43,567 nucleotides of DNA, from sequence record PP975109.1. The stretch is one strand, 5' to 3'. Under the pieces are notes generated by a model that was given only the letters and a program-made list of their open reading frames with translations, searched no databases and was not told where the DNA came from. The position numbers were made by a program, and so were the translations under genes. This DNA comes from Escherichia phage IK_ECO1. This document shows positions 1 through 43,567 of the stretch, piece after piece (the stretch's first letter is position 1; the number at the start of each line of letters is the position of its first letter).

Positions 1-77
1 GCTTTTTTTTTTTGTCCCTGTCTTCAGGGTCCTAGGGGTCTTTAATAGAGGAACAAATATGAGAGAATTAGATGCTG
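1..77. repeat. Window-terminal duplication: nt 1-77 recur at 43491-43567 with one mismatch (pos 25 c vs 43515 a); unit length 43,490 bp
   Basis: Direct comparison of the first and last 77 nt; the duplicated segment spans the capsid terminator T-run and the first codons of the gene at 59. Confidence 0.9.
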
Positions 78-619
78 TGAACTTGACATTAGAGGCTCTA
101 GGGGAGTCTCGGGTTATGGATATCAACACTTCAAACCCCAGCGCCGGGTTAGCGCGTTCTGCGCTCGCGCGCAATCGCCGAGGCCTGCTTAGTACAGGTT
201 ACTGGTTCAACGTAGTTGAGCGAGAGATTACCCCTACTGCTGACGGCTTTATTAAGATTCCATGGAACCAGCTAGCTGTGTATGATGCATGCTCCGACAA
301 TAAGTATGGGGTGCGTGACGGGAATCTTTACAACCTGGTAGAGCAGGATGAATACTTTGATTCTCCTGTTAAGGTTAAAGTAGTGCTGGACCTCAACTTC
401 GAGGACCTGCCGGAGCACGCTGCTATGTGGATTGCGAACTACACAGCTGCGCAGGTGTATCTGAATGACCTTGGCAGTGATGGCAACTACGCTAATTATG
501 CCTCAGAGGCTGAGCGATATAAGTCCCTGGTGCTACGAGAGCATCTTCGTAACCAGAAGTATAGTACCAGTAGGACCAGATTCGCACGTCGTATCCGTCG
601 TGCACGCTTCGTGATTTAA
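59..619 (+). CDS. Tail tubular protein A (T7 gp11-like), 186 aa
   Basis: Complete ORF with RBS agagga upstream; first gene after major capsid plus terminator; size close to T7 gp11; synteny-based call. Confidence 0.5.
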   Translation: MRELDAVNLTLEALGESRVMDINTSNPSAGLARSALARNRRGLLSTGYWFNVVEREITPTADGFIKIPWNQLAVYDACSDNKYGVRDGNLYNLVEQDEYFDSPVKVKVVLDLNFEDLPEHAAMWIANYTAAQVYLNDLGSDGNYANYASEAERYKSLVLREHLRNQKYSTSRTRFARRIRRARFVI

Positions 620-628
620 GGAGGGATT

Positions 629-3007
629 ATGGCGCAATCGTTAGAGGGCACCATTCAGAGTCTGCTCCAGGGTGTTTCCCAGCAGATTCCAAGAGAGCGC
701 CAGCCTGGGCAACTAGGAGCGCAACTGAATATGCTCAGTGACCCGGTGTCAGGGATACGTAGACGTCCCCCAGCAGAGATTGTGTGGGATAGTAGTATTG
801 ACAACCCGGGCCTGGACTCGCTTTATACAGAGTATGTAGAGCGCGGTACTGACGGTAGGCACTTGCTGATTAACACTAGCAACGGTAATTGGTGGTTATT
901 GTCCAAGGATGGTAAATCCATTGTAAACAGTGGGAATGACCCGTACTTTGTAACCACGGTAGGGCAGACCTCTATTCAGACTGCTAGTATTGCCGGGTTG
1001 ACCTATATCCTGAATACGGAGATGGCTCCGAATACTACTGTGGACAACACCGGGCGCATTGACCCAAGTACTACGGGGTTCTTCTACATCAAGACGGTAG
1101 CTTTCCAGAAGCGTTGGGAAGTTACTGTATCCTGGACAGGTGGTTCCGTATCAGGCTATTACAATGCCCCTGATACAAGTCACGACGAATCAGCGGAGTG
1201 GGCTTCAGCGTCATTTGTAGTTAGGGCTTTAGTTGATGGGAACACCAACGGCAGTGGTATAGGTACAGCTATTAGGGCGGCCGGTGGTAGCATAAGCCGT
1301 TTCGAGGGGTGTATGTATATATCTGGGCTACCTAATCTTGTAATTAGTACGTCTGCCGGTGACACCTATGCGATGGCATCCGGGCAGAGTAGGGTCCATC
1401 AAGAACAGGACCTTCCTGCGCAGTTGCCTGCAGAGGCCAACGGAACGATGTGCCAAGTGGGTACAGCTTCAGCTGAGACGGCATGGTATCAGTACAACCA
1501 CAATACCCGTACTTGGTCTGAGGTTGGGGCCTACGGTAGCATCTCCAAAATTACTAACATGCCCCGGGAACTGGCAGCGGATGATAACATCATTGCTCGT
1601 GAATGGGAAGGACGTCTTGCTGGGAACGACGACAACAACCAGGACCCTGGGTTTATTGAGAATGGCTACATTACAGGTATAGCAGCATTCCAGGGCCGTC
1701 TGGTGCTGCTTAGTGGTAGTGTAGTGGACATGTCAGCCTCTGGGCTGTATCAGCGATTCTATCGCTCTACAGTAACTTCTCTGCTGGATACAGACCGTAT
1801 CAGCATTAGCTCGGCATCTGCTCAGGATTCCGTGTACCGTACAGCTATACAATTCAACCGAGACTTGGTTCTGTTTGCAAATAGCATGCAGGCTGTAGTG
1901 CCTGGGTCAGTAGTGCTTACTCCAACTAACGCCAGTATTAGCATCACTAGCACCTACGAATGTGACAGCCGAGTAACGCCAGTAATGGCTGGGCAGACTG
2001 TGATTTACCCGAACAAGCGCAACAACAGCTACGCGGGTATTCTGGAGCTTATCCCATCCCCGTATACTGCCTCACAATATGCTACGCAGGATGCGACTGT
2101 GCACCTCCCTCGGTATATCCCTGGGAGGGTGCTGCAGATGCAAAACTCCAGTGTCACTAATATGGCGTTTGTGCGTATGTCTGGACAGCGCAAGAGTCTG
2201 CTGGTATATGAGTTCATGTGGGGTGGGCAGGATGGTGGTAAGGTGCAAGCAGCCTGGCATCAGTGGACATTCCCATATAATATCCTGGGCGTGCAGGCAC
2301 TTGAAGATGAGGTGTTCCTGTACCTTCAAGGACCTAGTCCCGGCCATAAACTCCTGATTTTATCTATGGACCCACGCGAGGGGTACAATCTCGGCATGGA
2401 GTACACGAACGCCTATGCGGACTTGCAGACACCAGTTACCGTAAGTGGCGGGGTGTTAGATGTGCCCGCAGTGCTGCGCCCGGTTGGTTGGGCAGATACA
2501 TACAAAGAGGACTTAATCCTTACGTATCCAGCCAATAGCCCCATGGGGCCTACTGAGGTGGGTCTCAAGGATATTGCCGGTACAAACCAGCTCAGTGTAG
2601 TGCGGGGTGTTCCTGATGGGCAGTATATCCTGGGTCGCAGGTACAATAGCGCATTCACTCTGACTACCCCAGTACTTCGGGATCAGAATGATAAGCTAGT
2701 TGGTAGTGGGCACGTGCGTTTGTTGCGTCTGGATGTAGCTGTACGTAACTCTGGGCACTTTGATGTTCATGTAACTGACACACCTCGGGATGTTGACTGG
2801 AGTGGAGAACTCACAGGTATCTTGATGAACTCCAAGGAGCTGACGTTGGGGCAGACCTTGCGTATGGACTTGGCTACCATCACAGTACCGTGCCGTACTA
2901 ACGCGGACACTACCGAAATCACTTTGTATACAAAAGGCTCTCAGGAGCTGAATGTGCTGGATATCTCTTATATCCTGCGCTACAACCAACGCAGACGGAG
3001 GATTTAA
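629..3007 (+). CDS. Tail tubular protein B (T7 gp12-like), 792 aa
   Basis: RBS aaggaggg; follows the gp11-like gene; size matches T7 gp12; synteny-based call. Confidence 0.5.
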   Translation: MAQSLEGTIQSLLQGVSQQIPRERQPGQLGAQLNMLSDPVSGIRRRPPAEIVWDSSIDNPGLDSLYTEYVERGTDGRHLLINTSNGNWWLLSKDGKSIVNSGNDPYFVTTVGQTSIQTASIAGLTYILNTEMAPNTTVDNTGRIDPSTTGFFYIKTVAFQKRWEVTVSWTGGSVSGYYNAPDTSHDESAEWASASFVVRALVDGNTNGSGIGTAIRAAGGSISRFEGCMYISGLPNLVISTSAGDTYAMASGQSRVHQEQDLPAQLPAEANGTMCQVGTASAETAWYQYNHNTRTWSEVGAYGSISKITNMPRELAADDNIIAREWEGRLAGNDDNNQDPGFIENGYITGIAAFQGRLVLLSGSVVDMSASGLYQRFYRSTVTSLLDTDRISISSASAQDSVYRTAIQFNRDLVLFANSMQAVVPGSVVLTPTNASISITSTYECDSRVTPVMAGQTVIYPNKRNNSYAGILELIPSPYTASQYATQDATVHLPRYIPGRVLQMQNSSVTNMAFVRMSGQRKSLLVYEFMWGGQDGGKVQAAWHQWTFPYNILGVQALEDEVFLYLQGPSPGHKLLILSMDPREGYNLGMEYTNAYADLQTPVTVSGGVLDVPAVLRPVGWADTYKEDLILTYPANSPMGPTEVGLKDIAGTNQLSVVRGVPDGQYILGRRYNSAFTLTTPVLRDQNDKLVGSGHVRLLRLDVAVRNSGHFDVHVTDTPRDVDWSGELTGILMNSKELTLGQTLRMDLATITVPCRTNADTTEITLYTKGSQELNVLDISYILRYNQRRRRI

Positions 3008-3008
3008 T

Positions 3009-3590
3009 ATGTGGTGGATGGTCGCCGCTATGGCTGCCAAAACTGTGCTGGGTGCTGGCGCACAGGTTGAGGTTGCCAAAGCACGTAACAAAGCAGTAAT
3101 TCAGCAGACAGCGAAGCAGTTAAATGACATTGCGCTGCAACGTGCTCAGTCCAGGGATCGGACTGAGGTTGCCCTGTTCAACGTTCAACAGCAGAAGCTG
3201 CAAGCACAGAGTCAGGTAGGCCTGCAAGCTGCTGCGTCTGGTACTATGGGGGCGTCTGTTAAGGATGCAGTAGCAACCGTGAATACAGTAGCAGATCGTC
3301 AGGTATCTGGAATCAGGTCCCAGCAGGCCACTCAGGAAGAGGGCTACCGAATGATGGTGGATAAGGCCGTGGATAGCGGATTAGCCAATATGGACCTGGA
3401 GAGCGGATACGACAAGATGTTTAATGCCGCCTTGGGCTTTGGTGGGCAGCTGCTCGGGCAATACATAGGGAATGAACTATCCAAGAGCACTCCCGATAGT
3501 ACCGATACCACCCCGGGGCCCGCAGCAGATAATTCGTTCTTGTATGACCTATGGGGCAGCAAGGGTAATAGCAAAGTACACACCTGGTAA
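3009..3590 (+). CDS. Internal virion protein (193 aa), hydrophobic N-terminus
   Basis: ATG at 3009 with RBS ggagga, start abutting upstream stop; position between tail tubular B and large internal proteins. Confidence 0.4.
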   Translation: MWWMVAAMAAKTVLGAGAQVEVAKARNKAVIQQTAKQLNDIALQRAQSRDRTEVALFNVQQQKLQAQSQVGLQAAASGTMGASVKDAVATVNTVADRQVSGIRSQQATQEEGYRMMVDKAVDSGLANMDLESGYDKMFNAALGFGGQLLGQYIGNELSKSTPDSTDTTPGPAADNSFLYDLWGSKGNSKVHTW

Positions 3591-3605
3591 ACTAAGGGGA
3601 AGTAA

Positions 3606-6290
3606 ATGCCTGTAATTCAACCCAACCGACAGGGTCTAAATATCGGCGGCGTGCAATTGCAGGCCAACGAGATTAACTTACCCTCTACCGTAGGGGATGT
3701 AGTAGTAGACACGTCCAAAGCAAACCGCCTTGCAGCACTCTCTGGCTTCGTCCAGGACTTCGGTATAGGGTTTGATGCAGCAGTAAAAGAAAATGCAGCA
3801 GCAGCCACTGTGCGAGGTGCTATGGATGCCCAGGGTGCAGTAGATGCAATGGCCTCTAAAGATGAGGCAGTACAGAAGCAGAATCTATTTGTACGAGAAG
3901 CCTACCAGGATGGTTATGTATCTGCTGCGGCCTACGATTCTCTAGCTAAGTGGCGTACGGATAGTATTACTCGCGCTAAGAAGGCAGCTGAGGCCGGACT
4001 GACTGATGAGGAATTCCACCAGCAGGAGCAAGAGCATGTTCAAGCTATGTCTGACAAGCTCGGTATGTATCTTCCGGATATGTCCAAACAGTCCGCTACG
4101 GCGGTACTGCAACAGCTCCGTGCAACCAGCTTAGCTAACTACACGGCCTTCCAGAAAGGTCGCGCAGAGTTTGCAGTAGCACAAGCAGACCGTGCGCTGG
4201 ACCGTGGGCTCAGCTCCTCCGTTGATGAGTTCTATCAGCGCCTGGATGCTGGGCAGGGTGCTGCTGCACAGATGTCAATTAAGACAGGACTAGACAGTAT
4301 ACTAGCGGCTGAACACTTGGATAAATCCAAGAAGTTGGACCGAGCCAAGCAGTATCTGGTCAGTGTAGCGCAGCAGACCCAGGACCCTCTAATCATCAAC
4401 CAGTTGCAGGAAATGGCAACTAAAGAGCTTGGTGTTAACTCTGTAGACGTTAATGCTGCCTTGTATCAGGAATTTAAGCGTGCTGGGACTCAGATTGAGA
4501 CTCAGGCTCGCTTTGAAATCTCAGATGCAATTCAGTCTCTGGAGGGGCAGTCCCCAGAAGAGCAGGAGCAGACGATGCAGCGTATCCGCAACCGCGTGAT
4601 TGAGCTATCTGCTACGGATGTACTAAGCCCCGGCACCAGTATGGAATTCTGGAACAAGGCTCAGACTATCAGGGAGAAGACTGCCGATACACAGGCTTTA
4701 CGTAGTGCCCTCACAGGAAACCTTCCTACATCCACCTTAGCTGGTATGTTTAAAGGGGATCTGGATAAGGCCCGGTCACAGGTACTCAAAAACTTCCCAG
4801 ACACTCCAGAGGGGAACTTGCAGCTACTGGCTTATGGTAGCAATAGTAAAGATGCGTGGGCCATCAATGAAGCACACAAGCGCATGTCCTCGGATATGGC
4901 GCGCACCCTCACTACACTGGACCAGTTAGGTGAGGATGGGCAGGTGTCCAAGGAGAATGTCAATAGCATCAACCTGTGGGCCCAAGCATATAGTACCAGT
5001 ACCGACTTAGGTAAGATGGCTCTGCTGTCTGAAGTCCCATCTGAGTGGCAGGGGGTGGTTCAGAAGGCCATTGCACAGAACCCCAATAACGCTAGCAACA
5101 CTATTCTGGACGATCTGCGTCGCCAGGCCCGTAACAAGGCTAACGGGCGCTACAGCAACATCAGTAGCAACCCCACAGACAAAATGGTGGATCCGAGTCA
5201 CACTGCTAATTGGTTCAGCTTCTTCGGCACAGCTGACGCACAGCGCCAGGAAGCGCGCGCCGCTATGGAGGAAGAGTATCGGTACGTATACAACCACAAC
5301 CCAGAGGCGTTAGTTGGTAAGGATCCCGATGATATCAACACGATGCTCAAAGGTAACATCCAAGCCCGTAAGCTGGAGTTAGATATCTCTGGGGCTCCTC
5401 GGCACGTGTACCTGCCAGCTGGGACTTCTATTCAATCCCTAATGGGGGATTATCGAGGAGACCAGGAGCAGTTCAAGTCGTCTCTGCAGCAACAGATTCA
5501 GAACCAGGTCAACGCCTTAATCGACCCAAGCAACCTTGAGCGCGTAGTAGTGCAGGCTGCTACAGCAGGCAACTCAGCACAGAATATGACTGTCACCGTA
5601 TTCGACAAGAAGGGTACCTTTCAGACTATGTCTGTGAATCTACAGGATGTTCAATCTACTGCTCAGGATGCTTACAACAAGGCGCTGGCTGGTGAGATGA
5701 AGATTGGCAGCGAGCAAGTTGGTATCCGCCCAGCTACTTTCTACGATCATGACAACGGCAGAGCTGTAAGTGTTCAGGTCAATGGTCGTAATGGGGCTGG
5801 TGTAGAACCTTCTTTATTTAGTGAGATTCTCGCCAATACCATGCAGTTTGAAGGGTTCCGGGAAGGTAAGGGTAACGGCAGTGTAGGTTTTGGTCTGCAC
5901 AACAACTCCGGTATGCCTGTTCCGAAGAAGGTTACTATCGACGATGGTATCAGCATTCTGAAATCCTCTCTGGAGCAGCAATATATCCCGAACGTGAACA
6001 AGCAACTGCGCGGGCAGGGTCTAAGTGCTTCTGCGGATGCTATGAAGGTCATGGTTGACTTGAACTATCATGGTGGCAACGGGAGTTCTGGCCCTGTAGC
6101 AGAGGCCGTGGCACAGGTACGTAAGGCATCTAAGACCCCTGTAGGGGCTTACCAGTATCCTGTATCGGAGGCCCAAGGTAAGGCTTGGCAAGCACTGCGC
6201 AATACCCCAGCTTACAAGCAGGCACAGCCTAAACGTAAGAAATATCTGGAGCAAGGACTGCGTAACTGGATGTTTGAGGTAACACACTAA
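3606..6290 (+). CDS. Internal virion/core protein (gp15-like), 894 aa
   Basis: Long ORF with RBS aagggga; position in internal virion protein block; followed by hairpin at 6294. Confidence 0.45.
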   Translation: MPVIQPNRQGLNIGGVQLQANEINLPSTVGDVVVDTSKANRLAALSGFVQDFGIGFDAAVKENAAAATVRGAMDAQGAVDAMASKDEAVQKQNLFVREAYQDGYVSAAAYDSLAKWRTDSITRAKKAAEAGLTDEEFHQQEQEHVQAMSDKLGMYLPDMSKQSATAVLQQLRATSLANYTAFQKGRAEFAVAQADRALDRGLSSSVDEFYQRLDAGQGAAAQMSIKTGLDSILAAEHLDKSKKLDRAKQYLVSVAQQTQDPLIINQLQEMATKELGVNSVDVNAALYQEFKRAGTQIETQARFEISDAIQSLEGQSPEEQEQTMQRIRNRVIELSATDVLSPGTSMEFWNKAQTIREKTADTQALRSALTGNLPTSTLAGMFKGDLDKARSQVLKNFPDTPEGNLQLLAYGSNSKDAWAINEAHKRMSSDMARTLTTLDQLGEDGQVSKENVNSINLWAQAYSTSTDLGKMALLSEVPSEWQGVVQKAIAQNPNNASNTILDDLRRQARNKANGRYSNISSNPTDKMVDPSHTANWFSFFGTADAQRQEARAAMEEEYRYVYNHNPEALVGKDPDDINTMLKGNIQARKLELDISGAPRHVYLPAGTSIQSLMGDYRGDQEQFKSSLQQQIQNQVNALIDPSNLERVVVQAATAGNSAQNMTVTVFDKKGTFQTMSVNLQDVQSTAQDAYNKALAGEMKIGSEQVGIRPATFYDHDNGRAVSVQVNGRNGAGVEPSLFSEILANTMQFEGFREGKGNGSVGFGLHNNSGMPVPKKVTIDDGISILKSSLEQQYIPNVNKQLRGQGLSASADAMKVMVDLNYHGGNGSSGPVAEAVAQVRKASKTPVGAYQYPVSEAQGKAWQALRNTPAYKQAQPKRKKYLEQGLRNWMFEVTH

Positions 6291-6293
6291 CAG

Positions 6294-6311
6294 AGGCCCT
6301 TCGGGGCCTCC
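6294..6311 (+). terminator. GC hairpin gaggccc-ttcg-gggcctc (UUCG loop) after the gp15-like gene; terminator or RNA processing site
   Basis: Perfect 7-bp stem with tetraloop seen in sequence; no immediate T-run, so function uncertain. Confidence 0.3.
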
Positions 6312-6339
6312 CCTTATCAAAATTCTTTTAGGAGATAAT

Positions 6340-9300
6340 ATGGCTCAGTTTCTGAACCGAGAACCGAATCCACAGGAAAAGGATTCTGCTAAGGGCGCAA
6401 CACTTAAACCTGCGCCTACAAGCGTAGATTGGAATGACGCAGGAGATGATGGGCTGAATGCCCTACAGCGTTCATCTATACTGGCCCAGGCTAAAACCCC
6501 TGCGACGTCAGCAGGGGAGAGCTTTGCTGCTGGGGTTGGTAACAGCATTATAGCTGCAGCCATTAGAAAGGCCTCCTCCCCAACATTCGTCCCAGAGCAG
6601 GGGTTTGATGCTAAGAAACAACTAAGCACCGACTCCCGAGCTAAGCTCTACACCCCTAATCAGGAAGAGATTGATTACTTGCACGGGGCGGTGTCCCTGG
6701 ATGATTATAATTATCGCATTCAGGCTATGCTAGAACAGCGTGACCGTGACCGTCAGATGTCTGATAACACGGTAGCCGGGTTCACCGGTGCACTGGCTGG
6801 TGATGCTCCGTTTATACTGGCTCCGATGTCAGCGGCGGGTATCGCTGGTCGTGCTGGCTTAGCAGTGCGTACTGCTATCCGCGCAGCGGATGTAGGTACA
6901 GCTGTCTATGCACAAGATCAATTGGGACAGTCTGCGGCAGTCACTGCTCTGGTAGCAGGGGTAGCTGGACTAGACCAGCTCTGGGACATGTCTAAGGCTG
7001 CTAAAGTAGCAGCAAAGGCACGCACTGGGCGTGAGCCTATGTTTGACCCGGACGCGCCCACAACTCGTACAGCAAGGGATGCTAATGTTACAGGAGTAGG
7101 AGAAGGGGACACAATACTCACTAAGGTACTGGATGAACCTATCCAAGTTCGCCGGAATAACACTGCTGCTGTTAACATGAAAGCGCAGGACGTAGTCCGT
7201 TTCCTCAAGACCTCTGAACACTTATCTAAAGGTCAGAAGGCTATCCTGGACACCCTGGGTGATGCAGTACAGGATATTGATTTTAAACTGGTGGCTGGTT
7301 CTTCTAACCGTAGCCACTATGGATTTTCACCAGCATCAACCACTGATAGGGGTTTTGTATCTTTACGTGCCCCTAAGAAAGCTAACGGAAGTACCTGGAC
7401 TACTGCTAGGGACGCTCTGCGTGCTATGGATGCGGACACTAGCCGAGTAGCAGTGCACGAGCTGATTCACGCGGCCACCACCAGAGCCATCAAGCAGAAT
7501 CCTGAAATTGCGAGTAAGCTGGAAGAGGTGCGCGCTGCAATAGCATCAGATTCAACTCTTAGTGATAAATTCAAGTATTATGCAAGCGATGTGCACGAGA
7601 TGCTGGCTGGACTGGGAGACAGCCCTGAGTGGGTAGAGTACCTCTCTAGGACTAAATCCCCTACTGGTAAGAGTATGCTTCGCCAGATTGGTGAGTATAT
7701 CATGAATGCGCTTGGGGTCCGTACCAAGGGCTCCGCGCTGGAGGATGTTCTGGACGCGTACGAGGACGCTGTCAAGTGGACCGCAAAGGACTACGCAGAC
7801 CAAGCTCAGGGCTTCCGGAGTGAGTCCTTCCAGGACTTGGCGGATACATCGGTTAAGCATGAGGCCTTGAAAGCTCAGGCTATGATGGACACTGCTAAGC
7901 GTAAGCTCGCCACTATGTTCTCCTTGTATGATAACATCGCAGAAGGTAGTGAGGACCTAGCACGCTTATTAGTATCTGATGCTACTGCTGTAGGAGGTCG
8001 TAAGCCGTCTGTGGTGGACTTCAAGCGTAATCTTACGTTGGAGATGGACGCTAGTGCCAGTGTAGTTGAGGATGCTATACTAGGTGCCCTCAAGGCCAAA
8101 GGTGTAGGTTTCACGGACCGCTTCTTCCATCGTAGCAACTTCCGAGCAGCTCGCGCGGACTTAGAAGACCGCTTAGGCCGTTACCTGGACTCTGCATACA
8201 GTGCTGAGGTTAATGGGCGTCCTGTACCTCTGCCGGACTCCGACTTGGTTCCGCTCGTTGAGGCGTATCGCAACTCTGGTTGGGCTAGTAAGTGGCACGA
8301 CCACATGACCGCTGCCGGTTTAGTGGATGACGGTACTCTGGTTAAATCGGACTACTACTTCCCACGCCAGTATAGCTACGATAAGATGCGCCAAGGTATT
8401 GCAAATGGTCGCTCCCTGGATAATTATCGGGATCTGTTCCGTCAGGCATTACGTGACGTGTATCCATCTATGGAACCTGAGGTCGTTCAACGTGTTGCTA
8501 AGGAGATGGTTGATGGTATCTACAACGGACGCTCCTCGGCCTCTGGTCCTATGTGGAAGCAACTCATCAATGGTATGGGTAATGATGAAGTGGTTATGGC
8601 CATGCGTAATGCTGGCGTAGACGAGAGTGCAATCCAGAGTTTCTTGGCAGGTAATGTCCGAGAATCTGGCGCTACCTCGCCTGCTCGGAACCTGCGTCAA
8701 CGTACCCGCTTCAACATGGATAAAGAGTACATCGTGGATGGTCAGGCTATGCGTATGCAGGACCTGATGGACACTGACGTAGCCAAGGTAATGCACGGTT
8801 ACACCAACCGCATGTCTGGTCGTGTAGGTATGGCCTATGCTGGTGTCTCTGACCTCAAGACTCTAGAGACGATGATTAACGAGTCCAAACACGCCCTAGC
8901 CGATTCGGGTAAGTGGGAGAAGACTGTTAATGATACCATTGACTTTATCCTGGGTGGGGCCCCGGCCGATGCCGGGCAGATGCCGGACCTGTTGCGTGCA
9001 GCGGGGAATATGGCTAACGCTACCATGCTCAAGAACTCTGGATTGTACCAGCTTACTGACACCGCTCTGGCTCTGAAAGAGTTCGGTATGTCCCGAGTAC
9101 TCCGCAGTATGCGTGAGCAGCCCTGGTTTAAAGAGGGTGCCGTAGCTATTCGTAATCCGGACATGGCTAGTCGCCTGGATACAATCCTACGTGGCAGTAT
9201 CCAGAAGGAGATGCGCTTCCGCTGGCTGAATACCTACGCAGACGATAACTTGGACCTGACCCGTCAGGCTTCCTGGTTTAACGTCACGCAGAACGTTGGG

Positions 9301-10038
9301 CAGGCCGCTAGGCATGTTAACGGTATGAGCATGGTGCACAGACTGCAGGTTAACTTGAACTCCGGGATTGTTGCTGATGAACTCAAGCAGATGTTCAAAG
9401 GTGATGCAGAGGCATTCAAACGCCTGGAGCGCTTCGGGCTTACCCGTGATGTTGCAGACCGTGCTATTGCTGCCAATAAGGCTAACCCTGGCGCTATGTT
9501 CCAGCCGGACCTGCAAATGCAAATTGAGGTGGTAGGTACCAGAATGATGGACTACCTGGTGCAGCAAGTACGTACCGGTGAGACCTCACACTTCGCACAG
9601 TTTAACCCTATTGGTAAAGTAATCGTCGGCTACCAGAGCTTTGCCCTGGCTGCCACCAACAAGATTCTCCGCCGAGAGTTGAACGACGCTGGGTGGATTG
9701 GGGTTGCGCACATTATGGCGTACCAGTTCCCGTTGATGCTGCTCGCTACTATGGCGAAGCATGGTATGGATGGCAAAGAGGTAGACACCCAGAAGCTTAT
9801 TGCTGAGTCAGTTATGGGTATGAGTGCCATCGGTGGTATCTCGCTTCTACAGGACATCTTCACTGGGGATTCCCCACGTCACTCGTTGGCGTCTATGGGT
9901 TACGTCACTGGGCTGCTGGGTGCCGTGCAAGCCCTGGCTACTGGGGATATGGATATCCAGACCTTCACTAAGCAGGTCCCGTTAATCCAGGAATTCGCAC
10001 CTACGCGAGCTATCATCAATAACTTCGGAGACGATTAA
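6340..10038 (+). CDS. Internal virion protein D / ejection protein (gp16-like), 1232 aa; contains an HELIH (HExxH) motif
   Basis: Largest ORF, RBS aggaga; position before tail fiber as in T7 gp16; HExxH at approx nt 7456-7470. Confidence 0.5.
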   Translation: MAQFLNREPNPQEKDSAKGATLKPAPTSVDWNDAGDDGLNALQRSSILAQAKTPATSAGESFAAGVGNSIIAAAIRKASSPTFVPEQGFDAKKQLSTDSRAKLYTPNQEEIDYLHGAVSLDDYNYRIQAMLEQRDRDRQMSDNTVAGFTGALAGDAPFILAPMSAAGIAGRAGLAVRTAIRAADVGTAVYAQDQLGQSAAVTALVAGVAGLDQLWDMSKAAKVAAKARTGREPMFDPDAPTTRTARDANVTGVGEGDTILTKVLDEPIQVRRNNTAAVNMKAQDVVRFLKTSEHLSKGQKAILDTLGDAVQDIDFKLVAGSSNRSHYGFSPASTTDRGFVSLRAPKKANGSTWTTARDALRAMDADTSRVAVHELIHAATTRAIKQNPEIASKLEEVRAAIASDSTLSDKFKYYASDVHEMLAGLGDSPEWVEYLSRTKSPTGKSMLRQIGEYIMNALGVRTKGSALEDVLDAYEDAVKWTAKDYADQAQGFRSESFQDLADTSVKHEALKAQAMMDTAKRKLATMFSLYDNIAEGSEDLARLLVSDATAVGGRKPSVVDFKRNLTLEMDASASVVEDAILGALKAKGVGFTDRFFHRSNFRAARADLEDRLGRYLDSAYSAEVNGRPVPLPDSDLVPLVEAYRNSGWASKWHDHMTAAGLVDDGTLVKSDYYFPRQYSYDKMRQGIANGRSLDNYRDLFRQALRDVYPSMEPEVVQRVAKEMVDGIYNGRSSASGPMWKQLINGMGNDEVVMAMRNAGVDESAIQSFLAGNVRESGATSPARNLRQRTRFNMDKEYIVDGQAMRMQDLMDTDVAKVMHGYTNRMSGRVGMAYAGVSDLKTLETMINESKHALADSGKWEKTVNDTIDFILGGAPADAGQMPDLLRAAGNMANATMLKNSGLYQLTDTALALKEFGMSRVLRSMREQPWFKEGAVAIRNPDMASRLDTILRGSIQKEMRFRWLNTYADDNLDLTRQASWFNVTQNVGQAARHVNGMSMVHRLQVNLNSGIVADELKQMFKGDAEAFKRLERFGLTRDVADRAIAANKANPGAMFQPDLQMQIEVVGTRMMDYLVQQVRTGETSHFAQFNPIGKVIVGYQSFALAATNKILRRELNDAGWIGVAHIMAYQFPLMLLATMAKHGMDGKEVDTQKLIAESVMGMSAIGGISLLQDIFTGDSPRHSLASMGYVTGLLGAVQALATGDMDIQTFTKQVPLIQEFAPTRAIINNFGDD
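7085..7102 (+). promoter_or_regulatory. Copy of the repeated motif atgttacaggagtaggag, inside the gp16-like gene; candidate phage RNAP promoter
   Basis: Exact 17-18 nt identity with copies at 18310 and 38994. Confidence 0.35.
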
Positions 10039-10039
10039 T

Positions 10040-11548
10040 ATGGCATACAGCTGGCAAGAGCAAATCAAGCCAGCTGGTACCCAGGATATCCAGTGTGATA
10101 TTGAGTATTTGGACAAGTCCTATATTCATGTATATCTCGACGGCGTCGAAACCACTGGGTACACCTGGACCAGCTCTACAAATATTAGGCTGAACACAGC
10201 CTTGACAGCGGATACGACGGTACTGCTCATTCGCAAGACCGAGCGCGAGTATCTGTACATTGAGTTTGCTAGTGGTTCCCCATTCATCGAGGTGAACGTA
10301 GACTCTCAAAACACCCAGTTCTTACACTTAGCTCAAGAGCTGGTGGAGGGTAGGGCCATCCCCGGATTCTACGGGGATATAAGCATGAACGGCTTCCGCA
10401 TCACCAACTTAGGTACTGGGGTTAATCCGGGGGATGCCGTTAACAAGGGACAGCTTGACGTGGTAGATGCACGTGTAACCAGTCTGGAAGAGACGTGGGT
10501 AACGGCTGCTACCAGCTATCCTTGGTACACTACTACCACCACTGAAACCGACGTACTGGACCCGCCCTTTAACTTCACTAAGGCTGCTCTGTACATCACT
10601 GGTGTGTGCCAGACCCCAGGCTATAGCTACGTGGTAGTAGATAATCAGATTATGCTAGCGGACCCTGTACCTGCGGGTACGCACATCTTTGCCCGCCTAG
10701 GTGAGGATGTAGGTCTAGACCCTAACTATGCCACCGCAGACCAGCTAGCTGCTGCTATCAGTCAAGCGCAGCTTGAGCATAACGCGCTACAGGCGGGTAT
10801 CGATGGCAAAGCAGCTAAGGGTGCTAACTCTGATATCACGAGCTTGAGCGGGCTTATAACGCCTCTCAGCACAACTCAGGGTGGTACAGGTAGTACTACT
10901 GGAGTAGCACCTAAAGCTACTGTTCTTGAAACCTCTCGTACAGTACAAGTAAACCTAGCAACCACCACCGCAGCCAGTTTCGATGGTTCCGCCAACATCT
11001 CTCCAGGTGTAACAGGTACGCTACCTGTAGTCAACGGAGGTACAGGTGGTACTACCCCAGCGGGCGCTCGTGGTAATCTAGGGGCTGCTGCTAGCGGTTC
11101 TAACTCGGATATTACCGCACTCACCTCGTTGAGCGGCGGTATTACTGGCCTGACTACAGGTACTGCGGCTGCTCCGGGTATCGTAGGACAGGAGCTGTCT
11201 GCGTCGTCTGGTACGGCTGTATCCTTAACTTCTGGGACCCTGACCAACGTAGCAAGCATCAGCCTACCTGCTGGGGATTGGGAGCTAGAGAGTGCGTTGC
11301 GTGTAACTAACGCAGGCAACATCACGCTCCTGAACTTTGGGGTCAGTGCTACCTCAGCCACCCTGCCTACAGATTGGTGGGACCGTTACAACATCACTAC
11401 AACGCTGGCAGCAGGTACTTCTACTCGTCAGGGTATGTCTCGCAGGGTTCTGCTCAGCGCGACTACTACACTGTACCTAGTAGCGCAGGCTACCTTCACC
11501 AGTACCTGTACAGCAGACGGTTATATCAGAGCACGGAGGGTGCGTTAA
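10040..11548 (+). CDS. Tail fiber protein with T7 gp17-like N-terminal adaptor domain, 502 aa
   Basis: N-terminal region (…RITNLGTGVNPGDAVNKGQLD…) resembles T7-type fiber anchor; internal repeat GANSDITSLSG / GSNSDITALTSLSG; position before terminase. Confidence 0.6.
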   Translation: MAYSWQEQIKPAGTQDIQCDIEYLDKSYIHVYLDGVETTGYTWTSSTNIRLNTALTADTTVLLIRKTEREYLYIEFASGSPFIEVNVDSQNTQFLHLAQELVEGRAIPGFYGDISMNGFRITNLGTGVNPGDAVNKGQLDVVDARVTSLEETWVTAATSYPWYTTTTTETDVLDPPFNFTKAALYITGVCQTPGYSYVVVDNQIMLADPVPAGTHIFARLGEDVGLDPNYATADQLAAAISQAQLEHNALQAGIDGKAAKGANSDITSLSGLITPLSTTQGGTGSTTGVAPKATVLETSRTVQVNLATTTAASFDGSANISPGVTGTLPVVNGGTGGTTPAGARGNLGAAASGSNSDITALTSLSGGITGLTTGTAAAPGIVGQELSASSGTAVSLTSGTLTNVASISLPAGDWELESALRVTNAGNITLLNFGVSATSATLPTDWWDRYNITTTLAAGTSTRQGMSRRVLLSATTTLYLVAQATFTSTCTADGYIRARRVR

Positions 11549-11850
11549 TGGCAAAGGCGGCAACCAAGAGCCGTCTCAGCGAACTTCACAGGATGTTTGC
11601 TGAGGCGCTGATTAGCGAACTCAAGCAGGCCGGGGAAGATGAGGTCCCTTTACCGGCTGCTGATAAATCTGTTATTGCCAAGTTCCTGAAAGACAATGAC
11701 ATTACCGCCGATGCAGATTCCGAGGAGATGCAGGAGCTACGTGATGAATTCGATGACGAACTAGCGGCGCGCAGAGAGGCGCGTAAGAAAGAGATTTTGA
11801 ACAAGATTAGTGGTTCAGACTCTGAGGACTTACTAGAAGGAATTGTCTAA
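11548..11850 (+). CDS. Putative terminase small subunit (DNA maturase A), 100 aa, acidic C-terminus
   Basis: ATG at 11548 overlapping fiber stop by 1 nt, RBS ggaggg; immediately upstream of terminase large subunit; the track ORF 11374-11850 is the same frame with an earlier spurious start. Confidence 0.45.
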   Translation: MAKAATKSRLSELHRMFAEALISELKQAGEDEVPLPAADKSVIAKFLKDNDITADADSEEMQELRDEFDDELAARREARKKEILNKISGSDSEDLLEGIV

Positions 11851-13706
11851 TGGTATCGGTGAAGACTGCGCGAAGACTGCGCATGCTCAACCAGAAACTT
11901 ACTGGTTATAGTGTGAACCCGCGCAGTATTCCCAAAGAGGAGCGCGAGGATATCGCCATGATGATGGCGGCTACCCTCAGTAATTTCAGGGAGTTCGCAT
12001 ACATCGGTATGCGTTTCCTAGGCTTTACGCTCACGGACATGCAAGCCGACATTGCAGAGTATATGCAGAAGGGTCCTAGAAAGCGTATGGTGGCTGCGCA
12101 GCGTGGTGAGGCTAAATCTACGCTAGCTGCATTATACGCTGTCTGGAGGCTCATCCAGGACCAATCCTGCCGTATACTGATTGTATCTGGTGCGGAGAAG
12201 CAGGCGTCCGACGTTGCGAACTTAATCATTCGTATGTTGGAAACCTGGCCGCTGTTGTGTTACTTGAAGGCTGACCCTACGCGCGGGGACCGTACTTCAT
12301 TCGAAGGTTATGATGTCAACTGCGACCTGAAACCACTGGATAAGTCTGCTAGCGTAGCCTGTGTAGGTATCACTGCATCACTGCAGGGTAAGCGTGCTGA
12401 CCTCTTGATTCCAGATGATATTGAGACTACTAAGAACGGTTTAACACAAACCCAGCGTGAGCAGTTGCTGATGATTTCGAAAGACTTCGCAGCTATCTGT
12501 ACACATGGGGATACACTGTACCTGGGTACACCGCAGACCAAGGACAGTATTTATAAAACCCTGCCGGGACGTGGCTTTGAAGTACGAGTATGGCCTGGAC
12601 GTATCCCGTCAGTTGAAATGGAAGAACGATATGGAAGTACACTTGCTCCTTATATACTGCAGCTCATTGAGCGGGGTTATAAACGTACCGGGTTCGGAGT
12701 AGACGGAACACTAGGTGAGAGCACAGACCCCGGTCGTTACGATGAGGATGCGCTGATTGAGAAGGAGCTGGACTTCGGTCCAGAGGGCTTCCAGCTGCAG
12801 TACATGCTCGATACAACCTTATCGGACCAGATGCGTACCCGTATCAAGTTGTCGGATATGCTTGTGTACTCCGGTAGCCTAGATTCCTCACCTGAGACCT
12901 TCTCCTATATTGCAGACCGTCGGTACTTGTACCAGCATGAGCATGAGGGGATTATGGGTCAGCAGATGTACTTCCCGGCATTCTACGGAGATATGCACTT
13001 GCCGTATCAGCACAAGGTGTTGGTAGTGGACCCAGCTGGTTGTGGTGGGGATGAAGTCTCCTATGCTGCGGGCGGGGCTGCTAACTCATACATTCATCTG
13101 TTCTCCGTTGGGGGCTTCCAAGGAGGTGTGAGCACCGAGAATATCGACAAGCTCATCGACCTGTGCGTAGAGTTAGACATCTCTGACATGGTGGTAGAGA
13201 GTAACATGGGGCACGGTACCGTGTCTATGCTTATTCTGAACCGCTTACGAGAGCGTCACCTTGCTGGTATTGGTGTGCGTGACATTAACAACACCACGCA
13301 GAAAGAACGTCGTATCATAGACACAATCAGTCCAGTAACTCGACGACACCGCCTAGTGGTGCATGAGCGTGCTATTCACGATGATATTGGGACTTGTATG
13401 CTATACTCCCGAGATCGTCGCTGGTTGTACTCTGCGTTCGCACAGCTCGCAGGTATTACGTATGACCGGGGTAGCTTGGCTAAGGATGACCGAGCAGACG
13501 CCATCGCTATGATGGTAGCAGTACTGAACGGGCATCTGGTAGAAGACGAGAAAGTGGTAGCTGCACGAGAGTCTGAGAAGCAGGCACTAGCATTCATCAA
13601 TAACCCGCTGGACTGGGCGCAGGGTATGGTCCAGAAACAGTTGCGGGGAGTCGCTGCACGGCTGCAAGGTCGGGGTAGAGGCAAACAACATAGAGGAAGA
13701 CGATAA
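11850..13706 (+). CDS. Terminase large subunit (DNA maturase B), 618 aa
   Basis: Size and position typical of T7 gp19; nuclease-like segment VLVVDPAGCGGDEVSYA; start overlaps upstream stop. Confidence 0.7.
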   Translation: MVSVKTARRLRMLNQKLTGYSVNPRSIPKEEREDIAMMMAATLSNFREFAYIGMRFLGFTLTDMQADIAEYMQKGPRKRMVAAQRGEAKSTLAALYAVWRLIQDQSCRILIVSGAEKQASDVANLIIRMLETWPLLCYLKADPTRGDRTSFEGYDVNCDLKPLDKSASVACVGITASLQGKRADLLIPDDIETTKNGLTQTQREQLLMISKDFAAICTHGDTLYLGTPQTKDSIYKTLPGRGFEVRVWPGRIPSVEMEERYGSTLAPYILQLIERGYKRTGFGVDGTLGESTDPGRYDEDALIEKELDFGPEGFQLQYMLDTTLSDQMRTRIKLSDMLVYSGSLDSSPETFSYIADRRYLYQHEHEGIMGQQMYFPAFYGDMHLPYQHKVLVVDPAGCGGDEVSYAAGGAANSYIHLFSVGGFQGGVSTENIDKLIDLCVELDISDMVVESNMGHGTVSMLILNRLRERHLAGIGVRDINNTTQKERRIIDTISPVTRRHRLVVHERAIHDDIGTCMLYSRDRRWLYSAFAQLAGITYDRGSLAKDDRADAIAMMVAVLNGHLVEDEKVVAARESEKQALAFINNPLDWAQGMVQKQLRGVAARLQGRGRGKQHRGRR

Positions 13707-14083
13707 TGGCATCAATCATCGCGGCTAAATCTGCGGAGGTCCAGTACACTATTGTGGGTAAGAGCCAGAACCTCGAGAAAGAGGTGGCCCCGGATTACAA
13801 TGCCGGGTTTGTGGGTACGGGTGCGCTGGATAAATTCAACACGTTCTTTACCTACATGGAGTCCCAAGGCTACTCGGCTACAGCTGTCGGGGAATCCTTT
13901 AAGGATGATGGCAACCTGCAGGCGCGACTGTTCTCCATGCTGTTCCAGCTTAGCAAGACCGGTTACGTAGCGCTCACTGGTACAGGTATGCCGCTAGGTG
14001 AGGGTTCTGGTACGGACTTCGACAACTCATTCACGGCCCTACAGTCGGCCTTCGTCGCAGCGACTAACGCTGCTGCAGCATAA
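13706..14083 (+). CDS. Hypothetical protein, 125 aa
   Basis: ORF start overlapping terminase stop; no recognisable motif. Confidence 0.4.
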   Translation: MASIIAAKSAEVQYTIVGKSQNLEKEVAPDYNAGFVGTGALDKFNTFFTYMESQGYSATAVGESFKDDGNLQARLFSMLFQLSKTGYVALTGTGMPLGEGSGTDFDNSFTALQSAFVAATNAAAA

Positions 14084-14096
14084 TAGGAGAATCACT

Positions 14097-14279
14097 ATGG
14101 CAATTGCTAAGGCAACACAAACACAGCAGCAGGAGCTGCTGCGTCAACTGAACATTCTGGGTAAGGACCTCTACGCAATCCTTACTCAGCCCCAGGATGT
14201 AGCTCAGACCGGTGCGGCGTTCGACGCTAAGATTGCTGCCCTAGAAGCAGCTATCACTGCTGTGAAGACGGCCAGCTAA
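14097..14279 (+). CDS. Hypothetical protein, 60 aa
   Basis: ATG at 14097 preceded by RBS taggaga; translationally coupled to next gene. Confidence 0.4.
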   Translation: MAIAKATQTQQQELLRQLNILGKDLYAILTQPQDVAQTGAAFDAKIAALEAAITAVKTAS

Positions 14280-14683
14280 TGCGTAAACTGGTCGCTGGGT
14301 TACTGCTCGTAGCTACTCTGACTGGTTGCTCAGCGACCTCTGCACTTACCGGCTTAGTTGGTTCTAAGCCGGAAGTATCTGCACAGGTTGGTGCTGAGAA
14401 TACCAAGCAGATGCTCGGGCTGAATAATAAGGTGGACTCCAGCACCACCAACAAGACTGATGTACAGGATTCTAACGTAGGTACACTGGATACTTCTAGC
14501 AAGAAGAAAGTGCAGACTATTAGCACCGGCACAATCCAAGCAGATCGCCTACAAGTGGTTAACAACGATAGTTACAGCCTTATCCTCGCCGGATTAGCAG
14601 GGGCCAGTATTCCTTTGGTCTTCCTAGTGACCATTCTGGTGATTCGTAAGCTGTTTAGGAAGAAGGGTCAGCAGGATGATTAA
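14279..14683 (+). CDS. Lipoprotein with C-terminal transmembrane helix, 134 aa; unimolecular-spanin-like architecture
   Basis: N-terminal signal peptide with lipobox LTGC (MRKLVAGLLLVATLTGCS), Ser/Thr/Lys-rich middle, C-terminal hydrophobic helix LILAGLAGASIPLVFLVTILVI followed by RKLFRKK; adjacent to holin and lysozyme. Confidence 0.55.
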   Translation: MRKLVAGLLLVATLTGCSATSALTGLVGSKPEVSAQVGAENTKQMLGLNNKVDSSTTNKTDVQDSNVGTLDTSSKKKVQTISTGTIQADRLQVVNNDSYSLILAGLAGASIPLVFLVTILVIRKLFRKKGQQDD

Positions 14684-14927
14684 AGTAGGAGACGTAGTTG
14701 GGGCAGACCTCGCTACCCGGGCAGGTGCAGCTGTTACTGGCGCTACAGTCTCAGGAGGCTGGTTGGCAGAGCTAATGAGTTGGAACTGGAGTGTTATCAG
14801 CTTCATCACTGCGACGGTGTGTGCAGTGCTAACCCTGGCGTGGAATGCGTACTATAAACGACGCACATACAAGCTCCTAGAAGAGCACGCACGTAAGGGG
14901 ACTATTAAATATGAGTTTAAGGACTAG
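14676..14927 (+). CDS. Putative holin (pinholin-like), 83 aa
   Basis: Weak Gly/Ala-rich hydrophobic segment followed by a clear TM helix (WSVISFITATVCAVLTLAW) and charged C-terminus; overlaps both neighbouring lysis genes. Confidence 0.5.
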   Translation: MIKVGDVVGADLATRAGAAVTGATVSGGWLAELMSWNWSVISFITATVCAVLTLAWNAYYKRRTYKLLEEHARKGTIKYEFKD

Positions 14928-15510
14928 GGTTATAGCTGCACTCGCCGGGGCTACTATGCTTGGCGGGGCTATTACTGAGGTAATCCAGCACAATGAGGGT
15001 TTGAGCCTTACAGCCTACAAAGACAGTGCCGGTATCCCTACGATCTGCTACGGGGAGACAAAGGGTGTCAAAATGGGCCAGAGAGCCACTCTGAGCGACT
15101 GTCAGAAGCAACTGATAGAATCAGCAGGGGAACATGCTAAGGCTCTTGACGGGCTTCCTATGCAGCTCTCTGACGTGGCTCTGATAGGGTCTGTAGACTT
15201 CATCTATAACGTAGGCGTAGCCGGCTTCAATGGCAGCGCCGTGAAACGGCACCTCAAAAACCTTGATTACGCAGCGGCTGGAAAGGCTGTGCTGGACTGG
15301 CGTTACATTAGCAAGTACCAGCAGAAGTCCCCAGGCACCGGTTGGGTGTACAAGGGTGGCAACCGCTGGACCTTTGATTGCTCTCAGTATATTAACGGGC
15401 AGCGTAATAAGGTGTGCTGGGGCCTCTGGGAGCGCCGTCAGTGGGAAGCCAAAGCTATTGGCAATGAGTTTAAATCCATGCAGGCAGCAGTAGCTGCTAT
15501 GCCTAAATAA
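14911..15510 (+). CDS. Endolysin, phage lysozyme (GH24, T4-lysozyme-like) with SAR-like N-terminus, 199 aa
   Basis: Catalytic pattern E-x8-D-x5-T in HNEGLSLTAYKDSAGIPTICYGET matches T4 lysozyme spacing; N-terminal weakly hydrophobic stretch VIAALAGATMLGGAIT. Confidence 0.7.
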   Translation: MSLRTRVIAALAGATMLGGAITEVIQHNEGLSLTAYKDSAGIPTICYGETKGVKMGQRATLSDCQKQLIESAGEHAKALDGLPMQLSDVALIGSVDFIYNVGVAGFNGSAVKRHLKNLDYAAAGKAVLDWRYISKYQQKSPGTGWVYKGGNRWTFDCSQYINGQRNKVCWGLWERRQWEAKAIGNEFKSMQAAVAAMPK

Positions 15511-15519
15511 GGAAATAGT

Positions 15520-17643
15520 ATGGCTCTCGTACGTAATATTACTGTCCCGAGTTATTACTCTGGACTTAACGTTGTTGACTACGGGGTAGTAGGCGACGGT
15601 ATCTCGGATGATACAGTAGCCTATACTCGAACTGTTGAAGCTGCTAATGCACTGCAACTGCCTGTATATGTACCTCCAGGTATGCGTGTCCGTATCACCG
15701 GTAGTTCTAACATTACACATAAGTACGGTTTTAACTTTAACGGCAGTACCTTGGATATTCAAGAGTATGCTGGTAAGTTCCTGTTCCAGCGCCAGGTAGC
15801 CCCTGTTCAATACTCTGCTGGTTCGCCACTTCTTACTGCTTTAGCAAGTACTACTTTAAGCGGAACTTATAACAGTGTTATGTCAGGCCGTACAGAACTG
15901 GATAACTGCTACGTAAATATAGTTACTAACCAGCCGTACTATACCTACCGTGGGGCTGTTACTACTCGTACTGAACGTTTAGCTGTAATCCGTAACGGTA
16001 TGCTTGAGGGCACTCTTAAATATCCGCTTGCAGGTTCTAGAATCACAGGCATCACTGCATACCCTCTTCCAGATAAGGAAGTAGTGTATGAGAACGTGGT
16101 GGTGGACGTAGGTGCTAATCAGCTGCAAGGTAACCCGTTCCTGATTGAGGCCGATAAGGTACGTTTAGAGAACTGGTCTTTTAAGCAATCTAACGTACTA
16201 TTTACCTCTGTAAATCCAGTATACGTAGTCATGCGTAACTGCTTCCATATGCGCGTACGCAACTTCCAGATGCAGTGGACTACTCGTACCGCTGCTAACA
16301 ACTTTACGTACGGCGTGGCTGCTGAGTACTGTTCAGATATCGAGTTTGACTCAATGAAAGGTGTAGGCGACGGTTGGGGCATGACCGGTTTCAACGAGAA
16401 TCGTCGCTGTACCTTCAGGAACTGTCAGCTTAGCCGAATAGATACGCACCAGCCTTTCATTGAATGGTTGCGTGTGCTGGACTGTGATACCGGTCAGTGG
16501 GGTATTAGTCTAACTGCCTTAGGTGATGTTATTGTTAAAGGTGGTAGCATTACCCTGACTAACGATAGCGTTTATACAGATAAGGTAGGCTTTATACTAT
16601 TGCGTAATGAGTGCGGCGGGGTACTGGATGGTCAGTTAGTAGTTGATGATGTTACCCTCAAGAACTACACCAGTACTACAACTCAAGCCTTAGTATATCA
16701 CCGTGGGGACTTAGCAGATGCCCCACCTTCAGGTTCCCCTGTTAACTTCCAATGCAGTAGCAGTATGCTCATCAAGAACCTGCGTTCAGATGGCCGCATC
16801 GTAGAGCTTGCCCCTACCATCAACGGTGCTTCAGGTATTAAGTACCCGGCCAGTATCGTAGTTCAGGACTGTATTGAAGGTATCTACAGCTTTGCTACTA
16901 ATATAAGTACCTTTACCCCGAACAGTACGATAACTACTCCAGTCGATAACGCCTTAGGTAGTATCTCGAATCTGAAGGTACAGTTACGTAGCTGCAATAT
17001 CCGCAGTAACGTCTCCCTGGTAGATACGTCCATCCCACAGAAATTTGTAGTGGATATGCTGCTTGATGGTGTATTCGGAAACGGTGCATTCAATCCGGGA
17101 CTACAGGTTAAGTTCGGAGGTACTGTCAGCTGTGTTAACTCTGTACTGGAAGGCTTGGACTTCTTCTCAGGGGCTGCACTGGACCGGTACTTGAAGGTGT
17201 CAGTAGTAGGTGGAGGTATTCGCCACACTGGACGTTTCCGTACTGTACCTGTGAACGGGGCTAATACCTTAGTCTCGGTTATTATCCAGGGAGCTGCATT
17301 GCAGAGCACTACGGCTGCTGCATTACGTTATTATATGGTGGCGCATCTGCAAGGTTGTACCTACAGCGTAGCCGGGTCTGCCAGTACCCCTACATTAACT
17401 GTCACCCCAGATGGTAGTACTAGTTACGATACTGGGGTAGTTGGTATTAACAGTAAGAACCTAATGCAACTTACAGCCAGTGTAAGTGGGGTACTTAGAA
17501 GGGTACCGTTCTTCCTGCCTGCTAGTGGTGGTAGTACTTACGTGCAGTTAGATAACGGTGTTTACGCTAACATAACCTACAGCGGAAGTACTGTAACTGT
17601 TTCTACCACAGCAGGTTTAGGCGGGATTACGTTGGTAGGCTGA
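15520..17643 (+). CDS. Tailspike / polysaccharide depolymerase, right-handed beta-helix (pectate-lyase-like), 707 aa
   Basis: N-terminal motif NVVDYGVVGDGISDDT typical of pectate lyase 3 / beta-helix tailspikes; last structural-type gene before the non-coding region; lacks T7 fiber anchor domain. Confidence 0.6.
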   Translation: MALVRNITVPSYYSGLNVVDYGVVGDGISDDTVAYTRTVEAANALQLPVYVPPGMRVRITGSSNITHKYGFNFNGSTLDIQEYAGKFLFQRQVAPVQYSAGSPLLTALASTTLSGTYNSVMSGRTELDNCYVNIVTNQPYYTYRGAVTTRTERLAVIRNGMLEGTLKYPLAGSRITGITAYPLPDKEVVYENVVVDVGANQLQGNPFLIEADKVRLENWSFKQSNVLFTSVNPVYVVMRNCFHMRVRNFQMQWTTRTAANNFTYGVAAEYCSDIEFDSMKGVGDGWGMTGFNENRRCTFRNCQLSRIDTHQPFIEWLRVLDCDTGQWGISLTALGDVIVKGGSITLTNDSVYTDKVGFILLRNECGGVLDGQLVVDDVTLKNYTSTTTQALVYHRGDLADAPPSGSPVNFQCSSSMLIKNLRSDGRIVELAPTINGASGIKYPASIVVQDCIEGIYSFATNISTFTPNSTITTPVDNALGSISNLKVQLRSCNIRSNVSLVDTSIPQKFVVDMLLDGVFGNGAFNPGLQVKFGGTVSCVNSVLEGLDFFSGAALDRYLKVSVVGGGIRHTGRFRTVPVNGANTLVSVIIQGAALQSTTAAALRYYMVAHLQGCTYSVAGSASTPTLTVTPDGSTSYDTGVVGINSKNLMQLTASVSGVLRRVPFFLPASGGSTYVQLDNGVYANITYSGSTVTVSTTAGLGGITLVG

Positions 17644-17662
17644 GGCATATCTGAGGCATATC
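17641..17662. repeat. Tandem 11-mer tgaggcatatc x2 beginning at the tailspike stop codon
   Basis: Seen directly in sequence. Confidence 0.8.
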
Positions 17663-17681
17663 TCAGGAAAGTGCATTAAGG

Positions 17682-17707
17682 TACATGGAAATCCTACATG
17701 GAAATCC
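17682..17707. repeat. Perfect tandem 13-mer tacatggaaatcc x2
   Basis: Seen directly in sequence. Confidence 0.85.
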
Positions 17708-17819
17708 CAGACTGAGCGCATGTAAACGTGCAGTTCATTTTTATTATACTTATGCGAGGACCTCCCTCACCCTCAACGCGCCCCAGTGCCCCCATAGGGG
17801 GTGCCCAGTGGAAATTAGA

Positions 17820-17830
17820 GGGGGGGGGGG
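17820..17830. repeat. G11 homopolymer flanked by palindromes (cccccataggggg; gcaggccaactagtgggcctgc)
   Basis: Seen directly in sequence. Confidence 0.8.
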
Positions 17831-17857
17831 TGGACGTTTAGACGTCTAGCAGGCCAA

Positions 17858-18280
17858 CTAGTGGGCCTGCTAGTGCGCTCTAGGGAGCCGTAGAAGCTCC
17901 CTGCGTGCCTTAGTGGGTATTGCTAGTGCTATCCTATGCTTATCGCTGTGTGCCTCTTGTAGAAGCTCTGGGAAGCTCTGGGAGGCACTGGGCTATCCCT
18001 TGCTATCCCTGCGTATTCACTGGGTGCGCTCTGGGCTATCCCTGCGTGCTCTCTGTGGGGCGTAGGGGGTGCGCTCTGCCTTGCTTATTTTGTGCCTGTA
18101 TTGTGCGCCTAGTGGGCCAGCTAGTGCGCTGTGGTGCTATCCCTAGTGCGTACTAGGCTATCCACTGGCTATCCTTAGTGCTTTACATTGTGCCGATTCT
18201 GTGCTACGCTGCGCGCTCCCCACTAGGGCGCACATCCACTACCCACCACACACCGCCACCTAGTGCTATCTCTTCACCCT
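17858..18280. repeat. Dense family of short direct repeats (ctagtg(c/g), gctatcc(c)t, gaagctctggg x2, ctgggctatccctgcgt x2) in non-coding DNA; probable genome-terminus / packaging or replication-associated region
   Basis: Repeats read by eye; no credible ORF; resembles short-repeat arrays near T7-type genome ends. Confidence 0.5.
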
Positions 18281-18309
18281 TACTTTCATTCGAAAGCTAA
18301 TAAGAAATG

Positions 18310-18327
18310 ATGTTACAGGAGTAGGAG
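18310..18327 (+). promoter_or_regulatory. Copy of repeated motif atgttacaggagtaggag in non-coding region; candidate phage RNAP promoter
   Basis: Exact identity with copies at 7085 and 38994. Confidence 0.4.
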
Positions 18328-18781
18328 GGTTTTAGGGCACTACATACACACTACCTACTACTACTCACTAGTATCCCCTAGTAATGCCCTATATTACGAC
18401 CGTAGGGAGTAAGCATTACCTACACAGTCACCGCATCACTACGTGCCCTTTCACTTCGTACGGGCACTACGTTCTGCTTATGTAGTGTTAGATGGTATTA
18501 GTTAGCATTGGCTAGTATTGGTTACAGCCATTGGCTGCATAGTGCTATCTCTAGAGCTATCACTAGAATAGAAGCATTGGCTAAGTGTTTGCCCTGCTTA
18601 CTCTTTTTGCTCTTAAGGATAAATAGTTGCAAAAAGTATCAAATAGTACTTGCTTCTTTTGGTTTATTGGCGCTATAGTTCAATCACCGGGAGGCACTGA
18701 GGCGCTGAACGGGGTAGAGTCGGGAGACTCCACCGGATTAAAGCTAGATGGTGTGAAGGGTTAGATACTCGATAAAAAGAG

Positions 18782-18810
18782 TTGACACCGCGAAGAACAT
18801 AAGCTAGATT
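18782..18810 (+). promoter_or_regulatory. Candidate host sigma70 early promoter: TTGACA - 17 nt - TAGATT
   Basis: Perfect -35 hexamer, 17-nt spacer, -10 with TAnnnT; upstream of early genes on the coding strand. Confidence 0.45.
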
Positions 18811-19010
18811 GAATCCCGAAGTAAGTAGTAAGGGTCGCTACCGGCTCCCACGGTAGCAGTTCGGGAAGGTACTACAACCTAACAAGGGCTTGACTAGCCC
18901 GCTAGTGTACCGCTGAGGCGGAGTAATACAGGACGCAAAGTGTCGCCCGCTGAGGGGCTACAGCTCACGGGGGAGGTTAACAGGCTCCCGATTTAGTAAG
19001 AAATAAACGC

Positions 19011-19039
19011 TTGACAAGTTCCGCTTACCTGAGTAACTT
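19011..19039 (+). promoter_or_regulatory. Candidate host sigma70 early promoter: TTGACA - 17 nt - TAACTT
   Basis: Perfect -35 hexamer, 17-nt spacer, weaker -10; further TTGACT/TTGACG hexamers at 18890, 19092, 19104 lack good -10 elements. Confidence 0.35.
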
Positions 19040-19070
19040 AGATAGTGAACAACGTAGTAAGCTGGTTTGC

Positions 19071-19082
19071 GGGGGGGGGGGG
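19071..19082. repeat. G12 homopolymer in the early leader
   Basis: Seen directly in sequence. Confidence 0.8.
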
Positions 19083-19431
19083 CCCAGTACCTTGACTGGT
19101 ACGTTGACGACCCATCCCCTAGACAATCAGTAGTAGTGAAGATGTAACGTCAAGAGCTGAGACGACAAACGGCTGGGGCGCTGAGGCGCTGCCCCTTAAA
19201 AGAATAGCGCCGAGAGGTTGAGTCCCTTCCACGGTTGTGCAGTGGGTCGTACTCACAGGTTGGCAGTCCTGAGCCGATAAGTGCATAGGCAGTCGCTCCC
19301 GTATCCAGTGAGCGCGGCAAATACTGCTGGTATCCTAGCAACCACTGGGCTAGGGGTGTTTGAGTTGGGTTTTAGGCGGGCAAATACATTCCGCCAGAAC
19401 TCAACCCATCAAACACTGAGAGGAGTACACA

Positions 19432-19647
19432 ATGAAATATCGTGATAAGTTAGCGCAACAATTCGCGGGGTTGGGGAAGCTATCTGGCGCTGAGTTGAGG
19501 AAGCGTCGGGATGCACTAAATCGTGCTGGGTATATGCGGGTGAAGCAATCTGCGACGTTCAGTACGAATGTACGCGGTAAGACCAAAACAAAGGGCAGTA
19601 GCAAGGCCCCGCAAGGCTGGTATACTGCTGGGCAGTTCGGACGCTAA
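19432..19647 (+). CDS. Early hypothetical protein, 71 aa, basic
   Basis: RBS gaggag 7 nt upstream of ATG; first ORF after the promoter region. Confidence 0.5.
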   Translation: MKYRDKLAQQFAGLGKLSGAELRKRRDALNRAGYMRVKQSATFSTNVRGKTKTKGSSKAPQGWYTAGQFGR

Positions 19648-19676
19648 TTACAGCCTATAGCATCCTGTGGGGTGCT
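19642..19676 (+). promoter_or_regulatory. Conserved stem-loop element, copy 1 (agcctatagcatcctgtggggtgctatgtgaagta)
   Basis: One of three related intergenic elements; stem tagcatcc / gggtgcta. Confidence 0.4.
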
Positions 19677-19725
19677 ATGTGAAGTAATTCGTTAGGTAAA
19701 CAATCAACAATCGATGAGGTGTATC

Positions 19726-20310
19726 ATGACTAAAGCAACCAATGCAACCGCTAAAGTATTCAAGTTAACTGCTGCGGGTAGCATCCGCAAAGCGCTGGGC
19801 GATGTAGTGGAAGCAAAGCGTAATATTACTATCAGTGCTCTGTTCCACGGTCTGATTAGTAGCAACGTTTCATGGGCTACGGATATGCAGCGTAGTGATG
19901 CCGCTGATTTCGATATGGTGCTGCGTACTTTGTTACCTATCAAGTTCAACAAAGAGTCGGGCAAGTACGAGTTCCACGCCAAAAAGTGTTATACATCGGC
20001 TGAGAAGCTGGGTATTGAGCTGGATAGTGTGCGTCTGGATTATAAACAAGCTGACAAGCAAGGCCGCGAAGAGATTGTTGCCAGCTTCTACAGCGCCTGT
20101 ATGGCCCTGTACGCTGCAGAAGCAGAACAAGTGAAGAATGATGCCCTTGATGCCGACGCAATGCGTCTACAAGCTCTGGGGCGCGTTAAAAATGCCATTA
20201 AGAAGGCAAAAGAGACTGGCGTAAGCGATTCAGATTTAGTAAGCATGCTTATCAGTCAAGGCGTTGATGTACGCGCTGTTCTGGATGCAACGCTGAAGGT
20301 GCCAGCATGA
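19726..20310 (+). CDS. Early hypothetical protein, 194 aa
   Basis: ATG 19726 with RBS gaggtg; track ORF starts 12 nt earlier at 19714. Confidence 0.5.
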   Translation: MTKATNATAKVFKLTAAGSIRKALGDVVEAKRNITISALFHGLISSNVSWATDMQRSDAADFDMVLRTLLPIKFNKESGKYEFHAKKCYTSAEKLGIELDSVRLDYKQADKQGREEIVASFYSACMALYAAEAEQVKNDALDADAMRLQALGRVKNAIKKAKETGVSDSDLVSMLISQGVDVRAVLDATLKVPA

Positions 20311-20439
20311 TTTATAAGGTTCCGGTTATCAAGTGGTGGGCGCTGTGCCCTGCGGCCAACGATGCGGACGCCTTCAACATCCCCACCCGTGGCCGTCACA
20401 ACAAGTGGCGGTATGAGGGATTAGGGGAATACGTATAGT
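20308..20439 (+). CDS. Small hypothetical protein, 43 aa (MIYKVPVIKWWALCPAANDA…)
   Basis: ATGA overlap with upstream stop; below ORF-track threshold; coding status uncertain. Confidence 0.25.
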
Positions 20440-20443
20440 GGCA

Positions 20444-20478
20444 AGCCTATAGCGTCCTACGGGGCGCTATGTGAATAC
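20444..20478 (+). promoter_or_regulatory. Conserved stem-loop element, copy 2 (agcctatagcgtcctacggggcgctatgtgaatac)
   Basis: Stem tagcgtcc / gggcgcta; differs from copy 1 by paired compensatory changes. Confidence 0.4.
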
Positions 20479-20498
20479 CGCTAACAATGAGGTTTCAA

Positions 20499-20720
20499 AT
20501 GAAAGCAAAGTTAATCTATCCGAGGCACGTGCTTTGGCCCTTGTGGCGCAACCAAGTGCACCCAGAGTACAACTACACTGTGATGATCTTCTCTGACCGG
20601 GACATCAATCAGGAATCCCCTTTAGACCTTGTTGATACTCATACCGAAATGGCGGCGCGCACTCTGCTGGACGCCGTGAATCTAGGTGTTATTACCGACT
20701 GGAGGCAACTTTATGCTTAG
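20499..20720 (+). CDS. Early hypothetical protein, 73 aa
   Basis: ATG 20499 with RBS tgaggt; track ORF begins at 20487. Confidence 0.45.
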   Translation: MKAKLIYPRHVLWPLWRNQVHPEYNYTVMIFSDRDINQESPLDLVDTHTEMAARTLLDAVNLGVITDWRQLYA

Positions 20721-20747
20721 CATTATTAATTGTGTTTGGAGCTAACT

Positions 20748-20936
20748 ATGCGGAATCTATACGGGAAGAATCCTGAGCAATTGCTTATGCGTAAGCAACA
20801 ACCAACAATAGACGGGCTGGCGCGGGAGTACAGCGCAAAGGCAACGCTGCGCCGGCACTACGAGAAACAAGCGAAGCGTCTGGGTATGACCCTGCGCGGC
20901 TACTGTCAACGTTTTAATGTACGAGGTGTAGTATGA
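20748..20936 (+). CDS. Early hypothetical protein, 62 aa
   Basis: ATG 20748 preceded by ggag; track ORF begins at TTG 20730. Confidence 0.45.
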   Translation: MRNLYGKNPEQLLMRKQQPTIDGLAREYSAKATLRRHYEKQAKRLGMTLRGYCQRFNVRGVV

Positions 20937-21136
20937 ATGACCTGGTTGAGTATGACTTGTACAAGCGCCCGAACGGGTTACTATACCGAGTATCGCTGCG
21001 TAGTGCGCTGCACGAGCACGCTGAACACTATAGCAATACTCTGCAGCGGTGGTTAAAGTCAGACCACAAAGTTGGCGGTATAATATCCAGCTGCACGAGC
21101 ACGCTAGTGGCCCGCAATGTAGTATTCAAGGATTAA
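20933..21136 (+). CDS. Early hypothetical protein, 67 aa
   Basis: ATGA overlap with upstream gene. Confidence 0.45.
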   Translation: MNDLVEYDLYKRPNGLLYRVSLRSALHEHAEHYSNTLQRWLKSDHKVGGIISSCTSTLVARNVVFKD

Positions 21137-21138
21137 AT

Positions 21139-21483
21139 ATGCTTACAGTAGACGAAACAGCGCTACTGTGTTGGCGCTTGCTAGAGACGCAGGGCAAGTG
21201 CGGTTGCAGTTGGGAAACATTCAAAGAGGTCCCTAATGAACTCAAAGGAATCGTACCAGTTGAGCGTCGATTACTCCACGTTAGAAAAGAAGGTGTTGGC
21301 ACTGTACTCAAAACCTATCGAGAGTACACTGAATCAGCCGCGCGGAGACTTCAGGAGCATATCTCATTTAATGTGGTTGCGGCGCTACGGCAGTATGGAT
21401 ATAGGGGAGCTTATACGCAATTTAGAGCAGCAGTGCGCGCCTATTACAAGCAGCGACAGCTCTCTGCGTGGTATGCACGCTGA
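21139..21483 (+). CDS. Early hypothetical protein, 114 aa
   Basis: ATG 21139 with RBS aagga, directly after upstream stop; track ORF 21049-21483 same frame with earlier start. Confidence 0.45.
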   Translation: MLTVDETALLCWRLLETQGKCGCSWETFKEVPNELKGIVPVERRLLHVRKEGVGTVLKTYREYTESAARRLQEHISFNVVAALRQYGYRGAYTQFRAAVRAYYKQRQLSAWYAR

Positions 21484-21529
21484 ACTTTTAATTCATGATG
21501 AAATAGCATTAACACTGGAGACAAAGAAA

Positions 21530-23251
21530 ATGCAAACGACTCGCGAGATGCAAGAAACTAGCAAAGCAGTTGCAGACATCAATGTGCCTGAATACGAGAA
21601 TTGGACCATCAAATTTCCAGAAGGGGTCAACGCTCTTCCACTGAAGGAACAGATGTACTCTTCCGGGGATTACTGGTGCCAACTTCCCTACCTATCAACT
21701 CAAGGCCATGCGCGCGTGCAAAGTAACAAAACCCGTGCGCTTTTGTATGGCTTTTATATGTTGTCAAAGGTGCTGCCGGGGTATGTTGTAGCACTCGGCA
21801 ACTTCACAGCTGCAGGAGAGGACTTGGGTGGGTGTGTTGGGCCGCTGGGCACGATTGATCTTAGTGACACTCTCCTGTATAAGCTCTTTGACTGTGCAGG
21901 TACCTACGACCAAGCATTCAGTTTATCTAGCAGAACCTTCTATGATGGCCCTGACGTAGTTACAGAACGCGTAGTAGAGGCGGTCCAATACTTTACCGGA
22001 TACAAGGTGCACAAGCAGGCTATCGAGCTGTTCGAAGAGATTATGCTAGCACCTACTTACTCCCTTCGGGCCAAATACACTCGCGGCTTGTACGGTGAGC
22101 GTGATGGTAATTACTGGGCAGCAACCTTGCTTATGCAGTTGCACGGATTTGTAGTATCTAGATTTGCAATCCCACTAGGTTTCGGCTTCCGCAACGGTGA
22201 GCCTGTAGTAATGCTGGGGCAGCCGCGACTGCACAAAGATTATGCTGCAATTACAGAGTATCGCTGTGTAGAGATGCGCGTAGGTAAGTGGCTCGCTAAC
22301 TATTACGGCAGTGGTGTAGACTTCCGGGAATGTATTGAAGACCTCAAAGCTATGAACGTGGAGCCTACTACATATCTTTGTAAGACCGAGCGGGAGTGGT
22401 ACTACGCATACGAGAACGGCCCTCGTAGCTGCATGACTGGATACGACTTCGAGGCTAGTCCGGTGCGTGTATATGCCACGACTAGTCACGGCTTGCCGGA
22501 CAATAATCTGCGCCTGTTCATCCAGTATACTGGTGAACTTTTTGGCGACGACTTTAAAGTGCATGCCCGTGCTATCGTTAACATTGAAACCAATGAATAT
22601 GTCCGTGCATACGGGGATGCTGCAGATGCCATCCTGCGTGCTAATGGGTATGCGAACGATACAGACTGCTTAGATGGTGCAATGCTGGCGCGTATCCCAC
22701 ACCCAGAGCATGATGGTGCCGTGCTTATGCCGTACTTGGATGGGAGCCAAGACGGGGTGGATGCCGAAGGGGATAGTGCATTCGTCATCTGTTATTGCTA
22801 TGACTACGAAGCACAAGACGCTGACGGGTACATTTGGATTGATGATGGTCGCAGTGCTTGTGTAGAGTGCGGGGAGCGATTCGACGAAGAGGACATGTTC
22901 GAGACTTCTGGTGGAGCTTATGTGTGCCCGCACTGTATTGGTGATACTTACGTACAGGTAGTAGGGCGCTCGGTGGTATATCCGTCATGGGATTGTTCAT
23001 GGTCCGACTACCACGATTGTTGGGTATATGACTTTGACGTAGCAGATTGTGCTGTAGAGGGTACAGTGCACGACCGAGAGCCGATGCAGTGTGCGCAAGG
23101 GTACGATGTTCTTAGCATCCACACCGAAGCACACCCAGTGCACGGCATAATCCTCACGGAGTACGCTGCGTCAGTGCTGGATGAGCCTTACCTCGGCAAC
23201 GAGGAAGCTAAAGAAGACAAAGAAGCTAACGCGGAACAGGAGGCAGCTTAA
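21530..23251 (+). CDS. Large early protein of unknown function, about 573 aa, Cys-rich zinc-ribbon-like C-terminal region and acidic tail
   Basis: ATG 21530 with RBS ggaga 9 nt upstream; track ORF 21236-23251 has an earlier in-frame start overlapping the previous gene; CxxC…CxxC (CVECGERF…CPHCIG) near C-terminus. Confidence 0.5.
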   Translation: MQTTREMQETSKAVADINVPEYENWTIKFPEGVNALPLKEQMYSSGDYWCQLPYLSTQGHARVQSNKTRALLYGFYMLSKVLPGYVVALGNFTAAGEDLGGCVGPLGTIDLSDTLLYKLFDCAGTYDQAFSLSSRTFYDGPDVVTERVVEAVQYFTGYKVHKQAIELFEEIMLAPTYSLRAKYTRGLYGERDGNYWAATLLMQLHGFVVSRFAIPLGFGFRNGEPVVMLGQPRLHKDYAAITEYRCVEMRVGKWLANYYGSGVDFRECIEDLKAMNVEPTTYLCKTEREWYYAYENGPRSCMTGYDFEASPVRVYATTSHGLPDNNLRLFIQYTGELFGDDFKVHARAIVNIETNEYVRAYGDAADAILRANGYANDTDCLDGAMLARIPHPEHDGAVLMPYLDGSQDGVDAEGDSAFVICYCYDYEAQDADGYIWIDDGRSACVECGERFDEEDMFETSGGAYVCPHCIGDTYVQVVGRSVVYPSWDCSWSDYHDCWVYDFDVADCAVEGTVHDREPMQCAQGYDVLSIHTEAHPVHGIILTEYAASVLDEPYLGNEEAKEDKEANAEQEAA

Positions 23252-24285
23252 TGTATGGTGTTGACCTTAAACTACTGACAAAGATACTAACAACGCACCG
23301 ACCTAGCTGGGGTAGTACCAAATGGTTTGAGCCTCTTCTTAGTGGTGCCCTTGCCAATGCAGAGCACTATGTAAGGGATGCGCACGGTAACTACTTTGTA
23401 CTAATTGGTAACTCTGAACAGAGCGACGTAGCGTTTACATCACACCTCGATACAGTGGCCCGGCCCGGTAGCGCTGCGCCGGACATTGCAATTACTAACA
23501 AGGGCGTAATGTTCCTGCGGAATCCACAGGTTGCGGACTGTCTCGGGGCAGACTGTGGTGCCGGTATCTACCTGATGCTGGAGATGATTAAGCGCGGTGT
23601 GCATGGACGTTACTGCTTCTTCGTGGATGAGGAAGTAGGTTGTGAGGGCAGCAGAGCATCAGCCAAGGACGATACTGGCTTCTGGACTGGGGTCAAGGCA
23701 ATGATTAGCTTTGACCGCCGGGGTGATGGTATCATCACGCATCAACGATACCAGCGTTGCTGTTCTGATACGTTCGCAAAAGAACTCGCGGCCCGGCTAG
23801 GGCGCACGGAAGCGCACTTACAGAAAGGAGTGTACACTGACTCTGCCGAGTTCATAAGTATTATCCCAGAGTGCACTAACGTAGGCGTAGGGTACATGCA
23901 TGAGCATACACCAGACGAGGTGTTGGACTTGAATATACTCGGACAAGTACTTGAGCGCGTACTACAAGCGGGTACGTTCAAGCACCTACCGATTGAGCGG
24001 GATCCTAAGGTAGTGGAGCCGGATGCGTGGTTGTCCGCCTCAGCGTACCCTTTTGTCACAGCGCTGGATATTCCCCCTGCAGAGGATCCGCATTTACTAG
24101 CAGCATTCAAGGAGGTGTCACAGCTTTCTAAGCAGCAACTGATTGGTTGGGTGTTGGATAACCCGGCAAGAGCGGCAGAGTACATCATGGTGTATTCTGA
24201 CTATGGATTTAAAGATGAGCTGATTGAACTAGGTACCCGAGTTGTAGAGGACTGGGGTGGGTATGATAATATTGTGGAGGGTTGA
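23251..24285 (+). CDS. Putative Zn-metallopeptidase-like protein (M20/M28/M42-type motif order), 344 aa
   Basis: Motif order H-x-D (SHLDTV), GADCGAG, DEEVGCEG, later HEH, as in aminopeptidase-type metal sites; read by eye, not searched. Confidence 0.35.
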   Translation: MYGVDLKLLTKILTTHRPSWGSTKWFEPLLSGALANAEHYVRDAHGNYFVLIGNSEQSDVAFTSHLDTVARPGSAAPDIAITNKGVMFLRNPQVADCLGADCGAGIYLMLEMIKRGVHGRYCFFVDEEVGCEGSRASAKDDTGFWTGVKAMISFDRRGDGIITHQRYQRCCSDTFAKELAARLGRTEAHLQKGVYTDSAEFISIIPECTNVGVGYMHEHTPDEVLDLNILGQVLERVLQAGTFKHLPIERDPKVVEPDAWLSASAYPFVTALDIPPAEDPHLLAAFKEVSQLSKQQLIGWVLDNPARAAEYIMVYSDYGFKDELIELGTRVVEDWGGYDNIVEG

Positions 24286-24287
24286 TT

Positions 24288-24746
24288 ATGTCTAAGTTTA
24301 AAGTTGGTGATAAGGTTGTACGCAAACATTATAAAGATGATGAGATATTTAAAAGCAGACAAGGGGATTGTATTTACTACACAATTACTGATATGTCCGA
24401 ACATGGCTACTGGCTGCAGTTGAATAACTTTTCCTACGATGGTGATCGCGTGCCGTGGTCTGCTGCCAACTTCGAGCTATATCAAGAGCCGGACGACGAG
24501 CTGCCACCGGTTCCGGACAGCGTCTACTATCCGGATATGTACACACTGTTAACGGGGTTACGTGCATGTGAAGGTACATCCGGGTTAACTGTGCGGAAAT
24601 CTCCATATACCTCGGGGGCTTTAAGCCTATCTATTGATGATAGTAAATGGACACGATTAGATGCGGATGCAGCCCTGCAGTTAGCGCATGACCTACGCCG
24701 CATGGCTATGGAGATTCGGAGGAAGGAGAAAGCTAGTGAAGTATGA
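24288..24746 (+). CDS. Hypothetical protein, 152 aa, N-terminal FKVGDKV barrel-like motif
   Basis: ATG 24288 with RBS ggaggg; N-terminus similar to the protein at 27422. Confidence 0.45.
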   Translation: MSKFKVGDKVVRKHYKDDEIFKSRQGDCIYYTITDMSEHGYWLQLNNFSYDGDRVPWSAANFELYQEPDDELPPVPDSVYYPDMYTLLTGLRACEGTSGLTVRKSPYTSGALSLSIDDSKWTRLDADAALQLAHDLRRMAMEIRRKEKASEV

Positions 24747-25197
24747 GTATAACCCGGATACCGGCGAGATACTCCGTTACGGAAAACCCGTGGGGTCTAA
24801 GGACTCCTCTGGGTATTTGGTGGTATGGGTAGATGGCAAGTGCTGGAGAGCACACCGTCTTGCTTACCATTTGCAAGGCCTGCCTGTACCCAAACAAGTG
24901 GACCACATAAACGGCATCCGAGACGATAACAGGTGGATTAATCTGCGAGCAGCCACTAACTCGCAGAACCAATACAATAGAAAACCCTGCTCTTCCTCAG
25001 GGAATTTGAAGGGTGCTTATTACAATAAAGCAATGCGTAGTTGGTATTCTTTAATCAGGGTAAATGGTAAACGTAAGTATCTAGGTTCCTTTACTTCTGA
25101 GGAAGCAGCTCACGCTGCCTATGTGGAAGCGGCACAGCAACTACATGAGGGTTTTGATATATGGACGAGCCGTGGCTTAGAGCCTGCAAGCGCCTAG
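24736..25197 (+). CDS. HNH homing endonuclease with AP2-type DNA-binding domain
   Basis: HRLAYH…VDHINGIRDDNRWINL…SQNQ (HNH) followed by GAYYNKAMRSWYSLIRVNGKRKYLGSFTSEEAAHAAY (AP2-like); GTG 24736 likely start, or ATG 24688. Confidence 0.7.
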   Translation: MKYEYNPDTGEILRYGKPVGSKDSSGYLVVWVDGKCWRAHRLAYHLQGLPVPKQVDHINGIRDDNRWINLRAATNSQNQYNRKPCSSSGNLKGAYYNKAMRSWYSLIRVNGKRKYLGSFTSEEAAHAAYVEAAQQLHEGFDIWTSRGLEPASA

Positions 25198-25949
25198 CTA
25201 TAGGGCAGTCCAGCAGGTTCAGGTGCTGCGGGAGCACTCCCGCGGCGATAATCTACAACAAGCAAGACGCCTGGAGTATGTACTGTTTCCGGTGTCACAA
25301 AACAGTTAATGAGCGCAAGCAGTATCAGCGCATACAGTTACAGGAAGAGCCGAGGGTGCAGCCCTCTGCACCTGCAGATGCAATTTGCATTAGCCAAGCG
25401 ACTGCAGAAACACAGAGTTTTATTTACGGATTCCTTGCTTCAAAAGGAATCATGCCTGAAATGGTGGAGGATGCAGAATGGAGCAACGAGAAACAGCGGA
25501 TACTATTCCGTGTCGGGGGTGCTGTACTGGGTCGTGCTGTTCATGCCCGACAGCAACCGAAGTGGGTAATGTACGGCCAGCCAATACCGTTCGCTGCCGT
25601 GGGACCTGCCGTAGCACCGGATGTAGCTGCGGCCGCACCTCTAAAGGTCGTGCTCACCGAGGACTTACTCTCAGCCCGGAAGATACAGCACGCAGTTACG
25701 AGCTACAGTGCGTTGAACGTGCAGGCTATAGCTATGCTGGGTACACGCTTGCCCACGCCGCTAAGGGCCTGGCTGATTCAGAATCGCCCGGAAGCGATTC
25801 TGATGCTAGACAATGACCCGGCAGGGCACGCTGGGGTAGCGGCGGCGCGCAAAGCACTGCGCCCGTTCATGCAGTGCCGAGAACACTACTTCGCTGCGGA
25901 CCCTAAGGACGCAGAAATCAAGGAGATACTGGAGGCTTTGGATGTTTAA
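25161..25949 (+). CDS. DNA primase (zinc-binding N-terminus plus TOPRIM), 262 aa
   Basis: Cys cluster CCGS…CFRCH; TOPRIM-like LTEDLLSA and LMLDNDPAGHAG motifs; precedes helicase. Confidence 0.6.
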   Translation: MDEPWLRACKRLAIGQSSRFRCCGSTPAAIIYNKQDAWSMYCFRCHKTVNERKQYQRIQLQEEPRVQPSAPADAICISQATAETQSFIYGFLASKGIMPEMVEDAEWSNEKQRILFRVGGAVLGRAVHARQQPKWVMYGQPIPFAAVGPAVAPDVAAAAPLKVVLTEDLLSARKIQHAVTSYSALNVQAIAMLGTRLPTPLRAWLIQNRPEAILMLDNDPAGHAGVAAARKALRPFMQCREHYFAADPKDAEIKEILEALDV

Positions 25950-26148
25950 GAATAAGTACAGAGTAGTGCAGGACAGCTACGCAGGATTTGAGGCGCAGGT
26001 TAAGTTCTGGTGGTTTCCGGTGCGCTGGTGGCAACTGTGCAGATCCGGGCGTGGGGTGGGTACTAACACGTACCCCAACCTTCATGAGGCAGAGAGCCTG
26101 TGTCGAGTACACGCCAGAAAGAGTACCATCTACAAAGTGGAGGTTTAA
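25942..26148 (+). CDS. Hypothetical protein, 68 aa
   Basis: RBS ggagg before ATG; between primase and helicase. Confidence 0.4.
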   Translation: MFKNKYRVVQDSYAGFEAQVKFWWFPVRWWQLCRSGRGVGTNTYPNLHEAESLCRVHARKSTIYKVEV

Positions 26149-27429
26149 TTGGACCTAATAGTAGTCAAGGCAATGTGCACGCAGAAGGTCTGGAACCGAC
26201 TGCGAGAGCAGATACCAAAGAGCATGCTCGCCCCCGATACCTCTAACCTACTGGACTGGGTAGGGCTGTACTGGAACACGTACCCGGAACACCAGGAGGT
26301 GCAGTGGGATGCGATGCAGAGCATGCTCAACCTCCGGGCCGGGCATCTATCCCGTGAAGAGCGGGTGATTATGGATGAGCTTATGCGGGGAGTACAAGCC
26401 GTGCCACAGGATTCTGTGGTGGGGATTGTCCAGACCCTGAACGAGCTAGCCTACAGCGGGGAGGTTGCGGCACTTACACAGCGCTACCAAGACGGTGAGG
26501 AGGTTGATTATCTTCTGGAGATGAAGCACCTCCAGCGCAAGTACGGTGATGGTGCTGCTGTTCATGATTCGCTACTGGAATGGGAGAGCGGAAGTGTTGA
26601 TGAGATACTTGCCGCGACTGATGAAAGTGGCGGGCTTAAACTGGGTGTGTTTGAGCAGCTGTCTAATAGCATTCGTGGGCTTCGCGGCGGTGATTGCATC
26701 GCCGTTGCTGCCCCTGTTGATTCTGGTAAAACTAGTCTACTCGCTGCTATTGCCGTGGACTTTGCTAAGCAGATGCAGCAGCAACCGGAAGTATACGGGG
26801 ATCGTCCGATTCTGTGGTTGGTTAACGAAGGCCCGGCGACGCGTACAGTGCCGAGGGTATATCAAGCGGCGCTGCATTGGACTCTGGCTGAGATTAAGGA
26901 GAGGCACAGTAAGCAAGAGTTTGTGCCAGCCTATCTAGAGAAAGTAGGTAGGGCCGACCGTATTCGTATCAAGGCAGCTCACTCTCTTACTATGGCTCAA
27001 ATCTCTACACTCATGGAGGAGATGCGCCCGGCAGTAATCATCATAGATATGGTGGCCAACATCCGTGGCGGAACTATGGAGAGCGAGCACCAGAATCTAG
27101 AGGCGAAGTGGCAGGAGCTGCGTATCTTGGGGTGTGAGAATGACTGTGCTGTTATTGGTACTATGCAGCTTTCACTCGAAGGTTACAACCTACTGTTTCC
27201 TCCGCTCACAGCAATGAAGCAGAGTAAGATTGGTGTACAAGGCGCTTTGGATTTGGCGATTATGATGGGGTGCTTGGACAGGAACGAGCAGCCGCATATG
27301 CAAAACATCCGTGGTATCAGTACACCTAAGAACAAGATGGCACTGTCTGGTAAGGAGTCGCTACTGCAATTTGAGGTAGCATTCGACCCAGGTAGGTGCC
27401 GATTTAATGAGGGTCAAATTAATGTGTAA
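26149..27429 (+). CDS. Replicative DNA helicase (DnaB/gp4-like), 426 aa
   Basis: Walker A AAPVDSGKTSLLA and Walker B-like VIIIDMV; TTG start at 26149 or ATG at 26173. Confidence 0.7.
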   Translation: MDLIVVKAMCTQKVWNRLREQIPKSMLAPDTSNLLDWVGLYWNTYPEHQEVQWDAMQSMLNLRAGHLSREERVIMDELMRGVQAVPQDSVVGIVQTLNELAYSGEVAALTQRYQDGEEVDYLLEMKHLQRKYGDGAAVHDSLLEWESGSVDEILAATDESGGLKLGVFEQLSNSIRGLRGGDCIAVAAPVDSGKTSLLAAIAVDFAKQMQQQPEVYGDRPILWLVNEGPATRTVPRVYQAALHWTLAEIKERHSKQEFVPAYLEKVGRADRIRIKAAHSLTMAQISTLMEEMRPAVIIIDMVANIRGGTMESEHQNLEAKWQELRILGCENDCAVIGTMQLSLEGYNLLFPPLTAMKQSKIGVQGALDLAIMMGCLDRNEQPHMQNIRGISTPKNKMALSGKESLLQFEVAFDPGRCRFNEGQINV

Positions 27430-27742
27430 TTTTAAAATTGGTGATAAAGTACGGCGCGATGTTGACCTAACCCGTGAGGCAGCTGACCGTACAGGTGTTC
27501 GTAGGGGTCGTGTATACACCGTTCGTAACGCAAGCGAGGCGATGATACAGCTGGTCGAATCAAAGGAACCTACCTTTCACTTTGCTCCAGAGGCATTCTC
27601 CCTAGTATCCCACAGTACTAATTGGGATGTAAATGAAGCGTTACGTCTGCGGGACTTGGCGGTACAGGCTATACAGGAGTATAACACGTACCTGCTGCGG
27701 CAGCCGCTGCTAGAGGCTATTGATATTCCGCTAATCAAGTGA
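27422..27742 (+). CDS. Hypothetical protein, 106 aa, N-terminal FKIGDKV motif (paralog of 24288 gene N-terminus)
   Basis: MCNFKIGDKVRR aligns with MSKFKVGDKVVR; alternative ATG at 27407. Confidence 0.45.
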   Translation: MCNFKIGDKVRRDVDLTREAADRTGVRRGRVYTVRNASEAMIQLVESKEPTFHFAPEAFSLVSHSTNWDVNEALRLRDLAVQAIQEYNTYLLRQPLLEAIDIPLIK

Positions 27743-27747
27743 CTTCC

Positions 27748-27780
27748 CTAGCGCCTTCCTAGAGGGCGCTATGTAGGTAC
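27748..27780 (+). promoter_or_regulatory. Conserved stem-loop element, copy 3 (ctagcgccttcctagagggcgctatgtaggtac)
   Basis: Stem tagcgcc / ggcgcta followed by tatgt…gta as in copies 1 and 2. Confidence 0.35.
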
Positions 27781-27792
27781 ATAGGAGGCTAT

Positions 27793-27948
27793 TATGCTTA
27801 AACCGTCAGACATCAACTACCTCGATGACGAGGTAATCAAGGTGTACGCTGCATCTGCAGGTACTTTCCGTAAACGATTCGCGCTGGAAGTTAGCCAGCT
27901 GATTGTGCATCTGGCTATCAACAAGGCTCGGAGGACTAATTGGAAATG
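27793..27948 (+). CDS. Small hypothetical protein, 51 aa
   Basis: RBS ataggagg before ATG 27793; stop overlaps HNH start (ATGA); below track threshold. Confidence 0.3.
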
Positions 27949-28395
27949 AGTGAGTGCGTAGACCACGGACAGAAGGGAAGCACTTGCCGAGGAAAGGGTG
28001 CTGGATATGGCCGCTCCAGATTTGACGGGGAGACAACTGGCAGCCACCGCAAAGCATACTGTATAGCCCACAACTTGAAGCTGAGCGATATCGCGGGACT
28101 TGTAGTCCGGCATTCGTGCGACAATCCTCGGTGCATAAATCCGGAGCACCTGCTACTAGGGACTTCTAGCGATAATATGCAGGACCGAAATAAAGGTGCG
28201 CGTAATTTACTGGGCAGCCGCAACCCTGCTGCCAGACTTACCCCAGAAGACGTGCACAGCATACGAGAAGCATACGCTGGCGGTGAGACCCAGGTATCTA
28301 TAGCGAGACGCTTCGGGACAAGTCAAGGATACATATCTAATATCATAAAGGGGAGGGTATGGAATGAGCAGAAGCATCCTGATAACGGATTATGA
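27946..28395 (+). CDS. HNH endonuclease, about 149 aa
   Basis: VVRHSCDNPRCINPEHLLLGTSSDNMQDR; ATG 27946 with RBS ggagga; 3' end overlaps the DNA polymerase start by 32 nt. Confidence 0.7.
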   Translation: MSECVDHGQKGSTCRGKGAGYGRSRFDGETTGSHRKAYCIAHNLKLSDIAGLVVRHSCDNPRCINPEHLLLGTSSDNMQDRNKGARNLLGSRNPAARLTPEDVHSIREAYAGGETQVSIARRFGTSQGYISNIIKGRVWNEQKHPDNGL

Positions 28396-30739
28396 GACGC
28401 AAAATCACCCGTATTACGGTAGCGTTGCTTCCCCGTACTGTCCGGATAATTACATCGTAGAATCAGCGTGGCGTATTGACCGCACGCACGATGACGGTAC
28501 GGTAGAAGTAGGCCCCGTAGAGAGTGTACGGTATAACAGTCGCGCGCACTTTGAAGCGGCACCTGTATCAGAATGGCTCCCAATACCAGCTGACTGTTGG
28601 CTGATTGTGGCCCACAACGCCGCATATGAGATTAGCTGGTTCCTAACCTTTGCGCGCGCCGAGTTTGAGGCCTTCCTAAAGCGGGGAGGTCGCGTATTCT
28701 GTACGATGCATTCTGAGTACATCGCCTCGGACTTTCAGAACATGTATCCTTCGCTGGACGAGACGGCTCCTAAGTACGGCGGTACGCACAAAGTAGATGG
28801 GGTTAAGATTCTCTGGGAGCAGGGTGTATTAACCTCCCAGATTGACCCGATGCTGCTGCACGACTACCTAGTTAACGGGGACATCCCGAACACGGCCCTA
28901 TGCTTCTACGGGCAGTGCGCTACGTTCGCCCAGCGTAACCAGATGCAGTACGTGTGGGAACGTATGGATGCCTTACTGGCCTGGGCCTACTGCGAATGGT
29001 TCGGTCTGTTCGTGAACATGCCCATTGCTCGCAAGAACCAAGAAGAGCAGGAACAGCGTATACTGGAGATTAAGAAGGAGCTGCAGCAGTACATCCCGAA
29101 GGACTTGCCGGAAACACTGGATTTCAACTTCGGCTCTGACTTTCATATGTCTGCGCTGGTCTACGGCGGGCCTATCAAGTATCGCAAGAAAGTGCCGTAC
29201 GACCCACCACAGTACGTTAAGTATGATGCGTATCTAGTGCAGGGCACTGACGGGACATTCGTACCATGCGATAGCACAGACGTTTCTGGGCCACATAATT
29301 ACGTAACCTACAAAGCAGGGAAGAACAAGGGCCTGCCAAAAGTGTTCCGAGTGGACACCGACGAGGAGAAACTTAAATGGGAGGATGATCTCTACTTCTG
29401 TCCGGGCCTGGTTAATATCCAAGAACTCCCCGAGGTGCTTCGAGAGAAGTATGCCGAGCGCGGAGAGTTCAGGCAAGCCCGGTGCCTGCAGGATGGGACA
29501 CCAGTCTACAGTACTAGCACCGACGCTATGGAAGCCCTAGCACGTCACGGGTTTGAGTTCTGTCGATTGGTGAACGAGCTAGGCGCTCTGGAGAAGGACA
29601 CGGGAACCTACTACTTAAGGGAGGTTCTTGATTCTGAGGGGCGCGTCAAAGAGCGCAAGGGGATGCTGCAGTATGTAATCCCGGAACGAGAAGATGGTTC
29701 AGGTATTATCCACCACCGTTTGAATACCAGCGCTACTGTGACGGGGCGTTTAAGCAGCTCTAACCCGAACCTGCAGAACCTGCCCCGCCCAGATGAGGAC
29801 GGGGATGGGGTGGCTAAATCCAAGGTGAAGCAGGTATTCACCAGTCGATTCGGCGATAACGGACGCATCACTGAGGTTGACTACTCGGCGCTGGAAGTGG
29901 TTATGTCCTGCGTGCATACGGGTGACAAGAAACTGCTGGGACTGCTGCAGAGTGGTACGGATATGCACTGCTACCGCCTAGCTTTCCGCGAGGAACTGCC
30001 CTATGAAGAAGTATATGAGCGCTGCCACAACAAGAAGCACGAGCTGCATCCGGTTTGGAAGGCAATGCGTACAGGTATTAAGGCTCCTAGCTTTGCAGCC
30101 CAGTATGGCGCTACGGCTAAGGGGATTGCGTTTGCTACTGGATGTACGGTGGAATTTGCACAGGCTTTCTTGGACAATGAGGCTGCGCTGTTCCCGCAAA
30201 CAATTGGCTTCCGCGCTGTTGTCAAGGAAGAGGTAGAGCGTACTGGGGCAGCCGGGCGTATTTATCGGGAACAAGCTGATGATGGTAGCTACCGCATCTA
30301 TCGCATTGGCACCTGGACCAGCCCAGCTGGTGCACGGTACAGCTTCCGCCAGAAGGAGCAGTGGAAGGAAGTAGTACCTGGCCAGCGCAAACAAAAGGTG
30401 ATGGACTACAAAGAAACTGAGATGGCTAACTACTGGTGTCAGGGTGAGGCATTCTTCCTGATGGCAGTAGCAGCTGGCATGGTTCTGCGTGCAATGCTGG
30501 CGCGTGATTGGTTCGATAACCAGGTGTGTTTGATTACGAACGTGCACGATGCGTTGTATCTGGATAGTGCTAATCCAGAAGTAGGCAGAGAAGCGAGCTT
30601 GTTGGTCAAGCAGTGTATGGAGGATGCGCCTAAGCGTATCCACCAGCTCTGGCCTAACTACGGCATCATTGGCGAGGTCCCGTTCCCAGCGGAAGCTGAA
30701 ATGGGTACGAGTATGTACAGCAAGGAGAAAGTAGAATGA
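28364..30739 (+). CDS. DNA polymerase, family A (T7 gp5-like) with 3'-5' exonuclease domain, 791 aa
   Basis: Exo I motif ITDYETQ; Pol I motif TGRLSSSNPNLQNLP; motif C-like NVHDALY. Confidence 0.85.
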   Translation: MSRSILITDYETQNHPYYGSVASPYCPDNYIVESAWRIDRTHDDGTVEVGPVESVRYNSRAHFEAAPVSEWLPIPADCWLIVAHNAAYEISWFLTFARAEFEAFLKRGGRVFCTMHSEYIASDFQNMYPSLDETAPKYGGTHKVDGVKILWEQGVLTSQIDPMLLHDYLVNGDIPNTALCFYGQCATFAQRNQMQYVWERMDALLAWAYCEWFGLFVNMPIARKNQEEQEQRILEIKKELQQYIPKDLPETLDFNFGSDFHMSALVYGGPIKYRKKVPYDPPQYVKYDAYLVQGTDGTFVPCDSTDVSGPHNYVTYKAGKNKGLPKVFRVDTDEEKLKWEDDLYFCPGLVNIQELPEVLREKYAERGEFRQARCLQDGTPVYSTSTDAMEALARHGFEFCRLVNELGALEKDTGTYYLREVLDSEGRVKERKGMLQYVIPEREDGSGIIHHRLNTSATVTGRLSSSNPNLQNLPRPDEDGDGVAKSKVKQVFTSRFGDNGRITEVDYSALEVVMSCVHTGDKKLLGLLQSGTDMHCYRLAFREELPYEEVYERCHNKKHELHPVWKAMRTGIKAPSFAAQYGATAKGIAFATGCTVEFAQAFLDNEAALFPQTIGFRAVVKEEVERTGAAGRIYREQADDGSYRIYRIGTWTSPAGARYSFRQKEQWKEVVPGQRKQKVMDYKETEMANYWCQGEAFFLMAVAAGMVLRAMLARDWFDNQVCLITNVHDALYLDSANPEVGREASLLVKQCMEDAPKRIHQLWPNYGIIGEVPFPAEAEMGTSMYSKEKVE

Positions 30740-30957
30740 CCATTAAACCGGGTAGTATTGTGGAAATAATTGGGCTTGGGCCGGAACCCTTAGAGCCTAG
30801 ACATCGTGACTACTTTGCACCGGGTACTCAGCATCGAGTGATATCTTATGACCCTGAACTTTGGGAGGTGGAGTTAATGAATCCAGACAATAATTCAGAG
30901 AAGCCTGGAGATGGTATTACCTTCTTCTCTGGAGAGTACAAACTTGTAGCGGAGTGA
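30736..30957 (+). CDS. Hypothetical protein, 73 aa, small barrel-like
   Basis: ATGA overlap with polymerase stop; N-terminus IKPGSIVEII. Confidence 0.4.
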   Translation: MTIKPGSIVEIIGLGPEPLEPRHRDYFAPGTQHRVISYDPELWEVELMNPDNNSEKPGDGITFFSGEYKLVAE

Positions 30958-31080
30958 TGATAGGTGGACCCTTGGGTGGTGTAGGGGGTTAGGGTAACAT
31001 GAGAATTAGCTGGGGTCAAGCAGATAATTAAATAAAATTATTTGTTGACTCTGGCTTGATTTTGTGATTCACAGAGAATT

Positions 31081-31099
31081 AATGTGATACGAGTAGGAA
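31081..31099 (+). promoter_or_regulatory. Variant of the repeated motif (aatgtgatacgagtaggaa), 20 nt upstream of the HNH gene at 31119; candidate phage RNAP promoter
   Basis: 16 of 19 positions match aatgttacaggagtaggaa; lies in an AT-rich intergenic segment. Confidence 0.3.
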
Positions 31100-31118
31100 C
31101 AACATAAGAGGATACCAA

Positions 31119-31553
31119 ATGTCGATGTGCATTGACCATGGGTATACCAAATGCCTTAATAAGAATGGGTACCGCCGGGCATGGTATAAGCCAACTAAGC
31201 GATTAGAGCTTCTGCACCGAGTGGTGTACGCTGAGCATAATGGGATAGATATAGGGGAGATGGCCGGGCTGTCTGTTAGACACACCTGCGATAACCCTAG
31301 GTGCATTAATCCAGAGCACTTAGTGCTGGGGACGCACTTAGATAATATGAACGACCGTGCAGAACGTGGGAGGAACCCGGATGTACGGGGAGAGCGGAAC
31401 CCAAAAGCACTGCTATCTTGGGAGGCCGTGCGGGATATTAGGGCCAACTATGTCCCGTACAAGAAAGGTGTGCGGCAACACTTTGCTAATAAGTATGGTG
31501 TGGGTGTACATGTAATTAGTGACGTAATAAGTAACAGGAGCTGGAATGCCTAA
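31119..31553 (+). CDS. HNH endonuclease, 144 aa (paralog of 27946 gene)
   Basis: SVRHTCDNPRCINPEHLVLGTHLDNMNDR, near-identical core to the 27946 protein; AT-rich codon usage. Confidence 0.7.
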   Translation: MSMCIDHGYTKCLNKNGYRRAWYKPTKRLELLHRVVYAEHNGIDIGEMAGLSVRHTCDNPRCINPEHLVLGTHLDNMNDRAERGRNPDVRGERNPKALLSWEAVRDIRANYVPYKKGVRQHFANKYGVGVHVISDVISNRSWNA

Positions 31554-32526
31554 GTTAAACACAATAAAGTTATTCACCAAAGAGCAACACGTAGATATCT
31601 TAAGCAAGCACAGTTCTAACGTGGACGCTGCGGCTGCTTACAATAAGCTTGCGGGATTAAGCGAGCCAGTGGTGTACCGCCAGATGGTTAAGTATTGGCG
31701 CAGCATCTTCCTAGACCATGGTGGTAGCAAGGGTAAGGCTGTGTCACATATGAAGGAAGCATTAAAGCTCATACAGCCAAGTCCGACTGATGACTTAGGT
31801 AAAACCTTTGTACCAGAGGTATGTCACCGCATCTTAGTGGTGGGGGATCTGCACGCCCCTTACACCCACATAGACGCTATGGACTTCTTAGAGTCTGTCC
31901 GAGACACTTACTGCCCGGACATGGTTGTACAGGTTGGGGATGAAACTGATGGGCATGCTATTTCGTTTCACGAAAGCAATCCGAACCTGGATAGCGCTGG
32001 GGTGGAGTTAGAGAAAGCCAAGCTCGTGCTGGAGGAGCTGTATGAACTATTCCCGAACCTACTGGTTTGCGATTCCAATCACGGGAGTCTGGTGTATCGC
32101 CGCGCCAAGGCTCACGGTTTACCAGTACAGTTCATTAAGAAATATCGGGACATTCTGTTCCCCGAACATGGTGCGCCTGCATGGTCGTGGGCTGACGCTT
32201 GGGTACTTAACACCCCTCTCGGCCCTGTACGTTTCCAGCACCAAGTTAGTGGTGACTTCATGCTTAACGCTTCCCACGAACGTACAAGCCTCGTCCTCGG
32301 TCATGAACATGGGCGCTTCGAGGTTCAGTATGCAGCATCAAGCACCGCTCTTTACTTCGGGGCATACGCCGGGTGCTTGATTGACCGCAAGAGTATGGCC
32401 TTTGCATACGGCAGACTCTCCCGCAAGAAACCAATCCTGGGTGTGCTGGTAATCACCGAGGGTTGCCCGCAATTAATTCCGATGCTGCTCGACGAAGATG
32501 GTCGTTGGGTTGGTCGTTCTAAATAA
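31546..32526 (+). CDS. Putative calcineurin-like metallophosphoesterase, 326 aa
   Basis: Motif order GDLHAPY, GDETDGH, CDSNHGS, LGHEHG resembles the metallophosphatase signature; read by eye. Confidence 0.45.
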   Translation: MPKLNTIKLFTKEQHVDILSKHSSNVDAAAAYNKLAGLSEPVVYRQMVKYWRSIFLDHGGSKGKAVSHMKEALKLIQPSPTDDLGKTFVPEVCHRILVVGDLHAPYTHIDAMDFLESVRDTYCPDMVVQVGDETDGHAISFHESNPNLDSAGVELEKAKLVLEELYELFPNLLVCDSNHGSLVYRRAKAHGLPVQFIKKYRDILFPEHGAPAWSWADAWVLNTPLGPVRFQHQVSGDFMLNASHERTSLVLGHEHGRFEVQYAASSTALYFGAYAGCLIDRKSMAFAYGRLSRKKPILGVLVITEGCPQLIPMLLDEDGRWVGRSK

Positions 32527-32539
32527 TAGAGAGGTAGTG

Positions 32540-32704
32540 ATGAAAATGGGAATCTGTTCTGTACTGGGCCTCATCTTCGTAACCCTGAAACTGACTGGAG
32601 TTATCGCCTGGTCTTGGCTGTGGGTGCTGCTCCCGTTCTGGGGCCCTGCTGCGCTGGCTGTAATCCTGGTGTTCGTTGCCGCCGCCGTCGCTTCAAAACG
32701 CTAA
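32540..32704 (+). CDS. Small membrane protein, 54 aa, two hydrophobic helices
   Basis: ATG 32540 after RBS gagg; sequence MKMGICSVLGLIFVTLKLTGVIAWSWLWVLLPFWGPAALAVILVFVAAAVA. Confidence 0.4.
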   Translation: MKMGICSVLGLIFVTLKLTGVIAWSWLWVLLPFWGPAALAVILVFVAAAVASKR

Positions 32705-32755
32705 GCCCTGCATCTGCACGTAAATATTATTTGAACTAAACGAGGACATAATTAT

Positions 32756-33589
32756 ATGACTATGAATGCACTGGACACTCTGAACTCCCTGGTAGCTGCT
32801 GCGATTGAAACGCAGGATGTTGATATGACTGAAACCTCACAGGGTGGTGCGTACGAGGATGTACTGCTGCCGAAGGGTGAGTACTATGGCTACTTCACCG
32901 AGTATGTGGAAATTGGTAAACGCCTACCGACTAAGGGTGGTAAACCTACGGGTAAGCCCGCCGCAGCGAATGTGCGTATCGGGATTGTGGTGTATGGCCC
33001 GAACGGTGAGGTGAAGCGTATCCGTCCGTATCCGATGACTATCAGCAACTTTGAGCGCGCTGGCTTCAAGAAGTTCTTCGACAAACTCAACTATGATGGC
33101 AGCATTAAGCACGCTGCGCAGCGACTGGGACAGGCGTTCGTATTCCCAGTGGATGAGCACACCAGCACGGCAGGTAAGAAGTCTAACATTGTAGACCTCG
33201 CAGCAATCCGTCCGATTCCGAAGTTCGACCCGAATACCGGCGAGCCGATTAAAATGCCTGAGCTGGATGCTTCCGAGATTAAGCTGTTCTTGTGGAACAA
33301 TCCGACCAAAGAAACCTGGGATAGCTTGTATATCGAAGGGACCAAGGATGATGGTAAGAGTAAAAACTGGATTCAGGAGGACATGTACAAGGCCGTAGAC
33401 TTCCCAGGCAGTGCGTTGGATATTATGCTGAATGCTGGTTCGGTTCCGAGTCCCCAGTCTATGCAGGCCCCAGCCACCCCGGCTGCGCCCACTGCACCAG
33501 CGGCACCAAGCGCCCCTGTAGCACCAGCAGCGCCAGTGGCTCCAGCGGCCCCTGTAGCGCCTGTAGCGCCTGCTGCACCGCAAGCCTAA
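32756..33589 (+). CDS. Hypothetical protein, 277 aa, C-terminal Pro/Ala-rich repeat tail; possible DNA-binding protein
   Basis: ORF with RBS gagga; C-terminus APATPAAPTAPAAPSAPVAPAAPVAPAAPVAPVAPAAPQA; function not assignable. Confidence 0.4.
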   Translation: MTMNALDTLNSLVAAAIETQDVDMTETSQGGAYEDVLLPKGEYYGYFTEYVEIGKRLPTKGGKPTGKPAAANVRIGIVVYGPNGEVKRIRPYPMTISNFERAGFKKFFDKLNYDGSIKHAAQRLGQAFVFPVDEHTSTAGKKSNIVDLAAIRPIPKFDPNTGEPIKMPELDASEIKLFLWNNPTKETWDSLYIEGTKDDGKSKNWIQEDMYKAVDFPGSALDIMLNAGSVPSPQSMQAPATPAAPTAPAAPSAPVAPAAPVAPAAPVAPVAPAAPQA

Positions 33590-33612
33590 GCAACCCTATT
33601 ACTAACTAATAC

Positions 33613-33628
33613 GGCCCCGCCTGGGGCC
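33613..33628 (+). other. GC hairpin ggcccc-gcct-ggggcc in intergenic spacer
   Basis: Perfect 6-bp stem, 4-nt loop; no T-run. Confidence 0.3.
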
Positions 33629-33641
33629 TTAGAGGAAGCCT

Positions 33642-33896
33642 ATGAATATCATCAAGATTCTCACCAAACTCCTGAGTGCAGCTTATACAGCAGAAGCTAA
33701 ACGTGCTGACGCTAAGGCACAACTGAATGAGCAGTTGTCGATTAAGTTTGCAGATGATGCGGTGCGCCTGGCGGCACAATCCGAGGCACGAGTAGAAGAC
33801 TCCAAACGCAGCAAAGCTGAAGCGGCTAAGTGCGCTGAACAGGCTGATAAACTGCGCGCTAAGCGTGATGAAGTAGTAAACTTTCTGGGGGTATGA
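33642..33896 (+). CDS. Hypothetical protein, 84 aa, predicted helical and charged
   Basis: RBS-like gaggaag upstream. Confidence 0.4.
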   Translation: MNIIKILTKLLSAAYTAEAKRADAKAQLNEQLSIKFADDAVRLAAQSEARVEDSKRSKAEAAKCAEQADKLRAKRDEVVNFLGV

Positions 33897-33899
33897 TTG

Positions 33900-34277
33900 A
33901 TGGATAAAGTACTAGATGCATACAAGAAGCTGGCCATTGCGGTCAGCGGCGCAGTTCACGATGCTACGATGGCAGATGCAGTGCGCATATACCGCCTTTG
34001 CGATGTTTATGACGCCCTGGACAAGCTCGCAGCCCTATATGGCATGGACCTGGAGCTGGCTGCCACCGCCTTCAAGGAGCACAATGACCTGGCGGCACAT
34101 GCCGATAAGTTACGAGGCGACGACCTAGTGCTTATTCGTGTAGTGGGTACACTTAGTATTGGTCTGGCGGAGATTGGTTCTTGTATCTATGACGTAGACC
34201 AGAGCCTGCGTACGCCGGAAGTAATCGGGGACATGCTTGGTACCGTGCTGGTGCTGTCTGAACTGGAGGGTAAATGA
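33900..34277 (+). CDS. Hypothetical protein, 125 aa
   Basis: ATG 33900 directly after upstream stop; track start is TTG 33897. Confidence 0.4.
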   Translation: MDKVLDAYKKLAIAVSGAVHDATMADAVRIYRLCDVYDALDKLAALYGMDLELAATAFKEHNDLAAHADKLRGDDLVLIRVVGTLSIGLAEIGSCIYDVDQSLRTPEVIGDMLGTVLVLSELEGK

Positions 34278-34438
34278 TGCGTAAAGTTATATCCTACATA
34301 TTCTTATTTCCCGCACTAGCGTTACTTGCAATTGGTTTGACGTTAATGGCGCTGGCGCTTAGTGTGGCAGGGGGCGCAAAGGGCGTGTCTGTGTTAACTC
34401 GTGCAATCCGTGCTTTTACTGATCACTTAAAGGTGTAG
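34274..34438 (+). CDS. Small membrane protein, 54 aa
   Basis: Overlaps upstream stop; hydrophobic core ISYIFLFPALALLAIGLTLMALALSVAG; below track threshold. Confidence 0.3.
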   Translation: MMRKVISYIFLFPALALLAIGLTLMALALSVAGGAKGVSVLTRAIRAFTDHLKV

Positions 34439-34441
34439 AGC

Positions 34442-34603
34442 ATGCGTAACTTCTTTGCGAAATCATTTTACTTCCTGTTAGTAGCCCCTCTAATTCCAGT
34501 GGCTATCCTGTGCTGGGTGTTTGAGAAGGTAGAGAACAGCAAGGCGCTCGCTGCATGGGAATCCTGGGCGCGTAAGTTAACTAATAAGGTTACGGGGGTC
34601 TAA
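34442..34603 (+). CDS. Small membrane protein, 53 aa
   Basis: Hydrophobic segment FYFLLVAPLIPVAILCWVF; stop overlaps next start. Confidence 0.3.
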   Translation: MRNFFAKSFYFLLVAPLIPVAILCWVFEKVENSKALAAWESWARKLTNKVTGV

Positions 34604-35571
34604 TGATTATCAATGGGGTTGACTTGTCCCAGCTCGGGGAGCAGTTAGCTCCGCAGAACTCTGGGAAGATTCTGCTGTACGATGCAGATTTCACAGTTTA
34701 TAAATCTGCTGCTACAGTGAAACGTTTGGACACCGCGATACGCCGCTTCTATCAGCTGCTGCTTGAGGACATGTTCCTGGTCGGTTGCTCTGAAGCAGTG
34801 GCGTATCTAACGCCCACAGGCTGTGCTAAGTGCTTACGCTGGCACCTGCCTACGGCTAAACCCTACCAGGGGCAGCGCGCTAACCGGCAGGAACTACCAC
34901 TGAAGGCGCCTTTGAAGCGGCACCTGATTGATAATCCGGACCAATATTCTGAGCAGGGTATCCAGGTAGTTAGTAGTGACTTCTTCGAGGCGGATGATCT
35001 GTTCATAATGGATTCGTACGCCTTCAAGGAGCGTGGCATACTGATGTCACAGGATAAAGATTCCTGGCTCAGTCCTATGGCTAGGTTTGATATCCCAACA
35101 GGTACAGTGTGGCCTGCACTAGAAGACCCATTCGGATGGATTAAATGGGACGATACCCAGGCTATGCCGGTACGGGCACACGGATTGAAGTTCTTCTGGT
35201 GGCAGATGCTAGCAGGGGATGACGCAGATAACGTAAAAGGCATCACATTGCTTGATGGGAAGCCCTGTGGCAAGCGAACAGCCTTTGATGCTATCTACCC
35301 TATTACCTCAGAGCAGGACGCCGCAGAATTCGTTGTAGCGGCTTATGCTAGAAACAATCAAGATGTACTCGCAGAGGCTGAATGCCTGTTCCTGCGACGC
35401 TCCCAATCGGATTCTGCCTATCAGTATCTGATGTCACTGTTGACTACTCCCAGTCTACGTGACTGGGTGCAGTCGCTGCACGAGTACCATAAACAGCACA
35501 TACAGTGGATACAGGAGCACCCAGACAATGGCGAAGATGTCTGCGAAGGAAATGAGCCTGCGGGCGATTGA
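34603..35571 (+). CDS. 5'-3' exonuclease (FEN / T7 gp6-like), 322 aa
   Basis: Acidic clusters LLYDADFTV, FEADDLFIMD and GDDADNVKGI typical of FEN-family metal sites. Confidence 0.6.
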   Translation: MIINGVDLSQLGEQLAPQNSGKILLYDADFTVYKSAATVKRLDTAIRRFYQLLLEDMFLVGCSEAVAYLTPTGCAKCLRWHLPTAKPYQGQRANRQELPLKAPLKRHLIDNPDQYSEQGIQVVSSDFFEADDLFIMDSYAFKERGILMSQDKDSWLSPMARFDIPTGTVWPALEDPFGWIKWDDTQAMPVRAHGLKFFWWQMLAGDDADNVKGITLLDGKPCGKRTAFDAIYPITSEQDAAEFVVAAYARNNQDVLAEAECLFLRRSQSDSAYQYLMSLLTTPSLRDWVQSLHEYHKQHIQWIQEHPDNGEDVCEGNEPAGD

Positions 35572-35731
35572 GTTATACTATGAGGGGAAACATGATGAAC
35601 TTGAAACTATTCTGGACGCGTTGCGTGAACGAGCACCCAAAACACATCGAAGAACAGTTGAGCATTTGGATTCTCTCATTCACGACAATGCTCTGCTGGA
35701 TGTAGTAGGGGAGATTGAACTGTGGCCCTGA
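35528..35731 (+). CDS. Hypothetical protein, 68 aa
   Basis: ATG 35528 in the track ORF 35459-35731; overlaps exonuclease 3' end in another frame. Confidence 0.3.
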   Translation: MAKMSAKEMSLRAIELYYEGKHDELETILDALRERAPKTHRRTVEHLDSLIHDNALLDVVGEIELWP

Positions 35732-36144
35732 GAAAGATTACACGTGCCCAGATTCGCTCTGTGGCTATTAAGCTTGCCAAGGACCAGGGAGGCGTATGCC
35801 TCCTTTGTGGCAAACCTTTGGACTTCACAATCAAGGGGGTAACTGGTGATTCTGTTGTCGTTGACCACGATCATATTACTGGGCGTATTCGGGGTGCTCT
35901 TCATCGCTCGTGCAATGGAGGGGAAGGCAAAGTGGCATCTGCCGCTGGGCGCTGGATTGTTGGTAGCATGCAATCTTCTAGGGCTATTGCTGAATCTCTA
36001 CGTAGGGTCGCCGATTACCTAGACCGCGAACCTACGGATATGCTATACTATACGCACAAGACGCCGGAAGAACTAGCACAGGCACAGAAGCTCAAGGCCC
36101 GCAAGGCCCGGGCACGACGTAAAGCACGGGAGATTATTAAATGA
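35722..36144 (+). CDS. Endonuclease VII-family Holliday-junction resolvase, 140 aa
   Basis: CLLCGK…VVVDHDHITGRIRGALHRSCN matches the endo VII zinc/HNH-like signature; GTG start. Confidence 0.7.
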   Translation: MALRKITRAQIRSVAIKLAKDQGGVCLLCGKPLDFTIKGVTGDSVVVDHDHITGRIRGALHRSCNGGEGKVASAAGRWIVGSMQSSRAIAESLRRVADYLDREPTDMLYYTHKTPEELAQAQKLKARKARARRKAREIIK

Positions 36145-36377
36145 GTGATGTAGTAAACTCACCTAAGCACTATCAGTTCTTCCCGGACCTGGAGGCAATC
36201 GAGGTGATCGCACGCAGTATGACGCAAGAGCAGTTCTACGGATACTGCTTAGGTAACAGATTAAAATACAGACTGCGCGCCGGGAACAAGGATAAGCTAG
36301 AGCAGGATATTGCTAAGTCTGACAAGTACTTAGAGTTGTATGGGCAGCACAAAGGGGAGTGTATTGACACCGAGTGA
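36141..36377 (+). CDS. DUF3310-family protein, 78 aa
   Basis: NSPKHYQFFPDLEAIEVI … GNRLKYRLRAGNKDKLEQDIAKSDKYL matches the conserved DUF3310 pattern; ATGA overlap. Confidence 0.55.
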   Translation: MSDVVNSPKHYQFFPDLEAIEVIARSMTQEQFYGYCLGNRLKYRLRAGNKDKLEQDIAKSDKYLELYGQHKGECIDTE

Positions 36378-36518
36378 GTGGTGTCACTGGATGTGGCAGA
36401 AAGCAATAGAGCGGGGTGATGAAAGCTCCGCTAATGACTACCTGGAGATGTACAATCTCTGGTTAAGTCGAAACCAGTAATTAGAAATACCGGACATAAC
36501 CAAGGAGATTAAGCGCCT

Positions 36519-38987
36519 ATGATTAGCGCCCTGAATACGGTTGTAGTACCAGAGGAAGCACTGGTGGAACGCCAGTTGGAGCTTGAAGAGACCTACAAGA
36601 TTCGCGGCATTGAACGTGCTCGCAAATTGATTACCGATGCTCTACAAAACGGCGGGATTATGAACCTGCCTATGACTCAGCGCATGCTAACCTCTGCGTA
36701 CGACGTGGCCTCTGCAGCCATTGAGGAAATGCGTAATGTCAAAGCCCCGGGTATCGGTGGAAAGTACCGCCGATTCCTACGCTTAGTCCCCTTGGATGTC
36801 CTAACTACTCTGAGCCTGTGCACAATGTTTGAGGCGTTCAGTGTTGCCCCTGGTGAGTCCGCCAGTCGCCGCCAGACAGCTCAGGCAGTGATGTCCGCTC
36901 TGGGTAGGAATGTACAGTCAGAGCTGCTGGCCCTACAACTACGTAATGTTGCTCCAGCGTATATGGACCGGGTATATGAATACCTCACTGAGCGCCGTAC
37001 TAAGTCACCTACGCACATTCTGCGTACGCTCCGCGCCAGTGCTGAGAACGTGCACTATGGGCATGAGCCTTGGACCAACGCTCATAATATTTCTGTGGGA
37101 CGTCTGCTGTGTTCCGCAGTGTTTGAGACGGGGCTGTTCCAGTGGAAGACTGGTAGCGGGAACTTGAGTATGCTCTATCCCGCAGATAATGTTATGGAAG
37201 CATTTCAGCAGTTAGTGGAATCTGCTGACACTGTAACTATGAAGCCTCCGATGCTGGTACCGCCGGTGCAACATACTACACTGTGGGATGGTGGATACCT
37301 CACCCCAATCGATAACCGTGGGACGTACCACAACTCACACATTGACCGCGCCAGACTGCGTGAAGTAGCGGAAGCATTTAAGTCTGCGGACGGTATCAAG
37401 AAGGCACTTAATAAGGCGCAGGAAACCCCTTATCGCATTAATAAGCGAATACTGGAACTGGTACAAGAAGCACGGGCCTTAGGTATTGGTGTAGGTATGC
37501 CGCGCTCAGTGCCAGAGCCGAAACCTGAGTGGTACTTAGATGGTGTACCAAAAGAGAATTACACCGAGGAGGAACTCGACCGCTTCGGAGAGTGGAAGAC
37601 GCGCATGTCCTTATGGTACAGCGCCGACCGTAAACGTGTGTCGCAACTACGTAGTCTATTGACCACGCTAGAGATGGCAGAGGAATTCAAAGATGAGAAA
37701 GCCCTATACTTCCCAACCTGTGTGGATTGGCGGTACCGGCTGTACTTCAAGTCCTCACTGCACCCCCAAGGTTCTGATTTGCAGAAGGCACTTCTTGAAT
37801 TCGGACGAGGTAAACCTCTGGGAGAGAGAGGGTTATTCTGGCTTAAAGTGCACGTCGCTACCTGTTTTGGTTATGACAAAACCCTATTCGAAGACCGTGC
37901 AGCTTGGGTTGATGCAAACTTTGCAGAGATTGAGCAGCTCGCGGATTCTCCTTTTGATTGCCCTGCTTTTACCTCCGCCGACAGCCCTTGGTGCTTCCTG
38001 GCAGCCGCTATCGACTTGGTTAATGCTGTACGTTCTGGATGCCCAGAAGAGTATATTAGCCGAATCCCAGTTGCTATGGATGCTACAAACTCAGGTGGTC
38101 AGCACCTCTCAGCGCTCCTGAGAGACCCTGTAGGCGGGCGTCTGACTAACCTGTACTGGGAGGGTAACGACAAGAAAGCGGACCTGTATATGGACGTGAA
38201 GCGCCGTACGGACGAGAAGGTGATACTGGACCTGGACAAAGAGGATTTCGTTATCCAGAGCACGTACTGGAGAGAGAACGAAATCACTCGAAGCATGACC
38301 AAGCGTCCTAGCATGACCTACTTCTACAGCGCCACGGTGCGCAGCTGCAGCGACTACATCTTTGCAGGGGCCTGTGAAGAGGGGTATGAAGGAACAGACA
38401 CGCACAGTCTCTGGAACCTTTCCTGCTACCTTGCCCCTAGGATGCGTAGCGCTATCGAGGAAGCTAACCCGGCAGCAGCAGCAGCTATGGGGTATCTGCA
38501 GAACCTCGCTAGGCGTGTACCTGCTAGTCAGCACCTGCAGTGGAAGACCCCGCTAGGGGGGCTGGTGATGAACCGGTACTCTCAACGAGAGGAGGTGCGT
38601 GTACGTATTGACTGCATGAACTTGTCTGCCGTGCTGGTGCACAACCGTGACTTTAAGACCTGTAATAAGCGCAAGGCCGCCTCTGGTATTGCCCCGAACT
38701 TTGTACATAGCCTGGATAGCACACACCTCATGATGGTGCTCTGTGCTGCAGAAGGTATAGATATTATACCTATTCACGATTCGATGGCTACTCACGCATC
38801 TGACGTTGATGCTCTGCACCGCCATATCCGTGAACAGTTTGTGAAGCTGTACGAGGAGCATGATCTTCTGGGGGATATTACCCGAGCAGCTGCTGAAGCG
38901 GGGGCAGATCTTACAGACCTGGAGATGCCTGCAATAGGTACTTTGGACATCCGACAAGTACTGGAATCACCCTTCTTCTTCTCATAA
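36519..38987 (+). CDS. DNA-directed RNA polymerase, single-subunit T7-type, 822 aa
   Basis: Catalytic-region motifs AMDATNSGGQHLSALL (T7 DGSCSGIQHFSAML equivalent) and IPIHDSMATHASD (T7 HDSFGT equivalent); size. Confidence 0.9.
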   Translation: MISALNTVVVPEEALVERQLELEETYKIRGIERARKLITDALQNGGIMNLPMTQRMLTSAYDVASAAIEEMRNVKAPGIGGKYRRFLRLVPLDVLTTLSLCTMFEAFSVAPGESASRRQTAQAVMSALGRNVQSELLALQLRNVAPAYMDRVYEYLTERRTKSPTHILRTLRASAENVHYGHEPWTNAHNISVGRLLCSAVFETGLFQWKTGSGNLSMLYPADNVMEAFQQLVESADTVTMKPPMLVPPVQHTTLWDGGYLTPIDNRGTYHNSHIDRARLREVAEAFKSADGIKKALNKAQETPYRINKRILELVQEARALGIGVGMPRSVPEPKPEWYLDGVPKENYTEEELDRFGEWKTRMSLWYSADRKRVSQLRSLLTTLEMAEEFKDEKALYFPTCVDWRYRLYFKSSLHPQGSDLQKALLEFGRGKPLGERGLFWLKVHVATCFGYDKTLFEDRAAWVDANFAEIEQLADSPFDCPAFTSADSPWCFLAAAIDLVNAVRSGCPEEYISRIPVAMDATNSGGQHLSALLRDPVGGRLTNLYWEGNDKKADLYMDVKRRTDEKVILDLDKEDFVIQSTYWRENEITRSMTKRPSMTYFYSATVRSCSDYIFAGACEEGYEGTDTHSLWNLSCYLAPRMRSAIEEANPAAAAAMGYLQNLARRVPASQHLQWKTPLGGLVMNRYSQREEVRVRIDCMNLSAVLVHNRDFKTCNKRKAASGIAPNFVHSLDSTHLMMVLCAAEGIDIIPIHDSMATHASDVDALHRHIREQFVKLYEEHDLLGDITRAAAEAGADLTDLEMPAIGTLDIRQVLESPFFFS

Positions 38988-38993
38988 AATTTA

Positions 38994-39010
38994 ATGTTAC
39001 AGGAGTAGGA
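38994..39010 (+). promoter_or_regulatory. Copy of repeated motif atgttacaggagtagga directly downstream of the RNAP gene, abutting the ATG of the next gene; candidate phage RNAP promoter
   Basis: Exact identity with copies at 7085 and 18310; position analogous to T7 promoters just downstream of gene 1. Confidence 0.4.
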
Positions 39011-39454
39011 ATGAAGTTAAAACACACTAGTAAAACACCCAATACTCACTCACTAAAAGTTCTGCATAAGCACGATGATATTAGAGAAGCAGTGAGGGCT
39101 CTGCACGAACTTGGTCACGGCATTAGTCGGGGCCTTACCACAGAGCAACACTATTGGAGAGTACTAAAAAGTATACTAGGTAAACAGTATATACTAGGAG
39201 TCTATGACTCCCGGGGCGACTTAGTAGGTGCTGTCAGTTACTACCCGGAAGCTGTAGAGGACTGCCATTACGTAGAGCCTGTGTTGTACACAGACTTCTT
39301 CGTATTGAAACCAGGAAACAGTGAGGCAATGCTTGTAGTTATGAAGGGTCTGCAAGCAATCGCTAAGTGTATGCGAGCTGGGCGCATCGCCATTAGTCGC
39401 AATACATCGGATAATACTTACAAAACAACTTACCATTTAGTGAGGTCAGCATGA
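39011..39454 (+). CDS. Hypothetical protein, 147 aa, possibly GNAT-like acetyltransferase fold; lower GC than neighbours
   Basis: ORF with AT-rich codon usage; weak resemblance to GNAT core (ILGVYDSRGDLVGAVSYY … FFVLKPGNSEAMLVVMKGL); speculative. Confidence 0.3.
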   Translation: MKLKHTSKTPNTHSLKVLHKHDDIREAVRALHELGHGISRGLTTEQHYWRVLKSILGKQYILGVYDSRGDLVGAVSYYPEAVEDCHYVEPVLYTDFFVLKPGNSEAMLVVMKGLQAIAKCMRAGRIAISRNTSDNTYKTTYHLVRSA

Positions 39455-39714
39455 GCGGTGGATTAGGTAAACTGTTAGGTAAGGCCACGGATATGCTTGG
39501 CCTTACTGATAACGAAGGATTAGAACAACAGCAGCGTATGGCTGAGCAGCAGGCTGAAGCAGCAAAACAGCAGGCAGCCTTAGAGGCGAACAGTGCAGCT
39601 GACAATATTACTGAGGTAAACCCCTCCGGCGCGGCCTCTGCATCTGCAGATGCAATTACGTCTGAGCAGAAGAAACGGCGACAGGCAGGGCAGAGCAACC
39701 CCCTGGGCCTGTAA
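39451..39714 (+). CDS. Hypothetical protein, 87 aa, Gln/Ala-rich
   Basis: ATGA overlap with upstream gene; precedes portal. Confidence 0.4.
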   Translation: MSGGLGKLLGKATDMLGLTDNEGLEQQQRMAEQQAEAAKQQAALEANSAADNITEVNPSGAASASADAITSEQKKRRQAGQSNPLGL

Positions 39715-39723
39715 GGAGGAAGC

Positions 39724-41319
39724 TTGGACTATAAAAAGACATTAGCGGAACTGTTCCTGGGGGACCAGGATGCTGGCGTACTGGATGCGTCAGAGAAGTT
39801 TGCTGAGTGGACGCTACCTACAATCTTTACCCGAGAGCTCTATACTGATGGGCGGCGTATGCAGCTTAGTCGAGACTATCAGAGTACAGGTGCTCAGCTG
39901 GTCAATACAGCAGCGACTAAAATTGTAGGTGCATTATTCCCGCAAGGTACTAGCTTCTTCCGGTTCTCTAAGAGTGCAGCCCTTGACAACTTTATTAGTA
40001 GTCTGGGAAGTTCTAGCACTGCGGAATCCCGTTTATCCGAGGTAGAGAACACCGCCTCTCAGAAGGTGTTTGAGAAGGATGGGTATGCTGCTAAGCTTCA
40101 AGCTGTGAAGTTGCTGCTTATCACCGGGAACGCATTGGAGTATATCGATGAAAGAACCGGGAAATCCATTATCTACTCGGTCCGTAACTTTACCGTTCGA
40201 AGGGATGGTAGCGGGAACGTGCTGCGACTCATTATCAAAGAGCGCGCCAGCATCCAGGACCTCCCAGAAGACATTCAAAAAGCACACTACAATGGTCGAG
40301 ACCCATACAGCGACATTGATATCTACACTGCCGCTTGTCGTAAGATTAAGCACCTTCCAAATGGGGAAGAAGCAGTAAGCTATGAGGTGTATCAAGAAGT
40401 TGATGGCCGTCGCCTAGGCGAGAGCAGCACATACCCTGAGCTGGAACTTCCGTATAACGTATTGGTGTGGAACCTGGTTAACGGTGAGCACTACGGACGC
40501 GGTCTAGTGGAAGACTATGCGGGTGACTTTGCGCGACTGTCTGTGCTGACAGAGGCGTTGACCAACTACGAGATTGAGGCTTCCCGCCTTATCCCTATGG
40601 TTGATGCTAGTTCTGGACTGGATGTGGATGAGTTCTCTCAAGCCGAGACCGGTGAGGCAGTACAGGTTGGTGGTGGTGGTAGTAATGGTAACACCAAGTC
40701 CCCTGTAACAGCTTACGAGGGTGGTGCAGCTCAAAAGATTCAGTGGATTGCTAGCGACATTCAGATGCTTGAGCAGAAACTGGCTCGTGCGTTTATGTAC
40801 ACCGGCAATGCTCGACAGGGTGAGCGTGTAACTGCTTATGAGATTCGTCAGAATGCTAAAGAGGCAGAGTACGCTATGGGTGGTGGATTCAGCATCCTCA
40901 GTGACTCCTGGCTGCGTAAGCTCGCGTACCTGTATACTATCGTGGCATATCCTAAGTTCAAGGTGTATCTCACCGAGGGTGTAGTGGATATCAACGTGAT
41001 GGTAGGTACTGCAGCACTAGCTAAAGCAGCAGCAGCAGATAAACTGCTAGAAGCTACCCAGGCTATGCAGCTGGCTATTCCTGTTCTCAAACAGCTTACC
41101 CCACGCTTCAATGAGGATGCTTGTGTAGACTGGTATCTGGATGCGTACGGTATCGTAAGTGGACCGTTCATGCTCACAGAGGAGCAGTTGCAAGAGAAGC
41201 AGCAGGTTCAAGAGAACGCAGCGGCGGCATCAGCAGCTCAAGCGCAATCGCAGGTACAAGATCTCCAGGCAGCGGATCCTACCGTAGCGGGACAACAACT
41301 AGGCCTGTTACCGGGCTAA
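39724..41319 (+). CDS. Portal (head-tail connector) protein, 531 aa, TTG start
   Basis: RBS aaggagga 5 nt upstream of TTG; size matches T7 gp8; position before scaffold and capsid. Confidence 0.55.
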   Translation: MDYKKTLAELFLGDQDAGVLDASEKFAEWTLPTIFTRELYTDGRRMQLSRDYQSTGAQLVNTAATKIVGALFPQGTSFFRFSKSAALDNFISSLGSSSTAESRLSEVENTASQKVFEKDGYAAKLQAVKLLLITGNALEYIDERTGKSIIYSVRNFTVRRDGSGNVLRLIIKERASIQDLPEDIQKAHYNGRDPYSDIDIYTAACRKIKHLPNGEEAVSYEVYQEVDGRRLGESSTYPELELPYNVLVWNLVNGEHYGRGLVEDYAGDFARLSVLTEALTNYEIEASRLIPMVDASSGLDVDEFSQAETGEAVQVGGGGSNGNTKSPVTAYEGGAAQKIQWIASDIQMLEQKLARAFMYTGNARQGERVTAYEIRQNAKEAEYAMGGGFSILSDSWLRKLAYLYTIVAYPKFKVYLTEGVVDINVMVGTAALAKAAAADKLLEATQAMQLAIPVLKQLTPRFNEDACVDWYLDAYGIVSGPFMLTEEQLQEKQQVQENAAAASAAQAQSQVQDLQAADPTVAGQQLGLLPG

Positions 41320-41333
41320 CAACAGAGGTATAA

Positions 41334-42206
41334 ATGGACGGCGTAGAAACCACTCAAACTAACGTAACAACTACCCAGGTAGAGAACCAAGGCGGCCCTA
41401 AGATTCCGGGCCTGGGCGCTCCTCTTAACGCCCCAAATAATCAGGGTGTGCAGGATGCGCAGATCTCTATGCAGCAGCAACAGGGCAAAGATTCCCCTGC
41501 ACCTGCAGTAGTTCCGGCAGTAGCTCCAGCACAGATTCCTCTGGATATCGAAGCCCTAAAAGCGGCCCTTAATGACAAGGGTGGCGATAGCACCAAAGAG
41601 CAGCCTCAGGAGCTGGCTCAAACAGGCAACCCGACGATTGATGCCGGTGTAGCAATGTTGAAGCAAGTCTCTGGGTTAACTGACTCGGACATGGTGCGGG
41701 CACTTAGTAAGGCCCTGGAGTATCAGGACCCTAACCTAATCGATACGGCCTTCATCAAGGAGCGCTTCGGTGAGCACGCTGCGTATGCAGAGCTGCTGGC
41801 TAAGGCATATCTTGAAGACCAGGTGGGACAAGCCACTAAGGCTGTACAGGAAGCGTATGACCTCGTAGGCGGGAAGGAGAATTGGGAGGTAGCAGCGCAG
41901 CTGTTTAATTCCAAGGCCCCAGAGCCTCTACGTAAGGCTGCACGAGTCCTGGCTGATTCTGGTGAGCTTAAACAGGCAGCAGAGTTAGTGGCAGGTTACT
42001 GCCGTGATATGGGTCTTATCAAGACCTCAAATCCATTGGTACGTGGTGTCCCTGGCAACAATGCCTTGTCCGCTGCGGACTTCAAAGTAGAGTATGCTAA
42101 ACTGCGTCAGGAGGCAGGGAACCGAAGCTTGGAATCCCAGCAGTTCAGTCAACGTTATCACGATTTACTCGCACGCCGTGAAGCCGGTAAACGCGTAGGT
42201 CTTTAA
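41334..42206 (+). CDS. Scaffolding protein, 290 aa
   Basis: Position between portal and capsid; acidic, Ala/Gln-rich, helical composition. Confidence 0.5.
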   Translation: MDGVETTQTNVTTTQVENQGGPKIPGLGAPLNAPNNQGVQDAQISMQQQQGKDSPAPAVVPAVAPAQIPLDIEALKAALNDKGGDSTKEQPQELAQTGNPTIDAGVAMLKQVSGLTDSDMVRALSKALEYQDPNLIDTAFIKERFGEHAAYAELLAKAYLEDQVGQATKAVQEAYDLVGGKENWEVAAQLFNSKAPEPLRKAARVLADSGELKQAAELVAGYCRDMGLIKTSNPLVRGVPGNNALSAADFKVEYAKLRQEAGNRSLESQQFSQRYHDLLARREAGKRVGL

Positions 42207-42230
42207 TATCATTTAAAAGGAAAGTAATAC

Positions 42231-43250
42231 ATGGCAGATACTATTTATAAAGCTGGTGACACTCGTCCACATTGGGGCGGCGCGGCGTCCGACGTCGATA
42301 TTCACCTGGAAGTGTACCAGAACGAAGTGGACACCCGCTTCCAGTACCAGGCGCTGTTCCTAGGCCTCTCTAGCCAGCGCTCTATCAGCGGCTCTAACAC
42401 CTACCGTATCGACCGCCTGAATACCTCTGCGGTGAAGGGTCGTCGTTCCGGTGAAGCGCTGGATAGCACTCCGGTCCGTAACGATAAGATGATTATCGTA
42501 GTGGATACGGTGCTGTACATCCGTAACCCAATCGACTACCAGGACGACTGGACTGGTCCGGACTTCCTCTCTGAGATGGGTCAGAACAACGGTTCTGAGT
42601 TCGCAGAGACCTTCGACCAGGCGCACCTGATTCAGCTCATCAAGGGCCGTTCCTGGGTTGCGCCAGCGCACCTGAAGCCTGCGTTCAACGACGGTATTGA
42701 AGTCGGTGCCTCCATCCTCGTAGCAGGTAGTACTCCAGATAAGCAGCTGACCCAGGCTGAGATGGAAGCCAACGCCATGAACATCAACCTGGCTCACAAG
42801 GCTGGTATTGATGAGCTCATCAAGCGTAAGACCCCGCTGATGGATATGATTACTCTGGTGGACGTAGATACCTACTCCCGACTGTTGGAGCATCCGAAGC
42901 TGTTAAATATTGAGTTCGGTGCAACCAACGACGACGGTTACAAGAACCGCCGAGTTGTGAAGATGAACGGTGTGCCGGTAGTAGAGTGCACCGAGTTCCC
43001 GACCGAAGCTGGTACGCACCCGCTGGGTACAGCTTACACGGTCACTGAGGATGATGCGAAATGCCGCATGGTGACTTTCAGTAAGTCCAAGACCTTGGTG
43101 ACGGTGGAAGCTAAACCGTTCACTTCTCGTATCTGGGATGACCAGCGCGAGTTCAACAACGTTCTGGACTGCTACGCGATGTATAACATCGGTCTGCGTC
43201 GTCCGGATACCGCCGCAGTGACTAAGTTCACCTTCACCACCAAAGTCTGA
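42231..43250 (+). CDS. Major capsid protein, 339 aa
   Basis: Strong RBS aaaggaaag; codon usage of a highly expressed gene; size near T7 gp10A; strong terminator downstream. Confidence 0.6.
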   Translation: MADTIYKAGDTRPHWGGAASDVDIHLEVYQNEVDTRFQYQALFLGLSSQRSISGSNTYRIDRLNTSAVKGRRSGEALDSTPVRNDKMIIVVDTVLYIRNPIDYQDDWTGPDFLSEMGQNNGSEFAETFDQAHLIQLIKGRSWVAPAHLKPAFNDGIEVGASILVAGSTPDKQLTQAEMEANAMNINLAHKAGIDELIKRKTPLMDMITLVDVDTYSRLLEHPKLLNIEFGATNDDGYKNRRVVKMNGVPVVECTEFPTEAGTHPLGTAYTVTEDDAKCRMVTFSKSKTLVTVEAKPFTSRIWDDQREFNNVLDCYAMYNIGLRRPDTAAVTKFTFTTKV

Positions 43251-43261
43251 TTGGAGGTTAA

Positions 43262-43459
43262 ATGGCAGTAATCGCCGTGTTCGGTCTGGAGACTCTCCAG
43301 GCCAACGCCGCTCAACGTGAGGCGGTCAAGGCCGCCTCTGAAGTGGCAAAGAATATCCAAGTAGGTTCAGTTGAGTCTGGCCGTAAAGCTACTAAACGTA
43401 CCCGTAAAGCTGTAGATGCAGTAACTGATGCAGTCACTAGTACGGAAACTACAAAGTAA
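43262..43459 (+). CDS. Hypothetical small protein, 65 aa, downstream of capsid gene
   Basis: RBS ggaggt before ATG; lies between capsid gene and terminator. Confidence 0.4.
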   Translation: MAVIAVFGLETLQANAAQREAVKAASEVAKNIQVGSVESGRKATKRTRKAVDAVTDAVTSTETTK

Positions 43460-43463
43460 TATG

Positions 43464-43502
43464 CGCCCCTGGTGCCTTCGGGTGCCAGGGGCTTTTTTTT
43501 TT
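43464..43502 (+). terminator. Rho-independent terminator: 12-bp stem gcccctggtgcc / ggtgccaggggc, UUCG loop, T11 tail
   Basis: Seen in sequence; lies after the capsid gene cluster, analogous to T7 T-phi; the T-run is also the start of the window. Confidence 0.8.
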
Positions 43503-43567
43503 TGTCCCTGTCTTAAGGGTCCTAGGGGTCTTTAATAGAGGAACAAATATGAGAGAATTAGATGCTG

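Follow-up and report, generated by a model that had tools for sequence, protein, structure and literature searches.

The ORF at positions 23251..24285 (+) of the window, by which we mean the whole 43,567-nucleotide stretch of Escherichia phage IK_ECO1 DNA (PP975109.1), probably encodes a catalytically competent, single-domain hydrolase of clan MH with a co-catalytic di-zinc site, and would act as the downstream member of a two-gene module linked by translational coupling; we give this reading a probability of about 0.6. The ORF runs from ATG to TGA and specifies 344 aa, with exactly the limits given in the first-pass annotation. It comes second in a closely coupled gene pair, and the pairing is newly described here.

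The peptidase gene itself is already known. The genome is that of a circularly permuted KP34-like phage (Drulisvirus), and the protein is 98.5% identical in amino acids to the 'peptidase' of phage PSK2 and 78–92% identical to its counterparts in Klebsiella Drulisviruses. The orthologue in KP34, gp11, has been called a 'putative peptidase' since 2011, the label 'peptidase' is attached to this gene in more than 100 GenBank records, and the gene belongs to the core of several Autographiviridae genera, including that of the KP34-like genus and of the PhiM1-like phages. The remark in the first-pass annotation that a peptidase would be unusual in a T7-like phage is therefore overstated, as the gene is not unusual for the KP34-like lineage. 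A metallopeptidase-like call alone re-derives the existing annotation and adds little. The family is nevertheless among the larger phage enzyme families of unassigned function, with thousands of clusters at 50% identity (2,580 representatives at this level with E <= 1e-30), and in the therapeutic Klebsiella and E. coli Drulisviruses it is a core gene with a strictly conserved active site. Its coupling to an uncharacterised partner turns it into a concrete, testable two-protein system.

Active site and predicted fold

The first-pass annotation had compared the motif order H-x-D, GADCGAG, DEEVG and a late His with the metal-binding signature of M20/M28/M42 aminopeptidases, and the ORF contains all four in that order. 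The HxD motif, H65-L-D67 (23443..23451, +), is kept in 52 of 52 homologues and aligns with SHMDTV of the structures 3gb0 and 3rza; H65 is the predicted first metal ligand. The predicted bridging ligand, the invariant D101 (23551..23553, +), lies within G99-A-D-C-G-A-G105 (23545..23565, +), which aligns with LGADDKAG of the PepT-like 3gb0. In D126-E-E-V-G130 (23626..23640, +), which aligns with GEESG of 3gb0, both glutamates are invariant; E127 is predicted to act as general base and E128 to bind metal. The late His corresponds to H219 in GYMHEHTPDE (23905..23907, +), the predicted fifth ligand, which aligns with the His of GYEEIH in 3gb0. H219 is invariant in the homologue alignment, whereas the neighbouring H217 is not conserved.

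The predicted fourth ligand is D155 in ISFDRRG (23713..23715, +), 27 residues after E128, an assignment made by spacing; D155 and the adjacent R156 are both invariant. This ligand was missing from the motif list of the first-pass annotation.

The ligand order of clan MH, His, Asp (bridging), Glu, Asp/Glu and His, is matched by H65, D101, E128, D155 and H219, and the EE and HxD features of the clan (E127-E128 and H65-L-D67) are both invariant in the family. Four of the five predicted ligands sit in motifs that align with equivalent motifs of PepT-type structures, and in HMMER alignments to two of these (3gb0 and 3rza) HxD, GAD, EE and the late His coincide. Seven residues (H65, D67, D101, E127, E128, D155 and H219) are conserved without exception in 52 homologues, down to about 33% identity, and also in a smaller set of 25. 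Both sets share further, family-specific invariants, namely R156, Q165, T196, D197, C208, N210 and E223.

Profile searches returned significant matches to peptidase families, as the first-pass annotation had proposed to check. PHROG 4191 ("peptidase") aligned over nearly its full length (E = 2.8e-143; residues 4–343 against profile positions 3–342 of 342). The match to Pfam PF04389 (Peptidase_M28) was marginal and partial (23.3 bits, gathering score 21.3; E = 6e-5; profile positions 8–128 of 193), and a precomputed PF04389 match is present in a minority of homologues. Pfam M42 (PF05343) stayed below its cut-off (12.5 against 23.2 bits), and the sole NCBIfam match, the PepT-like TIGR01883, was sub-threshold at 16.9 against 274. 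No PADLOC defence model matched. Literature searches on phage M28-type peptidases, Drulisvirus transcriptomes and virion proteomics that include the peptidase yielded annotation tables and one proteomics supplement only, and we found no functional study of the family.

Structure prediction, also proposed earlier, gave an AlphaFold2 model with a mean pLDDT of 80.7 and a confident core. The predicted catalytic alpha/beta domain comprises residues 1–255 (23251..24015, +), mostly at pLDDT 80–97, and in Foldseek searches against the PDB it resembled PepT (E = 1.9e-10), M42 TET peptidases (about 1e-9, TM about 0.5) and the catalytic domain of DapE. There were 184 PDB matches at E <= 0.001, and the best 50 listed were all M20, M42 or related clan-MH proteins with a probability of 1.00. 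The model core and these matches point to an alpha/beta aminopeptidase fold. The protein appears to be single-domain because the interval from H65 to D101 is only 36 residues long, a short beta-hairpin, and that from D155 to H219 only 64, made up of core elements. Residues 256–344 (24016..24282, +) form a C-terminal linker and helical extension modelled at low confidence (pLDDT 35–76). This tail is lineage-variable and differs between paired and unpaired forms in the homologue comparison; it is a candidate for the region touching the partner.

The metallopeptidase-like (M20/M28/M42) reading thus holds up in PHROG 4191, Pfam M28 and AlphaFold/Foldseek alike, and sequence and model together support a zinc-dependent, peptidase-type enzyme. 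Placement at the family level within clan MH is ambiguous; the clan includes deacylases besides peptidases.

The upstream partner and its pairing with the peptidase gene

Directly 5' of the peptidase gene lies the gene of a 671-aa protein (21236..23251, +), a member of PHROG 6980 and the orthologue of KP34 gp10. Its TAA stop overlaps the ATG of the peptidase in the sequence TAATG (23249..23253), and a Shine–Dalgarno motif, AGGAGG (23238..23243, +), lies within its 3' end, 7 nt 5' of that ATG. On the other side, a 152-aa ORF (24288..24746, +; PHROG 4317) follows the peptidase gene; it was rejected as a third member of the module, being conserved in close relatives only.

With a partner HMM, homologues of the partner were detected at 33 of 51 diverse viral loci and at 57 of 80 loci in bacterial genomes, one of the latter beside an integrase; in both sets they nearly always lie directly 5' of the peptidase gene. 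The directly 5' arrangement, with gaps of -1 to +22 nt, recurs in KP34-like phages, VP93, Peat1, Peggy and many IMG/VR contigs, and the pairing spans hosts among Enterobacteria, Sphingomonads, Flavobacteria, Planctomycetes and Coriobacteriia. Across distant paired loci the proteins are only about 17–40% identical and the remaining gene order is not conserved. About one-third of the family, mostly longer forms on jumbo-phage contigs, together with the member from Thermus phage P23-45, has no detectable partner, and the enzyme can therefore function without it. No partner–peptidase fusion was seen, and the long peptidases that lack a partner carry no extension resembling it.

The partner has a conserved core at residues 375–535 (22358..22840, +), with the invariant residues S398-C399-M400, R445, Y459 and P499-Y-x-D502. 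This core, which carries the motifs SCM, R, YG and PYxD, was modelled at pLDDT 80–93 with the predicted element order b1-a1-a2-b2-b3-b4-a3-b5. Such an order is compatible with GNAT topology, and a GNAT-like fold, of an acyl- or aminoacyl-transferase, is possible on the basis of the model. Y459, at the end of the predicted b4, is invariant and the Gly that follows is variable. The GNAT sequence signature (Pfam or the CoA-binding motif Q/RxxGxG/A) was not found in the partner, and acetyltransferase Pfam models gave nothing at E <= 1–10 with 15 full-length and 20 core-only members. Foldseek comparison with the PDB returned nothing significant, and sequence searches of Pfam and the PDB, with the full length or the core only, found no match beyond generic zinc-ribbon/LIM noise. 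Downstream of the core, residues 542–572 (22859..22951, +) form a CxxC...CxxC element resembling a zinc ribbon, with a sub-threshold Zn_ribbon_8 match (E = 0.022), weak LIM-domain matches and a nearly invariant C542.

Proposed activity and timing

The phage enzyme would most likely be an exopeptidase of aminopeptidase type or a closely related N-acyl/peptide amidohydrolase. We infer that it acts jointly with its partner on one substrate: the partner may provide substrate recognition or acyl/aminoacyl transfer, and the zinc enzyme would carry out the hydrolytic step. The targets might be N-termini of host or phage proteins, or a small N-acylated amine.

Alternatively, the enzyme could be no peptidase but a deacylase like DapE, ArgE or the aminoacylases. 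Its substrate would then be a small metabolite with an N-acyl group, for example a signalling molecule or an intermediate of a cell-wall or amino-acid pathway, and not a peptide or protein. Existing labels lean this way: DapE (4H2K) is the best match of the orthologue g13 of phage fHe-Kpn01 in the HHpred-type annotation of others, the Peat1 gene carries the note 'acetylornithine deacetylase', and one nr record reads 'Succinyl-diaminopimelate desuccinylase'. The DapE catalytic domain 4h2k also gave the best target-normalised TM-score (0.63), and a GNAT-like partner would suit acyl-group chemistry. We nonetheless consider a deacylase unlikely, as the 64 residues from D155 to H219 leave no M20 lid, and DapE without its lid domain (construct 4H2K) is catalytically inactive (PMC4012986). 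The PepT-like NCBIfam score, far under its cut-off, likewise speaks against it.

An ambitious version of the joint-action proposal is that the two genes form a widespread but unrecognised two-enzyme module, in which a GNAT-like acyl- or aminoacyl-transferase with zinc ribbons and an M28-like di-zinc exopeptidase remodel N-termini or an amine target at the onset of infection, possibly after delivery in the particle. Such a module might create or erase N-degrons, or inactivate a host factor or defence protein. We regard this version as quite doubtful. Should the two proteins indeed alter or trim host proteins early in infection, this would be a new way of taking over the host or countering its defences, in phages now under development as therapeutics.

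In the genome, the pair is found about 5.5 kb from the left end, after small early genes and just before the primase, helicase and polymerase genes. Going by gene position only, it is presumably made by the host RNA polymerase before the onset of replication. A promoter and terminator scan of 17–27 kb gave counts at or below the shuffled expectation and is silent on transcription units.

The adjacency of the two genes would be mere synteny, without functional coupling, if the enzyme were a stand-alone general aminopeptidase that enlarges amino-acid pools from host peptides. The overlapping or abutting stop and start persist across diverse hosts at about 17–40% identity, where other gene order is lost, and without selection for co-expression this is difficult to account for. 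Moreover, the hosts already encode several broad aminopeptidases, and the pair takes up about 3 kb, or 7% of a 43-kb genome. A stand-alone role thus seems improbable, even though M28/M42 relatives are broad-specificity aminopeptidases and the partner is missing in about one-third of the family.

In the Drulisvirus fHe-Kpn01, g12 (partner), g13 (peptidase) and g14 were found by LC-MS/MS in gradient-purified particles, in which the primase, helicase and polymerase were not detected (PMC7291057 Table S2). A large complex sedimenting together with the particles, or material carried over from the lysate, could account for their presence. That the peptidase is a virion-delivered or structural protein (scaffold or injected) whose fold is catalytically irrelevant, as the recovery of the orthologue and its two neighbours in particles might suggest, is very improbable, since the conservation of seven catalytic and ligand residues in 52 of 52 homologues points to catalysis, the gene is located in the early/replication region, distant from the structural module, and as many as 29 of 56 fHe-Kpn01 gene products were called particle-associated, including a metallophosphoesterase (PMC7291057), which suggests carry-over.

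Comparison with known enzymes

The KP34 gp11 orthologues of PSK2, Klebsiella phage Hope, Shigella phage SFN6B and Escherichia phage Minorna keep the length and position of the gene, between a large hypothetical gene and the primase gene as here, and show no substantive difference. For the homologue in Cronobacter phage Peggy, the database record cites HHpred homology to 3CPX.

Judged from sequence and model, the phage enzyme comes closest to M28 in architecture, having neither the lid domain of M20 nor the PDZ-like domain of M42. With the M28 aminopeptidases of Aeromonas/Vibrio proteolyticus and Streptomyces griseus it shares a single catalytic alpha/beta domain with a predicted co-catalytic di-zinc site. 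The spacing agrees as well with the M28 pattern (ligands H, D, E, D, H; the catalytic Glu before the ligand Glu; an Asp 27 residues after EE). Unlike these enzymes, the phage protein is cytoplasmic, without a signal peptide, is coupled to a partner gene, and adds a C-terminal helical region and the invariants R156, Q165, T196-D197, C208-T-N210 and E223.

M20 enzymes (PepT, DapE, ArgE and carboxypeptidase G2) gave the best PDB sequence and Foldseek matches, with an alignable catalytic domain and motifs, but nothing between the fourth and fifth ligands of the phage protein corresponds to their lid/dimerisation domain. Classical DapE/ArgE membership was rejected on this ground. The partner, or the C-terminal helices of the peptidase, might replace a lid in trans. 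The M42 TET peptidases (PhTET1–3, TmPep1050 and FrvX/YpdE) have a similar catalytic domain; their PDZ-like dimerisation domain, inserted after HxD and before the bridging Asp, is absent from the phage protein.

For the partner, Rac, an acetyltransferase of the GNAT type made early by phiKMV-like phages, offers an analogy only, that of a GNAT-type protein from a related podophage group tied to the proteolysis of a host protein. Rac triggers cleavage of the alpha subunit of host RNA polymerase via unidentified host proteases (PMC7552054). It is a canonical GNAT of small size, and its gene lies downstream of that for the phage RNA polymerase, whereas the partner has 450–700 aa, occupies another locus and lacks the GNAT signature; Rac was rejected as a homologue on all three counts. 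The Rac system relies on host proteases, while the phage that encodes the partner carries a metallohydrolase of its own.

The peptidase gene and its predicted fold

The window carries the complete genome of a KP34-like podophage (Autographiviridae, Slopekvirinae, Drulisvirus) in circularly permuted form. When it is aligned to complete linear records, the alignments begin or break off near 17.8 kb (junction 17.78-17.86 kb), which places the physical left end there. Structural and lysis genes occupy 1-17.6 kb, and an RNAP-sized ORF is found at 36519..38987. The peptidase gene (23251..24285, + strand) runs from ATG to TGA and encodes 344 aa. It follows a series of small ORFs at some 5.5 kb from the left end, shortly ahead of the genes for primase, helicase and DNA polymerase. 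A strong AGGAGG ribosome-binding site can be read in the sequence 7 nt 5' of its ATG. Because promoter and terminator scans of the early region were uninformative, with a promoter count not above the shuffled expectation, it is gene position that points to early expression. The top sigma-70-like match of this region, TTGACA-17-TAGATT (18782..18810, + strand, 10/12), is about 1 kb from the inferred left end. Downstream, an HNH homing endonuclease ORF (24688..25197, + strand; Pfam HNH_3, with a sub-threshold AP2 match) overlaps both neighbours, a small ORF (24288..24746) and the primase gene (25161..25949). It looks like a mobile insertion, since phage Minorna has a 68-aa ORF in its place.

The first-pass annotation proposed a zinc metallopeptidase resembling M20, M28 and M42 enzymes from the order of its motifs, all of which were found in that order: H65-L-D67, G99-A-D-C-G-A-G105, D126-E-E-V-G130 and the late histidine H219 (GYMHEHTPDE). 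D155 (ISFDRRG), absent from that list, occupies the position expected of the fourth ligand of a di-zinc site. H65, D67, D101, E127, E128, D155 and H219 were invariant in a 25-sequence alignment reaching down to 32% identity, and again in 52 sequences from diverse viral contigs. Of the two late-motif histidines, H219 is conserved and H217 is not, so that H219 is the predicted ligand. R156, Q165, T196, D197, C208, N210 and E223 are also invariant and are specific to this peptidase family.

The zinc peptidase-type gene is thus confirmed, and both profile searches and structure prediction support the metallopeptidase-like reading, placing the protein in the peptidase family at the level of clan MH. 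It matched PHROG 4191 ("peptidase") over its full length (E = 2.8e-143) and narrowly exceeded the Pfam M28 gathering score with a partial match (23.3 versus 21.3 bits); the cut-offs of Pfam M42 and the NCBIfam PepT-like profile were not reached. The top PDB sequence matches were two PepT-type M20 proteins, in which the HxD, GAD, EE and late-His elements line up with identical enzyme motifs. An AlphaFold2 model built from the 25-sequence alignment (mean pLDDT 80.7; residues 1-255 mostly 80-97) gave 184 Foldseek matches in the PDB at E ≤ 0.001, the best 50 of which were all M20, M42 or related clan MH hydrolases. They were led by PepT (1.9e-10), M42 TET aminopeptidases (~1e-9) and the isolated DapE catalytic domain (TMt 0.63). 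Only 36 residues separate H65 from D101 and only 64 separate D155 from H219, so that neither the PDZ-like insert of M42 enzymes nor the lid/dimerisation domain of M20 enzymes is present. Architecturally, the phage protein is an M28-like enzyme of one domain, to which a helical region is added at the C-terminus (residues 256-344, poorly modelled).

Distribution and prior annotation

The gene was already known as an annotation. The first-pass annotation considered an early peptidase unusual in a T7-like phage, a view that does not hold in this branch, where the KP34 ortholog has been labelled "putative peptidase" since 2011 and a published listing includes it among the core genes of the KP34-like genus. 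In PhiM1-like phages, it is the sole conserved early gene with a functional assignment. The "peptidase" of Escherichia phage PSK2 shares 95% DNA and 98.5% protein identity with the window gene, which also has counterparts in Vibrio phage VP93, Pectobacterium phage Peat1 and Cronobacter phage Peggy. Full-length megablast matches were retrieved from 119 phage records and protein-level matches from 387, while an exhaustive profile search returned 8,248 cluster representatives at E ≤ 0.001 (2,580 at E ≤ 1e-30). A literature search for functional work on the peptidase found no study. Beyond the existing annotation, our analysis contributes a conserved two-gene module and a tentative fold for the second protein.

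A conserved partner gene

The partner is a 671-aa ORF (21236..23251, + strand; PHROG 6980, without a Pfam family) whose TAA stop overlaps the peptidase ATG (TAATG). We searched 78 viral and 80 bacterial-genome loci carrying peptidase homologues by tblastn and with a partner HMM. The partner was found in all 31 KP34-like loci, 33 of the 51 diverse viral loci and 57 of the 80 bacterial-genome loci, with hosts spanning Enterobacteria, Vibrio, Sphingomonads, Rhizobiales, Flavobacteria, Planctomycetes, Nitrospira, Coriobacteriia and Saccharibacteria. In nearly all of them it immediately precedes the peptidase gene in the same orientation, at distances of -1, -8, -13 or +2 to +22 nt. A few loci differ: two viral (L044, L052) and two bacterial-genome loci (L101, L103) have the partner immediately 3', and in one viral locus (L083) it lies upstream but on the other strand. 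In Peat1 and Peggy, the protein encoded upstream of the peptidase is a partner homologue (E = 6e-20 and 1.5e-40, respectively), and a 500-aa ORF placed likewise on an unrelated 73-kb phage contig has a 151-residue similarity to the window partner (E = 3e-6) that includes the paired CxxC motifs. No partner-peptidase fusion was found, and the partner is absent from Thermus phage P23-45. The small ORF at 24288..24746 was rejected as a module member, being confined to close relatives.

Two bacterial loci have particular arrangements. In Xanthobacter sp. (L128, 3436..8001), a 739-kb chromosomal contig has genes for a tyrosine integrase and a transcriptional regulator ~1 kb downstream of the pair, which suggests that the pair sits close to one end of an integrated prophage. 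Mesorhizobium sp. STM 4661 (L121) carries two pairs in tandem within 10 kb (3514..5906 and 7649..10371). Members without a detected partner are mostly longer forms (375-448 aa), many on 150-476 kb contigs. Longer forms of 364-440 aa on jumbo-phage-sized contigs keep all catalytic residues and differ in their C-terminal extension; no partner was detected in the 6-kb flanks of L038, L040, L047, L053, L064 and L067 (IMG/VR contigs of 150-476 kb) or the 8-kb flanks of L002 (201-kb contig). L038 and L067 are two peptidase copies on one contig.

The N-terminal half of the partner is lineage-specific. Its conserved core (residues ~375-535) contains invariant S398-C399-M400, R445, Y459 and P499-Y-x-D502, and is followed by CxxC...CxxC zinc-ribbon-like elements. 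Pfam and PDB sequence searches with full partners and with the core matched nothing beyond zinc-ribbon/LIM noise. The AlphaFold2 model, from 42 input sequences, has a low mean pLDDT of 57 but is confident at residues ~380-600 (80-93). Foldseek returned nothing significant, its weak top matches including the GNAT proteins PatZ and NuA3. A GNAT-like acyl or aminoacyl transferase is a lead rather than a finding, with roughly even odds.

Possible roles of the module

In glycerol-gradient-purified particles of Drulisvirus fHe-Kpn01, LC-MS/MS detected g12, g13 and g14 but not primase, helicase or polymerase; the top HHpred match of g13 was DapE 4H2K (PMC7291057 Table S2). These three products are orthologs of the partner, the peptidase and the small downstream protein (21236..24746), so both module proteins are made. 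Their detection also suggests that the two move together, either through packaging or within a large co-sedimenting complex. Carry-over is a real possibility, as 29 of 56 gene products were called particle-associated (PMC7291057).

The best-supported reading is that the peptidase would be an active di-zinc exopeptidase-type hydrolase, acting with the partner on a common substrate. A DapE/ArgE-type deacylase is weakened by the missing lid domain, since DapE constructs without it are inactive (PMC4012986), although in principle the role of the lid might be taken over in trans by the partner or by the C-terminal helices. The pairing, which persists across phyla at ~17-40% protein identity, fits poorly with a stand-alone "nutritional" aminopeptidase, and the perfectly conserved catalytic residues fit poorly with a purely structural role. 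For the hydrolase acting with its partner, a two-enzyme module remodelling protein N-termini is conceivable, if rather improbable. Rac, an early GNAT protein of phiKMV-like phages that causes the alpha subunit of the host RNA polymerase to be cleaved by unidentified proteases (PMC7552054), offers a useful analogy to the partner, but the two are not homologous by any test run.

Follow-up and report, generated by a model that had tools for sequence, protein, structure and literature searches.

HNH genes of the replication module

The window analysed here is the complete 43,567-nt stretch from Escherichia phage IK_ECO1 (PP975109.1), the genome of a Minorna-like Drulisvirus (KP34-like) and a podophage of the Klebsiella/E. 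coli type. Three HNH genes are present, all located in the replication module, and their downstream partner genes encode the primase (HNH3), DNA polymerase (HNH1) and a metallophosphoesterase (HNH2). The features of the region are:

24736-25197, plus strand: HNH3, predicted free-standing endonuclease gene (HNH_3), its C-terminal part possibly an AP2-like DNA-binding domain
27794-27949, plus strand: orf51, small conserved backbone gene (phrog_4548)
27946-28395, plus strand: HNH1, predicted free-standing HNH endonuclease gene (phrog_6254)
28364-28678, plus strand: polymerase 5' end (codons 1-105, spanning the Exo I region) in the allele linked to HNH1
28364-30739, plus strand: family A DNA polymerase, 791 aa, unbroken ORF (Pfam DNA_pol_A, E = 4.4e-28)
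30736-30957, plus strand: orf73, a 73-aa ORF, small hypervariable backbone gene (phrog_6862), GC 0.455
30958-31118, plus strand: AT-rich intergenic spacer, conserved backbone, GC 0.39
31119-31553, plus strand: HNH2, predicted free-standing HNH endonuclease gene of the HNH1 family (phrog_6254)
31546-31764, plus strand: phosphoesterase 5' end (codons 1-73) in the allele linked to HNH2
31546-32526, plus strand: metallophosphoesterase, 326 aa (Pfam Metallophos at cut-off)

All three HNH proteins score above the curated Pfam cut-off for HNH_3 (PF13392; 24.8 bits), with 30.3 bits for HNH1, 41.2 for HNH2 and 45.2 for HNH3. Additionally, HNH1 matches helix-turn-helix models at scores below the Pfam cut-off, HNH2 matches zf-His_Me_endon at 28.2 bits, and HNH3 is assigned to phrog_99 (E = 4.6e-49). 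HNH1 combines an N-terminal Cys-rich His-Me finger with a C-terminal helix-turn-helix, and both HNH1 and HNH2 contain a Cys-rich zinc loop like the His-Cys box of I-PpoI (Pfam PF05551), for which the profile match is weak. The catalytic block, RH-x-CDNPRCINPEHL...DN, is the same in HNH1 and HNH2, and H56 and N60, the catalytic His and Asn positions, are invariant in each of the eight family members aligned. In a profile search the family matched the structure of I-HmuI (1U3E, E = 0.0014), its catalytic block aligning with the catalytic region of that enzyme. These matches indicate that HNH1, HNH2 and HNH3 are probably HNH (His-Me finger) endonucleases whose catalytic motif is intact.

An earlier sequence-only reading of the window described HNH1 and HNH2 as paralogous and the gene before the primase as HNH-AP2. 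The two proteins are indeed homologous members of one family (42% identity, E = 6e-34), but they did not arise by duplication within this genome, since orthologs 96-98% identical to them occupy the same sites in other phages. Likewise, an HNH gene does adjoin the primase, while its AP2 match (HNH3 residues 108-153, E = 5.5e-4) reaches 20.6 bits against a Pfam cut-off of 33.3 bits.

The same reading attributed AT-rich codon usage to HNH2, and GC and codon profiling contradicts this. HNH2 has a GC content of 0.494 (z -0.5) and a GC3 of 0.538 (z +0.16), compared with a mean GC3 of 0.529 over the 51 genes of the genome. The GC dip near HNH2 comes from the spacer and orf73, both of which are present in HNH2-less relatives. 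In fit to the genome's codon usage the three HNH genes rank 2nd, 6th and 10th lowest of 51, HNH2 being the least atypical of the three; this atypicality is mild and is not AT-richness. No mark of foreign composition was seen on the HNH genes when their GC and GC3 were set against the 51 genome genes.

To describe the distribution of the genes we used approximately 270 related phage records sharing the replication region. Each HNH gene lies at a fixed junction and occurs in only ∼6-10% of these records, and no other record among them carries all three. Besides this phage, HNH1 and HNH2 occur together only in RMN1. Across the records ∼1.6 co-occurrences would be expected if the genes were independent; their co-occurrence is at chance level. 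Conservation of all three genes across the genus, the pattern named beforehand as contrary to recent acquisition, was looked for in these relatives and not found. This distribution bears on whether the nucleases have been domesticated, serving the phage in host DNA breakdown, in initiating replication or recombination or in excluding competitors, and kept by selection. Three intact ORFs with conserved catalytic residues, tightly coupled in translation to replication genes, are what such a role would predict, and phage homing endonucleases are known to cause marker exclusion as a side effect (PMC2988022). However, more than 90% of close relatives lack each gene, HNH1 is truncated in SRD2021, and no relative shows them conserved as a core function would be. 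We consider domestication improbable.

HNH1 and the polymerase 5' end

HNH1 begins with an ATG preceded by a GGAGG ribosome binding site (RBS) at 27931-27935. The stop codon of orf51 overlaps the start of the next gene in an ATGA, and that gene is HNH1 here and the polymerase in HNH-less phages; thus, the start context used by the polymerase in NER40 and KpV71 has been taken over by HNH1. At its other end HNH1 overlaps the polymerase by 32 nt (28364-28395), as first read, and supplies the RBS and start codon of the polymerase from its own 3' end. Homology with HNH1-less relatives stops exactly at 27949. In the junction comparison HNH1 was missing from Minorna, NER40, KpV71 and JKT6, and empty orf51/polymerase sites were found in NER40 and KpV71. 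Orthologs with at least 94% amino acid identity occur in 25 records, and HNH1-type genes in ∼27 of the ∼270.

We also considered a nuclease encoded within an intron or intein and rejected it, as the polymerase is a single 791-aa ORF whose product is colinear with the polymerases of HNH-less phages from its first residue on. A search of 24000-33000 returned no Rfam match to an intron.

Phages whose backbones are 82-88% identical share the HNH1 cassette at 98% identity. HNH1 itself is 98% identical in nucleotide sequence to the copies in RMN1, Ou2 and phi1_146051, and HNH1 together with polymerase codons 1-105 shows 98-98.5% nucleotide identity to Klebsiella phage copies. The backbone is only 82-91% identical to those of the Klebsiella phages bearing the near-identical cassette. 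Because the helicase is 86-88% identical to theirs and theirs are 93-95% identical among themselves, the backbone of this phage is an outgroup to the Klebsiella phages. Mapping of mismatches gave ∼1% divergence over 28031-28739 and ∼10% on both flanks, so that the low-divergence tract extends into the polymerase 5' end as far as ∼28740. The lineages sharing this allele appear to infect different hosts.

The polymerase 5' end exists as two discrete allele classes that are ∼70% identical in nucleotide sequence and differ by a 4-codon indel. The allele linked to HNH1 (at least 97% identity) is found in 27 full-length records, and an HNH1-type gene is present in every one (27/27). These counts, like those given for HNH2 below (16/16), take in close isolates and GenBank/RefSeq duplicates, and the records are therefore not independent events. 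At least three HNH sub-lineages (∼97%, 70% and 45% identity) occupy the junction upstream of the polymerase, each adjoining the same deletion-bearing clade of the 5' allele. The polymerase body is 82-86% identical to relatives regardless of HNH content. In the relatives compared, upstream orf51, orf73 and the polymerase body showed no linkage to the HNH genes. We infer that polymerase codons 1-105 are a co-conversion tract and a nuclease-resistant version of the target.

HNH2, HNH3 and their junctions

HNH2 starts 379 nt past the polymerase stop, beyond orf73 and the spacer, in agreement with the ∼380 nt first noted. The spacer is 89-97% identical in 12 of the 12 relatives fetched. It holds a 41-nt palindrome (31012-31052; hairpin z = -3.3) whose pairs are nearly invariant, and it ends in an RBS used by HNH2 here and by the phosphoesterase in HNH2-less phages. 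Three allele types of orf73 exist and do not track the presence of HNH2. On these alignments the spacer is backbone and not inserted DNA, and orf73 belongs to neither HNH cassette.

Junction alignment places HNH2 between the RBS and the start codon of the phosphoesterase. Homology with HNH2-less phages stops at 31110 and restarts only at ∼31751-31765, and the 3' end of HNH2 gives the phosphoesterase a new RBS (AGGAG) and ATG with an 8-nt overlap. According to annotations and alignment, the phosphoesterase is of equal length with and without HNH2. Empty spacer/phosphoesterase sites were found in Ou2, phi1_146051 and JKT6. HNH2 orthologs (at least 87% amino acid identity) occur in 16 of the ∼270 records, and exactly these records carry the linked phosphoesterase 5' allele (at least 94% amino acid identity; 16/16), the next best match being 65%. 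Similarly, the phosphoesterase protein alignment splits five genomes with HNH2 from four without it. Codons 1-73 of the phosphoesterase would be the target region, present here as a resistant allele. In nucleotide sequence HNH2 is ∼95% identical to the copy in RCIP0111 (flanks ∼84%), 92-94% identical to that in KpV71 and 83-85% identical to those of other carriers. Because this last value is at backbone level for most orthologs, HNH2 may no longer be moving.

The HNH3 ORF is listed from 24688, and its likely start is a GTG at 24736 with AAGGAG just before it. HNH3 shares 11 nt with the ORF before it and 37 nt with the start of the primase, standing in place of a ∼200-nt small ORF of relatives (RMN1, Minorna). 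Orthologs with at least 84% amino acid identity are present in only 16 of the ∼270 records, every one directly before the primase. Compared with AttikonH4, nucleotide identity is 98.1% for HNH3 and drops on the downstream side to 93.8% for the primase, 89.8% for the helicase and 77% for the peptidase. No strongly divergent primase 5' allele was seen with HNH3; primase homology runs from the first base at 80-91% identity.

At all three genes we found a local identity peak decaying into the flank, which is the signature predicted of co-conversion. The peaks of HNH3 and HNH2 are smaller than that of HNH1. Recent acquisition, as the sequence-only reading proposed, is well supported for HNH1 (98% versus 82-91% for the backbone) and HNH3 (98.1% versus 77-94%), and only moderately for HNH2. 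This runs opposite to the earlier stress on HNH2, which was based on a compositional signal that is absent. The recent event could be conversion between HNH-bearing phages and not first insertion.

Bracketing of the polymerase by two HNH genes of one family fits the published definition of an island of homing endonuclease genes (HEGs) (PMC10448857), in which HNH1 and HNH2 would jointly move the whole polymerase gene as cargo (Barth et al. 2023). The bracketed layout is as first described, but it is incidental. Compared with RMN1, HNH1 and the polymerase 5' end are 98% identical while the polymerase body is 82.4% identical, sliding identity falls to 50-88% past ∼28930, and orf73 lacks a nucleotide match. 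In sliding comparisons with relatives we saw no raised identity in the polymerase body between HNH1 and HNH2. Moreover, alleles of the polymerase body do not track HNH2, which is linked instead to the phosphoesterase 5' end, and the two HNH genes co-occur at chance level. A jointly mobile island is thus very improbable, and these comparisons largely refute it.

In other phages two of these junctions hold small unrelated non-nuclease genes, namely a phrog_1365 ORF and a gp5.5-like gene (an H-NS inhibitor); because these are found there, the junctions accept inserts that bring no nuclease of their own. The HNH genes could likewise be passive cargo, accessory genes that general or illegitimate recombination has shuffled into permissive junctions, with the linked alleles and identity peaks reflecting modular recombination and not cleavage. 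Their genome-like composition would fit, as would the mosaicism of orf73 and of patches within the polymerase that have no nuclease nearby. Passive shuffling does not account as readily for three junctions in one module each holding a nuclease gene whose catalytic motif is intact, nor for at least three HNH sub-lineages all beside the same deletion-bearing polymerase 5' allele clade. Additionally, only alleles on the downstream side are linked, as would be predicted if the target lies in the downstream gene. We therefore regard passive shuffling as unlikely.

Homing as the preferred explanation

The best explanation, to which we assign a probability of roughly three in four, is that each of HNH1, HNH2 and HNH3 is a selfish, free-standing homing endonuclease gene of the HNH (His-Me finger) class, independent of the other two. 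Free-standing homing endonucleases were already suggested by the sequence-only reading, and they are supported by sporadic genes at fixed junctions between conserved genes, by empty sites and by local identity peaks. It is likewise probable that the cassettes are promoter-less and inserted at the start of a conserved replication gene, behind an upstream gene or RBS. The 3' end of each HNH gene seems to carry the translation signals of the downstream gene, and each HNH gene would move from phage to related phage together with a short segment of that downstream gene. In a mixed infection, the enzyme would nick or cut an allele lacking the HNH gene, at a site no more than a few hundred bases into the downstream gene, and recombinational repair from the HNH-bearing genome would copy in the nuclease gene and a short downstream tract. 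Strong divergence of its own 5' allele would protect the HNH-bearing genome. Nuclease activity, the position of the target and super-Mendelian inheritance are predictions of homing; for HNH1 and HNH2 the linkage to a divergent downstream 5' allele is perfect.

The element appears to be of an already known type, the free-standing homing endonuclease gene exemplified by T4 mobE. That gene is promoter-less and lies between nrdA and nrdB, upstream of nrdB (PMC2790892; review PMC2988022); its product nicks nrdB at nt 122-126 in mobE-less T2, polymorphisms in its own nrdB give protection, and sequence flanking the gene is converted along with it (PMC2790892). Both the HNH1/polymerase pair and the HNH2/phosphoesterase pair share this anatomy and allele pattern. 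Unlike mobE, the genes described here have a helix-turn-helix C-terminal DNA-binding part, other target genes and another phage family, and outside the HNH motif no sequence similarity to mobE is detectable; activity and target are established for mobE and predicted from sequence here. The nearest solved relative by profile search, I-HmuI of Bacillus phage SPO1 (PDB 1U3E), is a nicking enzyme targeting a phage DNA polymerase gene and has the same arrangement of an N-terminal HNH domain and a C-terminal DNA-binding domain. However, I-HmuI is encoded in a group I intron, whereas the polymerase ORF of this phage is uninterrupted, with the HNH gene outside it.

In HEG islands of ICP1-like and other phages, HEGs lie beside essential replication genes, often on both sides, and at a single site homologous and unrelated HEGs replace one another (PMC10448857). 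Flanking of the polymerase on both sides and occupant turnover at its upstream site are shared features. In contrast to those islands, co-inheritance at high identity is limited here to short tracts downstream of each HEG and does not extend over the bracketed polymerase. The HNH endonucleases annotated in Drulisvirus and KP34-related phages (RMN1, Ou2, KpV71, Minorna, AttikonH4) are orthologs with 88-98% amino acid identity at the same three junctions, and homing endonuclease genes are known to vary among closely related members of these groups (PMC7013548; PMC6115819). In the literature we met, without a targeted search, there was no mention of linkage between HNH genes and downstream 5' alleles.

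HNH1 might be more than a selfish gene and carry an adaptive replisome variant, an allele of the polymerase 3'-5' exonuclease (Exo I) region, between lineages, and HNH2 likewise a phosphoesterase variant, although we think this improbable. If so, the linkage would reflect selection on cargo as well as target immunity, and the HNH1-borne variant could confer, for example, altered proofreading or escape from host defence.

These HNH genes leave current understanding unchanged. Their value is as a clean, well-sampled natural example, with ∼270 Drulisvirus genomes and three HEGs at base-precise junctions, and the diverged, fully linked 5' alleles of HNH1 and HNH2 allow a concrete prediction of cut positions. 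As this region shows, nuclease genes on both sides of a polymerase do not by themselves make a jointly mobile island. Homing of these genes would explain part of the replication-module mosaicism in phages now used for Klebsiella therapy.

Gene layout and protein family of the HNH genes

All genes of Escherichia phage IK_ECO1 lie on the + strand and are arranged as in phiKMV/KP34-type podophages. For the region 27000-32600, 270 phage records match, most of them Klebsiella Drulisvirus, with nucleotide identity not exceeding 84-88%, and the structural half shares 93-94% identity with Escherichia phages AV102, EC22.5-2 and Minorna. Thus, the phage is a Minorna-like Drulisvirus. The ORF table and the sequence agree with the anatomy given in the sequence-only reading, in which an HNH gene overlaps the polymerase and a 73-aa ORF, a spacer and a second HNH gene follow.

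Features of the HNH and polymerase region
24688 (listed start) or 24736 (GTG after AAGGAG), +: HNH3, small HNH nuclease gene upstream of primase
27794-27949, +: orf51, small gene upstream of HNH1
27946-28395, +: HNH1, small HNH nuclease gene; its ATG lies in an ATGA shared with the orf51 stop, 11 nt downstream of GGAGG
28364-30739, +: DNA polymerase; overlaps HNH1 by 32 nt, with a strong GGGGAGGG RBS within the HNH1 3' end
30736-30957, +: orf73, 73-aa ORF, GC 0.455
30958-31118: spacer, GC 0.39
31119-31553, +: HNH2, small HNH nuclease gene
31546-32526, +: metallophosphoesterase; 8-nt overlap with HNH2

The true HNH3 start is almost certainly the GTG at 24736, which agrees with the point where most orthologs begin aligning. 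Across 24000-33000, a scan for sigma-70 promoters and terminators returned fewer matches than shuffles and none that was usable, and an Rfam scan gave no match.

Each of the three HNH proteins passed Pfam HNH_3, and no HNH gene beyond these was detectable in the window. For the gene before primase, earlier described as HNH-AP2, the HNH assignment held while the AP2 match fell below threshold. HNH1 and HNH2 are 42% identical (E = 6e-34) and share the PHROG family phrog_6254. HNH2 scores above the zf-His_Me_endon cut-off and HNH1 below it (21.9 vs 27 bits); the C-terminal third of HNH1 gave weak helix-turn-helix matches. None of the three proteins has a family in NCBIfam, and PDB searches with single sequences gave no significant match. 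A profile built from eight HNH1/HNH2 family members matched I-HmuI (1U3E) across the catalytic region (E = 0.0014) and, weakly, I-PpoI. By this profile search, the catalytic region of the family is alignable with that of I-HmuI, a nicking enzyme. We rejected an in-genome duplication as the origin of HNH1 and HNH2, since for each gene the orthologs occupying that site in other phages are far closer.

Distribution, junctions and linked alleles

Using tblastn against 50,697 phage records, we found HNH1 orthologs of at least 94% amino acid identity in 25 records (two more at ~80%); HNH2 and HNH3 have orthologs in 16 records each, at 87% or more and 84% or more, respectively. GenBank/RefSeq duplicates and groups of near-identical isolates are included in these numbers. 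More distant HNH1 versions occur in KX1 (70%) and Buco (60%). In every annotated carrier examined, the HNH gene occupies the junction that it has in the window. Only RMN1 carries HNH1 and HNH2 together (~1.6 records expected under independence), and no record among the matches listed has all three genes. Homing endonuclease genes are known to differ between close relatives in Drulisvirus and KP34-related phages (PMC7013548; PMC6115819); a literature search on Drulisvirus HNH homing endonucleases found no paper.

The junctions are sharp at the nucleotide level. Homology with the HNH1-less phages Minorna, NER40, KpV71 and JKT6 ends at 27949 and restarts only at 28432-28592, and the ATGA that supplies the HNH1 ATG here supplies the polymerase ATG in NER40 and KpV71. 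Similarly, homology with the HNH2-less phages Ou2, NER40, phi1_146051 and JKT6 ends at 31110, inside the RBS, and restarts at 31668-31765. In the alignment the spacer is conserved up to ...ACATAAGAG, directly after which HNH2-less phages start the phosphoesterase; in HNH2-bearing phages HNH2 follows the spacer, and an AGGAG and the phosphoesterase ATG lie within the last HNH2 codons. Because it is kept in HNH2-less phages, the spacer is backbone. It is 89-97% identical in all 12 relatives fetched, exceeding the neighbouring coding sequence, and as the region's most conserved stretch it cannot be read as inserted DNA or a foreign AT-rich island. Before primase, RMN1 and Minorna have a small ORF of ~200 nt, in the place of which HNH3 stands here.

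Within the spacer lies a nearly invariant 41-nt palindrome (31012-31052; GGGGTCAAGCAGATAATT-AAATAA-AATTATTTGTTGACTCT) with a fold z of -3.3 and no Rfam match; it varies too little for covariation to be seen. Possible roles are a promoter/operator, an RNA processing site or a replication signal.

Both sites turn over among phages. Upstream of the polymerase stand HNH1, variants of it at 70% (KX1), 60% (Buco) or 45% (VLC3 group) identity, an unrelated 118-aa ORF (JKT6, AttikonH4), a 60-aa ORF (Minorna) or nothing. Between spacer and phosphoesterase stand HNH2, a gp5.5-like gene (NER40, AttikonH4) or nothing. In other Drulisvirus, the 118-aa ORF belongs to phrog_1365 and the gp5.5-like H-NS inhibitor to phrog_1452; such unrelated small genes at the HNH1/HNH2 junctions lie at 7742-8020 in related phage record L004, 4953-5309 in L008, and 9888-10244 and 13004-13282 in L009.

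The HNH genes are accompanied by distinct 5' versions of the genes downstream. Polymerases align from residue 1, and their first ~105 residues form two classes: MSRSILITDYETQNHPYYGSV... with a 4-residue deletion in HNH1-bearing phages, and MTTSIMHIDLETENHEYYGSK... in HNH1-less phages. At the codon level the classes are ~70% identical, with dense synonymous and non-synonymous differences; from codon 106 onward identity is 88-91% across all phages compared. By tblastn with the 105 residues, the window allele is found at 97% or more in 27 full-length records, the next class reaching at most 86%, and these are the same records that bear an HNH1-type gene. The two adjoin in 25 of the 27. In the exceptions, Klebsiella phages Kpn BHU1 and BHU2 (OL979478.1, OL979479.1), HNH1 is separated from the polymerase 5' end by tens of kilobases or lies on the other strand; these assemblies are probably rearranged. 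The HNH1 variants of KX1, Buco and the VLC3 group are each paired with their own version of the deletion-bearing allele. For the phosphoesterase, the allele of the first 73 residues occurs at 94% or more in exactly the 16 HNH2 records (next best 65%). Upstream, we found no such linkage: HNH presence is not tracked by the alleles of orf51, by the three orf73 types or by the alleles of the polymerase body. Since the phosphoesterase 5' allele is linked to HNH2 and upstream sequences are not, HNH2 belongs functionally with the phosphoesterase rather than the polymerase. Nucleotide comparison with relatives showed no comparably diverged primase 5' allele beside HNH3.

The polymerase and phosphoesterase proteins both align from residue 1, so we rejected a truncation of either N-terminus by the insertions, which differing annotated lengths in relatives had suggested; those lengths differ because of start-codon choices and indels. 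An intron or intein in the polymerase was likewise rejected, as the ORF aligns from residue 1 and has no Rfam match. The sequence of Klebsiella phage SRD2021 (3001-5562) lacks 210 nt in frame, so that HNH1 codon ~120 runs straight into polymerase codon 53. In the resulting single ORF, the HNH domain is fused to a polymerase whose first 52 residues, and with them the Exo I D-x-E motif, are missing; in the deposited annotation, the polymerase begins at an internal Met within the HNH portion. This fusion is either a real variant or an assembly error. Separately, orf73 is hypervariable: nine genomes have three allele types between them, and these follow neither HNH1 nor HNH2.

Identity tracts and base composition

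In its backbone, the window falls outside the Klebsiella phages as an outgroup (helicase 86-88% vs 93-95% among them), and polymerase-body identity is 82-86%. Over HNH1 together with polymerase codons 1-105, identity to RMN1, Ou2 and phi1_146051 reaches 97.9-98.5%; single-base mapping places ~1% divergence over ~28031 to 28739 and ~10% on both sides. HNH1 codons 2-5 are polymorphic among copies (SECV, TGCI, SKCI), so the last event could be either the first insertion or conversion between HNH1-bearing genomes. HNH3 is 98.1% identical to AttikonH4, with identity declining downstream through primase (93.8%) and helicase (89.8%) to peptidase and polymerase (77%). HNH2 matches RCIP0111 at ~95% over 31100-31600 (flanks ~84%) and KpV71 at 92-94%; against RMN1, Minorna and KX1 it reaches only 83-85%, the backbone level. 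RMN1 and KX1 are 97.8% identical at HNH2 and 87.8% in the rest of the phosphoesterase gene. Judging by this identity, HNH2 has moved recently among other phages. Two polymerase patches, ~29222-29314 and ~29990-30130, have no nucleotide homology with any relative (50-65% in 100-nt windows); the remaining gene is 77-95% identical.

Against 51 + strand genes (mean GC 0.507, sd 0.026; mean GC3 0.529, sd 0.059), GC and GC3 are 0.520 and 0.513 for HNH1, 0.494 and 0.538 for HNH2, and 0.486 and 0.494 for HNH3. By leave-one-out codon-usage likelihood, HNH1, HNH3 and HNH2 rank 2nd, 6th and 10th lowest. The codon atypicality is mild, occurs in other short genes too and, of the three, is weakest in HNH2. 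The AT-rich codon usage ascribed to the downstream copy was not borne out by GC and codon profiling: HNH2 lies within 0.5 sd of the genome mean in GC and GC3, its codon fit is only mildly low, and the GC dip belongs to the spacer and orf73, which has the second-lowest GC in the genome (z -2.0).

The lowest-GC gene is at 39011-39454 (0.444, z -2.4; poor codon-usage fit; phrog_5167, function unknown). A 707-aa gene at 15520-17643 is low in GC (0.468) and GC3 (0.432), and nucleotide identity to the closest E. coli phages stops at or soon after its start (~15522 in Minorna, 17830-18817 in EC22.5-2 and AV102). It is probably a swapped tail spike or receptor-binding gene.

The polymerase bracket and proposed intronless homing

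Essential genes bracketed by homing endonuclease genes can form HEG islands, inherited as high-identity blocks (Barth et al., PMC10448857). The polymerase here is likewise bracketed, by HNH1 and HNH2. However, neither the polymerase body nor orf73 stands out in identity, even to RMN1, which has both HNH genes, and HNH1/HNH2 co-occurrence is at chance level; we therefore rejected an island. Two independent elements that each point downstream flank the polymerase by coincidence, and the earlier framing around this gene misleads, as HNH2 goes with the phosphoesterase and the bracketed polymerase body is not co-inherited.

The pattern fits the definition of intronless homing given for T4 (PMC2988022). 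The closest match is T4 mobE, also an HNH gene upstream of a conserved gene with a divergent allele. Promoter-less and upstream of nrdB, mobE nicks nrdB at nt 122-126 in T2, which lacks mobE; polymorphisms in the nrdB beside mobE give protection, and the gene spreads while its flanks are co-converted (PMC2790892). We infer activity, target position and drive as follows. HNH1-less polymerase genes would be nicked or cut by HNH1 in roughly their first 300 nt, and HNH2-less phosphoesterase genes by HNH2 in roughly their first 220 nt; repair templated by the HNH-bearing genome would then transfer the nuclease gene together with the resistant 5' allele.

Comparison of relatives for presence and absence upheld the proposal of free-standing homing endonucleases: the genes are sporadic, with fixed junctions, identity tracts and, for HNH1 and HNH2, linked alleles. 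On this comparative sequence evidence, the assignment of HNH1, HNH2 and HNH3 as free-standing homing endonuclease genes is well supported. They represent an element type that is already well known, and near-identical annotated HNH orthologs are already present in public phage genomes.

Follow-up and report, generated by a model that had tools for sequence, protein, structure and literature searches.

Results

A Drulisvirus genome with a KP34-like RNA polymerase

The gene for a single-subunit RNA polymerase (RNAP) of the T7 type occupies positions 36519-38987 (+) of the 43,567-nucleotide stretch of Escherichia phage IK_ECO1 analysed here (PP975109.1), the whole of which is referred to below as the window. 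The 17-mer ATGTTACAGGAGTAGGA begins at 38994, 7 nt past the stop codon of this gene (38985-38987), and runs up to the first open reading frame (ORF) that follows, at 39011-39454 (+). The capsid gene block further on closes with an intrinsic terminator at 43465-43503 (+), consisting of GCCCCTGGTGCCTTCGGGTGCCAGGGGC and then a T run, a sequence also given as the terminator of Klebsiella phage KP34 and its relatives. The motif recurs inside the gene for a gp16-like internal virion protein of 1232 aa (6340-10038, +), annotated in relatives as "internal virion protein with endolysin domain", and again in a non-coding stretch, 17644-19431; a variant precedes an HNH endonuclease gene at 31119-31553 (+; Pfam HNH_3, 1.3e-10). 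Rfam and tRNA scans of the whole window gave no match.

The window is a circularly permuted Drulisvirus genome (KP34-like; Autographiviridae, Slopekvirinae). Its first 77 bases (1-77) repeat the last 77 (43491-43567) with one mismatch, C at 25 for A at 43515; this has the look of an end overlap left by a circular assembly, so that about 43490 nt are unique and the terminator's tail is present twice. Over the RNAP region, DNA identity is 98% with Klebsiella phage KPV811, 93-97% with several Escherichia and Shigella phages and about 86% with KP34. The phage belongs to the KPV811/Minorna/SFN6B branch of the genus.

The RNAP ORF encodes 822 aa with Pfam matches to RNA_pol (4.7e-90) and RPOL_N. At the protein level, identity is 99.9% with KPV811 and 95% with KP34 (over 821 aa), and the alignment to T7 RNAP extends over almost the whole length (E = 5e-69). 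Residues D537, Y639 and D812 of the T7 enzyme are conserved in the alignment as D521, Y603 and D754; Y603 is the residue mutated by Lu et al. 2019 (PMC6834552). Only two substitutions, K676Y and S688T, separate the protein from KP34 RNAP within residues 661-720, a range that takes in the part aligned to the T7 specificity loop; the segments matching that loop and the AT-rich recognition loop are themselves identical. We therefore see no grounds for expecting the promoter specificity to differ.

A repeated motif identical to the KP34 strong promoter

An earlier note on this DNA had counted three exact copies of the 17-mer and one variant, all on the coding strand, judged this to be far beyond chance, and read the copies as candidate promoters of a phage RNAP. 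A scan of both strands, with 100 dinucleotide-preserving shuffles as a control, bore out both the count and the judgement. Exact copies lie at 7085-7101, 18310-18326 and 38994-39010, all on the plus strand, and the sole further match at up to 3 mismatches is 31082-31098 (+), with 3 mismatches to ATGTTACAGGAGTAGGA. These four sites compare with a shuffle mean of 0.10, and four were reached in none of the 100 shuffles. An 18-mer, TAATGTTACAGGAGTAGG, searched at up to 3 mismatches, recovered the same four sites (the elements at 7083, 18308, 38992 and 31080), against 0 in 30 shuffles, and the window holds no site with 4 mismatches to it. Neither the 17-mer nor the 18-mer scan found a promoter copy on the minus strand of the window. 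Matches in an exact-pattern scan of IMG/VR were mostly single and due to chance; two to three copies occurred only in a few Drulisvirus contigs of 43-44 kb. The contexts that the note had assigned to the sites (gp16-like gene, non-coding left region, after the RNAP gene, before an HNH gene) are all correct by ORFs and Pfam. As to the boundaries of the element, the 17-mer is real, but the conserved unit starts 2 nt further upstream, with T[A/G] at 7083, 18308 and 38992.

This longer unit has been characterised in KP34. Lu et al. 2019 (Front Microbiol 10:2487, PMC6834552) combined in vitro transcription by the purified RNAP of that phage with 5'-RACE. The enzyme transcribed a template spanning the RNAP gene and the gap after it, and the start mapped to nt 22213, the first base after a 16-nt strong promoter, 5'-T(A/G)ATGTTACAGGAGTA-3'. 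KP34 carries this promoter at 475-490 (S2, the TG form), at 22197-22212, directly after the RNAP gene, and at 33721-33736; S2 proved as efficient as S1 in vitro, and the 14-nt core by itself was much less efficient with KP34 RNAP (PMC6834552). The 16-mers of the window are identical to these base for base, TAATGTTACAGGAGTA at 7083 and 38992 and TGATGTTACAGGAGTA at 18308, and the copies map one to one, KP34 475 to window 18308, 22197 to 38992 and 33721 to 7083. GGA stands directly 3' of all three 16-mers, as it does of the 31080 variant. The 17-mer corresponds to positions -14 to +3 of the KP34 promoter, its last GGA being the first three transcribed bases.

The element thus shows no difference from the KP34 strong promoter: the 16-nt sequence, the TA and TG forms, the G at +1 and the three positions are all the same. 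In sequence, initiating G, cognate RNAP, positions and co-direction, the three copies conform to the KP34-type (Drulisvirus) strong promoter. We consider it highly probable that they are promoters of the phage's own T7-type RNAP, and the same element as in KP34. The identity of the promoter, the 95%-identical RNAP and the shared layout all support the reading put forward in the earlier note; we infer activity in this phage from KP34, given the closeness of the enzymes and the identity of the DNA.

The three copies in their genomic context

The copy that follows the RNAP gene (S1, 38992-39007, +) is the equivalent of KP34 22197-22212, and transcription from it should start at G39008. The second S1 copy (7083-7098, +; KP34 33721-33736), with a predicted start at G7099, is situated 743 nt from the ATG of the gp16-like gene, an offset equal to that in KP34. 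The S2 copy (18308-18323, +; KP34 475-490), predicted to start at G18324, lies at the non-coding left end. In a BLAST comparison with the KP34 terminus, KP34 nt 1 aligns at about 17764, which is the predicted physical left end; the S2 copy is about 545 nt from it, past the terminal repeat and upstream of a sigma-70-like early promoter at 18782.

Several other features of this part of the genome may be recorded. The terminal repeat extends over roughly 17764-18076. Two long G runs are found in the non-coding terminal region, at 17821-17831 and 19071-19083, and 17840-18300 is rich in short repeated words (CTAGTG, GCTATCC). Further into the early region, a motif, AGCCTATAGCGTCCTACGGGGCGCTATGTGAA, is present in two copies, 19652-19683 and 20444-20475. 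It was predicted to be a phage promoter by Eriksson et al. 2015 and found inactive in vitro by Lu et al. 2019 (PMC6834552). Both copies form a 10-bp hairpin that is lengthened by pairing of the flanks (z = -3.5 and -3.9), and they look more like an RNA processing or attenuation site of the early region.

KP34 also has a weak promoter, ACTTTGGACATCCGTCAAGT, inside the RNAP gene at 22144-22163 (PMC6834552). A homologue, ACTTTGGACATCCGACAAGT, occupies the same place in the 3' end of the RNAP gene of the window (38940-38959, +), 33 nt upstream of the strong promoter, with one mismatch to KP34, a T to A substitution.

Conservation within and outside the genus

Ten other Drulisvirus genomes were scanned in full along with the window: KP34, KPV811, Minorna, EC22.5-2, BUCT-H1, cp48, cmc20192, 128-44573, SFN6B and NTUH-K2044-K1-1. 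In all ten, the gene strand carries the motif at each of these three positions. Its absence from orthologous positions in relatives would have counted against the promoter reading according to the earlier note; it is there in KP34 and in every other genome of the genus that was scanned.

The post-RNAP copy is the most constant, the 16-mer and the next 29 nt being invariant in 11 of 11 genomes, and a 51-nt block around it is found in 238 phage records. Minorna, 128-44573 and NTUH-K2044-K1-1 have extra genes behind the RNAP gene, and in these the promoter stays with the gene downstream. The insertions include a small ORF in Minorna (21759-22097) and an HNH gene in NTUH-K2044-K1-1 (20851-21327), each lying between the RNAP gene and the strong promoter.

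The internal promoter keeps its offset of 743 nt in the gp16-like gene in 10 of the 11 genomes; in SFN6B, where the gene (31479-35741) has 564 extra nt upstream of the promoter, the offset is 1307 nt. Only 23% of the degenerate codons of this gene that are invariant at the amino acid level in the 11 genomes are invariant in nucleotides as well. The promoter covers six consecutive nucleotide-invariant codons (249-254), a run tied for second longest in the gene, and comparison with the 23% background points to selection on the DNA sequence itself. The longest nucleotide-invariant run of the gene in the 11 genomes lies within window 6340-6402 and consists of the 14 codons 8-21; a further run of six, codons 1-6, precedes it.

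The left-end copy is in position in 11 of 11 genomes and is the most variable, with one further substitution in three of them: C at -6 in Minorna and EC22.5-2, and A at -13 in NTUH-K2044-K1-1. Megablast found the left-end block in at least 73 records, a lower bound since the program needs an exact 28-nt word.

Comparison with outgroups shows the predicted promoter sequence to be specific to the genus. A genome scan of Pantoea phage LIMElight, whose RNAP is 56% identical, found no KP34-type motif, and the candidate promoters annotated in that genome are unrelated, of the ACGTTATAGAGAGA type. Shigella phage Buco (Bucovirus, RNAP 66% identical) has a different 12-mer core, CACGGTATAGTA, which is exact at the post-RNAP and middle sites, has one mismatch inside the gp16-like gene, and is found nowhere else in that genome at up to one mismatch. 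In Enterobacter phage phiKDA1 (RNAP 64.5%), CACGTATAGAA occurs twice after the RNAP gene, with similar copies near the left end.

A candidate fourth promoter at 31080

The variant, TAATGTGATACGAGTA (31080-31095, +), departs from the strong promoter at three positions (-10, -8 and -6); in the window, GGAACAACATAAGAG comes next. Matching 13 of the 16 bases of the KP34 consensus, it was not assigned to the strong-promoter class; it is probably a fourth, middle-region promoter and is treated here as a candidate. The HNH gene begins 21 nt past the 17-mer match (31082-31098). The predicted +1 is G31096; a transcript from there would have 23 nt of leader, GGAACAACAUAAGAGGAUACCAA, including a ribosome-binding site of its own. 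Invariance in 11 of 11 genomes (16-mer at KP34 12983-12998) extends over the 16-mer and the nine bases after it, GGAACAACA, and a 35-nt block containing the variant occurs once in each of 219 phage records at 95% identity or more. Past AAGAG the sequence differs, including the gene downstream, which is HNH in the window and Minorna, gp22 in KP34 and others elsewhere; the promoter-like block and leader stay constant while the gene behind them changes.

Lu et al. 2019 listed three strong copies and one weak promoter only, and the variant is absent from that list (PMC6834552); its sequence has no occurrence in the searchable literature. At about 3.5 per genome, the 467 KP34-like promoters that the PhageProm study predicted in 135 genomes may include a site of the 31080 type in some of them.

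One could envision that the site is not an RNAP promoter at all and is instead some other intergenic element, for instance a promoter of the host polymerase, an origin of replication or a 5' leader. Its absence from the list of Lu et al. would fit this idea, as would the location of its three substitutions, which fall in the expected recognition region. Moreover, conservation extends over the entire block from about -58 to +15, upstream TTGACT and TTGATT hexamers included; conservation alone is therefore no proof of a promoter. Against this, a variable patch of 5-7 nt separates the upstream block from the promoter-like block of the variant in the 11 genomes, and a sigma-70 scan gave no match meeting its criteria that overlaps either the 31080 site or the upstream block. 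In the sister genus Bucovirus, the orthologous middle site of Buco carries that genus's own promoter-like core, as an exact 12-mer. Finally, a match of this quality to the 18-mer is expected only about 0.03 times per genome and was seen in none of 30 shuffles. We regard the non-promoter explanation as possible, though the less likely of the two, and incline slightly towards the variant being a genuine fourth promoter, weaker and "class II-like", with the DNA polymerase block before it and the distal DNA-metabolism genes behind it. The G-to-C change at -6 is also found in the left-end promoters of Minorna and EC22.5-2. The upstream conserved block itself, AAATTATTTGTTGACTCTGGCTTGATT(C/T)TGTGATT at 31030-31074, just upstream of the variant, is nearly invariant in the 11 genomes and recognisable in Buco as GTTGACATACGCTTGAATCTGTGA.

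Discussion

The promoter element described here is already known, and its identification in the window is an ordinary finding: a promoter characterised before, now met in one more phage of a genus that has been well sampled. It brings nothing new on how such promoters work. The functional unit would be the 16-bp duplex T(A/G)ATGTTACAGGAGTA, at -16 to -1, with synthesis beginning with GTP at the following G and GGA as +1 to +3. By analogy with T7, the AT-rich recognition loop of the polymerase may read the TAAT/TGAT end and the specificity loop the central TGTTACA, and the AGTA just 5' of +1 would be the part that is melted.

We infer a role for each copy from its surroundings. The 38992 promoter would drive the block of head and structural genes, up to the terminator at 43465-43503. 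The 7083 promoter would renew transcription for the distal late genes, namely tail fibre, terminase, lysis and tail spike. The 18308 promoter, between the terminal repeat and the host-type early promoters, would occupy a position like that of T7 phiOL.

In T7, phiOL has the terminal repeat on one side and the host early promoters on the other, another promoter follows the RNAP gene and some are in late genes. Left-end, post-RNAP and within-late-gene placement is thus common to T7 and the window. The polymerases are of the same family and presumably recognise their promoters in the same mode, and T7 promoters (TAATACGACTCACTATAGGGAGA) have in common with those of the window a TAAT 5' end, TA before +1 and a GG start. 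However, the central recognition sequences are unrelated, T7 has 17 copies of a 17-bp element against three to four copies of a 16-bp one, and the RNAP gene of the window ends the DNA-metabolism block, whereas that of T7 begins it. In a direct comparison with the T7-group consensus (TAATACGACTCACTATAG type), only the TAAT start and the end, TA followed across the start point by GG, are common. KpnP RNAP, a T7-like polymerase, was set aside as a comparison.

The element also bears comparison with the phage-specific promoters of phiKMV and LUZ19, GgtTATGTCACacACAnnGG (Putzeys et al. 2024, PMC10914365). Compared with the consensus quoted there, the upstream half is similar (TAATGTTACA vs TTATGTCACA, 8 of 10 bases), but -6 to -1 differs, and the RNAPs are only about 34% identical. 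LUZ19 has an antisense promoter, in contrast to the window, whose minus strand has no copy of the motif.

A further question is whether the AGGAG that the motif contains has a part in translation, as the earlier note had suggested. At 38992, AGGAG (39001-39005) lies inside the promoter and 5 nt before the ATG at 39011, within the 5-9 nt upstream of a start codon that is expected of a Shine-Dalgarno sequence. At 7083 and 18308 no start codon follows it: the former copy is out of frame in a gene and the latter is non-coding. Transcripts made from the 38992 promoter would begin GGAAUG, starting 3 nt before the ATG and therefore without AGGAG. The same layout is seen in KP34, where transcription starts at 22213 and gp38 has its ATG at 22216, and a first ATG only 3 nt from the predicted 5' end of the mRNA is an unusual arrangement. 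A translational role is thus plausible on read-through mRNA, at the 38992 copy, and fails at the other two copies for want of a start codon; we put the likelihood that the 38992 AGGAG serves as a secondary ribosome-binding site on such mRNA at about even. One might go further and take the motif to be mainly a translation-initiation element, a Shine-Dalgarno AGGAG with a conserved context. The AGGAG-ATG junction is indeed invariant in 11 genomes, and the Minorna record annotates a ribosome-binding site there. However, a purely translational role would leave two of the three copies (7083 and 18308) unexplained, the conservation of the 16-mer reaches well past AGGAG, and the same DNA is a promoter in KP34 by experiment (PMC6834552). 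We find this alternative most improbable; AGGAG is a feature of the promoter, doubling as a ribosome-binding site at one copy at most.

Equally improbable is a role as a DNA-level site, be it a localized single-strand nick of the phiKMV kind or a homing or recombination site: although the reverse complement of the core, CCTACTCCTG, has 9 of the 10 bases of the nick-associated motif CCTACTCCGG of phiKMV and LUZ19, and gene cassettes, including HNH genes, vary beside two of the motif sites, the orientation is opposite to that in LUZ19, which has CCTACTCCGG on its gene strand, the window lacks the CGAC-N5 part upstream, the one nick mapped in a Drulisvirus (fHe-Kpn01, nt 7873) is off all promoter positions, and promoter activity accounts directly for the data (PMC6834552). 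The likeness of the promoter core to the nick motif may be a coincidence. On the minus strand, CCTACTCCTG is found at 7100-7091, 18325-18316 and 39009-39000; as candidates for the complete phiKMV-type nick site, CGAC-N5-CCTACTCCGG, these were rejected, each offering only CCTACTCC(T)G on the opposite strand. In LUZ19, the nick-motif copy at 14422 comes after the DNA polymerase block, as does the 31080 site in Drulisvirus.

With the three copies read as promoters of the phage RNAP, the transcription map of the window comprises three promoters that we call certain, together with a weak-promoter homologue, a likely middle promoter and a terminator. These promoter sites are annotated in none of the related database records that we inspected; knowledge of them should therefore be useful for annotation, and also to those who employ polymerases of the KP34 type as tools for orthogonal expression.

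The variant at 31080 is the only modestly new point and the lone part worth an experiment. If it is a promoter, probably a weaker one, the genes transcribed from it would be the distal ones for DNA metabolism and that for the RNAP. We found no convincing terminator between the variant and the RNAP gene; therefore, if the variant is a true promoter, RNAP would be under the control of its own product, in a positive feedback. The presence of a middle site in Bucovirus, and probably in Koutsourovirus, each with its own promoter-like core, suggests that a plan of four promoter positions may be common to the Slopekvirinae. As a true promoter, the variant would also offer a ready-made promoter and leader to the different cassettes, such as the HNH genes and the gp5.5-like gene, that lie behind it.

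Follow-up and report, generated by a model that had tools for sequence, protein, structure and literature searches.

A conserved gene between the RNA polymerase and portal genes of KP34-like phages has a predicted GNAT fold and appears distantly related to Rac

Introduction

Between the RNA polymerase (RNAP) gene and the portal gene of Escherichia phage IK_ECO1 lies a small AT-rich open reading frame (ORF) that begins where a repeated promoter-like motif ends. Is it accessory cargo, a moron, as a preliminary description made from the sequence proposed, or a lasting part of the phage, and what might its product do? The stretch of DNA analysed here, called the window, is the whole of record PP975109.1 (43,567 nucleotides). 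The window, 43.6 kb long, represents a KP34-like podovirus genome that is complete and circularly permuted; all its long ORFs lie on the + strand. In the region of the ORF, identity is 98.3% to Klebsiella phage KPV811 and 94–96% to several phages of E. coli and Shigella that belong to Drulisvirus or are related to it. In phage therapy of Klebsiella, KP34-like (Drulisvirus) phages rank with the most widely used candidates, and the KP34 RNAP is under development for RNA manufacture.

Two proteins from the literature bear on this question. The first is Gp38 (146 aa) of phage fHe-Kpn01, which Spruit et al. found to be toxic to E. coli on arabinose induction when they screened the proteins of unknown function of that phage (PMC7291057). 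The virion-associated proteins had been removed before the screen, and Gp38 was one of those that remained; HHpred matched it to an N-acetyltransferase at 97.7% (PMC7291057). The other is Rac (gp28) of phage LUZ19, described by Ceyssens et al. in 2020 as a predicted GNAT; its gene comes after that of the phage RNAP and has an overlap with the first structural gene (PMC7552054). In the host, on which it acts, Rac triggers loss of the C-terminal domain of the RNAP alpha subunit, and it is inactivated by mutation of the Q, Y, V and R residues of the acetyl-CoA pocket (PMC7552054). The cleavage of alpha is restricted to Phikmvvirus; the Rac homologue of LKA1, found at the corresponding location, does not cause it (PMC7552054).

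Results

The gene and its neighbours

The gene on the 5' side of the promoter and the ORF encodes a single-subunit RNAP of 822 aa (36519..38987, + strand, from the ORF list). It is labelled RNA polymerase in KPV811 (98% identical) and in other relatives, and the RNAPs of the window and KPV811 are 99.9% identical by tblastn. The ORF follows at 39011..39454 (+), with an ATG start and a product of 147 aa. It is the orthologue of gene 38 of KP34 and g38 of fHe-Kpn01; its product shares 84% amino acid identity with fHe-Kpn01 Gp38, which is encoded at the same position, and 82% with KP34p38. The three are the same gene with the same promoter–ATG junction; fHe-Kpn01 differs by an upstream HNH gene insertion and by changes in the 5' half of its promoter. 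The ORF falls in PHROG 5167 ('unknown function', E 8.5e-55), the group in which the products of the two relatives are listed as 'hypothetical protein'.

The TGA of the ORF overlaps, as ATGA, with the ATG of the next gene (39451..39714, +), which encodes a small virion protein of 87 aa similar to KP34 gp39 and LUZ19 gp29. This protein belongs to PHROG 3112 ('virion structural protein', E 1.5e-24), the similarity to LUZ19 gp29 is given in the annotation of KP34p39, and the record of fHe-Kpn01 lists its orthologue there, gp39, as verified in virions by LC-MS/MS. The portal (head–tail connector) gene comes next at 39724..41319 (+); it has a TTG start and is identified by PHROG 449 (E 5e-159) and by annotation in the relatives.

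Conservation and composition

By tblastn, 262 phage records carry a match to the gene, with an amino acid identity of at least 60% in 244, and 248 carry the RNAP at 80% identity or more. KP34, fHe-Kpn01, Minorna, KMI5, phiKDA1 and KKP 3828 all share the order RNAP, ORF, small virion protein, portal, which thus spans two genera, since phiKDA1 and KKP 3828 are Koutsourovirus. The slot that does vary is the gap from the RNAP stop codon to the promoter, which is empty in the window as in KP34 and is occupied by an HNH endonuclease gene in fHe-Kpn01 and KMI5 and by a 112-aa gene of the SLOG/YspA family in Minorna. The preliminary description had placed variable accessory genes of related phages at this spot; such genes are present, but they lie in the gap before the promoter and do not replace the ORF. 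On a comparison of presence and absence the ORF itself is conserved, not variable, and we conclude that it is a core gene of the KP34-like phages of Klebsiella and E. coli.

The lower GC content that had drawn attention to the gene is real, both against windows along the genome and in codon choice. The ORF has a GC content of 0.444 against 0.512 for the genome, a gap of 6.8 points. This is the third lowest value among 52 candidate ORFs and the lowest among those of at least 100 aa, and among the genome's 444-nt windows no more than 1.6% are equally AT-rich (1.6th percentile). The low GC is uniform over the gene (thirds of 0.442, 0.449 and 0.442). The amino acid composition accounts for just part of the deficit, as the amino acids of the ORF combined with the codon usage of the genome would give 0.494. 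In 5000 simulations, in which the same protein was drawn with the genome codon usage, the synonymous codon choice of the ORF was found to be atypical, with z = −3.45 for the log-likelihood and z = −3.04 for GC3, values reached in about 1 in 1000 simulations.

Every orthologue checked (n = 6) has a deficit of the same kind, of 6 to 10 points: 47.6% against 54.2% for the fetched locus in KP34, 47.6% against 54.0% in fHe-Kpn01, 45.1% against 51.1% in Minorna, 46.2% against 52.3% in KMI5, 41.3% against 51.0% in phiKDA1 and 44.1% against 51.1% in KKP 3828. As the deficit is found in all the orthologues examined, the AT-richness is an old, maintained property of the gene and not the mark of a recent import. 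The ORF is a real gene: its dN/dS of 0.15–0.24 shows purifying selection, weaker than that on the neighbouring genes. We also observed that dS is lower in the ORF (0.57–0.59) than in the portal gene (1.8–2.1). An overlapping constraint was considered for this, and mosaic divergence between regions of the genome explains it equally well.

The promoter and the start of the gene

The motif TAATGTTACAGGAGTAGGA occurs in exact copies at 7083 and 38992, with a variant of the form TGATG... at 18308 and a degenerate copy with three mismatches at 31080. The copy at 38992 runs straight into the ATG at 39011, just as the preliminary description had it. Its 16-mer TAATGTTACAGGAGTA (38992..39007, +) is a strong phage-RNAP promoter of the KP34 type, identical to the KP34 strong promoter S1, and the window contains three exact or near-exact promoter copies. 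Using in vitro transcription and 5'-RACE, Lu et al. defined the strong promoter of the KP34 RNAP as T(A/G)ATGTTACAGGAGTA (PMC6834552). It occurs three times in the KP34 genome, once directly behind the RNAP gene; the strong promoter at 22197–22212 has its 5'-RACE start at 22213 (PMC6834552). The motif taken to drive the gene is therefore a real promoter of the phage RNAP, although it is not private to the gene but the main late promoter of the phage.

The ATG of KP34 gene 38 is at 22216, that is, 3 nt past the RACE start, and the window agrees with KP34 letter for letter across the promoter, the GGA and the ATG. Because of this start, determined on in vitro transcripts, and the identical junction, transcription in the window would begin at G39008 by homology with KP34 and leave a leader of only 3 nt, GGA (39008..39010, +), before the AUG. 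An RNA initiated at this promoter would thus be nearly leaderless, though not truly so given the three nucleotides. A Shine–Dalgarno-like site, AGGAG (39001..39005, +), lies inside the promoter, 5 nt before the ATG, at a spacing ideal for such a site; the GGAG is kept in fHe-Kpn01 and KMI5 despite the altered 5' half of their promoters. Since the site is upstream of the putative +1, RNAs started at 39008 should be without it, and would present the ribosome with GGA-AUG, a 3-nt leader and no ribosome-binding site (RBS). The AGGAG would be carried instead by RNA that reads through from the RNAP gene or begins at a weak promoter, so that such RNA would have a normal RBS for the ORF.

A counterpart of the KP34 'weak promoter W', ACTTTGGACATCCGACAAGT, lies inside the 3' end of the RNAP gene (38940..38959, +); it is the single match in the window, with 1 mismatch to the KP34 sequence and 0 matches expected by chance. 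In KP34 this promoter is active in vitro (PMC6834552). The RNAP stop codon (38987) and the strong promoter (38992) are 4 nt apart, and searches for terminators and sigma-70 promoters around the ORF gave none above chance level, and no terminator stands between the RNAP gene and the promoter.

The first 26 nt of the ORF (39011..39036, +), which would be both the initially transcribed and the translation-initiation region, form the longest invariant nucleotide run of the gene across five phages, one of which has a protein identity of 61%. Within this run 1 of 9 third-codon positions is variable, against 88 of 139 in the rest of the gene. In RNA initiated at the promoter, folding prediction left the first 30 nt unpaired and gave no stable structure at the 5' end (z = +1.0), and an Rfam scan for an RNA element gave no match. 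Our literature search found no in vivo transcriptomes of KP34-like phages and no paper that discusses the 3-nt leader of the Drulisvirus gene.

Leaderless translation in E. coli is reduced by nucleotides 5' of the AUG, and for this reason translation of the ORF may depend on where the transcript originates. It is conceivable that the overlap of promoter and RBS acts as a temporal switch of translation. The read-through RNA of the middle phase, made by the host RNAP or from the weak promoter, would then translate the toxic protein efficiently, and the late RNA begun at 39008, with the ORF as a first cistron that has no Shine–Dalgarno site, would do so poorly or not at all, with the invariant unstructured 26 nt and the AT-rich, atypical codons serving as dosage control. 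We put this forward tentatively and regard it as rather doubtful.

The predicted fold and the relation to Rac

Searches with single sequences and standard family libraries say little about the protein. Pfam gave 0 families for the ORF at E up to 10 and none for its distant metagenomic homologues, an NCBIfam scan of the ORF gave no relevant match, and phmmer together with a profile of the family alone, run against the PDB sequences, gave just spurious matches to TPR, SecY and capsid proteins. A profile search of 1.84 billion cluster representatives returned 10 proteins at E up to 0.001, of which seven, at 130–154 aa, are relatives; the others are a fragment of 102 aa and two repeat proteins that we judged spurious. 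At the level of HMMER the family therefore appears to be narrow and to have no cellular relatives.

The structure prediction is more informative. An AlphaFold2 model built from an alignment of 14 family members has a pLDDT of 90.2 and a pTM of 0.82, with residues 1–9 disordered, and its topology, b1-a1-a2-b2-b3-b4-a3-b5-b6, contains the core fold of the GNATs. The best 50 matches found by Foldseek in the PDB are all GNATs (top E 4.5e-6), with N-terminal acetyltransferases among the best. When the ORF family and the Rac family were combined in one profile, a search of the PDB sequences put GNATs on top with little else (best E 8e-4). The product is thus predicted to be a GNAT-fold domain of about 134 residues. 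The weak resemblance to the acetyltransferase core that the preliminary description had reported is in this way borne out by a confident model, by the structural matches and by the profile link to Rac described below.

The model departs from the usual GNAT pattern at the cofactor site. In GNATs the helix alpha4 that follows b5 normally contacts CoA. This helix is absent from the model, where b5 (residues 125–133) leads through a hairpin into b6 (136–143). Motif A, Q/R-x-x-G-x-G/A, is not present between b4 and a3; the pyrophosphate loop there reads K100-P-G-N-S-E-A106, with S104 at the position of the Arg, and alignments with Rac and thialysine acetyltransferase show it to be shorter by two residues. 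The small residues G102 and A106 of the loop before alpha3 are kept, and D84 is nearly invariant within the family. GNATs bind the pyrophosphate through backbone amides, and the sequence of the loop is a weak criterion. With the acetyl-CoA loop degenerate, acyl transfer by the product is putative.

The link to Rac emerges only when families are compared. BLASTP of the window protein against Rac gave nothing significant, whereas hhalign matched the ORF family to Rac by itself with a probability of 94% (E 1.4e-7) and, over 113 columns, to the Rac family with one of 97.6% (E 3e-12), the Rac family being represented by eight aligned members assembled from tblastn matches in annotated phage records. 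A word-indexed search with Rac returned a single cluster. In the joint alignment both families keep G73, H86 and Y137 with little variation, and the C-terminal hairpin S-x-R-x-S-D-x-x-Y is common to both. By hhalign, D84 of the ORF is paired with D76, an invariant residue of the Rac family, and the pocket residues of Rac (Q, Y, V and R) with F97, V98, L99 and S104 of the ORF; these pocket residues are not conserved. PF00583 is matched by six of the eight Rac-family members and by no member of the ORF family. A model of a Rac homologue (97% identical to Rac) has the same topology without alpha4, but the alignment used for it is dominated by the ORF family, which may bias the topology.

The two genes also resemble each other in setting. 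The LUZ19 genes run RNAP, gp27, gp28 (Rac), gp29 (virion protein) and gp30 (portal). Like Rac, the ORF encodes a predicted GNAT of about 150 aa, downstream of the RNAP gene and of promoters for the phage RNAP, and overlaps at its 3' end a small virion gene of the gp29 type that is followed by the portal gene; growth is inhibited by Rac expressed alone and, in the ORF family, by the fHe-Kpn01 orthologue. They differ in that the identity is only about 16–20%, that the ORF has a loop two residues shorter, lacks the pocket residues of Rac and has no Pfam match, that LUZ19 has gp27 and a spacer of about 170 nt before Rac where the ORF starts 3 nt after the putative +1, and that the host is another one. 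In the T7-like Pseudomonas phages Henninger, phTUNSv and Kallioja, relatives of Rac stand directly before the small virion protein and portal genes, so that the linkage is to the head of the structural module and not to the RNAP gene as such. From these profile comparisons the product of the ORF appears to be a distant homologue of Rac. As the phenotype of Rac is specific to a genus, its particular target cannot be carried over to the ORF product.

Discussion

We think it probable that the ORF is the Rac-like mini-GNAT gene of the KP34 group (Slopekvirinae), a conserved, non-structural gene whose product most likely is directed at the host and arrests host functions around the switch of transcription. 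We favour a host-directed, non-structural role because Gp38 is toxic, because its record in fHe-Kpn01 carries no flag for virion mass spectrometry where those of RNAP, gp39, portal, scaffold and capsid do, and because Rac is a precedent. In outline, many Autographiviridae would carry a Rac-like mini-GNAT gene directly before the genes for the small virion protein and the portal, and the product of the present one would act on a host component around the time at which transcription passes from the host RNAP to the phage RNAP. By analogy with Rac the target may be a host protein. The toxicity is that of an orthologue over-expressed in E. coli, outside infection. The persistent AT-richness and the atypical codons may serve to keep the expression of such a toxic protein low.

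The opposite view of the gene's origin, that it is a recently acquired moron, foreign AT-rich cargo set between RNAP and portal with its own copy of the promoter motif, draws on the GC deficit, the atypical codon usage and the genes inserted near the same spot in fHe-Kpn01, KMI5 and Minorna. These insertions, however, lie upstream of the promoter and leave the ORF in place. Practically every close relative has the gene, its position is unchanged across two genera, and 244 records carry it against 248 with a close RNAP; the GC deficit is common to all the orthologues checked, and the ORF is under purifying selection. The promoter also serves the structural genes as the main late promoter, no terminator stands out above chance level, the related genes of LUZ19 and the T7-like Pseudomonas phages likewise stand in the slot ahead of the genes for the small virion protein and the portal, and no cellular family turned up in the profile search of 1.84 billion representatives. 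With its near-universal presence, a shared promoter and no private terminator, we reject its identity as a moron, which we consider very improbable; composition is the sole respect in which it resembles one. The preliminary description had named, as the outcome that would speak against a moron, ordinary composition together with conserved presence in a structural role. What is found divides this pairing, since presence is conserved but the composition does deviate and a structural role is not indicated.

Two further explanations accept the conserved gene and the fold and disagree about what the product does. One is that it helps in virion assembly or infectivity, like gene 7 of T7, by acting on the phage particle; it might, for instance, modify the small ejected virion protein of the next, overlapping gene or serve as its chaperone. 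The linkage to the small virion protein and the portal is tight and wide, with overlapping stop and start codons, and the N-terminal acetyltransferases among the best structural matches would suit such a modification. In the BFVD the model matches proteins named 'host specificity protein A' or 'host range protein' (ICP3, CR8, P694 and Ahp1; E 2.7e-7 to 2.3e-4, TM 0.65–0.76), the name used for gene 7 in the annotation of T7-like phages, and the order in T7 is gene 7, 7.3 (small virion protein), 7.7 and 8 (portal). The ORF product and T7 gp7 are alike as small, non-Pfam proteins encoded before a small virion protein and a portal, but gene 7 is not beside the RNAP gene in T7 and the sequence link is tentative: when the ORF family was compared with 10 aligned gp7 members, hhalign gave 12.6% (E 0.0023, 103 colinear columns), and the Rac family against gp7 gave 5.7%. 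Toxicity of the orthologue to uninfected E. coli is not needed in a pure assembly factor, and the characterised relative, Rac, acts on the host. We therefore regard a helper of this kind as unlikely. If the link to gp7 were real, one ancient family with the GNAT fold would head the structural module across the Autographiviridae, and a role in assembly or infectivity would be a serious rival to the host-directed one.

The other explanation is that the protein is a catalytically dead binder, which makes no use of acyl-CoA and inhibits a host protein stoichiometrically. The degenerate and short motif A, the missing alpha4 and the unconserved pocket residues of Rac would all fit this, as would the want of any Pfam GNAT match where six of eight Rac-family members fall in PF00583. 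Yet H86 and Y137 are nearly invariant, at positions that would suit the general base and acid of GNATs, D84 is nearly invariant and aligned with the D76 of the Rac family, and G102 and A106 are kept in a loop whose sequence is a weak criterion. On this evidence we hold a dead binder to be quite unlikely.

The growth arrest invites a comparison with the GNAT toxins TacT, AtaT and ItaT of toxin–antitoxin systems, which are likewise small GNAT-fold proteins and arrest growth when expressed alone. These toxins have a canonical acetyl-CoA site, however, and the ORF has no antitoxin partner; its matches in structure and sequence showed no specific preference for toxins of this type.

If the product is indeed a host-shutoff effector of the Rac type, there would be a testable function for a 'hypothetical protein' of more than 240 sequenced phages and an explanation of the published toxicity of fHe-Kpn01 Gp38, and the Rac family would extend from the phages of Pseudomonas to those of enterobacteria. 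The overlap of promoter and RBS is relevant to those who express genes from the KP34 promoter or engineer this locus. In the literature searched, we found no paper that connects the Drulisvirus gene to Rac. The link to Rac and the 3-nt leader are incremental additions to a known gene and do not overturn the current understanding of it. Several GenBank records already label the gene 'acetyltransferase'.

The gap between the RNAP gene and the strong promoter

The truly variable slot in this region is the gap between the stop codon of the RNAP gene and the strong promoter, the 16-mer recognised by the RNAP of phage KP34. In the window this gap is only 4 nt long (38988-38991). At the same place Minorna carries a gene for a 112-aa protein of the YspA/SLOG family (PF10686, E 2e-14; 1998-2336 of its locus, L001), and both fHe-Kpn01 (3594-4070 of L002) and KMI5 (157-777 of L014) carry an HNH endonuclease gene.

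The phages with the HNH insertion also have an altered promoter. The 16-mer before their copy of the ORF, the gene for the Rac-like GNAT-fold protein at 39011-39454 (+) in the window, is TGAAGTTACCGGAGTA, with three differences from the validated KP34 promoter; it lies at about 4072-4093 of L002 in fHe-Kpn01 and at 782-800 of L014 in KMI5. No canonical copy of the strong promoter was found in the 8 kb examined in these two phages. TGAAGTTACCGGAGTA may be a weakened promoter, or it may be a variant that fits the other of the RNAP specificity-loop subgroups described by Eriksson et al. 2015.

Synonymous divergence differs between the ORF and the portal gene (39724-41319). When this phage is compared with KP34 or fHe-Kpn01, dS is about 0.58 for the ORF and 1.8-2.1 for the portal gene, a roughly threefold difference. 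Either mosaic ancestry of the ORF and portal regions or additional constraint on the RNA of the ORF could account for the lower value.

Other promoter copies and repeated motifs

The strong-promoter copy at 7083-7101 sits within a 1232-aa ORF (6340-10038), a putative internal virion protein gene judged by its size and position, and corresponds to the second KP34 copy at 33721-33736 (Lu et al., PMC6834552). A putative degenerate copy, TAATGTGATACGAGTAGGA, with 3 mismatches in the 16-mer, is located at 31080-31098, 20 nt 5' of the ATG of a 144-aa ORF (31119-31553), and falls in another low-GC stretch at 30.7-31.3 kb.

The 9-mer TACTCACTA resembles the T7 promoter core, ACTCACTA. The genome has just two exact copies of this 9-mer, at 7115-7123 and 18362-18370, both lying 17-39 nt 3' of a strong-promoter start site. 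After the third strong promoter the sequence TACTCACTCACTA is found at 39043-39055, within the ORF. KP34, Minorna and fHe-Kpn01 lack the 9-mer at the equivalent position, so that it may be lineage-specific or due to chance.

A 32-nt repeat, AGCCTATAGC(A/G)TCCT..GGGG(T/C)GCTATGTGAA, is present in two copies, at 19652-19683 and 20444-20475. Eriksson et al. 2015 named this element a 'putative phage promoter' and suggested that it might mark single-strand nicks. A DNA fragment containing this repeat gave no transcription with KP34 RNAP in vitro (Lu et al. 2019, PMC6834552).

Composition outlier and ends of the window

A 707-aa ORF at 15520-17643 shows a stronger GC3 deficit than any other ORF of this phage (z = -4.85; GC 46.8%). 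Its size and position indicate that it may encode a receptor-binding protein or depolymerase, in which case horizontal exchange is likely.

The two termini of the window, 1-77 and 43491-43567, have the same sequence except for a single mismatch (C/A, position 25). Given that the repeat is 77 nt long and lies at the extreme ends, it is probably a k-mer overlap left by the assembler on a circularised contig rather than the true terminal repeat. The window begins within the poly-T tail of an apparent conserved terminator downstream of the capsid gene.
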